Assembly (NCBI GenBank): GCA_965222235.1
Contig: OZ244939.1
Coordinates: 493,942-557,941 of the forward strand
DNA from: Minisyncoccota bacterium
GTDB lineage: Bacteria > Patescibacteriota > Minisyncoccia > Phycocordibacterales > JABAAK01
DNA length: 64,000 bases
Direction of reading: 5' to 3'
Positions within the stretch are counted from its first letter, which is position 1; every line of letters starts with the position of its first letter. The notes below the pieces were generated by a model. That model did not search any database and was not told the DNA's origin. It saw nothing but the letters and a program-made list of their open reading frames with translations. Positions 1-64,000 of the stretch are shown one piece after another. The translations under genes and the position numbers were made by a program.

Positions 1-359
1 ACAACACGTCATTTGAGCGTGCGGTTGCGGCCGAATGCGCGGCACAGCACGGAGGAGAAGAGGCATATTTCGCTTTTGCGGAATATCTGTACAAAAACCA
101 GCGCACCATCAAACCGCAGGAGTTGGCAAGCAGGATAACAGAGCTGGGCGTGGACGCGGAACGCTTTGACCTCTGTTTAAGTGACGGGGAGATGAACCGG
201 CGCGTGCGGCGGGATTATGATGAGGCGGTGCGGCTGGGAGCCACCGGCACGCCGTTTATTGTCATTATTCACGATGAGATACCGGTCGGTATTTCGTATG
301 CCCTGGAATACAAAGCCTTTTTGAGCAGGGTGTCCAAATTAACGGGCGTTGTGTGGTAG
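1..359 (+). CDS. DsbA-like thioredoxin-fold protein, C-terminal part (5' end outside window)
   Basis: The reading frame is open from nt 3 (NTSFERAVAAECAAQHGGEEAYFAFAEYLYKNQ...) and runs into the listed ORF 123..359. The C-terminal region resembles a DsbA-family domain and sits next to a second DsbA paralog. Confidence 0.45.
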   Translation, partial: NTSFERAVAAECAAQHGGEEAYFAFAEYLYKNQRTIKPQELASRITELGVDAERFDLCLSDGEMNRRVRRDYDEAVRLGATGTPFIVIIHDEIPVGISYALEYKAFLSRVSKLTGVVW

Positions 360-424
360 GAGTGTGGAAAACAGATTGCGCGTTCGCGGGCGACGTGTTA
401 CACTTATCCGTATAATTAAGGTAT

Positions 425-1150
425 ATGATGAAGGGCGACCAGGATACAAAAAATATTATTCTCACACTCGCGATATTAATTATTATCGTGCTGCTCGGTT
501 TTAACTCCGGCATATTGGGCAGCGCACCTTCTTCTTCCGGCGGCAATAGTAACAACAGAGACAGCGGATCGTCTGATGTTATAGGTGATAATAAGACAGG
601 TATTGAAATTCTCGGTGTGCGTAAAAATGATGCGATAATGGGTTCGGGTCCGTTCCTGCTCATTGAATATTCCGATTATGAGTGTCCGTTCTGTCAGCGC
701 TTCCACAAAGTTGTTCAGCAACTCGTGGACAGCGGAGAGGTGACCTGGGTGTACCGCCATCTCCCACTGCCATTCCATGAAACGGCTGAACGGGGATCCC
801 GCATCGGTGAATGTGTGCGAAGCATAAAGGGGAACAATGCGTTTTGGACCTACACAGACGGCGTGTTTGCGGTCGAAACTCCTTCACTGAGTCTCTACCG
901 CTCGCTCGGGCAGCAGGCAGGTCTTTCTTCGGCGCAGATTGACGGATGTCTCGGTCCCGACAGTGATGCGGCAGCACTGGTCGCCTCGCATGTGAATGAA
1001 GCGGGTCTGTTCGGTATCAACGGTACGCCGGGATCGTTCGTGGTGAACACAAAAACAGGTGAATACAAGCGGGTGCCGGGTGCGTTTCCTCTGGACGGTC
1101 CCGAGGGCGACCAGAACACGATGCGCTATATCCTGAATTCAATCCGATGA
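425..1150 (+). CDS. DsbA-family thiol:disulfide oxidoreductase with N-terminal membrane anchor
   Basis: N-terminal TM helix followed by the thioredoxin active-site motif YECPFCQRFH (CPFC). Its stop overlaps the next gene in ATGA, suggesting an operon. Confidence 0.75.
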   Translation: MMKGDQDTKNIILTLAILIIIVLLGFNSGILGSAPSSSGGNSNNRDSGSSDVIGDNKTGIEILGVRKNDAIMGSGPFLLIEYSDYECPFCQRFHKVVQQLVDSGEVTWVYRHLPLPFHETAERGSRIGECVRSIKGNNAFWTYTDGVFAVETPSLSLYRSLGQQAGLSSAQIDGCLGPDSDAAALVASHVNEAGLFGINGTPGSFVVNTKTGEYKRVPGAFPLDGPEGDQNTMRYILNSIR

Positions 1151-1884
1151 TTGAAACTATTTCGCTGATTGCTCTCGCATCAATATTGCTTGCGGGTGTA
1201 ATCACGGCGCTATTGCCGTGTACCTATCCGATGCTCATCGGCTATATTGCGCTGATTATAGGAGAGAAAGAGAGCGGTACGGGGCATTTGCTTCGTGTCA
1301 TGTGGTCATTCCTTGCCGGATTTACGCTCGTGTATATACTCTTCGGCAGTGTCGCCGGCCTGTTCGGACAGTTCAGCAGGGAAGCACTCATATTCAACAG
1401 CGGCAAACCGATTCTGCTGACGCTCGGCGCACTCTTTTTCATAACTGTCGGTCTGGTAATGCTGGATGTCATCCCGCTGCCCCGGAAGATGCGGGGCATA
1501 CAGTTCATCCCGCTGCCGAAAAAGATCTCAAGCCGCTCATGGTGGCGCGCGTTCTTTATCGGCACCATCTTCGCCGCGGGGTGGTCACCCTGTATCGGGC
1601 CGGTACTTGCCGCCATTCTGGTGCTTGCCGGGACGCCGGGGTCGGTGCTCATCGGCGCATCTCTTATGCTGCTGTTCGCGCTCGGTATGGCCGTCCCGTT
1701 TATCATCCTCACCCTGCTCTACGCCCGCGCATCCGCGTACATTCAGATTATCGGAACATACACCTCTGTAATGCGGGTCGCCGCCGGCCTTCTTTTCATC
1801 CTTCTCGGCGTATCGTTCATGATCAACGATTTCTCGTTTCTGAGTACGGTGCAGCCGTTCGGATTTCTCGGGCGGTATATTTGA
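1147..1884 (+). CDS. ccdA: CcdA/DsbD-family transmembrane disulfide electron transporter
   Basis: Polytopic membrane protein with the two conserved TM cysteines (LLPCTYPML and GWSPCIGPVLAAIL) typical of CcdA/DsbD. Translationally coupled to the upstream DsbA. Confidence 0.7.
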   Translation: MIETISLIALASILLAGVITALLPCTYPMLIGYIALIIGEKESGTGHLLRVMWSFLAGFTLVYILFGSVAGLFGQFSREALIFNSGKPILLTLGALFFITVGLVMLDVIPLPRKMRGIQFIPLPKKISSRSWWRAFFIGTIFAAGWSPCIGPVLAAILVLAGTPGSVLIGASLMLLFALGMAVPFIILTLLYARASAYIQIIGTYTSVMRVAAGLLFILLGVSFMINDFSFLSTVQPFGFLGRYI

Positions 1885-1915
1885 CCTGACCGCTGTTACC
1901 GAGTAATATATATTC

Positions 1916-2089
1916 ATGTTCCGATATCTCGCAGGAGTTAAGCAGGAGTTCGCGTATATACGATGGCTTTCAATTCGCCGCGCTTTGGTACTGACTCTCG
2001 CGATCATCGCCGTCGGCTTTTTCGCCGGCTTCGTGCTCGGAGCGATTGACAGAGGGCTGTCTGAGATTTTAAGCGCCGTCGTCCTCTGA
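1916..2089 (+). CDS. secE: preprotein translocase subunit SecE (57 aa; absent from the ORF track because it is under 60 aa)
   Basis: Manual translation gives MFRYLAGVKQEFAYIRWLSIRRALVLTLAIIAVGFFAGFVLGAIDRGLSEILSAVVL*. It is a single-TM SecE-like protein lying immediately upstream of nusG-rplK, the conserved secE-nusG-rplK synteny. Confidence 0.6.
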   Translation: MFRYLAGVKQEFAYIRWLSIRRALVLTLAIIAVGFFAGFVLGAIDRGLSEILSAVVL

Positions 2090-2100
2090 ATCATGAATAT

Positions 2101-2643
2101 ATGACCGAAGAACAACACAAAGAACCGGCGTGGTATGTGGTGAAAGTGCACAGCGGCTTTGAGCAGCCGGTGAAATCCAGCATTGAGCAGACTATTGAGG
2201 CGCTTGACCTGCAGGACCGGATATTTGACATCATCATTCCCATAGAAAAACGGGTGCGCATCAAGGGGGGTAAGCGAATTGAAAAAGATGAGCGCATCTA
2301 TCCCGGCTATATTCTCGTGCACATGGTCATTGATGACCAAACCTGGTATGCGATTAATAATATTGAATACGTGTCCGGCTTTCTCGGCTCCCGTTCGCAT
2401 GCCGAATCGCTGTCGCAGGAGGAAGTGGATACCATCAAAGAACGGATGCGGGGGGATGTGGTGCAGCATCAGACGGAATACAGTGTAGGCGATGTGGTGA
2501 AAATTATTGAGGGGCCGTTTGCGGATTTGGACGGAAAGATCAGCGAAATTGATCCGAACAGGGGGCAGGCGACCGTGCTGATTCCCATGTTCGGCAGGGA
2601 AACGCCCATCAAACTGGATATTTTCCAGATTAGAAGTATATAA
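2101..2643 (+). CDS. nusG: transcription termination/antitermination factor NusG
   Basis: NGN domain (WYVVKVHSGFEQ) followed by a KOW motif (VGDVVKIIEGPFADLDGKISEID); conserved gene order. Confidence 0.9.
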   Translation: MTEEQHKEPAWYVVKVHSGFEQPVKSSIEQTIEALDLQDRIFDIIIPIEKRVRIKGGKRIEKDERIYPGYILVHMVIDDQTWYAINNIEYVSGFLGSRSHAESLSQEEVDTIKERMRGDVVQHQTEYSVGDVVKIIEGPFADLDGKISEIDPNRGQATVLIPMFGRETPIKLDIFQIRSI

Positions 2644-2653
2644 TACAGGAGAT

Positions 2654-3079
2654 ATGGCTAAGAACATACAGCAAATAATTAAACTTCAGATTGAGGCGGG
2701 CAAGGCGACACCGGCACCTCCGGTCGGCACCGCACTCGGCCCGGTCGGCATTAACATCGGCGATTTCTGTACGCAGTTCAACTCAGCATCAAAGGACAGA
2801 CAGGGGGAGATTGTGCCGGTGCTGCTCAATGTCTATGATGACCGGTCGTTTGACTTTATTCTCAAAACACCGCCCGCCTCATTCCTTCTGCGGAGGGCCG
2901 CGGATATTAAAAAAGGATCCGGCAAAAATCTCGTCAAAAAGGCCGGCACGGTGACGGAAGCGGATGTGCGCGCAATCGCCGAGAAAAAAATGGAAGATTT
3001 AAATGCGAGAGATGTTGACGCTGCCATGCAGGTTATCAAAGGCACCGCGCGGTCAATGGGCATAGAAGTGCGTGCGTAG
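2654..3079 (+). CDS. rplK: 50S ribosomal protein L11
   Basis: MAKNIQQIIKLQIEAGKATPAPPVGTALGPVGINIGDFC is the canonical L11 N-terminus. Confidence 0.95.
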   Translation: MAKNIQQIIKLQIEAGKATPAPPVGTALGPVGINIGDFCTQFNSASKDRQGEIVPVLLNVYDDRSFDFILKTPPASFLLRRAADIKKGSGKNLVKKAGTVTEADVRAIAEKKMEDLNARDVDAAMQVIKGTARSMGIEVRA

Positions 3080-3102
3080 TCGGAGAAATATCGCCGTGTG
3101 GT

Positions 3103-6100
3103 ATGATGTGCGGTATGACCGGCAGGAATGATGAACGGGAACGTGTATCCGACAGAGAAAAAAGCGTTCTTGCATTTTGGCGGGAAAACAATATTTTTGA
3201 AAAGAGCGAAAACGGCATTCGGTTGAGCGGACTGGACGCATATATATACCGTTTTTTAAAAAAAAGAAGCTTCGTCTTCTATGACGGACCGCCGTTTGCA
3301 ACCGGTCTGCCGCACTACGGTCACCTGTTAGTGAGCGCGGTAAAGGACGCCGTTTCGCGGTACAAAACCATGCGGGGGCACACCGTCCGCCGCCGGTGGG
3401 GGTGGGACTGCCACGGTCTGCCGCTTGAGGTTGAAATGGAAAAAAAGATCGGCAGCACCTCCCGGAAGGATATTGAAGCATACGGCATTGAAAAGTTTAA
3501 CAGCGGCATACGTGACACCGTTTTCACCTATGCCGATGAGTGGAAAAAAATCATTCCCCGCATCGGCCGGTGGGTTGATATGGAGAATGACTACCGTACA
3601 GTCAGCACCTCATATATGGAGTCGGTGTGGTCGGTATTTCACCGCCTGCACAAAAACGGATTCGTAAGCAGGGGGTTCAAGTCGCTGCATCTCTGTCCGC
3701 GATGCTCCACTACTGTGTCAAATGCCGAGGTCGCCGACAGCTATGACACACTCACCGACAGCGCGGTGTATGTGCTGTTCCCGCTCAGAGAGGATCCGAC
3801 GGTGCGCCTGGTCGCGTGGACGACGACGCCGTGGACCCTGTTCGGCAATATTGCGCTCGGTGTTGATGAGAATATGAAATATACGGTCATCAGCCGGAAC
3901 GGCGGACAGTATGTGGTGCATGAGCATGCACTGCATCTATTTAAAGACGGTGAGGTTGTCGGCACGAAACAGGGATCCGAGCTCATCGGCAAGGAATACA
4001 TACCGCCGTTTGACTACCTCTATGCGGATCAGCGGGGATTGAGCCCGGAGGTGCGGGAAAAACTAAAGAACGCATGGCGCGTCTACGGTGTGCCGTATGT
4101 GGATAGCGGGGTCGGCACCGGCATCGTGCATCTTGCACCGGCATACGGCTCAGATGACATGGAGACTGCCCGCCGGTACAATCTGCCGATTCACCACCAT
4201 GTGACGAAAGACGGAATGTTCGTTCCCGAGCTCGGTCCGTTCGCCGGGCTGCGGCCGAAACAGAAAGGAAATCCGGGGGAGACGGATGAAAAGATTCTCG
4301 CCGCGCTCCGTGAAAAAGGGGTTCTGCTGCACAGCGAGAATATTGAACACAGCTACCCGGTCTGCTGGCGCTGCGACACGCCGCTTCTGAACTACGCGGC
4401 TGATTCCTGGTTCGTGCATACCGACGCATATCGGGACAGGATGGTCGCTGAGAACAGGAAAGTTGCCTGGGTGCCGGCGCATGTTCGGGACGGTCGTTTC
4501 GGCAACTGGCTTCGGAACGCGCAGCCGTGGGCGGTGTCGCGGAGCCGTTTTTGGGGCGCGCCGCTGCCGATATGGCAGGTTGAAAAGACCGGCGAATACC
4601 TGATTATTGAATCTCTGGAAGAGATGTTCAGAAGGATGCGCGCGAACAACACCTTCACCTTTATCCGCCACGGACATGCCTTCAGTAATGAGCCGCGAAT
4701 ACTGAGCTGTTTTCCGGACGACGGGGTCGGTCTGACGGAGAAGGGAAAACAACAGGCGCAGGAGGTTGCGGAGAAGGTGCGGGACATGAAACCGACGGTC
4801 ATCTTCTGTTCGCCGCTGCAGCGAACTCGTGAAACGGCGGAGTACATAGCGCGTGCAACCGGAGCGGAAATACACGAAGATCCGCTTCTGACTGAAATTC
4901 AGATTCCCGAAATGCACGGCAGGCCGTACAACGAGATGCGTGAACTTGTGAAAACGAGCGGCGCCGACCGTGATATACGCCGAAACATCGGCACCGGAGA
5001 GTCATACCTTGATGTCTTTAAGCGGACACTGGAGTTTCTTGAGAAAGTTGACCGACAGTATACCGACGCCCATATCATCGTTGTAACGCACAAAATAGTG
5101 ATGACGAACGCGCGCATGGTTGAATCCATCACCGCGGCGAAAAATGATCATATGCGGAGGTACACCCTGCCCGGGAACGGCAACACCGCGATGTTCACCC
5201 TGCACTACAAGCAGGTGAAGCGGACGGACGACGGGGAAATTGATCTGCATCGGCCGTATATTGATTCAGTGGTGCTCTATGATGACGACGGCAATCCGGC
5301 GCGCCATATCGGCGAGGTGTTTGACTGCTGGTTTGAATCGGGCGCGATGCCGTACGGATCAAACCAGTATCCGTTTCTCAAAACGCCGTTTTTCAATCCG
5401 CTGAAGAATATCGGCTTCCCCGCGGATTTTGTGTGCGAAGCGATGGATCAGACCAGGGGCTGGTTCTACAGTCTCATGGCCATCGGTGTCGGCGCGTTCG
5501 GCAAGATGCCGTACCGCCGGGTGATTGCAACCGGGCTCATCCACGCTGAAGACGGAAAAAAGATGAGCAAAAGTCTGAAAAACTATTCCGATCCCATGGA
5601 CATCGTTGAGCGGTACGGGGCCGATTCACTCCGCCACTATCTGCTTGCCTCGCCGGTCACGCGCGGGGAAACGCTGAATTTCAAGGACAGTCAGGTTGAT
5701 GAGATCTATAAGAAAGTATACACCCGCCTGCATAACTGCTATAACTTTTATACCACCTATGGGCACCTGCCGCATGAGAAGGGGAGCACCCATCCGCTTG
5801 ATATATATATCCTTTCCCGTCTCGGTGAAATGCACCGCGCTATGACCCGGGGATTTGAGCGATACCGTCTTGACGAAGCCGCGACACCGATCGGCGGATT
5901 TGTGGAGGATCTGTCCGTATGGTATCTCCGCCGTTCACGGAACAGGATGCGGCATGATACGAAGGATGGTGCTCATGCGCGCGAAACGATGCGGACGGTA
6001 CTGACCGAGTGCGCGAAATGCATCGCCCCGGTTGCCCCTTTCCATGCCGAGCATCTGTTCCTGAGGATGCGGAAGCACAGTCCGAACATACTGCCAGAAA

Positions 6101-6648
6101 GTGTGCATCTGTGTTCCTGGCCGAAAAAGATGCCTATTAATACAAAGGCTGTAGCGATGATGGATACAGTCAGGGATGTCGTATCGGCGGCGCATGAACA
6201 GCGCGCGCAGGCAGGAATCAAGGTGCGACAGCCGCTGGCGCGCGTAACGATACAAACTGATATACCCGAACATCTGAGGGAGATTATCGCGGAGGAGATA
6301 CATGTGAAGCAGGTTGCCGTTGCGAAGGATGCCGGAAAAAAAGTTGTGCTGGATACCGAACTGACACCCGAACTGATTGCCGAAGGGTTCGTTCGTGAGT
6401 ATGTCAGATCCGTGCAGAACCTCAGAAAAGAGCAGCAGCTCTCAATGACCGAGACAGTTGCGGCGGTCCGCACCCATCTTCCTGACGAGCAGCGGGCATA
6501 CCTTCAGCGGCATGAGGACAGTGTGAAGGCGGAAATCCGCGCGGAGCGCATCATCTATGACGATCGTCCGATTGACGACGGACAGACGGTCACGATCGGA
6601 GATGTTCCGGTTTCACTCCTGCTGAAGAGGAGGCAGGAACAGTCCTGA
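3103..6648 (+). CDS. ileS: isoleucyl-tRNA synthetase carrying an inserted histidine-phosphatase (PGAM-like) domain
   Basis: HIGH motif (PHYGHLL), KMSKS motif and the class I IleS core (WFESGAMPY, DLHRPYID) are present. Residues ~520-680 (FIRHGHAFSNE ... IIVVTHKIVM) have the RHG and C-terminal His signature of the histidine phosphatase fold. Confidence 0.85.
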   Translation: MMCGMTGRNDERERVSDREKSVLAFWRENNIFEKSENGIRLSGLDAYIYRFLKKRSFVFYDGPPFATGLPHYGHLLVSAVKDAVSRYKTMRGHTVRRRWGWDCHGLPLEVEMEKKIGSTSRKDIEAYGIEKFNSGIRDTVFTYADEWKKIIPRIGRWVDMENDYRTVSTSYMESVWSVFHRLHKNGFVSRGFKSLHLCPRCSTTVSNAEVADSYDTLTDSAVYVLFPLREDPTVRLVAWTTTPWTLFGNIALGVDENMKYTVISRNGGQYVVHEHALHLFKDGEVVGTKQGSELIGKEYIPPFDYLYADQRGLSPEVREKLKNAWRVYGVPYVDSGVGTGIVHLAPAYGSDDMETARRYNLPIHHHVTKDGMFVPELGPFAGLRPKQKGNPGETDEKILAALREKGVLLHSENIEHSYPVCWRCDTPLLNYAADSWFVHTDAYRDRMVAENRKVAWVPAHVRDGRFGNWLRNAQPWAVSRSRFWGAPLPIWQVEKTGEYLIIESLEEMFRRMRANNTFTFIRHGHAFSNEPRILSCFPDDGVGLTEKGKQQAQEVAEKVRDMKPTVIFCSPLQRTRETAEYIARATGAEIHEDPLLTEIQIPEMHGRPYNEMRELVKTSGADRDIRRNIGTGESYLDVFKRTLEFLEKVDRQYTDAHIIVVTHKIVMTNARMVESITAAKNDHMRRYTLPGNGNTAMFTLHYKQVKRTDDGEIDLHRPYIDSVVLYDDDGNPARHIGEVFDCWFESGAMPYGSNQYPFLKTPFFNPLKNIGFPADFVCEAMDQTRGWFYSLMAIGVGAFGKMPYRRVIATGLIHAEDGKKMSKSLKNYSDPMDIVERYGADSLRHYLLASPVTRGETLNFKDSQVDEIYKKVYTRLHNCYNFYTTYGHLPHEKGSTHPLDIYILSRLGEMHRAMTRGFERYRLDEAATPIGGFVEDLSVWYLRRSRNRMRHDTKDGAHARETMRTVLTECAKCIAPVAPFHAEHLFLRMRKHSPNILPESVHLCSWPKKMPINTKAVAMMDTVRDVVSAAHEQRAQAGIKVRQPLARVTIQTDIPEHLREIIAEEIHVKQVAVAKDAGKKVVLDTELTPELIAEGFVREYVRSVQNLRKEQQLSMTETVAAVRTHLPDEQRAYLQRHEDSVKAEIRAERIIYDDRPIDDGQTVTIGDVPVSLLLKRRQEQS

Positions 6649-6651
6649 GCG

Positions 6652-7227
6652 CTACTGATGCAGCAGCGCGGTGTGCAGATGCCGTTCAAATTCACGGCGT
6701 GCGTCAGCGGATGACAGAACCTGATCAAGGATATCGGTGAACATGGTATGGCGTATAACAATATCGGGAACGTAGCCGAGTGCAGAGAGAGACATAACCT
6801 GTGCAACGAGCAGCACGGCACCGGCATGTTCGGCGGGTGACCGCTGCAGCTGCTGAACCGCGGTTTCAACGGTGTCAAACAACGCCACATCTCTGTCGCC
6901 GACGGGCGGCACGAGCGCATTAATATGAAGCAACAGGCGCACCAGTGCGGTATATTTCGTCTCATCTGACCATACATCGGCGAGTGTGTCGGTAACAGTG
7001 ATATCTTTCAGAACATTTCTTTTCCCCTGAACGGCGGAAAGGTACACCCGAGCGTACGGCTTCATTGCGGAGCGCATCTTGGCTCCCTCCCGCCGGATGC
7101 TCCGGGCATATATGCTGACAACGCCGCTTTCCCGGGTCAGTGCGTTGATAATCCGGTCCGCTTCGCCGACCCCTCTGGTGTGCAGGATAAAGGCGTCGGT
7201 CATAAGAATGGAGTATGCGCCGGTCAT
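6652..7227 (-). CDS. recO: DNA repair protein RecO-like (short form)
   Basis: The N-terminal OB-fold region (AFILHTRGVGEADRIINALTRESGVVSIYARSIRR) resembles the RecO N-terminus. Lies convergent with ileS. Confidence 0.45.
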   Translation of the reverse strand: MTGAYSILMTDAFILHTRGVGEADRIINALTRESGVVSIYARSIRREGAKMRSAMKPYARVYLSAVQGKRNVLKDITVTDTLADVWSDETKYTALVRLLLHINALVPPVGDRDVALFDTVETAVQQLQRSPAEHAGAVLLVAQVMSLSALGYVPDIVIRHTMFTDILDQVLSSADARREFERHLHTALLHQ

Positions 7228-7316
7228 ATCGGTATTCTACCGTCCGCGCTCGGAAAAAACGAACGAACCGGTCGGAAGCGAAATATAGGTATAGTATGTA
7301 ACCATAGTGAGCATAT

Positions 7317-9188
7317 ATGCGATTGAAAGATGTTTCAAAAATACTGCACCACGATATCGGAAAAAAGCCTGCCGACAGAAAAGCTGTGCTGCGGCAGGAT
7401 ACGACGACGGCAAAGGATGACTGGGAGCAGGATCCCGCACCGCCGATACGGTCCAGGTATCTGATGTATCTCACACTTATCACCTTCGTCTTCTTTCTCG
7501 CCACCGCCGGCATAGCATATTTCGTCCAGATTTCCGGATCCGACCGGTCTGTATCAACAAGCAAAATATCAATCAGTACGCAGGGGGCGTCAGTGGTTGA
7601 CGGCGGGCGTGTCGTGCCGCTCTCCGTGCGGATTGCGAACAGGAACCCCGTTGCGATACAGAATGTCAAATTTGTCATCACCTATCCGCCCGGAACGTAC
7701 AAGAAGGGAGAACCTGTCACCCGCCTGCCGACCGAGGAATTTAAGTGGAGCGCCGTCAAATCGGGTGAGGTGGTCAGCATCCGCATCGCGCCGCTGCTCT
7801 ACGGCACGGTGGGAGAGAGAAAAGAGCTGCGGTATTACCTTGAATATCAGGCGGAAGGATCATCCCAGCCGACACAAATCAATGAAACCTACGCGGTACA
7901 GATACGGTCTGCGCCGCTGGTGATAAGTACACTGCGGCACACCACTCCGGTCGCCGGAAAAAATATGACGCTCACCGTCGGTGTGCGGCACAATACGGCG
8001 GAAAAAACTCCCGGAGCCGTTGTTGAGCTGGTGTATCCCCGCGGATTTACGCCGACATCATTTTCAACCGAACCGATCAACCGGGAAAAAACAGTATGGC
8101 GGGTGAAAACGCTTCGTCCCGATGAGGAGCAGATTATACGAATAACCGGCATTCTGCAGGGGAAAGAATCCGATGAGCAGTCCGCTGTTGCGCGGATATA
8201 TGCCGCGCCGTCAGACAGGAAAAGTACAGTCATAGCCGAGAAGAATGTTGTTTTTTCAGTAAGCAAATCATTTCTCAGCGTTGCGCTGAAGATGGAAGGG
8301 AATGCCGATAACCGCATCACCGTATCACCCGGCGATGAAATTGAGGTGAAACTTGACTGGAAGAATGAGGACACGGCGCAGCTGCAGAATTTGGTGATCA
8401 CCGCCGCGCTTTCAGGCACAGGGCTTAATGAGAGCAGTATCCGCCCGGGTAGCGGCGGCTATTTCAATGAAGTTGCGAGACAGATTGTATGGGACAGGCG
8501 GCAGATAGACGGTTTCACATCGGTTGCCGCCGGCGGAACAGGTGCGCTCCGTTTCAGATTCCGCGCGCTTTCAAATCAGGTGGAATTTGCGCAGGCGGAA
8601 AAGACGGTACAGATTAGTATTTCAGCGCAGGCGCGTCGGGTGGTGAACGGTCAGACGGAAAAAATTCAGAATATCGCCGTCGGTCGGATTGATCTGAGAA
8701 GTGTGCTGCGGACGGTGGGGAATACGCTGTACGCGACCAGCTCCATTAAAAACCGGGGACCGATACCGCCGCGTGTCGGCGAGAAGACCTCGTATGTTCT
8801 CAAATATTTCATTAAAAACGACGGCAACACCCTCTCAGATGTGGTTATGCGCATACCGCTTGAACGCGATGTGGAGCTGACCGGTCAGATAAACGGGATT
8901 ACCCGCGAAGAATGGGAATACGATGAGGATACGCACACATTCACGGTCCGCATACCGTCGCTTGCGCCGGTCGGTCCGCAGTCAAGCAGGCTGTTTGAGC
9001 TGCAGGTGGTCATCGAACCGACGGCAAGGGATGTCGGCAAAGAGATTGCATTGACGAAACAGTCGGACTACGAGGCGTACGATACATATGTGGATGAGAC
9101 ATTCACCGGAACACTTTCCGAGTTCACCAGCAGAATCACTGCCGAGCCGCTGGGGTACCGTTCGGCATTTGTAGTGGAGTCCGAATAA
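7317..9188 (+). CDS. hypothetical membrane-anchored large extracytoplasmic protein
   Basis: A single N-terminal TM helix (YLMYLTLITFVFFLATAGIAYFV) is followed by ~550 aa with no motif I recognise. The exact start is uncertain. Confidence 0.5.
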   Translation: MRLKDVSKILHHDIGKKPADRKAVLRQDTTTAKDDWEQDPAPPIRSRYLMYLTLITFVFFLATAGIAYFVQISGSDRSVSTSKISISTQGASVVDGGRVVPLSVRIANRNPVAIQNVKFVITYPPGTYKKGEPVTRLPTEEFKWSAVKSGEVVSIRIAPLLYGTVGERKELRYYLEYQAEGSSQPTQINETYAVQIRSAPLVISTLRHTTPVAGKNMTLTVGVRHNTAEKTPGAVVELVYPRGFTPTSFSTEPINREKTVWRVKTLRPDEEQIIRITGILQGKESDEQSAVARIYAAPSDRKSTVIAEKNVVFSVSKSFLSVALKMEGNADNRITVSPGDEIEVKLDWKNEDTAQLQNLVITAALSGTGLNESSIRPGSGGYFNEVARQIVWDRRQIDGFTSVAAGGTGALRFRFRALSNQVEFAQAEKTVQISISAQARRVVNGQTEKIQNIAVGRIDLRSVLRTVGNTLYATSSIKNRGPIPPRVGEKTSYVLKYFIKNDGNTLSDVVMRIPLERDVELTGQINGITREEWEYDEDTHTFTVRIPSLAPVGPQSSRLFELQVVIEPTARDVGKEIALTKQSDYEAYDTYVDETFTGTLSEFTSRITAEPLGYRSAFVVESE

Positions 9189-9194
9189 TCTATT

Positions 9195-10286
9195 TTGGCG
9201 GACGGGAAGTGTGCTACACTGAACATCATGAAAAAAGAAAATCATATCATGATTCGTATATCAACCGGAACGATAATGATTTTTTTCTTTTTACTGATTC
9301 TCGGCTGGTTCTTATATGAAACCAGATCGCTGGTTCTGATTATCATCGCCGCCGTCATATTTTCATTGGCCTTTGATCCGGGGAAGCGCTTTCTTGCCCG
9401 GCTGAAGATACCGGAGCCGATAGCGGTACTGATACTGTATATGGTGGTGTTTTTCATACTCATCTTTTTCCTGTATTCATTCATACCGATATTTATACAG
9501 CAGTATCAGGTCTTCTTAAACACACTTCCCGTTGCCGCGGAGACGGTGCAGGATTTCCTTGCCGGCACTATTCTGGAGGGTGTTATTATCACCGATGAAC
9601 TGGGAGCGTTTCTTAAAAACGCGGAATATGTAACGCAGCCGCTTCAGGCGATTATCAAGGCGCTCGGGGTGAGCGTATCGTCAACATTCGGCGGGCTGGT
9701 TAATATAGTACTGTTTCTCCTGCTCACGTTTCTTTTCTCGATCAATCCGAAGTCGCTTGATAATTTTCTCTTTGTTATCACGCCGAAACAGTACCGGAAG
9801 TATGTGAACAATCTTTGGGGCAGGACAAAAGTTAAAATGGGACAGTGGTTTCAGGGGCAGATGGTGCTCGTCTTCCTCATCAGCGTGCTCACATACTTCT
9901 CTCTTCTCATTATCGGCGTACCGAACGCGCTGTTCCTCGCGATTTTTGCCGGTGCGATGGAGATTGTGCCGATATTCGGTCCGCTGATCGGCGCCATCCC
10001 CGCGGTGCTCATGGCGCTGACAACCGGCGATCTGACCACAGTGATCCTCACTGTAACCGTGTTTGTCATCATCCAGCAGCTTGAAAATACGCTCATCTAC
10101 CCGCTCGTTGTCAGTAAGGTGGTGGGCATTTCATCCGTGCTCATCGTGCTCGCTATTGTTATCGGCGGATCCATCGGCGGCTTCATCGGGGTGCTCATTG
10201 CCGTTCCGCTCGCAGCGGTGATACAGGAATTTTTCAATGATGTGAAGTCGGGGAATCTTCAGAAACTGAGCGAATCCGACACGTAG
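9195..10286 (+). CDS. AI-2E family transporter (UPF0118 / PerM-like)
   Basis: Eight-TM topology with the characteristic EIVPIFGPLIGAIPAVLMAL motif. Confidence 0.7.
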   Translation: MADGKCATLNIMKKENHIMIRISTGTIMIFFFLLILGWFLYETRSLVLIIIAAVIFSLAFDPGKRFLARLKIPEPIAVLILYMVVFFILIFFLYSFIPIFIQQYQVFLNTLPVAAETVQDFLAGTILEGVIITDELGAFLKNAEYVTQPLQAIIKALGVSVSSTFGGLVNIVLFLLLTFLFSINPKSLDNFLFVITPKQYRKYVNNLWGRTKVKMGQWFQGQMVLVFLISVLTYFSLLIIGVPNALFLAIFAGAMEIVPIFGPLIGAIPAVLMALTTGDLTTVILTVTVFVIIQQLENTLIYPLVVSKVVGISSVLIVLAIVIGGSIGGFIGVLIAVPLAAVIQEFFNDVKSGNLQKLSESDT

Positions 10287-10295
10287 TCCGTCCCT

Positions 10296-11439
10296 ACATT
10301 CAAACTTCTAATTGAACACCTGTCAGTTTGTAATATGCCATCCTCTGGAGATTGACACCGGTCATGCGGTAGAATACCTCGTAAGGGGTCAGACCAGTAA
10401 GGCGTTTCCTGGGACGGGTATTCAATAGGTACTCAACCTTGGCAATGTCACGGTCATTGCTTTTGTCAAAGTCAGTCCCCTTCGGGAAACACCGACGGAA
10501 CAATCCGTTGGTGTTCTCGTTTGATCCTCTTTCATGAGAGCAGTACGGATGGGCGAAGTAGCAGGAGAGACTGAGTTCTTTTTCAACGGTGCGGTACCCC
10601 CTATTCTCCGCCCCTCTGTCCTGGGTGAGGGTCTTGCGGTATCTCGGAGGGACAGCGCGCATTCGTCTGATGATTGCCGCGTCACAGGACTCAGCGGTAC
10701 CGTCTTTTGTTTTCTCAAAGAATGCCAGACCGGTCATCTTTTCATTCATACTCTTTACCCTAACGCTGCTTTTCCTTGAGAGCATGGTGTCACCTTCCCA
10801 ATGACCGATTACCCCCTCTATCCCCGGTCTCTCCTCAATGGAGGGCAAGGCCGCTCTTCGTTCTGTTTTCTGTGTGTTTCTCACTCCTTGCCGTATGCGT
10901 CTCTTCCTTCTTCTCGGCAGAAGAGACCGTAAGTCTAGATACCCCGGTTTCACGATACCGTGTCCGCTTTGGTGAATCTGCGCATATATGAAGGTATATA
11001 TCGTCTCATGAGATACCCGCATGGTTGTGTCCTCCGGAAACTCCCGGGGAAGACGAATACTCACCTGCTCGGGAGACCATCCTTCCTCCATCTTCTCCCG
11101 CACATACCCAAGGAGTGCTCTGTCGGTCAGCACTCCTTTCCTCCCCCGGGTGTGTATCCTTTTCTCTGCTTCCCGCTGTGCCCTCAGCGCGCAGTACCGT
11201 CCGACTCCTTTTCTCGGTTTTCCCCCTATTTCCCGATGTATGGTTCCCGGTGACCTGCCCAACTCTTTCGCTATCTCCCGCAGGGATCTCTTGTCAGCAC
11301 AGTATCTCACTTCAATACTACTCCGTTCATGAATATTCAGACGGGTGAACGGTTCCCGTCTCTTTTTCTTTGCTTTTGTCATATGTCTCCAGTATTACTT
11401 GGTATATGACAGGTGTTCTATTATTTGTTTGAACTTAGG
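10296..11439 (-). mobile_element. IS30-family insertion sequence (~1.14 kb) with imperfect terminal inverted repeats
   Basis: Encodes a complete IS30 transposase. The ends share an imperfect inverted repeat with a conserved core (left ...ttcaaac..gaacacctgtca..; right ..tgacaggtgttc..gtttgaac..). The right-end 51 bp recurs identically at 20718-20768. Confidence 0.75.
10300..11382 (-). CDS. IS30-family DDE transposase
   Basis: N-terminal HTH followed by a DDE region with the IS30 signature IGHWEGDTM ... LTQDRGAEN ... SNENTNGLFRRCFPKGTDF. Confidence 0.9.
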   Translation of the reverse strand: MTKAKKKRREPFTRLNIHERSSIEVRYCADKRSLREIAKELGRSPGTIHREIGGKPRKGVGRYCALRAQREAEKRIHTRGRKGVLTDRALLGYVREKMEEGWSPEQVSIRLPREFPEDTTMRVSHETIYTFIYAQIHQSGHGIVKPGYLDLRSLLPRRRKRRIRQGVRNTQKTERRAALPSIEERPGIEGVIGHWEGDTMLSRKSSVRVKSMNEKMTGLAFFEKTKDGTAESCDAAIIRRMRAVPPRYRKTLTQDRGAENRGYRTVEKELSLSCYFAHPYCSHERGSNENTNGLFRRCFPKGTDFDKSNDRDIAKVEYLLNTRPRKRLTGLTPYEVFYRMTGVNLQRMAYYKLTGVQLEV

Positions 11440-11489
11440 GTCCCGCTGTTTGCGCCGCCCGACCATATGTGCTACTGTTACCCGTATAT

Positions 11490-11939
11490 ATGGGAAACAA
11501 AAAAACGGAGCATATCTATGAAGTCAGTTACCATTTGCTCCCGTCATTGTCTGATGATGAACGGGAGCGTATCGTTGCCGATATCCGCGGCGGTGTGGCC
11601 CAGGAAGGGGAGATATTGTCCGTTGAGGAGCTGCTGCGTGTTGATTTGGCATACACCATCCGGCATACGGTCCGGCAGGGCGACGGCTCGTACATGAAAT
11701 ATGACGACGCATATTTCGGATCCGTGAAGCTCCGCGCACCGCAGGAATATATGCAAAAACTGCATCAGCATTTGCAGTCAAATGAATCCGTGCTGCGCTT
11801 TCTCATTGTTGAAACTGTTGCGGAGGATACGCGCATCGGCGAACCGCTCCCCGGCGAAGCGCAGCCGGAAAACGCAGCTCCGGCGGAAAAAGAGTCAGAG
11901 CGGCGGGTAGTGAGAAATACGGCGCAGTATCAGGTATAA
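11490..11939 (+). CDS. rpsF: 30S ribosomal protein S6 with an acidic C-terminal extension
   Basis: The S6-like core is YEVSYHLLPSLSDDERERIVADIRGGVAQEGEI...VDLAYTIRH and sits in the rpsF-ssb-rpsR gene order. Start set at the in-frame ATG at 11490 (MGNKK) rather than the track's 11469. Confidence 0.75.
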   Translation: MGNKKTEHIYEVSYHLLPSLSDDERERIVADIRGGVAQEGEILSVEELLRVDLAYTIRHTVRQGDGSYMKYDDAYFGSVKLRAPQEYMQKLHQHLQSNESVLRFLIVETVAEDTRIGEPLPGEAQPENAAPAEKESERRVVRNTAQYQV

Positions 11940-11942
11940 TAA

Positions 11943-12413
11943 TTGGGTATGAATATAAATAAGGTAATGATATACGGCAATCTGACGCGCGACCCCGAAA
12001 TTCGCCAGCTCCCGAGCGGCATGAATGTTGCCAATCTCGGTATAGCGACCAACCGATACTATAACAACCAGGAGGGAAATCGGGTGGAGGAAGTTGAATA
12101 TCACAATGTTGTGCTGTTCGGCCGGCTTGCCGATCTCGCGCAGCAGTATATGTCGCGGGGGAAGAGTGTGTTCATAGAGGGACGGCTTCGCACGGGCAGC
12201 TGGGATGACAAGGAAACGGGACAGAAGCGGTACAAGACCGAAATCGTCGGTGAGCAGATGCAGTTCGGACCCCGGCGCGACGGGGAAAACGCCGCTCCGG
12301 CACCGGCGGCGAAAGGTGCGGCTCCCGCACAGTCCGCTCCGGCGGCGAAAGGTGCGGCTCCCGCGCCCGACTATCCGGAAGCGACCATCAACCCCGATGA
12401 CATTCCGTTTTAA
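11943..12413 (+). CDS. ssb: single-stranded DNA-binding protein
   Basis: OB-fold (VMIYGNLTRDPEIRQLPSG...NVVLFGRLADLAQQY) with a Gly/Ala/Pro-rich tail ending in the conserved acidic tip DDIPF. The tail contains a 30-bp direct repeat (APAAKGAAPA x2). Confidence 0.9.
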   Translation: MGMNINKVMIYGNLTRDPEIRQLPSGMNVANLGIATNRYYNNQEGNRVEEVEYHNVVLFGRLADLAQQYMSRGKSVFIEGRLRTGSWDDKETGQKRYKTEIVGEQMQFGPRRDGENAAPAPAAKGAAPAQSAPAAKGAAPAPDYPEATINPDDIPF

Positions 12414-12414
12414 T

Positions 12415-12630
12415 ATGAAGCATTGGGGAAAGAAAAAGTGTTATTTTTTGTCAAACAGTATAACTCATGTTGACTATCGCGACACGCATCTGCTGCAGCG
12501 GTTTACGGATCCGCACGGCAGGCTGTTCCCGCGGAAGAGAACGGGACTGTGCGCCAAATACCAGCGGAAAGTCGCGTTGGCCGTAAAGCGGGCGCGGTAC
12601 ATGGCACTGTTGCCGTATGTGCGGCAGTAG
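12415..12630 (+). CDS. rpsR: 30S ribosomal protein S18
   Basis: MKHWGKKKCYFLSNSITHVDYRDTHLLQRFTDPHGRLFPRKRTGLCAKYQRKVALAVKRARYMALLPY matches the S18 consensus. It forms the 3' part of listed ORF 12205..12630, in the same frame. Confidence 0.85.
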   Translation: MKHWGKKKCYFLSNSITHVDYRDTHLLQRFTDPHGRLFPRKRTGLCAKYQRKVALAVKRARYMALLPYVRQ

Positions 12631-13197
12631 TTATTTCACCCGTTCGACATATTCACCGGTTTCGGTGTTGACTCTGATATATTCGCCGGCTTGTATAAAC
12701 AGGGGTGTTGTAACTGACGCGCCAGTTTCCGTAACGACCCGCTTGGTGCCGCCTTGCGCAGTGTTGCCGCGCACGCCCGGAGGTGCTTCTTTCACCAGCA
12801 GATCAACCTTAATCGGCAGCCGAACGGTGAGGACGGCGGTATCTTCAAACAATGCGGTAATGGGAGTGCCCGCCGGCACAAGATCAACGCCCCGCAGGGT
12901 GCCCGCCGGCACCTCAATCCTCCCCGATGCCTTTCCGGCGGGGTGTATCATCAGCATACCTCCTTTCGCATATACGAAAACATAGTCTTTCTTTTCAATA
13001 CTGACCGATTCAAAGGTGTCTGACGGGTGCAGCGTTTTCGTCACCACGGCGCCGGTTTTCACATTCCTGATGCGCACCTGATTTGATCCTTTCTGCCTGC
13101 TTTTCTTTGAAAAGACGGCATCCACGGTTTCATAGACCGTTCCGTCTGTTTTAAAAAAGACACCCTGCTGTATATCCGTGTACTTCAACAAAGACAT
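12631..13197 (-). CDS. efp: elongation factor P
   Basis: Full-length EF-P-like sequence with three beta-barrel domains; the loop KGGMLMIHPAGKASGRIEVPAG aligns to the KPGKG modification-loop region. Confidence 0.85.
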   Translation of the reverse strand: MSLLKYTDIQQGVFFKTDGTVYETVDAVFSKKSRQKGSNQVRIRNVKTGAVVTKTLHPSDTFESVSIEKKDYVFVYAKGGMLMIHPAGKASGRIEVPAGTLRGVDLVPAGTPITALFEDTAVLTVRLPIKVDLLVKEAPPGVRGNTAQGGTKRVVTETGASVTTPLFIQAGEYIRVNTETGEYVERVK

Positions 13198-13203
13198 GCG
13201 CCG

Positions 13204-14235
13204 TTATTCGTTAATTTTTTTCCGTATTTCCCGCTCAAGATCATGTTTGAGCTTGGTGTTTTCCGCAAGGGTCGTGCGCGCCGCGTCATAGCCGCGGCCC
13301 AGTTTCTCCTCGCCGTATGAATATGACGCACCGCCTTTCTTCTCAACCAGTCCGTATTTTTCTCCGAGCGCAAGCAGTTCACCCTCGCGGGTGATGCCCT
13401 CGTTGTACATCAGGTCAAACTCGGCGGTGCGATACGGCGCACCGACCTTATTCTTCACCACTTTGACACGCACCCGGTTGCCTTTCACTTCATCGCCCTT
13501 CTTGATCTGTGCGATGCGCCGCACATCCATTCTCAGCGAGCTGTAGAATTTCAGCGCCTTGCCGCCCGGGGTGGTTTCTGGATTGCCGAACATAACGCCG
13601 ATCTGCATGCGGATCTGGTTGATAAATACGATTGCCGTTGAGGAACGGGCGACAATCGCCGTGAGCTTTCTGAGCGCCTGGCTCATCAGCCGCGCCTGGC
13701 GCCCGACATGATGTTCTCCCATATCCCCCTCAATCTCCGCCTTCGGCGTGAGCGCGGCGACAGAGTCAATGACGATGACATCCACGGTGTTGGTGCGCAC
13801 GAGCGAATCGGTAATATCCAGCGCCTGCTCTCCGGTATCCGGCTGGGATACCAGAAGATCTTTCACTTTCACGCCGATGCGACGCGCATATTCCGGATCA
13901 AGCGCGTGCTCGGCATCCACGAAAGCACACACACCGCCCAGTTTCTGTGCCTCGGCGACAATGTGGAGTGCGAGTGTTGTCTTACCGGACGATTCAGGGC
14001 CGAATATTTCAATGATTCTTCCGCGCGGCACACCGCCGACACCGATTGCGGCATCCAGTCCGAGGGAGCCGGTGGGAACCGCATTAATTTTTTGCTTCGG
14101 CATCTCGCCCATGATCATGATGGAGTCCTCGCCGAATTTTGTTTTAATATTCGCGAGTGCGTTCCGTAACACTTCGCTGTCTTTCTTCGCTTCCTTCTTA
14201 TCTCTCGTCTTCGCTGTTTTCTTCGTTGATGTCAT
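13204..14235 (-). CDS. recA: recombinase RecA with a Lys-rich N-terminal extension
   Basis: Walker [14 protein letters not shown], the L1/L2 loop regions and canonical RecA N-terminal helix ([15 protein letters not shown]). Preceded by ~20 Lys-rich residues. Confidence 0.95.
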
Positions 14236-14563
14236 ATGCTGTTATGGTTAGGGGTAGATGGATAATGGTTTCCCGTTTTTGTCTGCTTTCCGCATACACC
14301 TCCACTATACTATCTCCCACGGGAAGCAGCATCTTTTTCTCAAAAAAGCCGTCAGGGTTGGGAAATATCCGCTGGTCGTTCACCGTCAGGTAGACGGCGT
14401 GCTCGGCAAATCCCTGGAGGGTGAAGATCTGCGGCACGACGGCGTTAGGTTTCGGGGAATATATGGCAAGTTCGGGACCGAATAGGGTGGTCTGGGCCCG
14501 GGATATGCCGTAGGCGGCGGTGCCGATAACGAGGAGGAGTGCAAGGACAATATGGAGGCGCAT
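14198..14563 (-). CDS. hypothetical small secreted protein
   Basis: Signal-peptide-like N-terminus ([19 protein letters not shown]). Lies between ftsK and recA on the same strand and overlaps the recA start by 38 nt. Confidence 0.4.
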
Positions 14564-14576
14564 ATATCAATATATA

Positions 14577-16685
14577 CTACACTTCTTCGTGTTCCGGTTC
14601 GTTCCCGCTGTCCTCAACCAAGATTTCCCGCGGCTTGGAGCCGACCTGCGGACCGACAACCCCCCGTTCTTCCAGGATATCAATGAGCCGGGCGGCCCGG
14701 GAGTAGCCGATTTTCAGCTTGCGCTGCAGGAGCGAGGTAGACGCTTTCTGCGCCTGTATGACGGTCTCCCGCGCCTCAACATAGAGATCGTCATCCTCAT
14801 CGCCCGCTGTGAATGCGCCTCCTCCTCCGCTCTGTTTCTGAGTCACGTCAATCAGCCCCTCGGCGACACCGTTTTCCTTGATGATGTACTGCGTGACCTT
14901 CTTGACTTCCGCTTCGTCAATATATGCGGACTGTATACGCACCGGCTTCTTATTTTCGGCGGAGGAATAGAGGAGGTCGCCGCCGCCGATGAGATTTTCG
15001 GCGCCGGTGGCGTCAAGAATGGTTCGTGAATCAATACCGGATGCCACCTGCAGCGCGATACGCACCGGCACATTCGCCTTAACAATGCCGGTAATGATGT
15101 TCACCGACGGTCGTTGAGTGGAGATGATGAGGTGGATGCCGACGGCACGGCTTTTCTGGGTAATCCGCACAATATTACCCTCAATTTCACGGGGAAAACT
15201 CTGCATCAAATCGGCCAGCTCGTCAACGATGACGACCAGATACGGTATATATTCGTCATTATCCCGCACGGTGCTGTTGTATGACGAGATATCGCGCGCT
15301 CCCGCCCTCTCCAACAGCTCATACCGCCGCTCCATCTCGACGACAGTCCAGGCGAGCGCCTGCAGGGCTTTTTTCGGATCGGTAATGGGCTCGGTGTAGA
15401 GGTGGGGTATGCCCTTGTACAGCGTCAGCTCAACCCGCTTCGGATCAATGAATATGAAACGTAAATCCTGAGGACCGTAGGTGAAAAGCAGGGAGAGGAT
15501 GAAGTTGTGCACCAACACGCTCTTGCCCGATCCGGTTGTGCCGGCGACCAGCGCGTGGGGCATCTTTGACAGACTCTTTGTGAACACGGTGCCGTCAATG
15601 GTTTTACCGACTGCCAGTGGCAGGGAACCCTTGGTTTTGGCGAACGCCTGGGATTCAAGCAGGGTACGCAAACCGACGATTGCCCGGGCTGAGTTCGGCA
15701 CCTCAATGCCGACGAGGGATTCACCGGGTATTGGCGCCTCAATGCGGATAGGGTGAGCGGCGAGCGCCAGCTCCAGATTTTGCTGCAAACTGGTGATTTT
15801 TGATAGGCGGACGCCTTCGGCGGGCCGCACAGCGTACCGTGTGAAAGTCGGACCGACCGTGATTTCCTCAACTTCCACATCAATTTTGAAGTTCTGGAGC
15901 GTTCTGGTAATCGTCTGTGCCTGTGCTTTGGTATTTTCAGCCCGTCCCTTGCCCTTTTCGGCGCTCAGAAGTGAGAGCGGAGGGGCAACATATTCGACAA
16001 AATGCTGCTGCCGGCGCAGATCCTCCTCATCCTCATCTTCCTCTTCTTCATCCTCCTCATCCTCATCATCTTCCTCTTCTTCATCCTCCTCCTCATCCTC
16101 ATCATCATATTCATCCTCATCTTCCTCATCCTCTTCTTCATCCTCATCATCATATTCCTCTTCCTCTTTCACATTATTCAGCCATTTCCATAGCGCAACC
16201 GGTGAAAAGATGGTCAGTATGTAGAGCGCACCGAGTATGCCGAGGGGAATGAGGATATAGGCGAATGTGCCGAGTATCCGCGACAGGTTGGTGAACAGCA
16301 TGTTGCCGAGCACGCCGCCGAGTGTATCAGAACTTGCTCCCAGTATTGCCGCGATGCTGAGAAAGCCGAGCACGCCGCCGAGCCAGAGCCGTCGTTGTGA
16401 TATGGGTCGTATGGTAGTTATCAAATACGCGCCGTAGACGGCGAGAAAGAATATAAGCAGGATAAAATTCCAGCCGAGCAGTGCCGGACTGTCCGGTCGC
16501 ATGAACAGAAACTCCCGGACGGCGATGCCGAACGATCCGGCACCGTTCAGAGCGACAAATGAGAAAAACAGCACGAGCAACAGAAAAAAAGTGCCGATGC
16601 TGATTTCACATACGCGGGCGGGGATTGATTGGAACCACGCGATACATCTTCGAATGAGTAATTGTTTTTTTTGTCTCCTCGGCAT
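14577..16685 (-). CDS. ftsK: DNA translocase FtsK/SpoIIIE with a ~50-residue poly-Asp/Glu insert
   Basis: N-terminal TM helices, a Walker A motif (GTTGSGKS) and an FtsK gamma-like winged-helix C-terminus. An acidic low-complexity stretch EEEEYDDEDEEEDEEDEDEYDDEDEEEDEEEEDDEDEEDEEEEDEDEED is encoded by a GAA/GAG/GAT simple-sequence tract. Confidence 0.9.
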   Translation of the reverse strand: MPRRQKKQLLIRRCIAWFQSIPARVCEISIGTFFLLLVLFFSFVALNGAGSFGIAVREFLFMRPDSPALLGWNFILLIFFLAVYGAYLITTIRPISQRRLWLGGVLGFLSIAAILGASSDTLGGVLGNMLFTNLSRILGTFAYILIPLGILGALYILTIFSPVALWKWLNNVKEEEEYDDEDEEEDEEDEDEYDDEDEEEDEEEEDDEDEEDEEEEDEDEEDLRRQQHFVEYVAPPLSLLSAEKGKGRAENTKAQAQTITRTLQNFKIDVEVEEITVGPTFTRYAVRPAEGVRLSKITSLQQNLELALAAHPIRIEAPIPGESLVGIEVPNSARAIVGLRTLLESQAFAKTKGSLPLAVGKTIDGTVFTKSLSKMPHALVAGTTGSGKSVLVHNFILSLLFTYGPQDLRFIFIDPKRVELTLYKGIPHLYTEPITDPKKALQALAWTVVEMERRYELLERAGARDISSYNSTVRDNDEYIPYLVVIVDELADLMQSFPREIEGNIVRITQKSRAVGIHLIISTQRPSVNIITGIVKANVPVRIALQVASGIDSRTILDATGAENLIGGGDLLYSSAENKKPVRIQSAYIDEAEVKKVTQYIIKENGVAEGLIDVTQKQSGGGGAFTAGDEDDDLYVEARETVIQAQKASTSLLQRKLKIGYSRAARLIDILEERGVVGPQVGSKPREILVEDSGNEPEHEEV
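15990..16170 (-). repeat. GAn/GAT simple-sequence tract encoding the acidic FtsK linker
   Basis: Visible on the + strand as (tcctc/atcctc/ttcctc)n. It produces spurious poly-S/L/R/K antisense ORFs in the track (15793..16224 and others). Confidence 0.7.
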
Positions 16686-16821
16686 ACCTATGAACTATAT
16701 ATCATCACCATATCACACACTTTGCCCGCTAACCGTGCCCCGGGCACCGATGGCGGAAATCCGGTATGTATGGTCTGAACATACGGCGATACAGGCAAAA
16801 GGCATGTTTTCCACAGGTATT

Positions 16822-16849
16822 TTGACAGGGGTGTAGAAATGGATACAAT
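16822..16849 (+). promoter_or_regulatory. near-consensus sigma70 promoter (TTGACA-16-TACAAT) upstream of the 1229-aa surface protein gene
   Basis: ttgaca at 16822-16827 and tacaat at 16844-16849 with a 16-nt spacer, lying ~90 nt upstream of the ATG at 16940. Confidence 0.45.
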
Positions 16850-16939
16850 GTATCTATCGCACAATAACGGCAGTTCCTGTTGTTTTTATGCGACACAAGA
16901 AATTATTATTTCTAATTAATAGTAAATTCCTAATCGATT

Positions 16940-19900
16940 ATGAAGATTGCAAATAAATTAACTGTAGGGTTGGTTTCTATTGCTTTTGTTACCTCGTCAG
17001 TGATTGCGTTCTCAGCGACAACGTTCGCTCAGGATCCGGTTGCTGATCTGCAGGCACAGCTCGCCGCTTTGACGGCACAGCTGGCTGCGCTGGAGGGAGC
17101 ACCGACCGTGACGACAACGTCAACGGGCGGATCAAGCAATGCAGCATGTCCATACACATGGGCAAGAAACCTTACCATCGGATCTACTGGCGATGACGTC
17201 CGCCAGTTGCAAAGATTCCTTAATGGTAACCCTCAGACTCAAGTAGCGACCTCAGGCACCGGATCTCCGGGCAATGAGACCAGCTACTACGGACCTGCGA
17301 CTGCTCGAGCGGTCAGCAAGTTCCAAGAGATGTACGCTGCACAGATCTTGACCCCCTTGGGATTGACGAAGGGTACCGGCGGATTCTACACATCCACGCG
17401 AAATCATGCGAACAACCTGTGTAGAGTTGCCACACAGAGGGCTCCGAGCCCTCGTCCTGCTCCAGGAACACCCCGTCCTCCCACATATCCGGAAACCCCT
17501 CGACCGACAGTACCGACGGGTGATACATTGGCGGTGGCTGCCGGAAAGCACCCCGGCGATTCATTCGCAGTGTTGGGTGCTCAGCGAGTACCGTTCACTT
17601 CAATCGTGCTCACTGCCGGAGGCAGTAATGTTCGTGTAGAAGGTATCCGGGTGAAGCAGTTCGGTCTGTCTTCCTCTGATAACTTTGACAGTGTCGCGCT
17701 CGTTGATGTAAACGGCGTGCAGATTGGTTCCTCAAGGAGCCTCAACAGCCGTGACGAAGCACTACTCGGCGGTAACTTTGTTATCCCGAAAAACCGTTCA
17801 GTAACTCTGGCGGTTGTCGGTAACATTGCTGACACTGTTAAGACCGCCAGTCAGTCAGGTCTTCAGTCAGGTGCCGTTGCGGGACTTGAAGTTGTGGAAA
17901 TTTCCGCTGACACGAATGTGGGCGGACAGTTCCCGATTCGAGGTGCCGCACATGTCATGTCTGACAGCATCACACTGCAGAAAGTTGAAGTGGATATTGA
18001 TCGTGCAGAAGGTGAGGTTGAGCTGAACACTGACACCGAAGTCACTTCTATCAAGATCGGCTTCGGCGGAGCAGCTGACGAAGAAGACGGCTATCTCCGA
18101 TCAATCACCCTTGAACAGGACGGAACCGCCGACGAAGACGAAGTCGGTGATGTGGAGATTCTCATAGACGGCGACGAGGTTGAACACAGCATTGTTGTTG
18201 ACGGCGACCGATATGTCATTAACTTTGACAGTCCCGGCGTTATGATTGAAGAGAACGAGGACATTGAAGTTTCGTTGCAGATCAACACCGGAACCGGCGC
18301 AGGAGAAACCGTCAGGTTTATCCTTGACGACCCTGCTGACATCTATGTTGTCGGTAGTAAGTACGGCTATGGTCTGCCGATTGACACTGACGCAAACGGC
18401 GATTTGGCGGCTGATGATGCCGGTACCGGTGAAGAATACACCACCATTCAGGCAGGAGAGATATCGGGAGGTAAAGTGGGTGACTTTGAAGATGAGATTA
18501 CCTACGGCAAAGATCGAGTCCTCGGTGCTCTTGAAGTTGAATTTGAAGGTGAAGACATTCACATGGAAGACCTTACCTTCAGCGTTACACTGGATGCGGA
18601 GCCGTATACCGATGCAAATGATAATGCGTGGGTAGAAGCCGAAGAAGATGAGGTTCGACTGAGCGGTCTGCACCTGCGAATTGACGGTGAGCGAGTGGCT
18701 TCTGCAGATGAAGATGTTGAATTCAAGAAGACCGAAGGCACAGACGGATTAATAACAAAGTCGGTTGATTTCTCTGACAGATTTGAGGTTGATGTCCGCG
18801 GAACTCGCGAGGTATTGTTTGAGATTGTTGCAGACCTTGATGAGGACTGGAGTAACTTTGATAGTTCCACCATTGAGTTCATACTGACTGATGTTGATGA
18901 AGCCGAAGGTGAGGTTTCCGAAGATGACTACACCGCAAATGGTAAGTACTTCTACCCTGACCTAAAATTTGAGAGTGTTACGATCAAAGGAAATCTTGTT
19001 GACTTCAATATCAGCAACAACGGCGTTGACGAAGTGTCATATGTCCACGGTGCTGAAGATGTTGTCTTTGCTACGCTTGAGGTTGACACCGATGACGCGA
19101 TTGATGATATAGAGATTAATGATCTGTATATTTCATTTGAGGCAACGGTAGGTGCTAATCTCCGCGATTTGCGCGATTGTCGTATTCTTGACGAGGGTGG
19201 AAAAGAGATTGGAGACGCAAGCTCTCTGAAGGGTTCGCATGTCAGGTTTGAATCTGACGATTCAACAGCAAACACGACCCCGGTATATGATGACAATGTA
19301 CGGTTCAGGTTTGACAGCGGCGGCTACACAGTAGAAGCCGGCAAGGAGATTGACCTTGATATTGTCTGTGACATTGACGATGATGCAAATGAAGATGACA
19401 CCTACCAGGTGCTTGTGAGAACAGCAACAGACATTCCCAATAAAGATGACGGCAGCAGAGTCAGGTACGAAGTTGGTCGTGATGACTTTACCTTTGATTT
19501 TGAAGACGGTGACTCCGACGAGATTAAGGTATCAGGATCCGGCACGCTGTCCGTTACCACTGACAGTCCCTCTGACGACTTTGTTTTTGCTGTAGCAACC
19601 GGTAAAAGCGGAGGAGCAGACAATGTTGAAGTTCTGGAGATTGATTTGGAAGCCGAAGACGAAGATATTGTCATCAAGGCCATATATCTTGCTGAAGTGA
19701 AGATCAAGGGTGTCGCTGCAACTAAAGAATCACTCGGAAATCTCATTGATACGGCTCGGTTCCGCCTCAACAAGATGGTAACTGCTCGTCCCGGTGACTT
19801 CAAGGAAGTAGATCTTGACACTGATAACGACGCAGAAACCGCTGACGAGAAGGTCCTCGCTCTTGAATTCGACAACATCAGTGGGACCATCAAAGCTGGT

Positions 19901-20629
19901 ACTGAAAAGACCATCACGATAGGTCTTGATCTTGACAGTATTGGTGAGCGAGATAGAGATCACGCAGGTTTGTACCTGACAGCAGGTAAGATCTATGTTG
20001 AGTGGGAAGGTAAGGAGAGTGACCGTGAACAGATAACCGAGTACGACATACCGTCATCTGACTTTGCTAAAGCGGTTGTGTTCCCGAATACTATTTCGGT
20101 GAATGCAAATGCAAACAGCAATGACAATCTGAAGAATGGTAGCAACAAAAAGATCTATGAGTTCAGCGTGACTAACGGAGGCACTGGAGATGCATATCTC
20201 AGACAGGTTGGCCTTGACTTCTCAATATCGGCCGGAGTAACACTTACAAAGGTTACGATTCACAGAGGAACAAGCGCAAGCAATCCCGAGGTAACTGCGT
20301 CACAGACCATTACATCAGGACCGAATAAGAAGTTTGAGTTTACCAGAGCTGAAGAAGTGGAGGGTAAGAAAACACTTCGCTACTCTGTGTACGCCACCAT
20401 TGCCGGTGTAGGCACAGACGATTCGCTCGTAACTGAGTTGTCAATTGACTCTGAAACAGCCAGCCCGGTAGTTGGTCAGGAGTTCGCAACCATCAAGGGT
20501 GGTAAAAACTTTGTATGGTCTCCGAACACCTACGACAAGGATGGCGCGAAAACCGACAATGCAGACTGGTTCAGCGGATGGGGTATCTTTGATGACGGAG
20601 ATGTTGACGACTGGTCACTGAATAAGTAA
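16940..20629 (+). CDS. large secreted acidic cell-surface protein with N-terminal coiled coil and peptidoglycan-binding-like domain
   Basis: Signal peptide, a heptad-like repeat (LQAQLAALTAQLAALEG) and a PG_binding_1-like segment (TIGSTGDDVRQLQRFLN...YGPATARAVSKFQ). A Pro-rich linker (PSPRPAPGTPRPPTYPETPRPTVP) follows, then ~900 aa of extremely Asp/Glu-rich beta-rich sequence. Confidence 0.6.
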   Translation: MKIANKLTVGLVSIAFVTSSVIAFSATTFAQDPVADLQAQLAALTAQLAALEGAPTVTTTSTGGSSNAACPYTWARNLTIGSTGDDVRQLQRFLNGNPQTQVATSGTGSPGNETSYYGPATARAVSKFQEMYAAQILTPLGLTKGTGGFYTSTRNHANNLCRVATQRAPSPRPAPGTPRPPTYPETPRPTVPTGDTLAVAAGKHPGDSFAVLGAQRVPFTSIVLTAGGSNVRVEGIRVKQFGLSSSDNFDSVALVDVNGVQIGSSRSLNSRDEALLGGNFVIPKNRSVTLAVVGNIADTVKTASQSGLQSGAVAGLEVVEISADTNVGGQFPIRGAAHVMSDSITLQKVEVDIDRAEGEVELNTDTEVTSIKIGFGGAADEEDGYLRSITLEQDGTADEDEVGDVEILIDGDEVEHSIVVDGDRYVINFDSPGVMIEENEDIEVSLQINTGTGAGETVRFILDDPADIYVVGSKYGYGLPIDTDANGDLAADDAGTGEEYTTIQAGEISGGKVGDFEDEITYGKDRVLGALEVEFEGEDIHMEDLTFSVTLDAEPYTDANDNAWVEAEEDEVRLSGLHLRIDGERVASADEDVEFKKTEGTDGLITKSVDFSDRFEVDVRGTREVLFEIVADLDEDWSNFDSSTIEFILTDVDEAEGEVSEDDYTANGKYFYPDLKFESVTIKGNLVDFNISNNGVDEVSYVHGAEDVVFATLEVDTDDAIDDIEINDLYISFEATVGANLRDLRDCRILDEGGKEIGDASSLKGSHVRFESDDSTANTTPVYDDNVRFRFDSGGYTVEAGKEIDLDIVCDIDDDANEDDTYQVLVRTATDIPNKDDGSRVRYEVGRDDFTFDFEDGDSDEIKVSGSGTLSVTTDSPSDDFVFAVATGKSGGADNVEVLEIDLEAEDEDIVIKAIYLAEVKIKGVAATKESLGNLIDTARFRLNKMVTARPGDFKEVDLDTDNDAETADEKVLALEFDNISGTIKAGTEKTITIGLDLDSIGERDRDHAGLYLTAGKIYVEWEGKESDREQITEYDIPSSDFAKAVVFPNTISVNANANSNDNLKNGSNKKIYEFSVTNGGTGDAYLRQVGLDFSISAGVTLTKVTIHRGTSASNPEVTASQTITSGPNKKFEFTRAEEVEGKKTLRYSVYATIAGVGTDDSLVTELSIDSETASPVVGQEFATIKGGKNFVWSPNTYDKDGAKTDNADWFSGWGIFDDGDVDDWSLNK

Positions 20630-20677
20630 CGACAGACCAATCTGAATATCTCTGCCTGAAAAGGTAGTAAGACACCA

Positions 20678-20710
20678 AGAGCACCCCGAAAGGGGTGCTC
20701 TTGGTTGTAT
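20678..20710 (+). terminator. rho-independent terminator hairpin
   Basis: agagcacccc-gaaa-ggggtgctct is a perfect 10-bp stem with a GAAA loop followed by ttggttgtatat, located 50 nt after the stop of the surface protein gene. Confidence 0.6.
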
Positions 20711-20717
20711 ATATCCA

Positions 20718-20768
20718 CCAGTATTACTTGGTATATGACAGGTGTTCTATTATTTGTTTGAACTTAGG
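20718..20768 (+). repeat. solo 51-bp copy of the IS30 transposase-proximal terminal repeat (IS remnant)
   Basis: ccagtattacttggtatatgacaggtgttctattatttgtttgaacttagg is identical to 11389-11439, the transposase-proximal end of the intact IS30 element. No transposase gene is adjacent to this copy. Confidence 0.8.
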
Positions 20769-20907
20769 CATCAGGATTTTGAAAAATGGGTCATATTGTG
20801 CTACTCTAGAAGCAAGGTCCAAAGACAGCGGGTATCCGAATACATACGGAGTAAAGCCTGCCGAGGTCACTCAATTTTTGCAGAGCCGGACCTTAAGCAC
20901 AAAAAAT

Positions 20908-21396
20908 ATGGCAATAACACGAACAAAGAAAGAATCTGTTGTTGAGAAAATAAAGAATATAATTTCAGATGCACACACTGTCGTTTTCGTCCGCTTTGAC
21001 GCGGTTACCTCGGAGGAGGTGAATACACTGCGCGGCGCGTGCGACACCGAGGAAGTGGGGTATCTGGTTGCCAAGAAAACACTGATAAAAAAAGCATGCG
21101 GAAAAGCGGATATTGACGGAGAGTTTCCCGTATTGGACGGAGAGATTGCCGTTGCATACGGCGCCGATATCCTCGCCCCCGCCCGGATTATGGGCGAACA
21201 GGGAAAGAAGCTGGGCGACCGCGTACACATTCTCGGCGGCATATTTGACGGAACATATGTGTCGCAGGAATACATGCAGTCCGTTGCTGACATCCCGCCG
21301 CTCAAAACGCTCTATGCCCAGTTCCTCATGGTCATCCGTGATCCGATACGGGGCTGCGCATCCGCACTCAGCCAGACTGCCGACAGGAAAGCATAA
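20908..21396 (+). CDS. rplJ: 50S ribosomal protein L10
   Basis: MAITRTKKESVVEKIKNIISDAHTVVFVRFDAVTSEEVNTLRGAC... is followed directly by rplL. Start taken at the in-frame ATG at 20908 within listed ORF 20695..21396. Confidence 0.85.
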   Translation: MAITRTKKESVVEKIKNIISDAHTVVFVRFDAVTSEEVNTLRGACDTEEVGYLVAKKTLIKKACGKADIDGEFPVLDGEIAVAYGADILAPARIMGEQGKKLGDRVHILGGIFDGTYVSQEYMQSVADIPPLKTLYAQFLMVIRDPIRGCASALSQTADRKA

Positions 21397-21417
21397 TATT
21401 CACCACCATCATTACAT

Positions 21418-21900
21418 ATGACAGAAGAAGAAAAAAACAAAACACAGACCGAAGAAACACAGACGGAAGCACCGGCCGAAGCTCCGAAAGAAAAAACACC
21501 CGACGAGCCGGAAAGCAAAGAAGTTGAAGTACCGGAAAAATTCAAGAGTATCGTCGGGGAGATAGAGAGTATGAGCGTGCTTGATCTTCATGAGCTGGTC
21601 AAAATATTTGAAAAGAAATTTGATGTCTCGGCAACCGCGGTTGCAGCGGCGCCTGCAGCGGCGGGAGACGGCGATGATGATTCAGGCGGCGGTCTGGTTA
21701 CCGTTACCCTTGAGGATGCCGGCGCGAACAAGATACAGGTCATCAAGATTGTGAAAGAAACCCTCGGTCTCGGCCTGAAGGAGGCGAAGGATATCGTTGA
21801 TGCGGCGCCGAAACCCCTGAAAGAGGGCATCGTACAGGATGAGGCGAACGAGCTGAAAGAGAAACTTGAAGGAGTCGGCGCGAAGATCAGCATCGGATAG
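21418..21900 (+). CDS. rplL: 50S ribosomal protein L7/L12 with a ~40-aa acidic N-terminal extension
   Basis: Canonical L12 C-terminal domain ([53 protein letters not shown]) with an Ala/Gly hinge. It is preceded by [38 protein letters not shown]. Confidence 0.9.
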
Positions 21901-21922
21901 CGAACATATATTCTCAGCACCG

Positions 21923-21954
21923 GCACACAAAGCACCTTCGGGTGCTTTGTGTGC
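21923..21954 (+). terminator. hairpin after the rplJ-rplL operon
   Basis: gcacacaaagcacc-ttcg-ggtgctttgtgtgc is a 14-bp stem with a TTCG loop; the downstream T-tract is weak. Confidence 0.5.
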
Positions 21955-21968
21955 GTGTGATACAATGT

Positions 21969-22610
21969 ATGGATATGAACAATAAAGATCCGCTCAACAC
22001 CATCATCGGCGACCCGGTTCGCGTGAAAATGTTGCGGCTTTTTGCGCTCAATCAGGATACGATATATACCGTGAAGGAATTCATCAAAAGTCTCAAAAAA
22101 CGTGAGAATACGGTGAGGGAAACATTGCGCGACCTGGAAAAAGACGGCATCATTAAAAAGAAGAAAATACCGCAGACACGGAGAAAGAGCGAAGGTATCC
22201 GTGAAATGACGGGATACGGGTTTAATAAGCGGTATGCACATCAGAATATCCTGGAAAAAGTTATCAGAGAATCAATACCGACGGAACGGGACATGCTTGC
22301 GAAGAAGCTGTCGCGGGTCCCGGGCGTGCAGTGCGTCATTACCATGAATATATTTGTTGACACGCCGGATGTGCCGGCGGATGTCATCGTCGCCTCGTCG
22401 CAGAACAATGAACCGCTGCTGCAGGGGCTTGTCCGGGAAACAGAGAAGTCAATCGGCAGGGAGCTGCGCTGCGTGTTTATGACGGTCAATGACCTGGTGC
22501 ACCGTATTCAGGTCAATGATAAATTTATCAGGGATATACTGAACGGCCAGCACTCCGTTCATCTTGACCGTCCGGGCGTTTTCAGTAATTGGGCGGAGCG
22601 TGTCCTGTAG
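21969..22610 (+). CDS. hypothetical protein with winged-helix-like N-terminal region
   Basis: The segment LRLFALNQDTIYTVKEFIKSLKKRENTVRETLRDLEKDGIIKKK resembles a wHTH. Start moved downstream of the terminator hairpin; the exact start is uncertain. Confidence 0.35.
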   Translation: MDMNNKDPLNTIIGDPVRVKMLRLFALNQDTIYTVKEFIKSLKKRENTVRETLRDLEKDGIIKKKKIPQTRRKSEGIREMTGYGFNKRYAHQNILEKVIRESIPTERDMLAKKLSRVPGVQCVITMNIFVDTPDVPADVIVASSQNNEPLLQGLVRETEKSIGRELRCVFMTVNDLVHRIQVNDKFIRDILNGQHSVHLDRPGVFSNWAERVL

Positions 22611-22742
22611 CACGGCGCGGTCTCAGGACGTTTTTCACAGGTATTGACGGATGGAAAAGAACCCTGAAAAATAGCGGTATACTGTATTTGTAGCGGGCCG
22701 GACGGCTCTCTACGGAATTATTATAGATCTATAAGAATTAAT

Positions 22743-23420
22743 ATGGTAAATTTAGATTTTCTTTCAAATAGTGCGCGTGAACTGGTGGAGATTCCGTTTT
22801 ACGTGATACCGGAACTGATAATCGCAGTGGCCATCTTTGTCATAGGTTGGATTGTCGGATGGTTGGTGGAGCGGGTTGTTCATTCAGTATTTCGTGCGCT
22901 GCCGTTCTTCGATGAAGCATTGAAGAATATCGGACTGGAAGAAGTGCTGAAACGGGCAAATATCCGGGTTGATCTCGGAAAATTCTTCGGGGTGCTGCTG
23001 AAGGTGTTCATCATCTTCATCTTCCTCGTCGCCGCCCTGGAAGTTCTCGGACTGGAATCAGTTAACCAGTTCTTGACTGAACAGGTGCTTAATTACATTC
23101 CGAATATCGTCTCCGCAGCCCTGATTGTAGTGATCGGTCTCATCGCCGCGAACTTTGCCAGCAAATTTGTTGCCGGCTCCAGTCGGGCCGCCAAGGTTGA
23201 AGGAGGTGTTGCCGCGAAAATCACCCAGTGGGCGATTGTCGTTTTCTCCATCCTCATCGCTCTCGGTGAGCTCGGTATCGCCAATGAGATTATCCAGAGC
23301 ATGATTGTCGGCATCATTGCCGCACTCTCGCTCGGGATCGGTCTGGCATTCGGTTTGGGCGGTCAGCAGGTCGCTGCCGACTTCCTTAACCGACTGAGGA
23401 ATGACATTGAACGGGGATAG
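22743..23420 (+). CDS. membrane protein with repeated conserved TM-helix motifs (MscS-N-terminal-like)
   Basis: Four to five TM helices with an internal repeat pattern (IAVAIFVIGWIVGWLVERVV / ALIVVIGLIAANFASKFVAG / IVGIIAALSLGIGLAFGLGG). Confidence 0.4.
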   Translation: MVNLDFLSNSARELVEIPFYVIPELIIAVAIFVIGWIVGWLVERVVHSVFRALPFFDEALKNIGLEEVLKRANIRVDLGKFFGVLLKVFIIFIFLVAALEVLGLESVNQFLTEQVLNYIPNIVSAALIVVIGLIAANFASKFVAGSSRAAKVEGGVAAKITQWAIVVFSILIALGELGIANEIIQSMIVGIIAALSLGIGLAFGLGGQQVAADFLNRLRNDIERG

Positions 23421-23447
23421 CACTGAGAATCACCTGCTATGCAAAAT

Positions 23448-23475
23448 GCTCCGCGTTATGCGGGGCATTTTGTTG
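23448..23475 (+). terminator. putative rho-independent terminator
   Basis: gctccgcg-ttat-gcggggc forms a 7-bp stem with a G:U pair, followed by attttgttg. Confidence 0.35.
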
Positions 23476-23588
23476 TATATACCCAATACGCCACACTATT
23501 CAGCGGTGAATAGCATTGTGGAGTTCCTTCGATACCGTGACAGAATGGTGATATATTCTATATACCTGAACGATGATATACTGCCGGT

Positions 23589-25958
23589 ATGTATGATCAT
23601 AAGGATATAGAGAAGAGATGGCGGAAGCGCTGGGAGGAGGACAACACATATACCACCGATGACGATCCGGTGAAAAAGAAGTGCTATACGCTGGTGATGT
23701 TTCCGTATCCGTCCGGAGACGGGCTGCATGTCGGTCATGCGCGCATCTACATCGGTGCTGATATCTATGCCCGCCTGAAACGGATGCAGGGATACCGGGT
23801 ACTCCATCCTATGGGGTGGGATGCATTCGGTCTGCCGGCGGAGGAATACGCCATCAGGCACAAACAACATCCCCGGGAATCGGTCGAAAAGAATATAGCG
23901 ACATTCAAGGAGCAGTGCAGACACCTCGGACTGTCATATGACTGGGACCGGGAAATCAACACCACCGATCCCTCGTTCTATACCTGGACACAGTGGATTT
24001 TTCTCAAACTTTTCAAAAGGGGGCTGGCGTATGAGTCAAACGCACCGGTGAACTGGTGTCCGTCCTGCAAAACAGGCCTTGCCAATGAGGATCTGGAGGG
24101 GGGGCGCTGCGAGCGGTGCGGCTCGTCAGTGGAGCGCAGGTCAATCCGGCAGTGGGTCCTGCGGATCACGGACTATGCCGACCGCCTGCTGGATGATCTG
24201 AACTCGCTGCCCGGATGGTTTGATTCGGTGAAGGAGGTGCAGCGGAACTGGATCGGCAGAAGCGGGGGGTACACAATCCCTTTCACACTCCGGCCGGTCA
24301 ATACGACAATTGATATATTCACCACCCGACCGGACACACTCTACGGCTGCTCTTTCATCGCCCTCTCCCCGGAAAATCCGGTCATCGCCGCCCTGCTCCC
24401 CCATACGAAAAACAGGGAGGAGGCGGAGGCATACCGCACCCGGGCATTTACCGCCAAAGCGCAGGAGACGGAGAAGGAACAGACCGGTGTGCGGCTGCTG
24501 GGCATTCATGCACTGCATCCGATAACTAAAAAAGAGATTCCGGTATATATCGCGGATTTCGTACTCGGAGGATACGGCACCGGCACCCTATTCGGCTCAC
24601 CGGCGCATGACGAACGGGATTTCGCCTTTGCGAAACGGTACGACCTTCCCATTACGCAGGTAGTCGCCGGTACGGGCGACCTTCCGCTGACTGACACGAC
24701 TCCCGACGCGCCGCTGATGCATTCGGAGGAATACAACGGCATGCCGTCGGAGCGGGCGAAGCCGGTGCTCACTGATGCCGCCGGCGGAAAGAAAACGACG
24801 GCATACCGGCTGCAGGACTGGGTATTTTCCCGACAGCGGTACTGGGGCGAACCTATACCGCTCATCCATTGCGGGCAGTGCGGTATTGTACCCGTGCCCG
24901 AAGAGGATCTGCCGGTGGTCCTGCCGGACATTGATGCATATGAGCCGACCGGAACGGGCGAATCGCCGCTTGCCCTGGTGGAGGATTGGGTGAATGTTCC
25001 CTGTCCGTCCTGCGGGGCGCCGGGCAGGCGGGAGACGAACACCATGCCACAGTGGGCGGGGTCATCCTGGTACCATCTGCGGTATATTGATCCGCACAAC
25101 AACACCGAACTATGTGCAGCAGACCGGGAAAAGGAATGGATGCCGGTTGATATATACACCGGCGGCATGGAGCATGCAGCGCGGCATCTCATTTACGCCC
25201 GCTTCTGGCACAAGGTACTCAGGGACATCGGCGCGGTGAGCACGGATGAGCCGTACAGCAAGCTCAGAACGGTCGGTATCGTGCAGGCGGAAGGCGGCGG
25301 CAAAATGAGCAAGCGTCTCGGCAATGTTATCAATCCGATCTCCGTTGCCGACGCAGTCGGTACCGATGCACTGCGCATATATATTGCACACATTGCGCCG
25401 TTCTCTCAGACCGTGGCATGGGACAGCCGTGCCGTGGCCGGACCGAGACGGTTCCTTGAGCGTGTCTGCACGCTGCGGAAGCGCGTTCAGGACGGTGTGC
25501 CGGATCGGGAAACAGAGCAGCTGCAGCATCAGACGATTCGTTCAGTGGTCGGTGATATTGAGACGTACCGTTTTAACACGGCTGTCTCGGCGCTGATGAT
25601 TTTTGCCAAGGCGCTGTCAGAGGCGGATACCGTTTCCCGGGACAGCTATACCGTCCTCATACAGCTGCTCGCGCCGTTTGCGCCGTATCTCGCGGAGGAG
25701 CTGTGGAGCGGTATGGGGCATATCGGATCGGTACACCGCTCAGGGATGCCGGTCGGAGACGAAATGCTTGCCCGGAAGGATACAGTGGCTGTGGCCGTAC
25801 AGATTAAGGGCAAAACCAGGGGTACCGTCACGGTTCCCCGGGGGAGCGGACAGCTCCTGGTTAGGGAACAAATAGCCCAGAATAAGCGTTTGTCAGCCGC
25901 CACAGCAGATCTGTCGGTCAGGGCATATGTGGAGGACAGAATCATCAGTTTTGTGTGA
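23589..25958 (+). CDS. leuS: leucyl-tRNA synthetase
   Basis: HIGH-region PYPSGDGLHVGHARIY, KMSKS-type GKMSKRLGNVI, the CP1 editing region and a Zn-knuckle (CPSC...CERCG). Confidence 0.95.
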   Translation: MYDHKDIEKRWRKRWEEDNTYTTDDDPVKKKCYTLVMFPYPSGDGLHVGHARIYIGADIYARLKRMQGYRVLHPMGWDAFGLPAEEYAIRHKQHPRESVEKNIATFKEQCRHLGLSYDWDREINTTDPSFYTWTQWIFLKLFKRGLAYESNAPVNWCPSCKTGLANEDLEGGRCERCGSSVERRSIRQWVLRITDYADRLLDDLNSLPGWFDSVKEVQRNWIGRSGGYTIPFTLRPVNTTIDIFTTRPDTLYGCSFIALSPENPVIAALLPHTKNREEAEAYRTRAFTAKAQETEKEQTGVRLLGIHALHPITKKEIPVYIADFVLGGYGTGTLFGSPAHDERDFAFAKRYDLPITQVVAGTGDLPLTDTTPDAPLMHSEEYNGMPSERAKPVLTDAAGGKKTTAYRLQDWVFSRQRYWGEPIPLIHCGQCGIVPVPEEDLPVVLPDIDAYEPTGTGESPLALVEDWVNVPCPSCGAPGRRETNTMPQWAGSSWYHLRYIDPHNNTELCAADREKEWMPVDIYTGGMEHAARHLIYARFWHKVLRDIGAVSTDEPYSKLRTVGIVQAEGGGKMSKRLGNVINPISVADAVGTDALRIYIAHIAPFSQTVAWDSRAVAGPRRFLERVCTLRKRVQDGVPDRETEQLQHQTIRSVVGDIETYRFNTAVSALMIFAKALSEADTVSRDSYTVLIQLLAPFAPYLAEELWSGMGHIGSVHRSGMPVGDEMLARKDTVAVAVQIKGKTRGTVTVPRGSGQLLVREQIAQNKRLSAATADLSVRAYVEDRIISFV

Positions 25959-26109
25959 GAAACGAGCGGTTGGGCAGGAAACATTGAAAAATAAGGGTTT
26001 TATACCGTTTTTTCCGAAAAAAGTTGTGTATTATGAGGATTTGTTATAGTATATACTCATACAACCATATATAAACGAACCCCGGGTCTCACAGTCAGAC
26101 CCCCGATTT

Positions 26110-27144
26110 GTGTGGTTGTTATACACAGGTATGAAACTACAAATAAAAGAAATCGTAGACAAGTCCATGGAAGCGCTCACAAAACAGCAGCGTGAGGTTC
26201 TCACGTTGCGGTACGGGCTGAACGGCAGGAAGCGGCTGGTGCTGCAGGAAATAGCCGATGAATACTCGCTCACCAGGGAGCGTATCCGGCAGATAGAGGT
26301 AAGTGCTCTTGAGCGTCTGCGCCGGGATGACTGCATTCAGCTGCTTGCGGAGACCATTGAGCATCTTGAAAAGACGCTGTATGCCTGCGGCGGTATTGCC
26401 GACGAAGACAGCATATGCCTGTCCTGCAGCCTCGCGACCAGGGTTGAAAAGAAATATATACACCTTCTCCTGCACATCAGCGACACATTCCACCTCTCAG
26501 CGAAGACGGACAGTATGGAGCCGTACTGGTTCACCGATGCGGAGCGAAACAGGGCGGTGGGTGCCGTTATGGACGAGATGCATGACATGTTTGAAAAGAA
26601 CAGCGGTCTGGTGGTCAGCGAAGAGGAACTGCGGGACATGTTTGATGATGTCGCGAAAAAGCATGACGGTTCGCTGGACTGCATGAACACGATCAAGTTT
26701 TCCAAAAAGATTAAGAAAAATATACGCGATCAGTGGGGATCAAAAAAGAACCCCGAAATCTCACTGTCCCGTCTGGCGGGCTACATCCACATCGTGCTGC
26801 GCGAGGCGGGTGAGCCGCTGCATTTTAATGAAATCGCGAGGCGGGTCATTGAGATTAAAGGTGCGCCGTGCAATCCGGGCAGCTGTCATAACGAACTGGT
26901 GCGGTCCGATGACTTTACGCTCGTCGGCCGGGGACTGTACACCCTGAAACAGGCCGGCTACCAGTCCGGATCTATATATGATGTTATCATCGCCGCCATG
27001 AAAGAGCGGGGACCGATGCGCAAGGAGGAGATACTCAGGCATATAAGCGGGCAGCGACAGGTGAAACCCGAGTCGGTCATCCTGACGCTGTACAAGAAGA
27101 AGTTCAAAAAGAACGACGACGGCACCTACTATTTCATCACATAA
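26110..27144 (+). CDS. protein with N-terminal sigma-70 region-4-like HTH and C-terminal HARE-HTH-like winged helix
   Basis: N-terminus QQREVLTLRYGLNGRKRLVLQEIADEYSLTRERIRQIEVSALERLRR resembles sigma70 region 4. The C-terminus LAGYIHIVLREAGEPLHFNEIARRVIEI...FTLVGRGLYTL resembles the HARE-HTH of RNA polymerase delta. Start is ambiguous (26110 or 26131). Confidence 0.45.
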   Translation: MWLLYTGMKLQIKEIVDKSMEALTKQQREVLTLRYGLNGRKRLVLQEIADEYSLTRERIRQIEVSALERLRRDDCIQLLAETIEHLEKTLYACGGIADEDSICLSCSLATRVEKKYIHLLLHISDTFHLSAKTDSMEPYWFTDAERNRAVGAVMDEMHDMFEKNSGLVVSEEELRDMFDDVAKKHDGSLDCMNTIKFSKKIKKNIRDQWGSKKNPEISLSRLAGYIHIVLREAGEPLHFNEIARRVIEIKGAPCNPGSCHNELVRSDDFTLVGRGLYTLKQAGYQSGSIYDVIIAAMKERGPMRKEEILRHISGQRQVKPESVILTLYKKKFKKNDDGTYYFIT

Positions 27145-27197
27145 GCAAAAAATACGCAGGGTGTCGCTGTGCCGGCGGAGGGTGCGGTATACTGAAA

Positions 27198-28679
27198 GTG
27201 TTTACCGAAAATACCGTGTTCACTATATTCAGAGACAGTATCCATATTCCGTTCGCCAAGATTGGCTTCATGTCCCTATTTCTCGCCTACGGCTCCTGGA
27301 TTCTGTACAACATCATCACGCCGACCTACACGGTCAATGCGTTCTTTTCCAACCCGTCATCGTTTATCGCCCTGAAGTTTCTGGTGGTGTATCTGGCCTT
27401 TTCAACTGTTATCATTCTGCTTGTCGCTGCGGCGCTCTATGCCTACATTGAAATCGGCCGCTATAAACAGCAGGTCGCGTTTCTTTCCGAGAAACGGTCC
27501 CTTCTGGAAGTTCGCATGCCGGAGGACACACCGGAGACCCTGGCGGCCATGGAGGCGGTGCTGGAAATGATCTCGTACGGCACCGGAGAAGGGCTGTGGT
27601 TCCCGGTCTGGTGGAACGGGATGAAACGGCCGGTGTATTCCTTTGAGATTGTCTCCCGCGGCGGCGCGGTGTCATTCATCATTAACACGCGTGAAAGTCT
27701 TGTTGATGCGATTCGCTCCGCCATTTTCGCCTTCTATCCGAAAGCACAGGTGCTTGAAACAGATGAATATGCATATGATGTTGAATATACCGAGGAGACG
27801 CACAGCCTATTTTCATTTGAATGGAAGTTCTCAAAAGACGGCGCGCTGCCGATAAAGACATATGTTGAGTTTCAGCTGGAGAAAAGAAACAACCCCGGGG
27901 CATTGGAGAGAACGGATCTGCAGCGGCAGCCGTCGCCGCTCGTTGATCCGCTCGCGTCGCTCTATGATCTGCTCGGATCAATACGGGGAGATGAGCAGAT
28001 ATGGGTGCAGTATGTGTTCCGCACGCAGAAGTATGCCCGCCCGAAGGAAGGGGACGCGGACGATCCGACGGAGCAGGGATACTGGAAAAAACAGAAACTG
28101 CCGGAGGAAATTCAGGACGCTCTCATCGCGTTGGAGAAGAAAGCACGGGAAGCGGATAGTGATAATCCGGTGGTACTGACTGAATCGGAGAAGCGACTCC
28201 GGGAGATAGGGCCGCGACTCCGGGAGAAGCAGGCGCTTGAAGTCGGCATCCGGGTAGTGTACATAGCATCCAAGGAGCACTTCACACCCGTTCGTATAGC
28301 ACCCATGATCACGATATACAAACTGACAAACACCGGTGACAATTCGCTCATACCGCACAGCACGATACTTGACAATGTATACCAGATTCCCGCTCTTGAG
28401 CCGCCCAGAAAGGATAAGGACGCGGAGAAAAAGCTCCTCCTCCAGCTGTTCCGTGACCGTATGTTCTGGTTCGCCCCCGCGCTTTATGCGTACCAGGCAT
28501 CGGACGAGAGGCCGTTCTCAAAAAAACTGGGTGATCCGTCAAAGAAGCGAATCAGCACGGTGATGACGACCGAAACCCTCGCGACCATCTGTCATTTTCC
28601 GACAGTACATATTAAAACCCCGTCAGTACAGCGCGTACTCTCCACGGTCGTCGAGCCGCCGGAAAATCTGCCCGTGTAG
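27198..28679 (+). CDS. hypothetical membrane protein (two N-terminal TM helices, large soluble domain)
   Basis: TM helices at ~25-45 and ~60-85; no motif recognised in the remainder. Confidence 0.45.
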   Translation: MFTENTVFTIFRDSIHIPFAKIGFMSLFLAYGSWILYNIITPTYTVNAFFSNPSSFIALKFLVVYLAFSTVIILLVAAALYAYIEIGRYKQQVAFLSEKRSLLEVRMPEDTPETLAAMEAVLEMISYGTGEGLWFPVWWNGMKRPVYSFEIVSRGGAVSFIINTRESLVDAIRSAIFAFYPKAQVLETDEYAYDVEYTEETHSLFSFEWKFSKDGALPIKTYVEFQLEKRNNPGALERTDLQRQPSPLVDPLASLYDLLGSIRGDEQIWVQYVFRTQKYARPKEGDADDPTEQGYWKKQKLPEEIQDALIALEKKAREADSDNPVVLTESEKRLREIGPRLREKQALEVGIRVVYIASKEHFTPVRIAPMITIYKLTNTGDNSLIPHSTILDNVYQIPALEPPRKDKDAEKKLLLQLFRDRMFWFAPALYAYQASDERPFSKKLGDPSKKRISTVMTTETLATICHFPTVHIKTPSVQRVLSTVVEPPENLPV

Positions 28680-28715
28680 CGCATATGTAAGGTATACTGC
28701 ACACGATATGCATCT

Positions 28716-29735
28716 ATGAATCTCCCAGCGTTTTTGTATAAATACAGAGTACTCCTCCGGTCGCCGTATGCAACAGGCGTCGCCGCTTTTTCCGTGCTCT
28801 GCGTCGGTATCCTACTGTTCTCCGCACCGCTTGAAAAGGATGCCTTCTATCCCCAGGTATTTGTCGTCTCAAAAGGGGAGAGTATCCGTTCCGTCGCCGA
28901 ATCGCTCCGGGAAAGGCATCTCATCAGTTCTCCCTCGCTGTTCATTCTTGTAAACTACGCGGTCGGCGGGAAGATTCTATACGGTTCATACCATTTCTCG
29001 GAGCCGAAAGGGATGCTCTCCCGCGCCCGCGAGCTGTATTTCGGCGAGAACAACACGCTTCTGCATCGCGTAATCATACCCGAAGGCAGCAATCTGTATG
29101 ACATAGCGGATGTGTTTGAGGACAGGTTCCCCGCGTTTAATCGTGAGAAATTTGAAGCGGATGCGCTGGAAAAGCACGGCTATCTGTATCCTGACACCTA
29201 TTTCCTTGCCAATGACGATATACAACGGACCGATCAGATCATAGACATCATGACCGAGACATTTAACAGCCGTGCGGGGGATCTGCTCGCAACATATCGC
29301 GGTGATTTCTCGAGGAATGAGATCATCACGCTTGCCTCCATCGTTGAGCTTGAGGCGCACCGGCAGGATGACCGTCGGCGCATAGCGGGCGTACTGTTCA
29401 ACCGTCTGGAACAGGGGCTGCCGCTGCAGGTGGATGTCTCATTCCTCTTCATCAGCGGCAAGGACACCTTTGATCTCAGCCGGACCGATCTAAGCACGAG
29501 CGATCCGTCAAATACCTACAAGTATCGCGGCATACCGCCGATACCGATCACCAATCCGAGCAGGGAGGCGATAGAGGCGGTGCTGGATCCTATACCATCT
29601 GACGATCTCTTTTTCCTTGCTGACTTCTACGGTACAACCCACTTCAGCGAGACCTACGAGGAGCACCTCAGGAAGAAGTATAAATATATTGACAGGGTCA
29701 AAAACAGCATTACAAAAAAGAAGCAGGAGGAATAG
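28716..29735 (+). CDS. mltG: endolytic murein transglycosylase MltG (YceG family)
   Basis: N-terminal TM helix and a YceG-like domain including YKYRGIPPIPITNPSREAIEAVLDP (the GLPPGPI-type catalytic region). Confidence 0.75.
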   Translation: MNLPAFLYKYRVLLRSPYATGVAAFSVLCVGILLFSAPLEKDAFYPQVFVVSKGESIRSVAESLRERHLISSPSLFILVNYAVGGKILYGSYHFSEPKGMLSRARELYFGENNTLLHRVIIPEGSNLYDIADVFEDRFPAFNREKFEADALEKHGYLYPDTYFLANDDIQRTDQIIDIMTETFNSRAGDLLATYRGDFSRNEIITLASIVELEAHRQDDRRRIAGVLFNRLEQGLPLQVDVSFLFISGKDTFDLSRTDLSTSDPSNTYKYRGIPPIPITNPSREAIEAVLDPIPSDDLFFLADFYGTTHFSETYEEHLRKKYKYIDRVKNSITKKKQEE

Positions 29736-29776
29736 CTGACGAAATTTCACGCAGACTCACCGGAACTTTTAGTATG

Positions 29777-29782
29777 TATAAT
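29777..29782 (+). promoter_or_regulatory. possible extended -10 element (TGTATAAT) upstream of mnmA
   Basis: atgtataat lies 75 nt upstream of the mnmA ATG; no good -35 element. Confidence 0.25.
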
Positions 29783-29857
29783 CTGACAGGTAAGCAATAC
29801 CCCCAATTGAATCGCGGGAAGCTGGCATAGCGTCCGTTAAATACATATAGTGGGGAT

Positions 29858-30925
29858 ATGAGACATAGCGGCAAAACAATAGCGGTTGCCATGTCCGGCG
29901 GCGTGGATTCGTCCGTCGCCGTGTACCTGCTGCAGCGGCAGGGATACGGCGTGCACGGCATCTTCATATACATACAGTCTCCGCCGCATGTGCCGTGTAC
30001 GGCCGCACGGGACCGGCAGGACGCTATGCGCGCCTGTGCCGCGATCGGCATACCGTTCACGGAATACGATGCCACGGCGGCGTATGAGAAAACGGTCATC
30101 AGACCGTTTGTTGAGGCATACCGCAGGGGAGACACGCCGAATCCGGATGTGCTGTGCAACACCCGCATCAAATTCGGTGTCGTGTATGATTTCCTGCGTG
30201 ATAGGGGGTTTGAGACGGTGGCGACCGGCCACTATGCGCAGATACGGAAGGAAGAGGGGCAGAACAGACTGTACCGTTCAGTTGACGAAGAGAAAGACCA
30301 GACATATTTCATCTACACGCTCCCGCGGGAGATACTGGACACCGTCATGTTCCCGGTCGGCGGGTACACAAAAGCGCAGGTGCGCGACATTGCCAAAAGG
30401 GTGCGTCTGCCGGCGGCGGACAAAAAGGACAGCGCAGGACTCTGTTTTCTCGGATCCGTTTCAATGAAGGAGTTTCTGTCCGCATATATGGAACTGAAGG
30501 AGGGTGAGGTGCGCCTGGCAGAAAGCGGGGAAACGGTCGGATCGCACAGCGGCGTTGCGGCGTACACAATCGGTCAGCGGCACGGCTTCACCACCACCGA
30601 CACCTTTCCGTATATCGTCATCAGAAAAGATATGCGAACAAACACGCTGTATGTCGCGAAACAGTACGAGCATGTGCCGTCTGAAACATCATTTCGTATT
30701 ATCGATACCGTCTTCCGCCGCGAACCGGAAGGAGAATTGACCGCGCGGCACCGGCACCGGGGCGAACTGTATCCGGTTGAAGTGAAAAAGGAAGATTCTT
30801 CAGCGACAGTTTCATTCCCGCACCCCCTCCATATCGCTCCCGGTCAGTCGATTGTCATCTACACACAGGCGGGGGAATGTATCGGCGGCGGTGTTGTGAG
30901 CGGTGCGGATCGGCATGTTTCCTGA
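29858..30925 (+). CDS. mnmA: tRNA-specific 2-thiouridylase MnmA
   Basis: PP-loop AVAMSGGVDSSVA and the conserved Cys residues and C-terminal barrel of MnmA. Confidence 0.9.
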   Translation: MRHSGKTIAVAMSGGVDSSVAVYLLQRQGYGVHGIFIYIQSPPHVPCTAARDRQDAMRACAAIGIPFTEYDATAAYEKTVIRPFVEAYRRGDTPNPDVLCNTRIKFGVVYDFLRDRGFETVATGHYAQIRKEEGQNRLYRSVDEEKDQTYFIYTLPREILDTVMFPVGGYTKAQVRDIAKRVRLPAADKKDSAGLCFLGSVSMKEFLSAYMELKEGEVRLAESGETVGSHSGVAAYTIGQRHGFTTTDTFPYIVIRKDMRTNTLYVAKQYEHVPSETSFRIIDTVFRREPEGELTARHRHRGELYPVEVKKEDSSATVSFPHPLHIAPGQSIVIYTQAGECIGGGVVSGADRHVS

Positions 30926-30971
30926 TTCATATATACTCCTTCTGTTGCGGAAGTGATATATACTGTAATCA

Positions 30972-31793
30972 GTGACAAAGAATATAGTAAAGCGAAGCGG
31001 CGCTCTGGTTACTTTTGACCGGTCAATTCTGGAACGTTCCCTGCGCCGTGCCGGCGCACCGGGTTCTTTGGCGAAGCATATATCAACTGAGGTTGAAAAA
31101 GACATGAAAGACGGTGATACAACCGGTGAGGTGTACAGAAAGGCATTTGAGATGCTCTCCGGCAATGCCAGGCATGTTGCCATGCGGTATTCGCTGAAGA
31201 AGGCGCTGTTCTCCCTCGGTCCGACCGGATTTCCGTTTGAAAAGTTCGTTGCGGAACTGTTCAGAAGAAAGGGGTACGTCGTGGCGACGAATGTGCACCT
31301 CAAAGGCCACTGTGTCAGTCATGAGGTTGATGTGCTGGCAACCGAGCCGGAACGGATAGCGATGGAGGTGAAATTTCACAATGATATGCACACACGCTCC
31401 GATGTCAAAGCGGTTCTATATATCAAGGCGCGGTTTGACGATCTGACCGGCACCGGCTTTTTCAAAAAAGGGGTGGTTGACCGCTGTATTCTGGTAACGA
31501 ACACGAAGTTCACAAAAAACGCCATTGCCTACGCGAACTGCTCGGGCGTGTCGCTGCTCGGGTGGGGGTATCCGTTCCGCAGCAACCTGCAGACATATAT
31601 TGAGGAGGTGGACGCACACCCCGTCACCTGCCTGCCGTCCGTCACCGTCTCGCTCGCGAAGAATCTGTTCGCCGAGGGCATCATCACCTGCAGGGGGCTG
31701 CTGGAGAATCAGGCGGTGCTTGAGGCGCTGCCGAATGCCGATCAGATCATCACTGAGGCGGAACTGCTGTGCGTGCCGTCGGGAAGACGCTGA
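30972..31793 (+). CDS. ATP-cone domain fused to a restriction-endonuclease-like (Mrr_cat-like) domain
   Basis: N-terminal ATP-cone (IVKRSGALVTFDRSILERSLRRAG) followed by a region with E/D...K catalytic-like residues (HEVDVLATE...EVKFHN). Confidence 0.45.
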   Translation: MTKNIVKRSGALVTFDRSILERSLRRAGAPGSLAKHISTEVEKDMKDGDTTGEVYRKAFEMLSGNARHVAMRYSLKKALFSLGPTGFPFEKFVAELFRRKGYVVATNVHLKGHCVSHEVDVLATEPERIAMEVKFHNDMHTRSDVKAVLYIKARFDDLTGTGFFKKGVVDRCILVTNTKFTKNAIAYANCSGVSLLGWGYPFRSNLQTYIEEVDAHPVTCLPSVTVSLAKNLFAEGIITCRGLLENQAVLEALPNADQIITEAELLCVPSGRR

Positions 31794-31821
31794 GAAGCGG
31801 AATAGCGTATACTGTTCATAT

Positions 31822-32586
31822 ATGAATGTTCACGCGACCCGCAGGCGGAATATATTTAATCCGGCAGGCGATGCGCCGTTTGAGCTCTCCCGCAGCAAGA
31901 TACAGCTGTTTTTGAACTGTCCCCGCTGTTTCTATCTTGACCGCCGCTTAGGCGTCGCACCGCCGAGAGGGTTTCCGTTCAATATCAATGAGGCGGTGGA
32001 TATATTGCTCAAGAAGGAATTTGATACCTTTCGAGAAAAACAGGAAGCGCATCCGCTGCTGCGTGAACATGACCTGTCATTAGTGCCGTTCCGGCACGAT
32101 GATCTGAACACCTGGCGCGATCCGTTCAAAGGCATTCGGTATCATCACACCGAATCCAACTTCATTGTCTTCGGCGGCGTGGATGATGTGTGGACAGATG
32201 CGGACGGCACGCTCTCTATTGTTGACTACAAGGCGACCAGCAAGGACGGGGAAGTGGACATCTCCGCTAAATGGCAGCGGTCGTACAAAAATCAGATTGA
32301 GATATATCAGTGGCTGTTCAGAAACAATACGTTCACTGTTTCGGACACGGGGTATTTCGTCTATGTAAACGGCGATCGTGATCGCGAGGCGTTCAACGGT
32401 ACGTTGTTCTTCAAAACCAAGCTCATCCCCTACACCGGCAGCGATACATGGATACCGGATGTGCTGATGCGCGCAAAAGAAACATTGACGGACGATGCGA
32501 TTCCTCCGGCAGGAACATACTGCGATTTTTGCCCGTACCGCGATGCGGCGGGGAAGTCATTCCGTGTGCATATGACCGGAGCCTGA
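31822..32586 (+). CDS. PD-(D/E)XK-family nuclease (Cas4/RecB-like fold) with N- and C-terminal Cys clusters
   Basis: GVDDVWTDADGTLSIVDYKATSK gives a D...D-x-K catalytic signature. CPRC near the N-terminus and CDFCPYRD at the C-terminus suggest an Fe-S or Zn site. Start taken at the in-frame ATG at 31822 within ORF 31525..32586. Confidence 0.55.
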   Translation: MNVHATRRRNIFNPAGDAPFELSRSKIQLFLNCPRCFYLDRRLGVAPPRGFPFNINEAVDILLKKEFDTFREKQEAHPLLREHDLSLVPFRHDDLNTWRDPFKGIRYHHTESNFIVFGGVDDVWTDADGTLSIVDYKATSKDGEVDISAKWQRSYKNQIEIYQWLFRNNTFTVSDTGYFVYVNGDRDREAFNGTLFFKTKLIPYTGSDTWIPDVLMRAKETLTDDAIPPAGTYCDFCPYRDAAGKSFRVHMTGA

Positions 32587-32601
32587 GGTTTCAGATTTGT
32601 A

Positions 32602-35600
32602 TTACCGCGCACAATTTCCCGGGTCAGTAACACTACTACAAGTACCACCAGATATTGACCATCTTCCGTTAGAACAACGAACTGTTGCAGATCCACCGGT
32701 TTCAGTACCACAAGAACTATAGTTAATTGTATCAGTTACAGATCTAATTGATCCATTACTACCCCTTTGAACGGATCCAGAGCACCATCTTGTAGAACAG
32801 TATTTGTCTTTGCCGCTCCCGGAACATGAGGTTACTCTCCAAGATACATTTTTCCTTTCACAATCACCCGGATATCTGCAAAACTTACTGCAAGTAGAAG
32901 TGGCATCCTTACAACCAACTCCTCCCCAGAAACCAAATCTATCTGTTCTCCATCTTACAGTGCAACTGCCACCCAAAGCTGGTTCACAACATCGTCTTTG
33001 GCCTGCATGCCCACCGCATTCATTTGTTTTACAACACGAACCAGTGGTTACAACACTTCCTCCGGGACCACAAGGATTTTTCACCACACTACACAAACTA
33101 GTGAGCCGTCTCCCCGCTGAAGCCGGACCTTGACACCTCCATTTCTCATGGGTGGAGGTGTCATGTTGGGTTGTCTGTACCGCACTCCAACCACTCTTGC
33201 ATCTGTCTCGGGTTGTACCACACCGACCAATTATACTACATGCCCCCGTCGTCTTGGTACCCGTTTTGGATCTGGATTGGCTTGTGGATTTTGAGGACGA
33301 ACAGCCCGTGCAGGAGCGTGTCCGTGTCTGGGTAAAGCTGACACCTTTACACTCTGTTGATGTCGCCGGTGTCCAGGATGTCCAGGAGCCGCAGGAGCAG
33401 GTGGAGCTGCAGCTCGTATCACTCACACTCCAGCTCCCGGTATCACACGAAAAAGTCGCCGAACCGGTATAGTAGCTTTTATCATTGGTCGCACTGAATG
33501 AGGAGCCGTGAGATTTCAGGGATACATAATCACTGCAGTTGGTGGACCAGGTCTGTCTTCCTCCGGTACATCTGCAGCCGACCGCGGAGGCAGACTTGGT
33601 GCCGGTTGTGGATCTGGATTTTGGTGTACTTGACGGACAGCCCGTGCAGGTGCGTGTCTGGGTAAGGGAGTTCCCGGAGCACGCTGTTGATCTCGCCGGT
33701 GTCCAGGAGCCGCAGGAGCAGGTGGAGCTGCAGCTCGTATCACTCACACTCCAGCTCCTGGTATCACACGAAAAAGTCGCCGAACCGGTATAGTAGCTTT
33801 TATCATTGGTCGCACTGAATGAGGAGCCGTGAGATTTCAGGGATACATAATCACTGCAGTTGGTGGACCAGGTCTGTCTTCCTCCGGTACATCTGCAGCC
33901 GACCGCGGAGGCAGACTTGGTGCCGGTTGTGGATCTGGATTTTGGTGTACTTGACGGACAGCCCGTGCAGGTGCGTGTCTGGGTAAGGGAGTTCCCGGAG
34001 CACGCTGTTGATCTCGCCGGTGTCCAGGAGCCGCAGGAGCAGGTGGAGCTGCAGCTCGTATCACTCACACTCCAGCTCCCGGTATCACACGAAAAAGTCG
34101 CCGAACCGGTATAGTAGCTTTTATCATTGGTCGCACTGAATGAGGAGCCGTGAGATTTCAGGGATACATAATCACTGCAGTTGGTGGACCAGGTCTGTCT
34201 TCCTCCGGTACATCTGCAGCCGACCGCGGAGGCAGACTTGGTGCCGGTTGTGGATCTGGATTTTGGTGTACTTGACGGACAGCCCGTGCAGGTGCGTGTC
34301 TGGGTAAGGGAGTTCCCGGAGCACGCTGTTGATCTCGCCGGTGTCCAGGAGCCGCAGGAGCAGGTGGGCGGCGCGACATATCTCTCACAGTTCTCGTCGG
34401 TATATGTCAGCACCGTGCTGCTGCAGCTGTAGGAGACGGATCCCCGGGAGCCGCCACTGGTGTCTTCAAAGGTGCCCGAGCTGCCGTGTGCGACTTTGGT
34501 ATAGTTCGGGGGGTAGCAGGTACGGCTTCCCTCTGTCCATGAGGTGGGGGTGCATGTGCAGGTTTTGGTGCCGGAGATTGTTCTGGTTTCTGTTCTGTTT
34601 GAAGCGGTGGTTGTGGTACCGTTTTCTCTGCTGCACTCAGTGCCGCCGTTCCGTGGTGATGGGTTATTACACCTGCGGGTCTGGGTGACCGTGTCCGTTG
34701 AGCAGGTCAGCGAGGTTGAGGGGGTCCAGGAGGACCAGCCGCCGTGTGTCACAACCGGCGCGACATATCTCTCACAGTTCTCGTCGGTATATGTCAGCAC
34801 CGTGCTGCTGCAGCTGTAGGAGACGGATCCCCGGGAGCCGCCACTGGTGTCTTCAAAGGTGCCCGAGCTGCCGTGTGCGACTTTGGTATAGTTCGGGGGG
34901 TAGCAGGTACGGCTTCCCTCTGTCCATGAGGTGGGGGTGCATGTGCAGGTTTTGGTGCCGGAGACCTCCTCCTGTTCTATACCACAGGCACTGCCGGAGG
35001 GACAGGTGCGGGTCTGGGTGACCGTGTCCGTTGAGCAGGTCAGCGAGGTTGAGGGGGTCCAGGAGCTGCAGGAGCTCTCAATACATCGGTTCCGTGAGGC
35101 GGAGCAGGTTGGTGAATGTCCGTCGCAGGTTCCTTCACATACCCAGTTATAGGTATAGGTACCGTCAGGAGCAGCAGCGTCATTAGCGTTGCCGGCGGCG
35201 CATTGATTCCTGCCGGAGCCACATTGACCGGCAACGGGTGTACAGTGCGTATGCGATTTTTCACACAAACTGGAAGATATTCCGCTCGGGTGATATTCGA
35301 AGAAGGAGCACAGTTCTTCGGCGGTGGTATTGCCGACAAAGACATCACTGTTGGTATTGTTAGTGATATTTCTGCATCGCCACACACCGTTATGCGTTGC
35401 TGATACCTCCTCGGCACTATTGGCTTCAACCCGCACCCCTCTGCCGGAAGAAACGAGACCAGGGTTTGCTATGGTGGTACAGCTTTCATTGCCATGATAC
35501 TGAGTATCAGCCGTTACCACATTGGCGGAGGACGTGGCAATCAGAATACATACAAGAGAGAAAAGTCCCAGACATAATGCCAATTTGGGATGTGCTACAT

Positions 35601-35613
35601 GCATATGTACCAT
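32602..35613 (-). CDS. secreted cysteine-rich tandem-repeat protein, the only full-length family member with ATG start and signal peptide (copy A)
   Basis: True ATG at 35613 and signal peptide MHVAHPKLALCLGLFSLVCILIATSSA, then a ~100-aa unique N-terminal region. Two ~115-aa repeats follow, then three perfect 107-aa repeats (CSCGSWTPARSTACSGNSLTQTRTCTGC...DTSCSST) plus a variant terminal unit and a unique Cys-rich C-terminal tail. Ser/Thr/Cys content is very high. Confidence 0.8.
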   Translation of the reverse strand: MVHMHVAHPKLALCLGLFSLVCILIATSSANVVTADTQYHGNESCTTIANPGLVSSGRGVRVEANSAEEVSATHNGVWRCRNITNNTNSDVFVGNTTAEELCSFFEYHPSGISSSLCEKSHTHCTPVAGQCGSGRNQCAAGNANDAAAPDGTYTYNWVCEGTCDGHSPTCSASRNRCIESSCSSWTPSTSLTCSTDTVTQTRTCPSGSACGIEQEEVSGTKTCTCTPTSWTEGSRTCYPPNYTKVAHGSSGTFEDTSGGSRGSVSYSCSSTVLTYTDENCERYVAPVVTHGGWSSWTPSTSLTCSTDTVTQTRRCNNPSPRNGGTECSRENGTTTTASNRTETRTISGTKTCTCTPTSWTEGSRTCYPPNYTKVAHGSSGTFEDTSGGSRGSVSYSCSSTVLTYTDENCERYVAPPTCSCGSWTPARSTACSGNSLTQTRTCTGCPSSTPKSRSTTGTKSASAVGCRCTGGRQTWSTNCSDYVSLKSHGSSFSATNDKSYYTGSATFSCDTGSWSVSDTSCSSTCSCGSWTPARSTACSGNSLTQTRTCTGCPSSTPKSRSTTGTKSASAVGCRCTGGRQTWSTNCSDYVSLKSHGSSFSATNDKSYYTGSATFSCDTRSWSVSDTSCSSTCSCGSWTPARSTACSGNSLTQTRTCTGCPSSTPKSRSTTGTKSASAVGCRCTGGRQTWSTNCSDYVSLKSHGSSFSATNDKSYYTGSATFSCDTGSWSVSDTSCSSTCSCGSWTSWTPATSTECKGVSFTQTRTRSCTGCSSSKSTSQSRSKTGTKTTGACSIIGRCGTTRDRCKSGWSAVQTTQHDTSTHEKWRCQGPASAGRRLTSLCSVVKNPCGPGGSVVTTGSCCKTNECGGHAGQRRCCEPALGGSCTVRWRTDRFGFWGGVGCKDATSTCSKFCRYPGDCERKNVSWRVTSCSGSGKDKYCSTRWCSGSVQRGSNGSIRSVTDTINYSSCGTETGGSATVRCSNGRWSISGGTCSSVTDPGNCAR
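33390..34420 (-). repeat. near-perfect 321-bp tandem repeat array (3 units plus flanking variant units) inside copy A
   Basis: The six-frame track shows identical ORF translations recurring with a 321-bp period on both strands (33516/33837/34158 and 33539/33860/34181). Confidence 0.85.
34797..35308 (-). repeat. inverted-repeat arm L (~512 bp, within 5' coding region of copy A)
   Basis: Near-identical in reverse complement to 35672-36183. Both strands yield identical ORF translations in the track (34931..35152 vs 35824..36045, and 35116..35403 vs 35669..35860). Confidence 0.85.
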
Positions 35614-35671
35614 ATTACTTTATTTTATACAGAAACATACACACTGATGTGTAAAAATAGAAATTTACCTA
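35309..35671 (-). promoter_or_regulatory. unique 363-bp segment between the inverted arms carrying copy A start codon, signal-peptide/N-terminal coding and upstream AT-rich putative promoter (candidate invertible segment)
   Basis: Contains A's ATG (35613) with upstream minus-strand sequence ...tgtataaaataaagtaatATG (TATAAA/TAAAGT -10-like elements). It is flanked on both sides by the ~512-bp inverted arms. Confidence 0.5.
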
Positions 35672-36183
35672 TTCTTCGAATATCACCCGAGCGGAATATC
35701 TTCCAGTTTGTGTGAAAAATCGCATACGCACTGTACACCCGTTGCCGGTCAATGTGGCTCCGGCAGGAATCAATGCGCCGCCGGCAACGCTAATGACGCT
35801 GCTGCTCCTGACGGTACCTATACCTATAACTGGGTATGTGAAGGAACCTGCGACGGACATTCACCAACCTGCTCCGCCTCACGGAACCGATGTATTGAGA
35901 GCTCCTGCAGCTCCTGGACCCCCTCAACCTCGCTGACCTGCTCAACGGACACGGTCACCCAGACCCGCACCTGTCCCTCCGGCAGTGCCTGTGGTATAGA
36001 ACAGGAGGAGGTCTCCGGCACCAAAACCTGCACATGCACCCCCACCTCATGGACAGAGGGAAGCCGTACCTGCTACCCCCCGAACTATACCAAAGTCGCA
36101 CACGGCAGCTCGGGCACCTTTGAAGACACCAGTGGCGGCTCCCGGGGATCCGTCTCCTACAGCTGCAGCAGCACGGTGCTTGA
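35672..36183 (+). repeat. inverted-repeat arm R (~512 bp, forms the 5' end of copy B)
   Basis: Reverse complement of 34797-35308. Homology begins at ttcttcgaatatcacccgag (FFEYHPSGISSSLCEKSHTHC in both genes) and ends after ...SYSCSSTVL, where A and B diverge. Confidence 0.85.
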
Positions 36184-37198
36184 ATACAGCAATGTTGACT
36201 GCCACACCGCTACCAAAGCCTGCCTCCCGACAAGACGGACCTGGCTCAATACCTGCAGTGGTATTAGTCCGGCACGGGCTCACAACAGCAGTGTTGAAGT
36301 GACCAATGATCAGTCAGGTTACACCGGCGAAGCTTTCTTTTCGTGTGATAACGGGAGCTGGAGTGTGAGTGATACGAGCTGCAGCTCCACCTGCTCCTGC
36401 GGCTCCTGGACACCGGCGAGATCAACAGCGTGCTCCGGGAACTCCCTTACCCAGACACGCACCTGCACGGGCTGTCCGTCAAGTACACCAAAATCCAGAT
36501 CCACAACCGGCACCAAGTCTGCCTCCGCGGTCGGCTGCAGATGTACCGGAGGAAGACAGACCTGGTCCACCAACTGCAGTGATTATGTATCCCTGAAATC
36601 TCACGGCTCCTCATTCAGTGCGACCAATGATAAAAGCTACTATACCGGTTCGGCGACTTTTTCGTGTGATACCGGGAGCTGGAGTGTGAGTGATACGAGC
36701 TGCAGCTCCACCTGCTCCTGCGGCTCCTGGACATCCTGGACACCGGCGACATCAACAGAGTGTAAAGGTGTCAGCTTTACCCAGACACGGACACGCTCCT
36801 GCACGGGCTGTTCGTCCTCAAAATCCACAAGCCAATCCAGATCCAAAACGGGTACCAAGACGACGGGGGCATGTAGTATAATTGGTCGGTGTGGTACAAC
36901 CCGAGACAGATGCAAGAGTGGTTGGAGTGCGGTACAGACAACCCAACATGACACCTCCACCCATGAGAAATGGAGGTGTCAAGGTCCGGCTTCAGCGGGG
37001 AGGCGGCTCACTAGTTTGTGTAGTGTGATAACTGGAGTCAGGCCCAGGTGTGGTTCTTGGAAGAGACCACATAATCCGTGTCCCCGTGGTGAAGAGCAAA
37101 ATAGCCGGAAAGCAGATACCTGTAAATATAGATGGGAATGTAGAGGGACCGGAATTTATCAAACGCAAGTCGTGTCATGCAGCCGAAAAGAAGGATAA
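35708..37198 (+). CDS. 5'-truncated paralog (copy B) of the Cys-rich repeat protein with its own distinct C-terminal tail
   Basis: The track 'M' at 35708 is TTG. The frame is open upstream only to a TGA at 35645, with no ATG or signal peptide. The body matches A residues ~100-260, then one 107-aa repeat, a variant unit and a unique tail (...CSVITGVRPRCGSWKRPHNPCPRGEE...). Confidence 0.6.
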   Translation: MCEKSHTHCTPVAGQCGSGRNQCAAGNANDAAAPDGTYTYNWVCEGTCDGHSPTCSASRNRCIESSCSSWTPSTSLTCSTDTVTQTRTCPSGSACGIEQEEVSGTKTCTCTPTSWTEGSRTCYPPNYTKVAHGSSGTFEDTSGGSRGSVSYSCSSTVLEYSNVDCHTATKACLPTRRTWLNTCSGISPARAHNSSVEVTNDQSGYTGEAFFSCDNGSWSVSDTSCSSTCSCGSWTPARSTACSGNSLTQTRTCTGCPSSTPKSRSTTGTKSASAVGCRCTGGRQTWSTNCSDYVSLKSHGSSFSATNDKSYYTGSATFSCDTGSWSVSDTSCSSTCSCGSWTSWTPATSTECKGVSFTQTRTRSCTGCSSSKSTSQSRSKTGTKTTGACSIIGRCGTTRDRCKSGWSAVQTTQHDTSTHEKWRCQGPASAGRRLTSLCSVITGVRPRCGSWKRPHNPCPRGEEQNSRKADTCKYRWECRGTGIYQTQVVSCSRKEG

Positions 37199-37293
37199 AT
37201 ATAGTAAGTATGCGTACGGAAAAACAAAATTATGCGGAATCATTGCCATGAAAACAAGTCCCGCATGTATTAAAAAATAACTACACATTAAAT

Positions 37294-38565
37294 ATGAACA
37301 AAATAATTCTAATAATTTTGCCGTTTGCGTTACTGATCATTACAGCGGTATGGTTCAACATCAGGATAAGTAGTGAGCGCGACGGAATTGAACAAACAAT
37401 ACAAGAACTGCCAGATCCGCATGAAGCACACTCAGTATCGTATCTGACAAACAACGGTATTGCACTGTTCGGCTCTCTACGACATACACACAGCGGAACA
37501 ACAGATAATCCTGAGGAGGAAGACGGGCATGATGATGAAAATGATGAAGACGACGATGCCATCTCAGAGATATTCCTCTTCTCGCCAGATAACATCCTGC
37601 TTGATTCATTACGGGACGAAACCAACACCGGAATGGGACGAAGTGTTATTGGGTTTGATGATACGCTTCTTATTTCATTCCCGGAAGCGAATGATCGTTC
37701 CGGTTTTATCGGAGTATACCGGATTACCGATGAAAAACTGAAGAAAGTCGGTGAAATCAAATCATCTGATGACGGTAATGAACTTGACTTCGGCGGATCA
37801 ATGGATATAGCCGGAACCCTGTTATTCGTTGGTGCTGATGACAGGTCGGTTAACGGCAAGGAGGAGGTTGGCGGCGTGTATATCATAGACTTGAAAAGTG
37901 GGAGGGAGGTATCGGCGTTCAGTCCGATTGTCAGTGAAGAACATGAATTCGGAGCGAAAGTATTTGCACATGCGGATACCAAAACATTGTTTGTTGCCTC
38001 CGAGGGTGTTATCAGTTCCGCAATCGGAGGCGGATCTGTGGATGTCTTTTCATACTCGGATGCCGGTGAATTGACACATCTGCAACACATTGCTCGTCCT
38101 GACAATTTTGCAGGTTTGTTTGGTCACTCACTGACGCACACGGATGACTACCTGCTCATAGGGTCTATTTCAGAGCTGGAGAACGAAGACCGGCGGATGT
38201 CAGGAACACGCGGCAGAGTGTATGTGTATAGGCGTAACGGAGATATGTACCGGTATGTCAGCCATACGGAGGGCACGGAACATTCTAACTTCGGCTTTGC
38301 GATGAAATATGATAATGATACAGATGAGATTCTCATTTCGTCACCGACAATGAACACGATAGGGGTCTATGAAATCACCCGGGACACACTGCAACTCAAA
38401 TACGAAATCATCCATGAAGCAACATTTTTTGGTCATTCCTTTGATATCAGTGGTGGGCGACTGGCATCCACTGCACTGGGCACCGAGATTGGTGACGAGA
38501 AGTTCGTCTTCTGCAGGAAGAATGGTGCTGGGAAATACACCAACTGTGTGGTGAACGGTAAATGA
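37294..38565 (+). CDS. membrane-anchored FG-GAP beta-propeller protein (paralog P1)
   Basis: ATG start, N-terminal TM anchor and an acidic tract EEEDGHDDENDEDDD. Repeated FG-x-x motifs (FGGSMDIAG, FGAKVFAH, FGHSLTHTDDYLLIGS, FGFAMKYD, FGHSFDISGGRLAS) are typical of FG-GAP/integrin-alpha-like propellers. About 70% identical to 44111..45388. Confidence 0.6.
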   Translation: MNKIILIILPFALLIITAVWFNIRISSERDGIEQTIQELPDPHEAHSVSYLTNNGIALFGSLRHTHSGTTDNPEEEDGHDDENDEDDDAISEIFLFSPDNILLDSLRDETNTGMGRSVIGFDDTLLISFPEANDRSGFIGVYRITDEKLKKVGEIKSSDDGNELDFGGSMDIAGTLLFVGADDRSVNGKEEVGGVYIIDLKSGREVSAFSPIVSEEHEFGAKVFAHADTKTLFVASEGVISSAIGGGSVDVFSYSDAGELTHLQHIARPDNFAGLFGHSLTHTDDYLLIGSISELENEDRRMSGTRGRVYVYRRNGDMYRYVSHTEGTEHSNFGFAMKYDNDTDEILISSPTMNTIGVYEITRDTLQLKYEIIHEATFFGHSFDISGGRLASTALGTEIGDEKFVFCRKNGAGKYTNCVVNGK

Positions 38566-38569
38566 CATA

Positions 38570-39682
38570 TCATCTCCTCACACATCCTATCTGATATCGA
38601 TACGCATTACCACGGCACCTCCAGTTATCGCTCCCCCAGATTCCGCCGGAGTGATCATGTTCATAACAGGTTTCAACAGCCCTATCTCTCCATCCATGAC
38701 CGCCGCTGTTGGAAGAATCATTATCCTTACACCCCGGACGACCGTCACAGAATACTGAGTAAGTTGCTGACCAATCCCTATATTGTGTCCAGCCGGAAGG
38801 ACAGTTGAGACTTTTCGGGGCTCGTGAATCGGCGGTACATATAGAAACATTACCGCATGTTTGAGGTGCTTGATGCCTTCTGCAACATCGATCACCCTTA
38901 TCGCAATTGTACCACTCTAAACAAGTTCCTGCACCACAGTCCTTACCGGTACAGGGGCGACACGCATATCTGGAACTAGAACGAGTGGCGTTATTACACT
39001 GACCGGAATAATGTCCTGTCGCCAATCTGCCACTCGGCGTTGGGTTGGAAAACTTACATATCTTACAACTCCCTGTATTATACAGAGATCCCCCGGCCGC
39101 CGCACACTCCGCCTCCCTACCATTGTTACCGCATAGATACTTTATATCACATGCCCCCGTCGTCTTGGTACCCGTTTTGGATCTGGATTGGCTTGTGGAT
39201 TTTGAGGCCGGACAGCCCGTGCAGGAGCGTGTCCGTGTCTGGGTAAAGCTGACACCTTTACACTTTGTTGATGTCGCCGGTGTCCAGGATGTCCAGGCGC
39301 CGCAGGAGCAGGTGGAGCTGCAGCTCGTATCACTCACACTCCAGCTCCCGGTATCACACGAAAAAGTCGCCGAACCGGTATAGTAGCTTTTATCATTGGT
39401 CGCACTGAATGAGGAGCCGTGAGATTTCAGGGATACATAATCACTGCAGTTGGTGGACCAGGTCTGTCTTCCTCCGGTACATCTGCAGCCGACCGCGGAG
39501 GCAGACTTGGTGCCGGTTGTGGATCTGGATTTTGGTGTACTTGACGGACAACCCGTGCAGGTGCGTGTCTGGGTAAGGGAGTTCCCGGAGCACGCTGTTG
39601 ATCTCGCCGGTGTCCAGGAGCCGCAGGAGCAGGTGGGCGGCGCGACATATCTCTCACAGTTCTCGTCGGTATATGTCAGCAC
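38570..39682 (-). CDS. 5'-truncated paralog (copy C) of the Cys-rich repeat protein with a third distinct C-terminal Cys-rich domain
   Basis: The track start at 39682 is GTG inside the family sequence (VLTYTDENCERYVAPPT). Nucleotide homology to A begins abruptly at ...cctgttctata| (A coordinate ~34965). Contains one 107-aa repeat, a variant unit and a ~190-aa unique Cys-rich tail. Confidence 0.55.
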   Translation of the reverse strand: MLTYTDENCERYVAPPTCSCGSWTPARSTACSGNSLTQTRTCTGCPSSTPKSRSTTGTKSASAVGCRCTGGRQTWSTNCSDYVSLKSHGSSFSATNDKSYYTGSATFSCDTGSWSVSDTSCSSTCSCGAWTSWTPATSTKCKGVSFTQTRTRSCTGCPASKSTSQSRSKTGTKTTGACDIKYLCGNNGREAECAAAGGSLYNTGSCKICKFSNPTPSGRLATGHYSGQCNNATRSSSRYACRPCTGKDCGAGTCLEWYNCDKGDRCCRRHQAPQTCGNVSICTADSRAPKSLNCPSGWTQYRDWSATYSVFCDGRPGCKDNDSSNSGGHGWRDRAVETCYEHDHSGGIWGSDNWRCRGNAYRYQIGCVRR

Positions 39683-39926
39683 CGTGCTGCTGCAGCTGTA
39701 GGAGACGGATCCCCGGGAGCCGCCACTGGTGTCTTCAAAGGTGCCCGAGCTGCCGTGTGCGACTTTGGTATAGTTCGGGGGGTAGCAGGTACGGCTTCCC
39801 TCTGTCCATGAGGTGGGGGTGCATGTGCAGGTTTTGGTGCCGGAGACCTCCTCCTGTTCTATATCTATAATGACTATTGCTGTGGATTCATCATGTCAGT
39901 TCATTCTATTTTGAATATGTAAAAGA

Positions 39927-39952
39927 AGAGAGCCCCCGCGTATGCGGGGGCT
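39927..39952 (-). terminator. rho-independent terminator of the subtilase gene
   Basis: agagcccccgcg-ta-tgcgggggctct is a perfect 12-bp GC-rich stem, followed on the minus strand by ttcttttac. It lies 20 nt past the subtilase stop. Confidence 0.6.
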
Positions 39953-39972
39953 CTGAAAGAGCGAGGAGCAGG

Positions 39973-41595
39973 TCAGAAACGGAGACGATATGCTGCATGG
40001 AAGTCGCTGGTGTCGCCGGCGCTGAACTGGCTGTGGTTGGCCATGATCTCGAGAGATTCATGCTCACCCAGGTTGTAGGTCGCGGCGATGCCGGCGCGGC
40101 GGTTCCATCCGTCGCTTCCCTTGATGTCAACATCTCCGAAGACGGTGTCCGCGGAGCCGCCGAGGAACTTGCTGAGGTCCCCCGACAGATTGACTGAGAA
40201 GTTGCCGTCGGTGTACACATCGTACTGCCCGCTGAATCCGAGTGCCCGACCCCGTGCCTTGTGGATGAGGTCGGTCGGATCAGATTGCTGCCAGGTCATC
40301 CTGACGAACAGATTCTGATGCCCGAAGTCGGCATCAAAGGACATCGCTCCGCGATACCCGAACTCACGTCCGAGACCGAAGAACTCGTTCCGGCTCCCGT
40401 ATGCCACGCGACCGAAGAGGTCGTTTGCCATGGCATATCCGACACCGGCGACATATTCGTCGTCATTGCCGGCAACAATCGGGAACAGTCCGACCGCCTT
40501 TCCGTTTTCCAGAATCGGCACACCCGGGGTGAACTGGAACAGTCCAAGAGATGTGTGGCTCAGGGTGACCTCGCGGGCATGACCGCTGTTTGCATGGGTG
40601 AATGTCCCGGAGATGCTTGCTTTCCCAGGGAATGTCATAGCCCGCATGTGCGCGGGGGTAACACTGCCGATGACACTGTCCACGCCGACCACCTGCCAGC
40701 GACCGTCACGCATGACGGTCATGCAGGTGAAGTCTGCCCGACCGAGACCTTCCAGGGCCGATTCCCTGATCGCGCAGGCTTTCGCCAGCTTGATCAGGTT
40801 GTTCCGGGAGGTGTCCGGAAACACCATCAAGACGGATCCCAGAGCAGCCGCGACCTGCGGTACGGATACCGAGGTGCCGGGAAGCACCGCGTCACCCAAC
40901 TCAAACCTGAACGGTGCATAGATGCACTGGTCACCAACACCCTCGCAGCTCACCGAATACGGGTCGCGAACAACCCGACCGTTCTCCACCGCGTATCCGG
41001 CGACGAACAGAACCCTGTCCTCCCGGATTGCGGCAAGAATGTCCGGATCGGTTATGTTCTTGAGATCAACCTCGGAATTGGGATCAATGCCGTTCTGTCC
41101 GTTGCCCGTTCCCTGGATGAGCGCAAACGGTGTTTGCTGACGATGCAGTTCTTGAAGTGCACCCCTGTCGACAGCAAATGAGCCCGAAACGATCTTGGTG
41201 GTGGACGGGATGACATCGGCGTAGACTCCTGCTGGGCCGCCGTGACCTGCGGTAAGGCTGGAATCGATGACGGTGAAAGGCTCGCCGTCGCCACAGCCGA
41301 CGATGAATGCCTTGCAGGAAATCTGTGCCATCTGGCTCGCATGACCGTTCGGGTCGTCCCGATCGGATGCAAACTCAAGGATGGTGTACATCCCCGCCAC
41401 CTCAGCAACGGTTGCCTTCAGTTCGCTCCGCGGGATGCGACCGATGCCGGGAAGTGGACCTGTACCGACGGCCGGTACTTCTGGACCCGGCGGCACTGGC
41501 GGTTTCACGGGCGGTGGATCGGTTCTGGTATTGCCACCACCACCACAACCAGCAAGGAAGAGCAGCATGAGTGCTGCGGAAAGGTATTGTTTCAC
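39973..41595 (-). CDS. subtilisin-like (S8) serine protease lipoprotein with C-terminal beta-rich domain
   Basis: Lipoprotein signal with lipobox (V/M)KQYLSAALMLLFLAGC. The start is probably GTG at 41595, preceded by a gagagga Shine-Dalgarno; the track's TTG start is at 41625. S8-like motifs: Asp region TVIDSS, His region AGHGG, oxyanion region VAGYAVENG and Ser motif GTSVSVPQVAAALGSV. A C-terminal ~170-aa domain of alternating hydrophobic residues ends in ...YRLRF. Confidence 0.55.
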   Translation of the reverse strand: MKQYLSAALMLLFLAGCGGGGNTRTDPPPVKPPVPPGPEVPAVGTGPLPGIGRIPRSELKATVAEVAGMYTILEFASDRDDPNGHASQMAQISCKAFIVGCGDGEPFTVIDSSLTAGHGGPAGVYADVIPSTTKIVSGSFAVDRGALQELHRQQTPFALIQGTGNGQNGIDPNSEVDLKNITDPDILAAIREDRVLFVAGYAVENGRVVRDPYSVSCEGVGDQCIYAPFRFELGDAVLPGTSVSVPQVAAALGSVLMVFPDTSRNNLIKLAKACAIRESALEGLGRADFTCMTVMRDGRWQVVGVDSVIGSVTPAHMRAMTFPGKASISGTFTHANSGHAREVTLSHTSLGLFQFTPGVPILENGKAVGLFPIVAGNDDEYVAGVGYAMANDLFGRVAYGSRNEFFGLGREFGYRGAMSFDADFGHQNLFVRMTWQQSDPTDLIHKARGRALGFSGQYDVYTDGNFSVNLSGDLSKFLGGSADTVFGDVDIKGSDGWNRRAGIAATYNLGEHESLEIMANHSQFSAGDTSDFHAAYRLRF

Positions 41596-41831
41596 GTCGG
41601 TTTCCTCTCGTGTGTGAATGGACAAGTATGATTTACTCTAATGCCTATTTTACCACACTATCTATTTATATACAATTTTTGTGGATTTTGCCCTGAAACC
41701 TTTTAGATACAAAGGCTATCTGTCCGTGCTGTGATGTGTCGCAGAAATCGTTTCCCAAACGGACACTGTGTCTAGAATTCTTCTCTCTTGTATGTATTCT
41801 GATTGCCGCATCCTCCACCAATGTGGCAATG

Positions 41832-44067
41832 ATGGACAGAGGGAAGCCGTACCTGCTACCCCCCGAACTATACCAAAGTCGCACACGGCAGCTCGGGCAC
41901 CTTTGAAGACACCAGTGGCGGCTCCCGGGGATCCGTCTCCTACAGCTGCAGCAGCACGGTGCTTGAATACAGCAATGTTGACTGCCACACCGCTACCAAA
42001 GCCTGCCCCCCGACAAGACGGACCTGGCTCAATACCTGCAGTGGTATTAGTCCGGCACGGGCTCACAACAGCAGTGTTGAAGTGACCAATGATCAGTCAG
42101 GTTACACCGGCGAAGCTGTCTTTTCGTGTGATAACGGGAGCTGGAGTGTGAGTGATACGAGCTGCAGCTCCACCTGCTCCTGCGGCTCCTGGACACCGGC
42201 GAGATCAACAGCGTGCTCCGGGAACTCCCTTACCCAGACACGCACCTGCACGGGCTGTCCGTCAAGTACACCAAAATCCAGATCCACAACCGGCACCAAG
42301 TCTGCCTCCGCGGTCGGCTGCAGATGTACCGGAGGAAGACAGACCTGGTCCACCAACTGCAGTGATTATGTATCCCTGAAATCTCACGGCTCCTCATTCA
42401 GTGCGACCAATGATAAAAGCTACTATACCGGTTCGGCGACTTTTTCGTGTGATACCGGGAGCTGGAGTGTGAGTGATACGAGCTGCAGCTCCACCTGCTC
42501 CTGCGGCTCCTGGACACCGGCGAGATCAACAGCGTGCTCCGGGAACTCCCTTACCCAGACACGCACCTGCACGGGCTGTCCGTCAAGTACACCAAAATCC
42601 AGATCCACAACCGGCACCAAGTCTGCCTCCGCGGTCGGCTGCAGATGTACCGGAGGAAGACAGACCTGGTCCACCAACTGCAGTGATTATGTATCCCTGA
42701 AATCTCACGGCTCCTCATTCAGTGCGACCAATGATAAAAGCTACTATACCGGTTCGGCGACTTTTTCGTGTGATACCGGGAGCTGGAGTGTGAGTGATAC
42801 GAGCTGCAGCTCCACCTGCTCCTGCGGCTCCTGGACACCGGCGAGATCAACAGCGTGCTCCGGGAACTCCCTTACCCAGACACGCACCTGCACGGGCTGT
42901 CCGTCAAGTACACCAAAATCCAGATCCACAACCGGCACCAAGTCTGCCTCCGCGGTCGGCTGCAGATGTACCGGAGGAAGACAGACCTGGTCCACCAACT
43001 GCAGTGATTATGTATCCCTGAAATCTCACGGCTCCTCATTCAGTGCGACCAATGATAAAAGCTACTATACCGGTTCGGCGACTTTTTCGTGTGATACCGG
43101 GAGCTGGAGTGTGAGTGATACGAGCTGCAGCTCCACCTGCTCCTGCGGCTCCTGGACACCGGCGAGATCAACAGCGTGCTCCGGGAACTCCCTTACCCAG
43201 ACACGCACCTGCACGGGCTGTCCGTCAAGTACACCAAAATCCAGATCCACAACCGGCACCAAGTCTGCCTCCGCGGTCGGCTGCAGATGTACCGGAGGAA
43301 GACAGACCTGGTCCACCAACTGCAGTGATTATGTATCCCTGAAATCTCACGGCTCCTCATTCAGTGCGACCAATGATAAAAGCTACTATACCGGTTCGGC
43401 GACTTTTTCGTGTGATACCGGGAGCTGGAGTGTGAGTGATACGAGCTGCAGCTCCACCTGCTCCTGCGGCTCCTGGACATCCTGGACACCGGCGACATCA
43501 ACAGAGTGTAAAGGTGTCAGCTTTACCCAGACACGGACACGCTCCTGCACGGGCTGTTCGTCCTCAAAATCCACAAGCCAATCCAGATCCAAAACGGGTA
43601 CCAAGACGACGGGGGCATGTAGTATAATTGGTCGGTGTGGTACAACCCGAGACAGATGCAAGAGTGGTTGGAGTGCGGTACAGACAACCCAACATGACAC
43701 CTCCACCCATGAGAAATGGAGGTGTCAAGGTCCGGCTTCAGCGGGGAGGCGGCTCACTAGTTTGTGTAGTGTGATAACTGGAGTCAGGCCCAGTTGTGGT
43801 CCTTCAACTACATATAACATTGCCAGACCATATCAATGCATTCGATGGGGTACTTGTACACAGGGTAAATCTGGTGAAAGTGTGAGCTGTTGCAAGCAAT
43901 ATAGAGGCGGGCTGGGTAGTAGCGCAACTTCTTTGTGCTCAAGTGGTGTTGGATCGGGTTGGAGAAAAAAACCCGGTGATACTACTTGTAAATGGGTTTG
44001 GGAATGTAGAGGAACTGGAGCTTACAGCAGTGAAGTTAGAGTTTGCGGGAGGAGAAAGAAAGATTAG
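41832..44067 (+). CDS. 5'-truncated paralog (copy D) of the Cys-rich repeat protein with four perfect 107-aa repeats and a fourth distinct C-terminal tail
   Basis: Nucleotide homology to A/B starts at 41832 immediately after an in-frame TGA. The track 'M' at 41959 is GTG; there is no ATG or signal peptide. Four identical 321-bp units (ORF periodicity 42102/42423/42744/43065) are followed by a variant unit and a unique tail (...CIRWGTCTQGKSGESVSCCKQYRGG...). Confidence 0.6.
42150..43440 (+). repeat. perfect 321-bp tandem repeat array (4 units) inside copy D
   Basis: The same translations recur every 321 bp on both strands in the track, and are identical to the units in copies A, B and C. Confidence 0.85.
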
Positions 44068-44110
44068 GATGATTCCGATTATTATTTATATTAATTAAAG
44101 TAAAAAACAT

Positions 44111-45388
44111 ATGACTAAAAAGAAAATAATTATCACCGTATTATCACTCGCATTGATTACCTTTGCAATGTTTGTCCTTATGGCAAACAACCGGACATCC
44201 GACACAGATATAATATATGGTCTGCCGAATCCACATGATGCACACTCGGTTTCGCACCTAACAGACGGTGGTGTTGCGCTACTCGGCTCTCTTCGACATT
44301 TGCATGAAGAGACATATTCAGAGGAGGATGAGTACGGGCACGAAAATGAAGAAGAGGAGGATGAAGAGGAAGATGACAATACCGTATCAGAAGTATTTCT
44401 CTTCTCGTCTGAAGGAATTTTACTTGATTCACTGAAAGATGAGACTAACACAGGAATGGGACGAAGTGTCGTCGGGTTTGACAATACAATCCTCATCTCA
44501 TTCCCGGAAGCGAATGATCGTTCCGGTTTTATCGGAATATACCGAGTTAGCAGCGGGAAACTTGAAAAAACTGGTGAGATCAGACCGTCTGAGGATGGTA
44601 ATGAACTTGACTTCGGTGGATCAATGGATATAGCAGGCGATCTGTTGTTCATCGGAGCTGATGACAGATCAGTTGGCGACAGAGAAGAGGTGGGCGGCGT
44701 GTATGTCTTAGATCTGAATAGCGGGAGGGAGTTGTCAATTTTCAGTCCGGATGCCGTTGAAGAGCATGAATTCGGGGCAAAAGTACTCGCGCATGAGGAT
44801 ACCGGGACATTGATTGTTGCCTCAGAAGGCATCGTTAGCGCGGTAGGCGGAGGCGGGTCTGTGGATATTTTCTCATATTCAGATGCCGGGACACTGACTT
44901 ATCTGCAGCATATTCCTCACCCCGACAACTTCGCCGGCTTGTTTGCCCATTCATTAGTACATACAGATGACCATTTGCTTATAGGATCTGTTTCAGACTT
45001 GGAGAATGTTGAGAATGAGCAATTGTCAGGAACGCACGGCAGGGTGTATATGTATAAACGAAACGGGGATTTGTACAAGTATGTCGGCTACACGCAGGGC
45101 ACAAAACACTCAGGATTTGGGTTTGAAATGAAATATGACAATGAAACAGACGAGGTTCTTATTTCTTCGCCGGCGATACACACAATAGGGGTGTATACAA
45201 TCGTACAAGATGCCCTGCGACACCAATACAACATCACCGCCAACGCAATATTCTTCGGTCATTCTTTTGATATAGAAGGCGATCGACTGGCATCCACTGC
45301 ACTGGGTATTGAGATTGGTGACGAAAAGTTCGTCTTCTGTGAAAAAACCATTACCGGTCGGTACGGCAATTGTACGGAGAAGAAATAG
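44111..45388 (+). CDS. membrane-anchored FG-GAP beta-propeller protein (paralog P2)
   Basis: ATG start, TM anchor, an acidic tract EEDEYGHENEEEEDEEEDD and the same FG-GAP-like repeat pattern as P1. Lies immediately downstream of copy D, as P1 lies downstream of copy B. Confidence 0.6.
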   Translation: MTKKKIIITVLSLALITFAMFVLMANNRTSDTDIIYGLPNPHDAHSVSHLTDGGVALLGSLRHLHEETYSEEDEYGHENEEEEDEEEDDNTVSEVFLFSSEGILLDSLKDETNTGMGRSVVGFDNTILISFPEANDRSGFIGIYRVSSGKLEKTGEIRPSEDGNELDFGGSMDIAGDLLFIGADDRSVGDREEVGGVYVLDLNSGRELSIFSPDAVEEHEFGAKVLAHEDTGTLIVASEGIVSAVGGGGSVDIFSYSDAGTLTYLQHIPHPDNFAGLFAHSLVHTDDHLLIGSVSDLENVENEQLSGTHGRVYMYKRNGDLYKYVGYTQGTKHSGFGFEMKYDNETDEVLISSPAIHTIGVYTIVQDALRHQYNITANAIFFGHSFDIEGDRLASTALGIEIGDEKFVFCEKTITGRYGNCTEKK

Positions 45389-45394
45389 TATTCG

Positions 45395-46156
45395 GTGTGC
45401 AGATCGGGCAGTACATATGATATACTTCACAGATATATGGAACCGCTTGATGTACTGGCATTCGGTCCGCACCCGGACGATGTTGAATTCGGCTGTGGCG
45501 GATATGTCATAAAGGCGGTGAAAGAAGGGAAGAGGGTCGGCATCATTGACCTGACGCAGGGTGAAATGGGCACGAACGGCACGCCCGAAGAGCGGCAGAA
45601 AGAGGCACAGGAAGCGGCGCGCATTATGGGCGTGACGGTACGGGAGAATCTGATGCTCCCGAACGGCCGCCTGTACAACTCGCCGGAGGTGCAGAAAACA
45701 ATCATCACCGCAATCCGCACCCATCGCCCCGGCACGATACTGATCCCGTACGACTATGACCGCCATCCGGATCACGAGAACGCCTCCCGCCTCGTTCGCG
45801 AGGCGGTCTTCACCACGGGGCTCGTGAAATACAGAACGGGAGACCTGCCGCCTCACCGCCCGACACATTTCCTCTACTATTCCCTCTGGATTGAATTTGA
45901 TCCGTCGTTCATTCTGAACATCACGGATGAATATGACACAAAAATCAGGGCTCTCATGGCGCACGAATCACAGTTCACCGCAAGGGAGGGAAGCATCGCG
46001 ACCGTTGACACGGGCGACGAGGTGAAGAAATTCTGGGAAGCCCGGGCCAGGCACTGCGGATTCATGGCGGGCGTGACCTTCGGCGAACCGTACAGGAGCG
46101 TCTACTTCCCGATTGCGCTTGACAAAACAGATGCAATGTTGCCTAACTTGTTTTAA
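45395..46156 (+). CDS. PIG-L/LmbE-family N-acetylglucosaminyl deacetylase (BshB/MshB-like)
   Basis: LAFGPHPDDVEFGCGG matches the AHPDDE zinc-binding motif, and conserved HPDH is present later. The true start is probably the in-frame Met at 45437 (MEPLDVLAF). Confidence 0.65.
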   Translation: MCRSGSTYDILHRYMEPLDVLAFGPHPDDVEFGCGGYVIKAVKEGKRVGIIDLTQGEMGTNGTPEERQKEAQEAARIMGVTVRENLMLPNGRLYNSPEVQKTIITAIRTHRPGTILIPYDYDRHPDHENASRLVREAVFTTGLVKYRTGDLPPHRPTHFLYYSLWIEFDPSFILNITDEYDTKIRALMAHESQFTAREGSIATVDTGDEVKKFWEARARHCGFMAGVTFGEPYRSVYFPIALDKTDAMLPNLF

Positions 46157-46269
46157 CCGTAAAAACAGGCAGAAAAATTGATTTTATACAAAATATATGG
46201 TATATTCTGGTTGGATGTACACACGTTGACATATCCCCACCTTTTCCACACAACACACGGAGAAGTTCC

Positions 46270-47106
46270 ATGACAAGAGATAAACCCGAACAGTCCGGCG
46301 GCACGTCCGGTCGACGCCGACGCGGTGCCGGCAAAACAGCGCAGTCTGCCGACAAGGCCCCACAGCAGCAGCCCGATCCTGCCGAAACGGCACCGGGCAC
46401 GTCCGCAGACGGCGAAGCGACATCGGCCGTTGAGTGGAAATGGCATGCGTTCATCGGACGAATCGTCGATGGTGAGCGTTACAAACACTGGTTCATGTCT
46501 GCATGCCAGCGTTGCAAACACTGGTTCATGTCTGCGTGCAGCCGGTGTGTGGCGGTCTGGTCAGTCTCACCCGGGACGACAAACCGGGCTAGAGTTGCCG
46601 TATTGGTTGCATTTGTTGGGCTCCTGGTGCTGGTAACGGTGGTGTCTATAGTGAAGTTGATGCAGGTGGAAACCAGTCCTTCGGCAGCACAGCAGATTGC
46701 CGCGAAGAATGAATGCACCATATTCCGCCCGCAGTATCAGCAGCATCTGAGTCCGGTACTCACCGAAGGGGGTGTGAAACGGTACAACAGGTCAGTCTGG
46801 TGTCAGTACAACCATGAGCTTGCCGGATGGTTCGCCGGACAGCTGGCGATTGGCATGCCGGAAAACAGCGAGTGGACAAGGCTGCATATATCTGATGAGC
46901 GGACGGTGTCATTCGCCTCCTGCACGGAAGATTTGCCGTTCCACGCCGGTCCGAGCGCAGCCTCGCGGCTGTGCACCGCACTGTTCGCCGTCTATGAGGA
47001 ACGGACGAGTCGGGAGAACGTGCTGGAAAATCTGAACAGTGCGGGACTGCCAACCCTCACCGTTGCCGATCTGAGGCGTTTCATCCCGACCCTGAACACG
47101 GAATAG
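46270..47106 (+). CDS. hypothetical membrane protein with Ser/Ala/Pro-rich N-terminal region and an internal 24-bp tandem duplication
   Basis: One TM helix (VAVLVAFVGLLVLVTVVSIV). A duplicated octapeptide KHWFMSACQRC / KHWFMSACSRC is encoded by a tandem direct repeat at ~46488-46548. Confidence 0.4.
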   Translation: MTRDKPEQSGGTSGRRRRGAGKTAQSADKAPQQQPDPAETAPGTSADGEATSAVEWKWHAFIGRIVDGERYKHWFMSACQRCKHWFMSACSRCVAVWSVSPGTTNRARVAVLVAFVGLLVLVTVVSIVKLMQVETSPSAAQQIAAKNECTIFRPQYQQHLSPVLTEGGVKRYNRSVWCQYNHELAGWFAGQLAIGMPENSEWTRLHISDERTVSFASCTEDLPFHAGPSAASRLCTALFAVYEERTSRENVLENLNSAGLPTLTVADLRRFIPTLNTE

Positions 47107-47126
47107 GGAAAAGCGTCGCACGCACA

Positions 47127-47158
47127 GAAGGAGGGTTCGTTTGAACCCTCCTTTTTCT
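47127..47158 (+). terminator. rho-independent terminator
   Basis: gaaggagggttc-gttt-gaaccctccttttt is a 12-bp stem followed by a T-run. Confidence 0.7.
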
Positions 47159-47246
47159 TTTACAGAACCCGACGATGTGTGGTATAACATAGATGGGTAT
47201 TGCGGATGTCCCGTAATGCCGTGAACAAACAAGTAAGGAGATACCG

Positions 47247-48230
47247 TTGGTTAAAAAAATCTTTCTTGGGGATCAGTCTCCGTGGAACGGCGGCTGGCTG
47301 CGCGTTGATGCGGCGAGAGAACTGCTGAAAACGGAAAAAGACATGGAAATCGTGTACATGCGGCAGGATGTGGATCCCCCGTGGGTTCCCAGCGCACAGC
47401 CGGGAACTGATGTACGGCAGCGCGAAGGGTTCATTAAGTACGCATCCGTCGCCACACGGGTTCCGTGGACACTGGAAACGCCGAGGGTCCGCCTAACAGA
47501 CCCACTCCAGAGCATGAGCCTTCGGAGCGGGTTTCAATATCTGGTGGGACCGCCGACGAACCGAACGCTGTGGGGCTTTCGGCAGGATTCCGTGTACAGG
47601 GACGTGTTTCACGGCCTGTTGCGCACGGATGCCGAGCATGCAGCACGGCTTAAACGAATTATCACAAACGAGTCGTACGGCGGAAGTATGAAAATAGTTG
47701 AGCAGCAGCTGGACACCGTTTCGGACACCTGCAGGCAGGAATTGTCGCTCGTGGAGTACTTCCGGGAAAAGAAACCGGAGCTCCTCGGCACCCTGCCCGC
47801 GGCACAGTTCTGGGAGGTGGAGCCGGAAGAGGGGCGCAGGGTGACGTTTAGCGGACAGGTTGACCCCTCCCGAACGTATGTTCCCAAGGGGATTGCCCTC
47901 ATTCTTGAGCTCTCAGTCCGGGGATTCGCCGTCGGTCACTCAAATCTTCCGTACCTGTCCGAGGTGATGCGTCTGCGGGACGCATTTCTGCCCGACCATC
48001 CCGTCTCTCTCTGTCGGATTGCCTTTGACTGGCATCCGCACCAGGATCCGTTGCCACCGCTCCTCAGCGAATGGAATCGGAAACGGGAGCGGGCCGGCAG
48101 GAAATCCGGATGGGTGAACAAGGGGGATTTGCAGCTGATATATGAATACTGGAGAAGGCATCCGACCTTCATTTCTCTGGACATTCTCGGCGGCGATGTA
48201 CGGCCGTCACTGACCTGGGAAACCTGCTGA
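47247..48230 (+). CDS. hypothetical protein
   Basis: A 327-aa ORF with an in-frame GTG/TTG-type start (track M); no recognised motifs. Confidence 0.35.
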   Translation: MVKKIFLGDQSPWNGGWLRVDAARELLKTEKDMEIVYMRQDVDPPWVPSAQPGTDVRQREGFIKYASVATRVPWTLETPRVRLTDPLQSMSLRSGFQYLVGPPTNRTLWGFRQDSVYRDVFHGLLRTDAEHAARLKRIITNESYGGSMKIVEQQLDTVSDTCRQELSLVEYFREKKPELLGTLPAAQFWEVEPEEGRRVTFSGQVDPSRTYVPKGIALILELSVRGFAVGHSNLPYLSEVMRLRDAFLPDHPVSLCRIAFDWHPHQDPLPPLLSEWNRKRERAGRKSGWVNKGDLQLIYEYWRRHPTFISLDILGGDVRPSLTWETC

Positions 48231-48242
48231 CACGCATCCCTG

Positions 48243-49376
48243 CTACGGCCGCCGGATACCCGGCGGCCTTTTTCTTGTCCCGATCACCCGTGCATACAGG
48301 TCATGGTACTGCCGGTACACGGTCGTATGCGAAAACCGGAGCGCCCGTTCCCGCGCCTTCGCGCCGAATGTGCCGTCGCCCGACAGCAGATCACCGATGC
48401 GCGCGGCAAACGCTGATATATCATGCGGATCATTGATCAGATACCCTGTCTCACCGTCTGCAACAACTTCGGCAAGACCGCCGACCCGGGACGCGACAAC
48501 CGGCACGCCGCACGCCTGCGCTTCAAGCGCCGCAAGAGAAAAACTTTCATACAATGAGGGCAGAAGCAGCACCCGCGACCGCTGCAGCTGCCGCACCACC
48601 CCCCGCTCGGGAAGACTTCCCGTGAACGATACCGACTGCGATATGCCAAGGCGGTCAGCCAGACGCTTCGTCTTCTCCAGCGCCGGTCCGCCGCCGACAC
48701 ATACCAGCTCGGTATCCGGATGCGTCCGGAGCACCTCGACGAAAACGGCAATGACCATATCCGGCTGCTTGATAGGTTTGAAATTGGAAACATGAATCAT
48801 CCGCCTGCCGGCATCGGTACCGGGCGTGAACACCGAGGTGTCAACGCCGTTCGGTATCACACACACGCCGTCGCGGACGGTGCCGTAGATCCGTTCCGCC
48901 TCCTCCCGCAAACTGCGCGACACGAACGACACAGCATCGGCATCCCGCAACAGCGCGCGGTTGAGTTCCGAAAACACATCCGCCCCCGGGTTGCTGCCGT
49001 CGGGTCCGATGACATCCGTGCCGTGAAAGGTGACGACCAGCGAAACGGGATTCGTGCCGGCAAGAATCTGTCTCGCGAACAGTCCCGCGTGCCCGCAGGA
49101 TATACCGTAGTGCGCGTGGATAATGTCAATGCGGTGCTCAGTGCAGCAGCGCAATATATCCTCAACGAACGACATCTCAATGAGCGGATAGCGGAATGAC
49201 GGGTACTGTCGGACGGTCACCGTTGACACTGCGATGTCGCCTGAATCGTGGAACGGCCGCTCGTAGCTCAGGAAACGGGAATAGATACCCGGCTGCTGTG
49301 CGAGGTGTGCGGCGATACGGAACGCGACGGTGCCGCTGCCGCCGAGCCAGGGCAGTGCGACGGTTAAGATGCGCAT
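48243..49376 (-). CDS. GT4-family glycosyltransferase (BshA/MshA-like)
   Basis: The N-terminus ILTVALPWLGGSGTVAFRIAAHLA resembles the BshA P-loop-like GGSG motif. The C-terminal GT-B region EAQACGVPVVASRVGGLAEVV corresponds to the E-x7-E region. Confidence 0.6.
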   Translation of the reverse strand: MRILTVALPWLGGSGTVAFRIAAHLAQQPGIYSRFLSYERPFHDSGDIAVSTVTVRQYPSFRYPLIEMSFVEDILRCCTEHRIDIIHAHYGISCGHAGLFARQILAGTNPVSLVVTFHGTDVIGPDGSNPGADVFSELNRALLRDADAVSFVSRSLREEAERIYGTVRDGVCVIPNGVDTSVFTPGTDAGRRMIHVSNFKPIKQPDMVIAVFVEVLRTHPDTELVCVGGGPALEKTKRLADRLGISQSVSFTGSLPERGVVRQLQRSRVLLLPSLYESFSLAALEAQACGVPVVASRVGGLAEVVADGETGYLINDPHDISAFAARIGDLLSGDGTFGAKARERALRFSHTTVYRQYHDLYARVIGTRKRPPGIRRP

Positions 49377-49467
49377 AATTCAGGCAATAGTACCACATAC
49401 CGCCGTTCCCGTTCAAGCGTCCGCGCCTGAAAAAGAGCGGCGGCGTGTGATATAATCAGAAGTACCT

Positions 49468-51321
49468 ATGCGGCTGAACGAAGTACGGAAGCGATACATA
49501 CAATATATGCGGTCGCGCGGGCACAGCATACTTGCATCCGCGCCGCTTATCCCGCAGAACGATGCCACGACACTGTTCACCGGCTCCGGTATGCAGCCGC
49601 TCGTTCCGTATCTGCTTGGCAGGGAGCACCAGCAGGGAGCGAGGCTCGCCGACTCGCAAAAATGCTTCCGCGCCAACGACATAGATGAAGTCGGCGACAA
49701 CCGGCACACCACCTTCTTTGAAATGCTCGGCAACTGGTCGCTCGGCGACTATTTCAAAGAAGAGCAGATACGGCAGTGCTTTGCATTCTTCACGGACAGC
49801 GACACCGGACTCGGCCTGGATCCGAACCGCCTGTATGTTACGGCATTCGCCGGCGACGACACGCTCGGCATCCCCCGGGATGACACCGCCGCCGATATGT
49901 GGAAACAGCTCTTCAGCGAAGCGGGTGTCAGCGCGGAGACGGCACACATCGGCTCGCAGGAAGACGGTGACCGCCGCGGCATGAAGCCCGGTGAGAGAAT
50001 ATTTTTCTATGACGCCGGAAAGAACTGGTGGAGCAGGTCGGGACCGCCGGAGAGCATGCCTTCGGGAGAGCCGGGAGGCCCCGATACCGAAGTGTTCTAC
50101 GATTTCGGCGACGAGCATGTCGACCCGGCATATGCGCACCTCAAACCGCATCCGAATTCCGATTCCGGACGGTTCATTGAAATATGCAACTCCGTGTTCA
50201 TGGAATATCTCCGCACCGCTGACGGCTTCAAGCCGCTGCCGAAAAAAAATGTTGACTTCGGCGCCGGACTGGAGCGGCTGACCGCCGTGACCGAACGGAC
50301 ACCGGACATCTTCGCCGTTGACGTCTTTGCCCCCTGCATACGGGCGCTTGAGGAAAAAACCGACAGTACATATATTGACAATCCGACACCCTTCCGGGTC
50401 ATAGCCGATCATCTGCGGAGCGCGATCTTCATCCTTGCGGACGGTGTGACACCGTCAAACACCGACCGCGGCTATGTGCTCCGGAGACTCATACGCGAAG
50501 CGGTGTACCGTCTGCGGTATGCGCTGCGGATAGAAGATATGAATCTTGCCGAGCTCGTCCCGCATTTCGTCGCCGTGTATGAAAAGCAGTATCCGGAGAC
50601 GGCCGCGGAACATATACAGAAACATATTGCCGAAGAGGAGGAGCGGTTTTCCCGTACGCTCAGAAAGGGCATGAACATATTTAATGCGCTCGCGGAGAAA
50701 AAAACAGTTACCGGCGGGGATGTATTCACGCTCCAGAGCACGTACGGATTTCCGAAAGAACTGACCGCCGCGCTCGCGGAGGAGCGGGGCATCGTCGTCT
50801 CACTTGAGACATATGACGAGGCGATGCGGAAACACAAAGAATTCTCGGGGCGGGGGGGAGAAAAAAAATTCAAGGGCGGCCTTGCCGACACGGACGGCAT
50901 GAGCGTGAAATATCACACGGCAACTCATCTGCTGCATCAGGCGTTGCGGGATGTGCTGGGGGATGCCGCTGAGCAGCGGGGATCCAACATCACGCCGAAG
51001 CGGCTGCGGTTTGACTTTGTACACGACGGTAGAATGACCGACGAAGAAAAGAAGCGCGTTGAAGATATCGTCAACGGGAAAATACGCGAAGGGCTGGACA
51101 TCACATATACGGACATGCCGCGTGCGGAGGCGGAGAACATCGGTGCCATCGGTATCTTCACCTACGACGATCCGGTCAGGGTATATTCCGTGGGAAACTA
51201 CAGCAAAGAATACTGCGGCGGACCGCATGTCAGAAATACCCGGGAACTCGGCACCTTCAGTATCATCAGGGAGGAGGCGGTCTCCGCGGGCGTGCGCCGT
51301 ATCAGGGCGGTGCTGCGGTAG
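49468..51321 (+). CDS. alaS: alanyl-tRNA synthetase, short form lacking the C-terminal C-Ala domain
   Basis: Class II catalytic core (FTGSGMQPLVPY, KCFRANDIDEVGDNRHTTFFEMLGNWSLGDYFK) and editing-domain HxxxH (HTATHLLHQALRDVLG). The protein ends at 617 aa. Confidence 0.85.
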   Translation: MRLNEVRKRYIQYMRSRGHSILASAPLIPQNDATTLFTGSGMQPLVPYLLGREHQQGARLADSQKCFRANDIDEVGDNRHTTFFEMLGNWSLGDYFKEEQIRQCFAFFTDSDTGLGLDPNRLYVTAFAGDDTLGIPRDDTAADMWKQLFSEAGVSAETAHIGSQEDGDRRGMKPGERIFFYDAGKNWWSRSGPPESMPSGEPGGPDTEVFYDFGDEHVDPAYAHLKPHPNSDSGRFIEICNSVFMEYLRTADGFKPLPKKNVDFGAGLERLTAVTERTPDIFAVDVFAPCIRALEEKTDSTYIDNPTPFRVIADHLRSAIFILADGVTPSNTDRGYVLRRLIREAVYRLRYALRIEDMNLAELVPHFVAVYEKQYPETAAEHIQKHIAEEEERFSRTLRKGMNIFNALAEKKTVTGGDVFTLQSTYGFPKELTAALAEERGIVVSLETYDEAMRKHKEFSGRGGEKKFKGGLADTDGMSVKYHTATHLLHQALRDVLGDAAEQRGSNITPKRLRFDFVHDGRMTDEEKKRVEDIVNGKIREGLDITYTDMPRAEAENIGAIGIFTYDDPVRVYSVGNYSKEYCGGPHVRNTRELGTFSIIREEAVSAGVRRIRAVLR

Positions 51322-51390
51322 ATATAGTAAATGGTATTCTCCACATTGCGTCTATCATCTTTTACGGAGGCAGGGTATAATAACGGGCAT

Positions 51391-52734
51391 ATGGAAAATG
51401 ATGAAAATAATGGCGGGCTCCGTTCTATTGAACGTTCAAATCTCAGTGGCGCGAAAAACCGCACTGTTGCGAGAAAGAAACGTGTTCAGCCAAGGGTGGC
51501 GGAGGCACCTGTCCGTCCGAAATCAGGCGGCAGACGGAGAAACGGCACGATAAAACGCTTTATTATATTCGGCACGGTACTGGTCGGCACCATACTCCTG
51601 CTCATCAGCACGGTGTTCAGCAGCGCGAAGCTGGATCTGACGCTGGCGAATGCCGATGTGCAGATTGACGGCATCTTCTCCGCCGTCCGCGAACCGGCCC
51701 AGTCAAAGGATATATCGTACAGCAAGCTCGGACCGTTCACTGAAACGAAAAACGCCACGATCACAGACATCACCCGTGAGGTTCAGAATACCTATGCCGA
51801 AGGCACCATCATCGTATTCAACGCGAACCGGTCGGGGGAGAAGCTTGATCTGGTGAACCGCACGAGATTCCAGACTGAGGACGGTCGGCTGTACCGCCTC
51901 AGCGGCAAGCAGGTCATCCCCGGCGGCAGAACGGTGGGGGGTGAGTTTGTACCCGGCAGAAAAGAGGTGACCGTGGTCGCCGACAAGATAGGGAACGGAT
52001 ATAATATTGAAAAGAAAGGGGAGCGGTTCTCCATCCCCGGCCTCGCAAAATATAAGGAGTTTGCGAGCTCATATGCGGAATCAAAGACGAAAATAGTCGG
52101 CGGATTCAGCGGCGAACGCTTTATCCCCGATTCAAAAAAGGAGCGGGAAATGCGGGAAGAGTTGCGCAAGGGCATGAAAAAGACCGTGGAAGAGAAACTT
52201 ATGGAAGTGCTGGACACCAACACACTTTCCCAGAAAGTTGTCTTCAGCACCGGCAAATTCTTTACCTACGAATCCCTGGAAAATGAACAGACCGACAACG
52301 GTGTCATCATACAGGAGCGGGTATCGCTGTACGCGGTCTCATTCCGTGAGTCCGATCTTGCGGCGCTGCTTGCCGAATCGGGAACTATGCCGCATGACGC
52401 CCCGGTCACCATTGACCCGACATCTGTTGACGCGAAAAACCTGGTTATGGATATCATCGGTGCGGATGACTTTGATATCGTCTCATCAACCGAATTTAAA
52501 TTCCGTCTTCGCGGATCCGCCAGGGTGTTCTGGAGCATTGACGAAACGTTGTTCAAGATGGACATTGAAGGAAAAACTAAGAACGAGGTGAATGCCGTCC
52601 GGCTTGAACAGTATCCCCAAATTATCAACATACACAAGATTTCACGGTTCCCGGTGTGGCGCAGCTCGCTTCCCGGTAAAGGCGAAAAGATCACGGTCAA
52701 TATACGGTATCAGGACGACACGGATGAGGAGTAG
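51391..52734 (+). CDS. hypothetical membrane-anchored protein
   Basis: Lys/Arg-rich N-terminus then one TM helix (FIIFGTVLVGTILLLISTVF). Start taken at the in-frame ATG at 51391 (MENDENNG) within ORF 51331..52734. Confidence 0.4.
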   Translation: MENDENNGGLRSIERSNLSGAKNRTVARKKRVQPRVAEAPVRPKSGGRRRNGTIKRFIIFGTVLVGTILLLISTVFSSAKLDLTLANADVQIDGIFSAVREPAQSKDISYSKLGPFTETKNATITDITREVQNTYAEGTIIVFNANRSGEKLDLVNRTRFQTEDGRLYRLSGKQVIPGGRTVGGEFVPGRKEVTVVADKIGNGYNIEKKGERFSIPGLAKYKEFASSYAESKTKIVGGFSGERFIPDSKKEREMREELRKGMKKTVEEKLMEVLDTNTLSQKVVFSTGKFFTYESLENEQTDNGVIIQERVSLYAVSFRESDLAALLAESGTMPHDAPVTIDPTSVDAKNLVMDIIGADDFDIVSSTEFKFRLRGSARVFWSIDETLFKMDIEGKTKNEVNAVRLEQYPQIINIHKISRFPVWRSSLPGKGEKITVNIRYQDDTDEE

Positions 52735-52796
52735 CGGCGGCGGATGTGTGCAAAAATCCCCGCCCGAAACGGTGAATATCTGATACAATAAAGAAC

Positions 52797-53657
52797 ATGT
52801 ACAGACCTGAAGTTCTGAGGAAAAAGCACGATGTTCCGTCCGCGGACGACGGGATGCAGCAGGAGACCCATCGCGAAGAGTCAGTCACGGAAACACTTGA
52901 TGCGCTTGAGGAAAAAAGCAAAAGAGGCGAAGAACTCACCCGCGAAGAACTCGTGTTTCTCTACAGTCTGGATGCCGGAACCCCCGGTTTTGAGCGTGAC
53001 GAGGGTCAGCGTGTTCTGGAGATGCGGGACACACGGGACATCCGTAAGGATATTGCCCGTGCGCTGAACTGCGGTGAAGATCAGATCTCCCGCACGGAAG
53101 AAGAAGCACTCTCGGGCAATAGCATATATCACTACGGAAACCTGTTTCTGCGCAGCCGAACCTCGGCCGAAGGGCTGTGGCTGCCCGAGAAGGTGGGCGG
53201 AGATGTTATTCTGGACAGTCTCACCTCAGTTGAGGGGCTGGAGCTGCCGAACGAGATCGGAGGGGGGCTGTTCTTGGGCAGCCTCACCTCAATTGAAGGG
53301 CTGCGGATGCCTGAAATAGTGCGGGGAGATGTGACGCTTGACAGAATCATCTCCGCTCCGGGACTGCGTTTGCCCAGGAAAGTCGGAAAGAGCGTATACC
53401 TGAATAACCTCGCCGCCGCCGAGGAACTGGAGCTGCCGAACGAGGTGGGAAGAAGTGTATTTCTGGACAGCCTCACCTCAGCCGAAGGGTTGCGATTGCC
53501 CGAGAAGGTGGGCGCGGATCTGTCTCTGAACGGTCTCACATCCGCTGAGGGACTGGAGCTGCCGAGCGAGGTGGGAAAGCGGGTATTCCTAAAAGGACTT
53601 GACGCAAAAGAACGGGATGATGTCAGAGCACGGCGACCGGATCTAGTAATTGTTTGA
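52797..53657 (+). CDS. hypothetical protein with ~8 tandem 20-aa repeats (LTS-x-EGL-x-LP-x-x-VG-x-x-x-x-L)
   Basis: The motif recurs at a regular 20-residue spacing: LTSVEGLELPNEIGGGLFLGS / LTSIEGLRMPEIVRGDVTLDR / ... / LTSAEGLELPSEVGKRVFLKG. The pattern is leucine-rich-repeat-like. Confidence 0.5.
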   Translation: MYRPEVLRKKHDVPSADDGMQQETHREESVTETLDALEEKSKRGEELTREELVFLYSLDAGTPGFERDEGQRVLEMRDTRDIRKDIARALNCGEDQISRTEEEALSGNSIYHYGNLFLRSRTSAEGLWLPEKVGGDVILDSLTSVEGLELPNEIGGGLFLGSLTSIEGLRMPEIVRGDVTLDRIISAPGLRLPRKVGKSVYLNNLAAAEELELPNEVGRSVFLDSLTSAEGLRLPEKVGADLSLNGLTSAEGLELPSEVGKRVFLKGLDAKERDDVRARRPDLVIV

Positions 53658-53750
53658 AGCCCGGAGATGTCTGTTTATACACAGGATATACCCGATTCAT
53701 CCCGTTGTTACTGGATAAAATTGATATATACGCAATGTGTACAAAGGGGG

Positions 53751-53779
53751 TTGACAGAATAGGAACGTATATATACAAT
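53751..53779 (+). promoter_or_regulatory. perfect consensus sigma70 promoter TTGACA-17-TACAAT in a convergent intergenic region
   Basis: ttgaca at 53751-53756 and tacaat at 53774-53779 with a 17-nt spacer. No + strand gene follows; only a strong hairpin at 53813-53840. Confidence 0.4.
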
Positions 53780-53812
53780 ACCCCTGTGTCTTTTCTTCGG
53801 AAAAGGCACATC

Positions 53813-53840
53813 AAGGGGGGCATCTTCGGGTGCCCCCCTT
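53813..53840. terminator. strong GC-rich hairpin between convergent genes (bidirectional terminator candidate)
   Basis: aaggggggca-tcttcggg-tgcccccctt is a 10-bp stem. It lies 22 nt from the comFC stop (minus strand) and ~155 nt from the stop of the upstream + gene. Confidence 0.55.
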
Positions 53841-53861
53841 GATGTATATATACCGACCGTT

Positions 53862-54557
53862 TCAATGAGCCAGCGCCACGGTCAGAATCACGCCGGCTCC
53901 GGCAGCTCGGAGCGCGCGCCGGGCTTCATTCAGTGTTGCGCCGGAAGTGACAACATCGTCAATGACGATGACCGAACAACCCACAACCGGCGATGCGTGC
54001 AGTGCGCCCGCGACATTCTTTTTTCTTGCATGAGCATCCGGCATTCTGCTCTGCCGCTCCGCCGCTCTCTGCCACCGCAGCACATCCCGCGCATCCCGCA
54101 TCCCGTCCGGATACCCCGCATCCCGTACAGCATTCAGAACGGCATGCAGATGATGATATTGCTCGCGGCTCCGCCGCACGGATGATGCGGGCACCGCGCA
54201 GAGCAGATAGTCCGTATAGGTGCGTGCGCGGAGGTTAAAAAGAAACTGCCGCAGTATGTGCGCGGCAATACGGATGCTGCGTGCATCTTTTTCATATTTT
54301 ATGGCAAGTATGCAGTCCCGCACCACACCTGTTCGGTACGGCAGCAGAAAGGTATGCCCGCCGAACTGTTTCGGCAGAACGTGCGCGTACAGATCCTCAT
54401 CGCGGCACCGGCGCATGCGCGCGGTGTGCCGGCGATACGGGAGAATGCTCTGCAGCAGTGTATTGAGTGCGGCAACGATACGCATACGATATATTCCGCA
54501 GTGTAGCACCCGTGGTATGATGCGTGTACATGTCAATACTGTCGCCGATACAATCAC
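53862..54557 (-). CDS. comFC: ComF-family protein with phosphoribosyltransferase domain (ComFC-like)
   Basis: C-terminal PRTase motif VIVIDDVVTSGATLNEA. Adjacent to, and divergent from, the type IV pilus genes. Confidence 0.7.
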   Translation of the reverse strand: MIVSATVLTCTRIIPRVLHCGIYRMRIVAALNTLLQSILPYRRHTARMRRCRDEDLYAHVLPKQFGGHTFLLPYRTGVVRDCILAIKYEKDARSIRIAAHILRQFLFNLRARTYTDYLLCAVPASSVRRSREQYHHLHAVLNAVRDAGYPDGMRDARDVLRWQRAAERQSRMPDAHARKKNVAGALHASPVVGCSVIVIDDVVTSGATLNEARRALRAAGAGVILTVALAH

Positions 54558-55654
54558 TGTTCAGAAGAGGACAGCGAAGCGCTCTCGGTATTGATATCGG
54601 CTCTTCGGCGGTGAAGGTGGTGCAGGCGCGCCGGGAGAAAGGCACAGCGGTGCTTGAAACATACGGATCACTCGCTATCGGTCCGTATGTGGAGGGGGCG
54701 GAGATCGGGCAGTGCGCGAATGCCAATGACGAGGTCCTGTACACAGTGCTCACCGCGCTTCTGAAGGAGGCGAAGGTTACCGCCACATCGGTCTGCATCG
54801 CGATACCGTTCCACTCAAGCCTGATATCCCTCATTGAAGTGCCGCCGCTGTCCGATGAAAAAATCGGGCAGGTGGTGCCGTTTGAGGCGAAACGATATAT
54901 CCCGGTTCCCCTTGAAGATGTCTCCATTGACTGGTTTGTGGTGCCGCGTGCCCTGCTTGAGCGGGACGATCAGTCAATGTTCCAGGAGGACGGGGAGAAA
55001 GCCATGCCGGTGAAAGAGGAAAAAAGAAAGGTGCTCCTCATCGCCATCCATAACCACGAGCTGCTGAAACACAAGAATATTCTCAGCCGCACCAATCTCA
55101 ATGTGAAGTTTTTTGAGATAGAAATATTCAGCACGCTCCGTTCGTCGGTGTACGAGAACCGGTTGCCGTTCATTATCATTGATATCGGCGCCAGAACCAG
55201 TAAGTTCTACATCGTGGAGCACGGCATCATTCTCCGCTCCCTCTTTATCAATCAGGGAGGGGAGGCGATTACGAACGCCATAGCGAAGACGGAGAACATT
55301 CCGTTCAAGGAGGCGGAATACAAAAAAAGAGAGTCCGGTTTCGGCATGCCGGAGAGCACCACCCGCCACGCGATGGCGCTGGTGACGGACGAAATCTTCA
55401 CCGAGGCGAATAATGCGATAGTCAATTTTGAACAGAAGTACCGTCAGTCCATATCCAAGGCCATTCTCACCGGCGGCGGCGCTTCCATGACCGGTATGCT
55501 TGAGGAAGCGAAAGCGAAAACGAACATAGAGGTGGAAGTGGCGAATCCGTTCGGACGCCTCCGGCATCCCGCATTTCTCAGCGAAACGCTTCAGAAGAGC
55601 GGTTCGGAATTTACCGTGGCGGTCGGCAGTGTGCTGCGCGCGCTGGGGGAATAA
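54524..55654 (+). CDS. pilM: type IV pilus assembly protein PilM (actin-like ATPase fold)
   Basis: N-terminal LGIDIGSSAVKVVQ phosphate-1 motif and C-terminal ILTGGGASMTGMLEEA; the first gene of a pilM-N-O-like run. Confidence 0.8.
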   Translation: MYMSILSPIQSLFRRGQRSALGIDIGSSAVKVVQARREKGTAVLETYGSLAIGPYVEGAEIGQCANANDEVLYTVLTALLKEAKVTATSVCIAIPFHSSLISLIEVPPLSDEKIGQVVPFEAKRYIPVPLEDVSIDWFVVPRALLERDDQSMFQEDGEKAMPVKEEKRKVLLIAIHNHELLKHKNILSRTNLNVKFFEIEIFSTLRSSVYENRLPFIIIDIGARTSKFYIVEHGIILRSLFINQGGEAITNAIAKTENIPFKEAEYKKRESGFGMPESTTRHAMALVTDEIFTEANNAIVNFEQKYRQSISKAILTGGGASMTGMLEEAKAKTNIEVEVANPFGRLRHPAFLSETLQKSGSEFTVAVGSVLRALGE

Positions 55655-55775
55655 TAGTTAACCACACATCACCGTTTACACATTTTTTACTGGTATACTG
55701 ACGGTGTATTGCACTATGTTACCGGACTTTTCAAAAAATTTTGCCAAGCAGACGATATCTCCCGGCGACGGAGAC

Positions 55776-56345
55776 ATGAGGAAACAGAATGCCGACGCGG
55801 CAGCCGTTCATACGGATCGGAGGGATGTGCGGGTTATTATCGCATGGGCGATATTCATCGTGTCCCTCATTACCATTGCCGCTTCATACGGCGCCATTTT
55901 CTATTTCAACAGGATAATACAGGATATTGAGCTGCAGATAGAGGAGCAGGAAACCGCCATTCAGACCAGAACGATAGGAGAAATCATTCTCTTTAACGAG
56001 CAGATTGAGACGAGAAAATCCCTCGCCGCATCACGGGCCGGGTATCTCACGATAATCACTGAAGTGGCGAACATTATCATACCGTCGGTGCGCTTCTCAT
56101 CACTGGCTGTATCACTCAAGGACGATGCATATATTGTGAAGATTGACGCAGTGGCGGAGAGCCTGGTTGCGTATCTGCAGCAGGCGAATGTACTCAGAAT
56201 CTCCGAACATCCGCTGATTCAGCGAATAATGATAGATGAATACGCCATCCGCCGGGATGATGCGGGGCGGAACACGGTCACCTTCTCACTCAGCCTGCAG
56301 GTACCGATCAGCAAGGTCGCCGCACCGGCACAAAAAAGCATATGA
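55776..56345 (+). CDS. pilN: PilN-like type IV pilus biogenesis protein
   Basis: Short cytoplasmic N-terminus, one TM helix (VIIAWAIFIVSLITIAASYGAIFYF) and a coiled-coil periplasmic region. Start set at the in-frame Met (MRKQN) within ORF 55704..56345. Confidence 0.55.
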   Translation: MRKQNADAAAVHTDRRDVRVIIAWAIFIVSLITIAASYGAIFYFNRIIQDIELQIEEQETAIQTRTIGEIILFNEQIETRKSLAASRAGYLTIITEVANIIIPSVRFSSLAVSLKDDAYIVKIDAVAESLVAYLQQANVLRISEHPLIQRIMIDEYAIRRDDAGRNTVTFSLSLQVPISKVAAPAQKSI

Positions 56346-56896
56346 CAAACAGATTTTTACCAATACTCCTCCTACTCGCTCTCTCCGCAACGCTGTATGC
56401 GTTCATCATTGTGCCGGTGTCCGGAACGGCCCGCACGAAGTATAAGTTTGTGAACAACCTGCAGGAAGTGCTTTCGCAGGCCGAAGAGTTGCACCGGCGC
56501 CGTGATGAACTGCTGGCCCAGAAAAACAGCGTACCGGTCCAGCAGCGGGAAATGCTGAAACGCTCAATTTCACCCCACAACTACAGCGAAGTGGTGCGGT
56601 TCGTCATAGCACTTGAAACGGTCATCGGCAGAAGCGGTTTGGGGGCTGATATCCCGTATACTATCGGACGGGAGAAGAAAGAGGAAAACGGGTTGATTGT
56701 CGTTCCGATCACCTTTAACTTTGATCGGATAGGATACGCCGATCTGCTCAGATTCATTGAGCGGCTTCGCGATTGGGATCGTGGCGCCCGGATTGTGTCC
56801 GTTCGCATCCTCTCCTCCGATTCCGATACCGGCACATCTACGGTGAGGGCGTCAATAACAATAGAAGGGCTCTTCCTGGAAGAATTCAAGACATAA
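56342..56896 (+). CDS. pilO: PilO-like type IV pilus biogenesis protein
   Basis: TM helix (FLPILLLLALSATLYAFIIV), a coiled-coil and a C-terminal globular domain; the start overlaps the pilN stop (ATGA). Confidence 0.5.
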   Translation: MTNRFLPILLLLALSATLYAFIIVPVSGTARTKYKFVNNLQEVLSQAEELHRRRDELLAQKNSVPVQQREMLKRSISPHNYSEVVRFVIALETVIGRSGLGADIPYTIGREKKEENGLIVVPITFNFDRIGYADLLRFIERLRDWDRGARIVSVRILSSDSDTGTSTVRASITIEGLFLEEFKT

Positions 56897-56903
56897 TACG
56901 CAT

Positions 56904-57263
56904 ATGTACAGACAGACAATAAAATCACTCATCATATTCATCGCCCTCATCGCCATCATGTTCTATATAGCCCACTCATTCGCGCGCGAATCAAAGACGG
57001 AGCACACCCTGAACGAAACACGGGCATCCACATTTCTTGATCTGACCCTCAAACTGCAGGGAATCACCTTTGACATTGATTTTGTCAAAAGCCTGTCTGC
57101 CGTAGGAACGGCGGAGCCGGCAATCGCCGAAACCCTGTCGCGTTCGCAGGTGGGAAGGCCGAATCCGTTCTCGTCAGCCAGGGGGCAGCGTATCGGTCCC
57201 GCCCCGACGCCGCAGAAACCGCCCGCACCCGTCGCCGAACCGCAGGTATTGATACTGCCGTAA
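56904..57263 (+). CDS. small TM protein in the pilus operon (PilP-like?)
   Basis: One TM helix then a Pro-rich C-terminus (PAPTPQKPPAPVAEPQ); positioned where pilP/pilQ-associated genes usually sit. Confidence 0.3.
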   Translation: MYRQTIKSLIIFIALIAIMFYIAHSFARESKTEHTLNETRASTFLDLTLKLQGITFDIDFVKSLSAVGTAEPAIAETLSRSQVGRPNPFSSARGQRIGPAPTPQKPPAPVAEPQVLILP

Positions 57264-57266
57264 TAT

Positions 57267-59021
57267 ATGCCGACCACATCAGCACAATCAGCAGCACCGA
57301 AGCCGAAGAAGAATGTCGTCGTGGCGAAAAAATCCGCCGAGCGGAAAAAGAAAGACAGCATCACTATCACGAAAAACTATAAAGTGCCGGGTGAAGTGTT
57401 CAGTTTTATACCCCGCGAATCAGCCGAGCTGTACAAGATCGTACCGCTGGCGAGACGGGGGGATGTGCTCCATATCGGCACTATTGATATGTCAAACCTG
57501 GACGCCCGTGACGCGCTCAACTTCATTACCACCAGTCAGGGGCTCGACTATGCCATGCAGCAGATAACGGAGGAACAGTTTGAGACCATACTTAACCAGT
57601 ACGGTCAGGCGCACTCGGCGATGAGCGAGGCGCTTGAGCAGCTGGAAGAACAGCACGATGTCGTGCTCAGCATTGACGAGGATCAGGATGACGGCGGAGA
57701 CAATGTCATTCGCGAGGAGGCCCCCATCATCAAACTGGTGGGAACGATTCTTTCTCAGGCGGTTGATAAGGAGGCGTCTGATGTGCACATAGAGGCGTTT
57801 GAAACATTCTCAATCGTACGGTACCGCCTTGACGGCGTGCTGCAGGAGCAGCTGCGCTTTGCCCGCAGGATACACGACTCCCTCATCGCCCGCATCAAAA
57901 TTATCTCAAACCTCCGCCTGGACGAGCGCCGTCGCCCGCAGGACGGCAGGTTCGCCAGTAAAATCAGAAACAATCGCGTTGACTTCCGTGTCGCGACGCT
58001 GCCGACGGCGAACGGGGAAAAGGTGGTGCTCAGGGTGCTTGACCGGCAGCGGGGTTTGCGCGATCTCAGCGATCTCGGTCTCAACGAAAACGTGCATGAA
58101 AAACTGCTACGTGCCGTGAAACGCCCCTTCGGACTTATTCTCGCCACCGGTCCGACCGGGTCCGGTAAGACAACAACGCTCTACGCGCTGCTCAACATTC
58201 TGGACCGCGACTCGCAGAACATCGTGTCGCTGGAAGATCCGGTTGAGTACAAGATAGACGGCGTCAACCAATCAAACATCCGCCCGGAAATCGGCTACAC
58301 CTTTGCGACGGGGCTGCGCTCCGTGCTCCGCGGCGACCCCGATCAGATACTGGTCGGTGAGATTCGGGACAAGGAGACGGCGCACCTCGCTATACAGGCG
58401 GCACTGACCGGACACCTGGTGTACTCAACGCTCCACACCAACACCGCCGTCGGCGCGATATCCCGGCTCATGAACTTCGGCATTGATCCGTTCCTGCTGG
58501 CGCCGACGCTCTCGCTCGTCATCGGACAGCGCATGATGCGCCGCCTGGACGGAGAGGGCAAAGATATGCCGATCACGGGAGCGCTCTACACACGGCTGGA
58601 AACCATGTTTGAAACACTGCCGCAGCGGTACCGAAGCAGGGTGCCGGACTTCACCGCGTTTAAGGAGCCGCAACCGACCGAGGAAAACCCCGCCGGCATG
58701 CGCGGGAGAATCGGCGCGTTTGAGGCGCTGGAGATAGATGACGAAGTCCGCGGCATTATCCTCAGTAACCCGGCGGAGGCGGAAATATATGCCGCGGTGC
58801 GTAAAAAGGGATTCATCGGCATCGGCGAGGATGCCGTTATCAAAGGACTGCGCGGCATTGTGCCGTTTTCCGAGGTCGCAAAAATCAGCAACGAGAGCGC
58901 GCTGGCGGAAACCGCGGCGGATGAATTCCGCGATTCGATGCCGGATGTCGCTGAACCGGCGCCGAAGACCGCAAGCGATGACACGGATGAGAGCGGTGTA
59001 TTCACCGTTGCGGAAGCGTAG
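57267..59021 (+). CDS. pilB: type IV pilus assembly ATPase PilB (GspE family)
   Basis: Walker A ATGPTGSGKTTTLYA, Asp box, Walker B, His box and a GspE_N-like N-terminal domain. Confidence 0.9.
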   Translation: MPTTSAQSAAPKPKKNVVVAKKSAERKKKDSITITKNYKVPGEVFSFIPRESAELYKIVPLARRGDVLHIGTIDMSNLDARDALNFITTSQGLDYAMQQITEEQFETILNQYGQAHSAMSEALEQLEEQHDVVLSIDEDQDDGGDNVIREEAPIIKLVGTILSQAVDKEASDVHIEAFETFSIVRYRLDGVLQEQLRFARRIHDSLIARIKIISNLRLDERRRPQDGRFASKIRNNRVDFRVATLPTANGEKVVLRVLDRQRGLRDLSDLGLNENVHEKLLRAVKRPFGLILATGPTGSGKTTTLYALLNILDRDSQNIVSLEDPVEYKIDGVNQSNIRPEIGYTFATGLRSVLRGDPDQILVGEIRDKETAHLAIQAALTGHLVYSTLHTNTAVGAISRLMNFGIDPFLLAPTLSLVIGQRMMRRLDGEGKDMPITGALYTRLETMFETLPQRYRSRVPDFTAFKEPQPTEENPAGMRGRIGAFEALEIDDEVRGIILSNPAEAEIYAAVRKKGFIGIGEDAVIKGLRGIVPFSEVAKISNESALAETAADEFRDSMPDVAEPAPKTASDDTDESGVFTVAEA

Positions 59022-59076
59022 TAACCATGTTGAAAGTGCCGCATGCGCCGCAAAGCGCATAGTATACTGACATTGC

Positions 59077-60159
59077 ATGCAGTACACTGAAGAATTACAG
59101 GATTACATCAATACCGTCATCACCCGTTCCGCATCGGACATCCATCTCATCGTCAATTCCAAGCCGCTGTTCCGGGTGAAGCGGGAGCTGACACCGTTCA
59201 TTCAGAAGGAGGTGCTGACCGAACAGGACACGCTGTCGTTCCTTGCGCTCATACTGAAAACTGACGTGAAGCAGGCGGAAACGGAAATACGGCAGCGGAA
59301 GCATCTGCTGTTCAGCTATCGCCACAAGACGATGCAGGATGCGACGGTTAATTTCAGGGTAACCGCGTACCTGGAACAGGGAAACATCGCCGTTGCAATG
59401 CGCCTCATTGAAGAGACGGAACGCACACTTGAGGAACTGAATCTTCCGCTCATACTGAAAAATGTGATGCGGGAGCCGCATGGGCTGTTTCTTGTCGTCG
59501 GTCCGGCGGGGAACGGCAAATCAACGACGCTGGCGGCGATGGTCAACCACTGCAACACCACGCAGCGCAAGCATATTCTCACCATTGAAGATCCGGTTGA
59601 GTTCATTTTTCATGACAAAAAGTCCGTCATTACCCAGCGGGAGGTGCCGTTTGACACACCGACATTCCGGTCGGGGCTGGACAGTGCCCTGCGCGCCGAC
59701 GCTGACATCCTCATGATCGGTGAAATGCGCGAGACGGCGACCATGCAGGCGGTGATGACGGCCGCTGAGGTCGGGCACCTGGTGCTCTCAACAGTGCATG
59801 CCAGCCATGCGCACGGTGTCGTGCACCGTATTGTAGATTCATTTCCGCCGGATCATCAGCAGCAGATAGCATATCAACTTGCGGAGTCGCTCCTCGGCAT
59901 CTGCTCAATTCACCTGTTGCCGCGCACCTCGGGCGGGCTGATTCCCGCATGTGAGGTGCTCTTCAACACCAACGCGGTCGCAAACCTCATCAGGGAGGGC
60001 AGGGTTGCGAGTATCAAAACGGTCATTGAAACGGGAAGAGAGGAGGGAATGATCAGCCTGGAGCACTCGCTCGCTGATTTGGTGAAACGGAATGAAATTC
60101 TGCTGGAAACGGCAAGATTATACGCGCGGGACGAGCAGGTGCTCATGAAGCACCTCTGA
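59077..60159 (+). CDS. pilT: twitching-motility/retraction ATPase PilT
   Basis: Walker A VVGPAGNGKSTTLAAM, the typical PilT length of ~360 aa and an AIRNLIREG-like motif (VANLIREGRVASI). Confidence 0.85.
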   Translation: MQYTEELQDYINTVITRSASDIHLIVNSKPLFRVKRELTPFIQKEVLTEQDTLSFLALILKTDVKQAETEIRQRKHLLFSYRHKTMQDATVNFRVTAYLEQGNIAVAMRLIEETERTLEELNLPLILKNVMREPHGLFLVVGPAGNGKSTTLAAMVNHCNTTQRKHILTIEDPVEFIFHDKKSVITQREVPFDTPTFRSGLDSALRADADILMIGEMRETATMQAVMTAAEVGHLVLSTVHASHAHGVVHRIVDSFPPDHQQQIAYQLAESLLGICSIHLLPRTSGGLIPACEVLFNTNAVANLIREGRVASIKTVIETGREEGMISLEHSLADLVKRNEILLETARLYARDEQVLMKHL

Positions 60160-60164
60160 TACAT

Positions 60165-61361
60165 ATGTTTTTTAAATACAAAGTCATAGATAAGGAAGGC
60201 AGGGAAGCGCAGGGGCGTATTGAGGCGTTCAACCGGACGAATGCAATCACCGAGCTGCTCAATAACGGGTACACGGTACTCGGGCTGGAGGAGGAGAAAA
60301 GCGGGCTGCTACAGATAGGGCTGTTTAACCGCGTTCGCCGGCAGGACCTCGTCATTTTTTCCCGACAGATCGCAACACTGTTTGAGGCCGAAATATCGGC
60401 GCTCCGGGCGTTCAATCTCATTGCGGAAAATGTGCAGAATAAATATTTTCAGAGCATCCTTCAGGACATCGCGAGGAATATTGAGCAGGGATTTTCCGTT
60501 GAAAAATCATTCCAGCGGCATCAGGAGATATTCGGCGATTTCTTCATCGCCGTCGTCGGTGTCGGCGAACGATCAGGAACACTGCCGCGGTCGTTTCTGT
60601 ATCTCGCCGACTACACCGAACGGAACGCCGACATCATCGCCCGCATCCGCAAGGCTCTCACCTATCCCATTTTTGTTATTGTCATGTTCTTCGCCGTGAT
60701 GATACTGATGCTGGTTACCGTCATTCCGCAGATATCCTCCATTCTCGTGCAGTCAAATGTTGAGCTGCCGGTCATCACACAGATTGTCATCACGCTCAGC
60801 AATTTCTTCAAAGACAATATCAGCATTATCCTCATCGGCATGCTCGTTGCCGGCGTTGCCGCTGTCTATTGGGCGCGCACCGAAGACGGGCGGAAGGTCG
60901 TTGATGAAACCATTGTCACCATGCCGCTTATAGGCGGCCTGTTCCGCACGTTCTACCTCGTCCGTTTTGCAAACAACCTCAGTGTCATGCTCGCCAGCGG
61001 TGTGCCCATCGTCACCTCGCTGCAGACCATCAGCCGGGTGATGGGAAACAGGATATACATGACCATGGTGATGGAAGTTGAGGAGCGGGTGCGTCAGGGA
61101 ACCGCGCTGTCGGTGGCACTGGAGCAGCAGCACCTCATCAGCAGGAATGTGACGCAGATTATTAAAATCGGCGAGGAAACGGGAAAATTGTCGCACATGC
61201 TTGAAGTCATCACCTCGTTCTATGAAAAACAGCTGCAGGATACCATTGACATCCTGCTGGACCTGATTCAACCGACCGTCATTGTCGTGCTCGGCATCAG
61301 CGTCGGTCTCCTCATCGGCTCGGTTATCATTCCGATCTACTCAATCTCAAGCGGTATATAG
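60165..61361 (+). CDS. pilC: type IV pilus platform protein PilC (GspF family)
   Basis: Duplicated T2SSF domains with three TM segments. Confidence 0.85.
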   Translation: MFFKYKVIDKEGREAQGRIEAFNRTNAITELLNNGYTVLGLEEEKSGLLQIGLFNRVRRQDLVIFSRQIATLFEAEISALRAFNLIAENVQNKYFQSILQDIARNIEQGFSVEKSFQRHQEIFGDFFIAVVGVGERSGTLPRSFLYLADYTERNADIIARIRKALTYPIFVIVMFFAVMILMLVTVIPQISSILVQSNVELPVITQIVITLSNFFKDNISIILIGMLVAGVAAVYWARTEDGRKVVDETIVTMPLIGGLFRTFYLVRFANNLSVMLASGVPIVTSLQTISRVMGNRIYMTMVMEVEERVRQGTALSVALEQQHLISRNVTQIIKIGEETGKLSHMLEVITSFYEKQLQDTIDILLDLIQPTVIVVLGISVGLLIGSVIIPIYSISSGI

Positions 61362-61415
61362 CTTTCCCCCGGATACGGTTGTCCCCGGATGAACGGGTAT
61401 ATACTGCTGGTATAT

Positions 61416-61937
61416 ATGCAACGGAGAATAGATACAGGGTTTACGCTCATGGAGCTGCTGGTCACCATAGCCATCCTCGGCATTCTTGCCGGACTGGTGA
61501 CGGCTTCGCTTGCCGGCGAAAAGGACGATGCGCAGGACGCGGCGGTGATACTCAGCGTTGAATCAGTTGAGCCGTATGTTACGAAACAGGCATTCAGGCG
61601 CGGCAGCCTTTCGCGCTCGGAGATCTGCAGGAACGTACGCGACCAGATTAACCTTAACGACGACTATCTCAAAACCTGGACGACGACGACAATATGCGCG
61701 GGCAATGATGCCGATGAGGAGTTCGAGATATGCTGCGCATCAAGCGGTAGGGAGTGGATTGTGTGGGGACGGCTCAGCACCTACAACGATACCGCCGCAG
61801 CAGCAGAAGGTACACAGAAGGATATCTACTGCATAGACGATGACGGTTTCGGCGGAGAGGTTGACCTTACCGCGGCAGCGGCAGCGGGCGGCAGCGGGAA
61901 TTTTGCTGTGCAGGGCAGTAACCTGAAGTGCGAATAA
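61416..61937 (+). CDS. type IV (pre)pilin
   Basis: Class III signal RIDTG|FTLMELLVTIAILGILAGLV with Glu at +5. Start at the in-frame ATG at 61416 within ORF 61389..61937. Confidence 0.8.
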   Translation: MQRRIDTGFTLMELLVTIAILGILAGLVTASLAGEKDDAQDAAVILSVESVEPYVTKQAFRRGSLSRSEICRNVRDQINLNDDYLKTWTTTTICAGNDADEEFEICCASSGREWIVWGRLSTYNDTAAAAEGTQKDIYCIDDDGFGGEVDLTAAAAAGGSGNFAVQGSNLKCE

Positions 61938-61957
61938 AGGATATATACTGAAATCAT

Positions 61958-64000
61958 ATGCATACCGACATGCACGCAGGCGGTCGTTCCGGCTTCACGC
62001 TCCTTGAGATGCTGATCACCATATCCATCATCGTCATCATCGTCTCGGTGGTGCTCATAAACTACACGACATTCACGAGCCGCTCCGGGCTCCGCGTCCG
62101 CGCCGCTGAGGTGGCGGAGTTCATCCGGTTCGCGCAGGAGCGCTCCGCGTCAAGCGAGCTGCTGGATACATCGGATGCGGCACTGGCGCCGACGCGCGGA
62201 TTTCAAATCGTCCGGATGAAGGTGCGCGACGGCCTGCTGAACGAATTCCGCATTGAAAAGTTCGCCGGGCCATTCACAGGATTCGCTAATTTTGACACCG
62301 CCGGTTCCGGGGATGTGCCGAAAAACCGCATCACCACCCTTCCGCCGCAGGAGGAATATTTCGTTGATGTCTGCTATATCAACACGGACGGCTCCCCCGC
62401 ATATGTCAGAAAATCTTTGAAACAGGGTTCCGCGAACTGTACATCGGCGTCGCCGACATATATGCTCTGCGGCGAGCCGAACATTTCGGTGTCCGATGAT
62501 GTTGTTGCGCTTGAAGCGGCACAACGTAACAATTTTGATGTCCATTTTTCAGTTGAGCAACCGACGCGGGAGGTGCATGCGAATATCATATCCGTGAATG
62601 ATGCCGGTGCGCTGCAATATAACGCCGGCAATGTACAGCCGAACGGCCCGTCCGAACGCGAGTCGGACATATATGAAGGTGTCCGTGTCGTCCTGATCAC
62701 ACCGACCGGACTCAGGCGCAGCGTTGATGTGTACCGCACGGGGCTGATAACGACGAAGGCGGACAACACGACGGACGGCTGCGAAAGTTTGTCCCCTCCG
62801 GGGAATCTCAGCGCAAGCATCAGCAGCGGCATCGTGACGCTGTCGTGGGACAATCCGCCCGACACTTCTATCACAACCTATCAGTATCGGGTTAGCGAAA
62901 ACGGCGGCAGTTTCGGATCGTGGTCGGGGGAGATAACGCCGAGCAGGGGTACGACACGCACTGTCTACAGTTTTGCCGGGCTGGATATTGACAATTGGTA
63001 CACTTTTGAACTGCGGGCGGTGGCTGAGACGAGCACCGGACCGGAGGCGGTGTACACTCTCGCCCGGTCGTGTGCGGCAGATTCGTCGGTAACGATCGGC
63101 ACCTGCACGGGGTCACTGCCTTCCGGCAACCACGGCAACCAGGAGTCAATTACTCCGACCGGGGGCGACGGCACGGCGACGGGAACATATATCTGCACCA
63201 ACGGTGTGTGGGCTTCAACCGATGCCGGCTGCAGACCGGGACCGCAAGACGGTCAATGCGGCGAATCGGAAGATGTGTGTCTGGGGGGCACGTCAAGCAA
63301 CGAACATGTAGATGATGATGAGATATATTACCGATGGCAGTGTCTCGGGCAGAACGACGGGGCGAACGCGCCGCAGACCTGTACCGCACTGAGACCCGGT
63401 CAGTGCAACAATTCGGTACTGAACGATTGCACCACCGGTACCTCGGCTGATATAGATGACAGCACCACACACTATCTCTGGCAGTGTACCGGCATGGGGA
63501 ATCCTAACAACTGCTCCAAACTGAGGCCGGGCGAGTGTGACGAGACAGGGCAGTACGGTTGTACGACCGGCACATCAAACCCCGACGCTGAGCCGGACAC
63601 TACTACAGACCTGAACTGGCGCTGTGACGGTGATCCGCAGTCACGTCTCTGCACCAAACCGAAACCCGGTCAGTGCTCCGATCCGCTGGTATTGAACACG
63701 TGCTCTGTCGGCAACTATGCTTTTGTGAATAACAGCACCACACACTATCTCTGGCAGTGCACTGTTGACGGAGAGGATCCGACCGACTGCTCCCTGGAAC
63801 GCCCCGGCCAGTGTTCCAACCCGTCGGTGCTGAACCAATGCAATACCGGCAGTCTGAACGACATACCGGATTCTGACGAAAACCATCTCTGGCAGTGCAC
63901 CGGTGCGGGTTCGCCGGACAACTGCTCTTTGGCACGATCAAGACCCGGTCAGTGCTCCGATCCGCTGGTATTGAACACGTGCTCTGTCGGCAACTATGCT
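61958..64000 (+). CDS. giant pilin-like protein (prepilin N-terminus + FN3-like domain + Cys-containing ~45-aa repeats), 3' end outside window
   Basis: Not in the ORF track because there is no stop within the window. Manual translation is open from the ATG at 61958 to the window end (681+ aa): MHTDMHAGGRSG|FTLLEMLITISIIVIIVSVV prepilin signal; an FN3-like segment (GNLSASISSGIVTLSWDNPP...YTFELRAVAETSTGPEAV); then repeats of the form RPGQC-x-VLN-x-C-x-G-x-DIDDS-x-HYLWQCTG-x-NC. Confidence 0.7.
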   Translation, partial: MHTDMHAGGRSGFTLLEMLITISIIVIIVSVVLINYTTFTSRSGLRVRAAEVAEFIRFAQERSASSELLDTSDAALAPTRGFQIVRMKVRDGLLNEFRIEKFAGPFTGFANFDTAGSGDVPKNRITTLPPQEEYFVDVCYINTDGSPAYVRKSLKQGSANCTSASPTYMLCGEPNISVSDDVVALEAAQRNNFDVHFSVEQPTREVHANIISVNDAGALQYNAGNVQPNGPSERESDIYEGVRVVLITPTGLRRSVDVYRTGLITTKADNTTDGCESLSPPGNLSASISSGIVTLSWDNPPDTSITTYQYRVSENGGSFGSWSGEITPSRGTTRTVYSFAGLDIDNWYTFELRAVAETSTGPEAVYTLARSCAADSSVTIGTCTGSLPSGNHGNQESITPTGGDGTATGTYICTNGVWASTDAGCRPGPQDGQCGESEDVCLGGTSSNEHVDDDEIYYRWQCLGQNDGANAPQTCTALRPGQCNNSVLNDCTTGTSADIDDSTTHYLWQCTGMGNPNNCSKLRPGECDETGQYGCTTGTSNPDAEPDTTTDLNWRCDGDPQSRLCTKPKPGQCSDPLVLNTCSVGNYAFVNNSTTHYLWQCTVDGEDPTDCSLERPGQCSNPSVLNQCNTGSLNDIPDSDENHLWQCTGAGSPDNCSLARSRPGQCSDPLVLNTCSVGNYA

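Follow-up and report, generated by a model that had tools for sequence, protein, structure and literature searches.

A candidate recombination-driven variation locus for a secreted cysteine-rich surface protein in a Minisyncoccota bacterium

Results

Organization of the Locus

The window, by which we mean the whole 64,000-nucleotide stretch of DNA analyzed here (contig OZ244939.1 of assembly GCA_965222235.1, positions 493,942 to 557,941), comes from a Minisyncoccota bacterium of the Patescibacteriota. The locus under study contains a full-length gene for a secreted cysteine-rich protein (A), three truncated copies of this gene (B, C and D) rather than two, and two paralogous propeller genes, P1 and P2 (Table 1). 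It covers about 13 kb, all of it orphan sequence, on a contig of 641 kb. The orientations of the four copies alternate along the DNA, with A placed head-to-head with B, and C located between P1 and D. The two modules recognized in an earlier note on this DNA, B-P1 and D-P2, are real, with gaps of 95 nt (37198 to 37294) and 43 nt (44067 to 44111) between the cassette and the propeller gene. The other two copies end close to convergent genes: the stop codon of C (38570) is located 4 nt from the stop codon of P1, and the stop codon of A (32602) is located 15 nt from a gene that ends at 32586.

Table 1. Features of the locus, with coordinates given as positions in the window.
Feature	Position	Strand	Description
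A	32602..35613	-	Full-length secreted Cys-rich protein of 1003 aa (open reading frame and translation); presumed expression copy
B	35659..37198	+	5'-truncated cassette; 56-aa variable tail after 37027
P1	37294..38565	+	423 aa; N-terminal TM helix, acidic tract, FG-GAP_2 beta-propeller
C	38570..39863	-	5'-truncated, oriented as A; own 192-aa Cys-rich tail (about 38573-39148); no partner gene
Terminator-like hairpin	39929..39954	-	11 pairs, 9 of them GC; strong; 3' of the 550-aa gene, just upstream of C
550-aa lipoprotein-like ORF	39973..41625	-	Between C and D
D	41832..44067	+	5'-truncated cassette; 4.2 units of 321 nt; 97-aa variable tail after 43773
P2	44111..45388	+	425-aa paralog of P1
321-nt tandem array in A	33379..34367	-	3.1 copies, 99% matches
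321-nt tandem array in D	42121..43479	+	4.2 copies, 99% matches
Unique 341-nt segment between the A/B inverted-repeat arms	35318..35658	-	Codons 1 to ~102 of A plus 45 nt upstream with a -10-like box
recA	13204..14235	-	Pfam RecA, E=1e-132

Protein A and Its Relatives

The A protein consists of a signal peptide, a unique N-domain, a first Cys-rich K module, units similar to thrombospondin-type (TSR) and sushi repeats, three of the 321-nt repeat units, a second K module and a tail of 160 aa. In residues 274-341, which carry the CNNPSPRNGGTEC signature, A aligns with the TSP1 repeats of another protein, P0153 (41% over 56 aa, pairwise E=2e-6); there is no match to the Pfam family TSP1 (PF00090), and the remaining units are only TSR-like, with a TQTRT motif. 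Repeats of the TQTRT type are common to A, to P0155, which has a pilin-like N-terminus, and to P0154, which is encoded in a TrbI/T2SSE cluster. The K module is also present in a type IV pilin-like protein encoded in the same window, next to type IV pilus genes. Taken together, the signal peptide, the TSP1-aligning unit, the TQTRT-type repeats and the K module suggest that A is an extracellular, adhesin-like protein.

No Pfam family matched A at E<=0.1, and no TPS, Rhs or PAAR delivery domain was detectable in it with Pfam. Likewise, the tails of A, B, C and D gave no Pfam match at E<=10, the repeat units and the 550-aa ORF gave nothing meaningful at that same threshold, and sequence searches of the PDB were empty. 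Of the four copies, only A is represented in a collection of 5.8 billion proteins (P0152, 1000 aa, with the second ATG used as start); that the other three have no product there would fit their annotation as pseudogenes. When the N-domain and the four tails were concatenated as a query against these 5.8 billion proteins, A itself was again the only protein returned. The protein search for homologs of A gave only weak TSR-like repeat proteins, and the metagenome scan was empty. The loci of two distant TSR-like proteins (L001 and L002), examined for a comparable layout of cassettes, contain no inverted repeats, and the tandem repeats at L001 are only 61-77% alike. A phage origin was also considered and rejected, as P1 and A have no tblastn match in 50,697 phage records. 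Residues 170-470 of A, modeled with AlphaFold2 without an alignment, reached a pLDDT of 45 and were left out of the fold search.

Truncated Cassettes with Open Tails

An in-frame stop codon immediately precedes each of the three cassettes B, C and D, none of which has a start codon or a signal peptide. The start previously placed at 41832 for D is correct and is also preceded by a stop, whereas that given for B, a TTG codon at 35708, lies inside the cassette: its homology to A begins at 35659, corresponding to residue ~103 of A, with an in-frame stop just upstream. The three cassettes remain open for 512, 431 and 745 codons, respectively, into unique tails, and these are themselves open over their full lengths of 56 (B), 192 (C) and 97 (D) codons. 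The tails of B and D had been described as related but divergent, and we find that both start with ITGVRP and both end with the motif C-K-x-x-W-E-C-R-G-T-G, the tail of D having about 40 extra residues. They end in a weak copy of the K module that is also found near the N-terminus of A. The terminal Cys motif is kept at a dS of about 1, and dN/dS for the two tails is about 0.48.

Inverted Repeats and the Constant/Variable Junction

The locus contains 20 inverted-repeat pairs of 153-1283 nt with 93-100% identity, among them 1283 nt between A and D, 690 nt plus 543 nt between A and B, and 510 nt between C and either B or D. The repeat of 1283 nt has about 100% identity, which excludes chance as the source of the pattern. 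In the blocks common to A, B and D there are 0-3 mismatches in 690 nt, and the 5' arms of A and B (34775-35317 and 35659-36201) are identical over an internal ~510 nt, with mismatches at the arm edges only. The main homology substrate that A has in common with D is the 321-nt array. Identity collapses from 100% to 50-75% at a single junction (37027 in B, 43773 in D and 33085 in A), located directly after the residues ...RRLTSLCSV, and no known demarcation motif of the VENN or PxxxxDPxGL kind is present there.

Propeller Proteins P1 and P2

The earlier estimate of roughly 70% identity between P1 and P2 was fair: the identity is 66% at the amino acid level overall, 72% in the propeller part and about 75% at the nucleotide level. 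P1 matches the Pfam family FG-GAP_2 (PF14312) with 24.6 bits against a cut-off of 23, and P2, at the overall identity just given, has no direct match to this family. The AlphaFold2 model of P1 (pTM 0.71, mean pLDDT 68) contains an N-terminal helix at residues 2-30, a disordered acidic tract at 66-86 and a beta-propeller, which together with the Pfam match bears out the previous description of membrane-anchored proteins with an acidic tract and an FG-GAP-like propeller. In a Foldseek search of the PDB with this model, the best matches came from propellers of a single domain, among them Sec12 and lactonase-like proteins (TM to target 0.54-0.67, E about 1e-8); these are generic propellers, and no specific functional relative was found. 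A HMMER profile of P1 and P2, searched against 1.84 billion representatives, found 1871 distant proteins at E<=1e-3 (best E=4e-22), and all 10 of the 10 matches that were sampled carry FG-GAP_2 (PF14312) repeats. No orthologs appeared in any search: the profile search gave only these distant repeat proteins, a word-indexed search of 5.8 billion proteins returned P1 and P2 alone, and scans of genome contigs and metagenome contigs were empty.

With a dS of about 1.2 and a dN/dS of about 0.2 between them, P1 and P2 are under purifying selection. This level of synonymous divergence suggests that the tail-plus-propeller modules of B and D are old duplicates. The near-identity of the constant blocks contrasts with it, which points to ongoing gene conversion that is limited to the constant part. 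The ectodomains of P1 and P2 are very acidic (net charge -38 and -50), and the tails of B and D are the most basic per length among the tails; this opposition in charge is a weak lead toward a contact between tail and propeller. Only two of the four tails, B and D, are accompanied by a P gene, so a P protein is not required by the system as such.

Promoter-Like and Terminator-Like Elements

A -10-like element, GTATAAAAT, is located 14 nt before the ATG of A. Similar boxes face into B (TGTAAAAAT, 35650-35658) and lie ahead of D (41649-41676); upstream of P2 the sequence is AT-rich and includes a -10-like hexamer at -31. On this basis, B and D could be transcribed, and P1 and P2 could be expressed on their own. 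In a scan with the sigma-70 consensus, promoter-like sites were no commoner than in shuffled sequence, and promoters are poorly defined in this lineage. According to a home-made scan for -10 elements, a gene in this DNA typically carries a -10-like box 8-30 nt ahead of its start and lacks a Shine-Dalgarno sequence. In the B-P1 and D-P2 gaps no terminator-like site was predicted, and P1 or P2 may thus be co-expressed with the tail in a switched state. The terminator-like hairpin just upstream of C would shield this copy from read-through transcription.

Simulated Inversions

Because the copies alternate in orientation, recombination in the long near-identical blocks that A has in common with B or with D would flip the DNA in between. 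Switching by inversion is an option that the earlier note did not consider. When the inversions A×B, A×D and (A×B)×C were simulated, each gave an intact open reading frame with a signal peptide, with lengths of 611-1154 aa, ending in the tail of B, D or C; the forms with tail B or tail D had P1 or P2, respectively, directly downstream on the same strand. An A×D inversion would also turn around the 550-aa ORF, which is located within the inverted segment.

Among the larger open reading frames of the window that were scanned, none contains an integrase or a resolvase/invertase (tyrosine or serine recombinase) domain. The window includes recA, the product of which is a candidate for the recombination machinery of the locus. 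Validated gene-altering programmed inversions have long inverted repeats in closely spaced coding sequences, with a partner that lacks the region from the start to the first repeat, and no other single feature predicts real programmed inversions as strongly as this gene-pseudogene asymmetry (PMC9881135). At this locus, the inverted repeats are located within coding sequences with an oppositely oriented partner nearby, and B, C and D all lack the region from the transcription start to the first repeat, the asymmetry described in the same study (PMC9881135). Neither a second copy of the locus nor a related genome was found in any collection searched.

Discussion

A Proposed Locus for Recombination-Driven Variation

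We lean, somewhat cautiously, toward the hypothesis that B-P1 and D-P2 are two of three silent cassettes by which recombination varies a single large, secreted, Cys-rich and adhesin-like protein of the cell surface, with spare C-terminal ends that are probably swapped in by DNA inversion. Under this hypothesis, A would be the sole source of a promoter-proximal start codon, of a signal peptide and of the N-domain, and the promoter-less copies B, C and D would remain silent and offer a choice of C-terminal tails and of the number of 321-nt units. RecA-type homologous recombination of A with B or with D would turn around the DNA that separates the two copies and thereby place the 5' end of A in frame with the tail of B or D, and a second, nested inversion would then reach the tail of C. 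In the A×B event the flipping part would be the 341-nt segment between the arms, carrying the signal peptide, the N-domain and the -10-like box. Non-reciprocal gene conversion would keep the common blocks identical, and P1 and P2, as surface propellers of an old paralogous pair, would move along with tails of the B type and the D type. After a switch, the P gene would come to lie directly downstream of the expressed gene and may be co-expressed as a tail-specific partner, with one possible role being that of a membrane dock for the basic tail. P1 and P2 may be partners of the Cys-rich protein, as the earlier note suggested as an alternative.

Comparison with Known Inversion Systems

The sap locus of Campylobacter fetus, on which Dworkin and Blaser reportedly worked in the 1990s, is said to undergo RecA-dependent nested inversion of S-layer protein gene cassettes. 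The resemblance extends to the clustering of oppositely oriented homologs of one surface-protein gene with a long identical block in common, to a single expression element between opposite copies from which nested inversions express different variable C-termini, and to the lack of need for a dedicated site-specific recombinase. Here too, the expression element is located between opposite homologs and all cassettes can be reached in frame by the simulated nested inversions, the single promoter being putative. Each sap cassette, however, is a whole gene that includes a conserved 5' end, and the flipping there affects the promoter alone, whereas the cassettes here have no 5' end and the flipping segment would carry the promoter-proximal region together with the signal peptide and the N-domain. 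Other differences are that the common block here consists of internal tandem repeats, that two of the cassettes come with an extra gene, and that the host belongs to the CPR bacteria.

Another precedent comes from the G segment of phage Mu and the C segment of phage P1, in which pairs of tail-fiber and assembly-protein genes (Sv-U and S'v-U') are flipped by the serine invertases Gin and Cin. There, as may be the case here, inversion swaps the variable C-terminus of a binding protein along with a linked downstream accessory gene, and by analogy we regard these segments as the best precedent for a cassette made up of a tail and a partner gene. Unlike them, our locus has no phage context, and the partner is a membrane propeller.

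Shufflons offer a third comparison. A survey of gene-altering programmed inversions covers the R64 pilV/Rci shufflon, the hsdS genes of type I restriction-modification systems and others (PMC9881135). As in those systems, inverted repeats in a long coding sequence are found near a truncated, start-less partner, an arrangement by which alternative C-terminal specificity segments are exchanged (PMC9881135). Classical shufflons have short repeats and a neighboring recombinase, in contrast to the near-identical repeats of 0.5-1.3 kb here and the lack of a recombinase domain in the open reading frames scanned, and the target belongs to a new protein family.

Alternative Explanations

We also weighed passive duplication and decay as an explanation of the locus. 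In this case, B, C and D would be decaying pseudogene remnants of segmental duplications, with their common parts kept identical by incidental gene conversion from A, and P1 and P2 would be ordinary, independently expressed surface propellers copied along with the fragment next to them, with neither switching nor any relation between tail and propeller. This we consider rather unlikely, though far from negligible. Gene conversion without programmed switching could explain the identity pattern; neither a recombinase, in the larger open reading frames scanned, nor population evidence was found; and the purifying selection on P1 and P2 is what would be expected of stand-alone genes, for which the AT-rich, -10-like sequence upstream of P2 could also speak. 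The presence of a P gene at only two of the four tails agrees with this explanation, since adjacency could come passively from segmental duplication, and with no orthologs found there is no demonstrated conservation of the pairing. Decay does not, however, readily account for the fact that all three unique tails are open, that the tails of B and D keep their Cys framework at the synonymous divergence noted above, and that all three truncations take away exactly the start and signal region with the frame kept. The alternating orientation, moreover, brings every tail within range of inversions, which conserve DNA; A and C, by contrast, are direct repeats, and their recombination would lead to a deletion. 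The asymmetry between gene and pseudogenes is also the feature that best predicts programmed inversions (PMC9881135).

A polymorphic toxin system of the CDI, Rhs or MafB kind, in which the tails would be toxins and P1 and P2 immunity proteins, with orphan pairs able to replace the tail of A, is in our judgment very improbable. The likeness to orphan modules that the earlier note had drawn stands as far as the layout is concerned, with a sharp junction between a constant region and a variable C-terminus and, in two cases, a linked downstream gene. Orphan cdiA-CT/cdiI and rhs-CT/rhsI modules are likewise 5'-truncated copies homologous to the main gene, with alternative C-termini and a linked gene (PMC3150448), and the silent fhaB/mafB cassettes of Neisseria are 5'-truncated alternative C-termini, each followed by a linked gene (PMC1797815); the truncated copies here similarly keep their homology to A upstream of the variable part. 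The toxin and immunity functions themselves find no such counterpart. Cassettes of the CDI, Rhs and maf systems are located downstream of the main gene, encode recognizable toxins and small cytoplasmic immunity proteins, and have an immunity gene at every C-terminal domain, none of which is the case here: the tails match no toxin family and P1 and P2 no immunity family in Pfam, the propellers are extracytoplasmic and of 423-425 aa, and P genes are present at B and D only. With convergent genes so close to the ends of A and C there is no downstream gene for either tail, and an expressed tail of A without an immunity gene would mean self-poisoning if it were a toxin. The tail of B is in addition very short and resembles the K module of A and of the pilin-like protein, A has no detectable delivery domain, and disulfide-rich tails would be ill-suited to translocation into the cytoplasm of a target cell.

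An assembly artifact in a genome derived from a metagenome, by which a repetitive gene was mis-assembled or over-polished into the identical blocks and the present arrangement of copies, is hardly credible: perfect repeats of 0.7-1.3 kb are hard to assemble, the unit copy numbers (3.1 and 4.2) could be wrong and no independent copy of the locus turned up in the collections searched, but each copy has unique, well-defined flanks, a different truncation point and a different tail, P1 and P2 are clearly distinct at the nucleotide level, the contig is long, and such an error would not yield four distinct in-frame tails.

Implications for Surface Variation in the Patescibacteria

The CPR bacteria, or Patescibacteria, are ultra-small and mostly uncultured, and attachment to host cells is assumed to be the way of life of many of them. 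Next to nothing has been established about surface variation or changes of partner in these bacteria, and the literature searched yielded no report of phase variation or of invertible elements for them. A far-reaching claim, which in its complete form we think doubtful, would be that the locus represents the first programmed surface-variation system described in a CPR episymbiont, a recombinase-free, RecA-based nested-inversion shufflon. Inversion would set the promoter-proximal 5' part of a Cys-rich adhesin with eukaryote-like (TSR/sushi-like) units onto alternative C-terminal binding modules, and with two of these modules it would also turn on a cognate, highly acidic beta-propeller in the membrane, to which the basic tail would dock or by which it would be presented. 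Such coupled switching of an adhesin tip and its propeller could possibly change the specificity for the host or for attachment.

Even if there is no switching, the locus is still a clean case of gene conversion on one side of a sharp junction between constant and variable sequence. If recombination-driven variation does take place, these cells would spend about 13 kb on the combinatorial variation of one secreted, adhesin-like protein by general recombination alone. A cassette composed of a tail and a partner gene would extend the S/U principle of phage Mu to a cellular surface protein. A, its alternative tails and P1 and P2 would in that case provide a concrete target for studying how attachment specificity is determined in these bacteria.

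Organization of the locus

The earlier note had described two modules, in which a truncated copy of a cysteine-rich gene (B or D) is followed by a membrane-anchored beta-propeller gene (P1 or P2), and these were found to belong to a larger locus with four copies of the cysteine-rich gene. The intervals in the original description were reproduced: 95 nt between the end of B (37198) and the start of P1 (37294), and 43 nt between the end of D (44067) and the start of P2 (44111). The duplication of tail plus propeller was confirmed and then extended to a whole locus that also includes the complete gene A and a third truncated copy, C.

The protein encoded by A contains a signal peptide, a unique N-domain and a Cys-rich "K" module in its N-terminal part, thrombospondin-type repeat (TSR)-like and sushi-like units further inward, and three 321-nt tandem units, a second K module and a 160-aa tail in its C-terminal part. 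The copies B, C and D start inside the A sequence, at three different points, each with an in-frame stop ahead of it and with neither a start codon nor a signal peptide, and read openly into tails of their own for 512, 431 and 745 codons, respectively. Of the four proteins, A alone was found in a collection of 5.8 billion, which would fit an annotation of B, C and D as pseudogenes.

Features of the locus and of the surrounding window (window positions)
Feature	Position	Strand	Description
A	32602-35613	minus	complete 1003-aa ORF
B	35659-37198	plus	5'-truncated copy
C	38570-39863	minus	5'-truncated copy
D	41832-44067	plus	5'-truncated copy
550-aa ORF	39973-41625	minus	lipoprotein-like; between C and D, inside the cassette locus
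A/B inverted-repeat arms	34775-35317 and 35659-36201		enclose a unique 341-nt segment
Hairpin	39929-39954		strong, terminator-like; ahead of C
Promoter-like site	41649-41676		ahead of D
Antisense ORF	37281-38105	minus	274 aa, Ser-rich; inside P1
Antisense ORF	44095-44832	minus	245 aa, Ser-rich; inside P2
Isoleucyl-tRNA synthetase	3103-6648	plus	His_Phos_1 (histidine-phosphatase) domain inserted at residues 519-703
AlaRS	49468-51321	plus	only 617 aa; lacks the usual C-terminal part
360-aa ORF	1585-2667	minus	
360-aa ORF	10300-11382	minus	IS30-type HTH_38 domain, only in this one of the two
Nuclease ORFs	30972-32586	plus	Mrr_cat restriction-endonuclease-like ORF and Cas4-like PD-(D/E)XK nuclease ORF, adjoining the 3' end of A
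Pilin-like ORF	~61952-64000	plus	>683 aa; runs past the window end

The arms of the head-to-head pair A and B enclose a segment with the first ~102 codons of A and the 45 nt upstream of them, within which there is a -10-like box. C and P1 are convergent, with 4 nt between their stops. The 550-aa ORF has a lipobox (LLFLAGC), a higher local GC content (0.575) and a C-terminus (...HAAYRLRF) that looks like that of an outer-membrane beta-barrel, a feature that would be unusual in a CPR bacterium; neither Pfam nor PDB had a match for this ORF.

Almost none of the window genes have a Shine-Dalgarno sequence (24-32 gene starts examined), and a TATAAT-like hexamer, often with TG, occurs at most 45 nt before the start in 62% of the genes, as compared to 12% of random positions. 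The -10-like box is usually placed 8-30 nt before the start. The sequence patterns suggest mRNAs that are leaderless or have short leaders. Such a box is located at -31 of P2, P1 has a weak one only, and the plus-strand -10-like sequence TGTAAAAAT (35650-35658) faces into B. With these sites and the one ahead of D, independent or read-through transcription may occur; no terminator-like sites were predicted in the B-P1 and D-P2 intervals. A short palindrome, ACACA-CTGA-TGTGT, is also found between the start of A and the start of the B homology, and together with TGTAAAAAT (35636-35658) it may represent a divergent promoter or operator.

The window comes from the chromosome; among its housekeeping genes are ileS, recA, ftsK, leuS, mltG, mnmA, alaS, a gene for a BshB1-like deacetylase and the type IV pilus genes. 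A single NCBI/ENA contig, 641 kb in length, carries the records of the locus proteins. No tRNA genes or Rfam families were identified within it. RecA is most similar to proteins from Patescibacteria/CPR MAGs (Paceibacterota, Nomurabacteria, Saccharibacteria and others), with best identities of 70-72%, and proteobacterial matches reach at most 64%.

Identity among the copies

The blocks common to A, B and D show 0-3 mismatches per 690 positions; the inverted repeat of A and D is 1283 nt long, and the 5' arm of A and B has mismatches at its edges only. In C, 14 of 510 positions differ, nine of them grouped at the 3' edge. Identity collapses at a single point, which is 33085 in A, 37027 in B and 43773 in D. 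Past this junction, the tail and propeller modules are ancient duplicates; the B and D tails, compared over 56 codons, have a dN/dS of about 0.48 and retain their terminal Cys motif. So old a duplication can keep its upstream DNA identical only if gene conversion still goes on among the copies and halts at the junction between the constant and the variable part.

The cysteine-rich protein and the propellers

No stretch of A and none of the tails has a Pfam match. The sequence features of A point indirectly to an extracellular binding protein: in addition to the signal peptide it has a high cysteine density, one TSR-like unit aligns to genuine TSP1 repeats, and its TQTRT-type repeats are common to two distant TSR-like proteins, P0155, with a pilin-like N-terminus, and P0154, the gene for which adjoins TrbI and T2SSE genes. 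P0154 (L001 9835-11670, 611 aa, Gammaproteobacteria MAG GCA_026706285.1) is built of 44-aa (132-nt) TQTRT-type TSR-like repeats that are only 61-77% alike; its gene closes a TrbI/T2SSE (Tad- or T4SS-like) cluster, and no inverted repeats were found at this locus.

The pilin-like ORF at the window end directly follows pilM, pilB, pilC and a pilin gene, and probably encodes a pilus-associated adhesin. It has a type IV pilin-like N-terminus, GFTLLEMLITISIIVIIV, and at least five tandem K modules of ~46 aa (PGQC...C..G...D...Y.W.C.G....C), a module type also present in A, B and D. An HMM of these modules, with E-values referring to a search space of four sequences, picked up the first K module in B (i-E 5e-8) and in A (1e-7) and the second with about 2e-5; the ends of tail B and tail D also matched, though weakly (1.4e-3 and 1e-2). 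By this likeness, the tails look like alternative binding modules assembled from the kinds of parts that the rest of the protein also uses. That the B and D tails are related and divergent was borne out, in that both have ITGVRP as first residues and end in C-K-x-x-W-E-C-R-G-T-G...C, with about 40 extra residues in D.

P1 (423 aa) and P2 (425 aa) are 66% identical overall and 72% identical over the propeller at the amino acid level, and about 75% identical at the DNA level, close to the likeness described previously. The proposed architecture also holds: P1 scores above the Pfam threshold for FG-GAP_2, and its AlphaFold2 model (pTM 0.71) has a TM helix at 2-30, a disordered acidic tract and a propeller, for which Foldseek returned generic propellers only. 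Among 1.84 billion representatives, a P1/P2 profile matched 1871 at E<=1e-3; all ten of those sampled are FG-GAP_2 repeat proteins, and P1 alone remained at E<=1e-30. No relatives of this propeller subfamily, the tails or the N-domain were detectable outside this genome. Both P1 and P2 are functional genes; dS between them is about 1.2 and dN about 0.24, which puts dN/dS at about 0.2, or at 0.16 for the propeller taken alone. The antisense ORFs inside them probably arise as a side effect of the acidic tract and the codon usage.

The net charge of the ectodomain is -38 in P1 and -50 in P2, and the cysteine-rich protein is basic, most so in the B and D tails. P1 and P2 could be tail-specific partners, but they could also be autonomous surface proteins that were duplicated together with their neighbours, and their role is the weakest point of the whole account.

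A putative system for varying a surface protein

The orientation of the copies alternates along the locus (A minus, B plus, C minus, D plus), and reciprocal recombination was simulated inside the shared blocks. Exchange between A and B gave ORFs of 611 or 899 aa with the signal peptide and tail B at the end, exchange between A and D gave ORFs of 833-1154 aa, depending on the repeat register, with tail D, and exchange between A and B followed by C gave an ORF of 696 aa with tail C. In the simulated B and D states, P1 or P2 is located directly downstream on the same strand. Each flanking arm repeats the other in inverse orientation, so that flipping the 5' segment should leave the sequence ahead of it about 97% the same.

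We hypothesize that a secreted adhesin-like protein is varied in its C-terminus and its number of repeats by nested inversion and gene conversion; B-P1 and D-P2 would then be two of three silent cassettes. Such a recombination-based variation system in a CPR bacterium is the best-supported interpretation, and we consider it reasonably probable. The window contains recA, and no tyrosine or serine recombinase domains were found in the window ORFs scanned. The sap cassettes of Campylobacter fetus, which undergo RecA-dependent nested inversion, are the closest mechanistic precedent, and the G segment of Mu, with its variable tail and linked gene (Sv-U and S'v-U'), is the closest precedent for the cassette layout. 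Furthermore, validated gene-altering programmed inversions have long inverted repeats, closely spaced coding sequences and a partner that lacks the region from the transcription start site to the first repeat (PMC9881135), and all three features are present here. The main rival explanation, that the copies stem from passive duplication and that gene conversion among them is incidental, seems to us rather unlikely.

That the tails and propellers form polymorphic toxin/immunity modules, as the comparison to CDI and Rhs systems in the earlier note would suggest, is highly improbable: the likeness in layout to orphan cdiA-CT/cdiI and rhs modules (PMC3150448) and to the silent fhaB/mafB cassettes of Neisseria (PMC1797815) is real, but every other defining feature fails, in that there are no matches to toxin or immunity families, neither a delivery domain nor a demarcation motif is present in A, tail A, which is presumed to be expressed, and tail C have no downstream gene, and P1 and P2, which would have to act as the immunity proteins, are propellers of about 424 aa located outside the cytoplasm.

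No comparable system in the CPR lineage was described in the literature searched.
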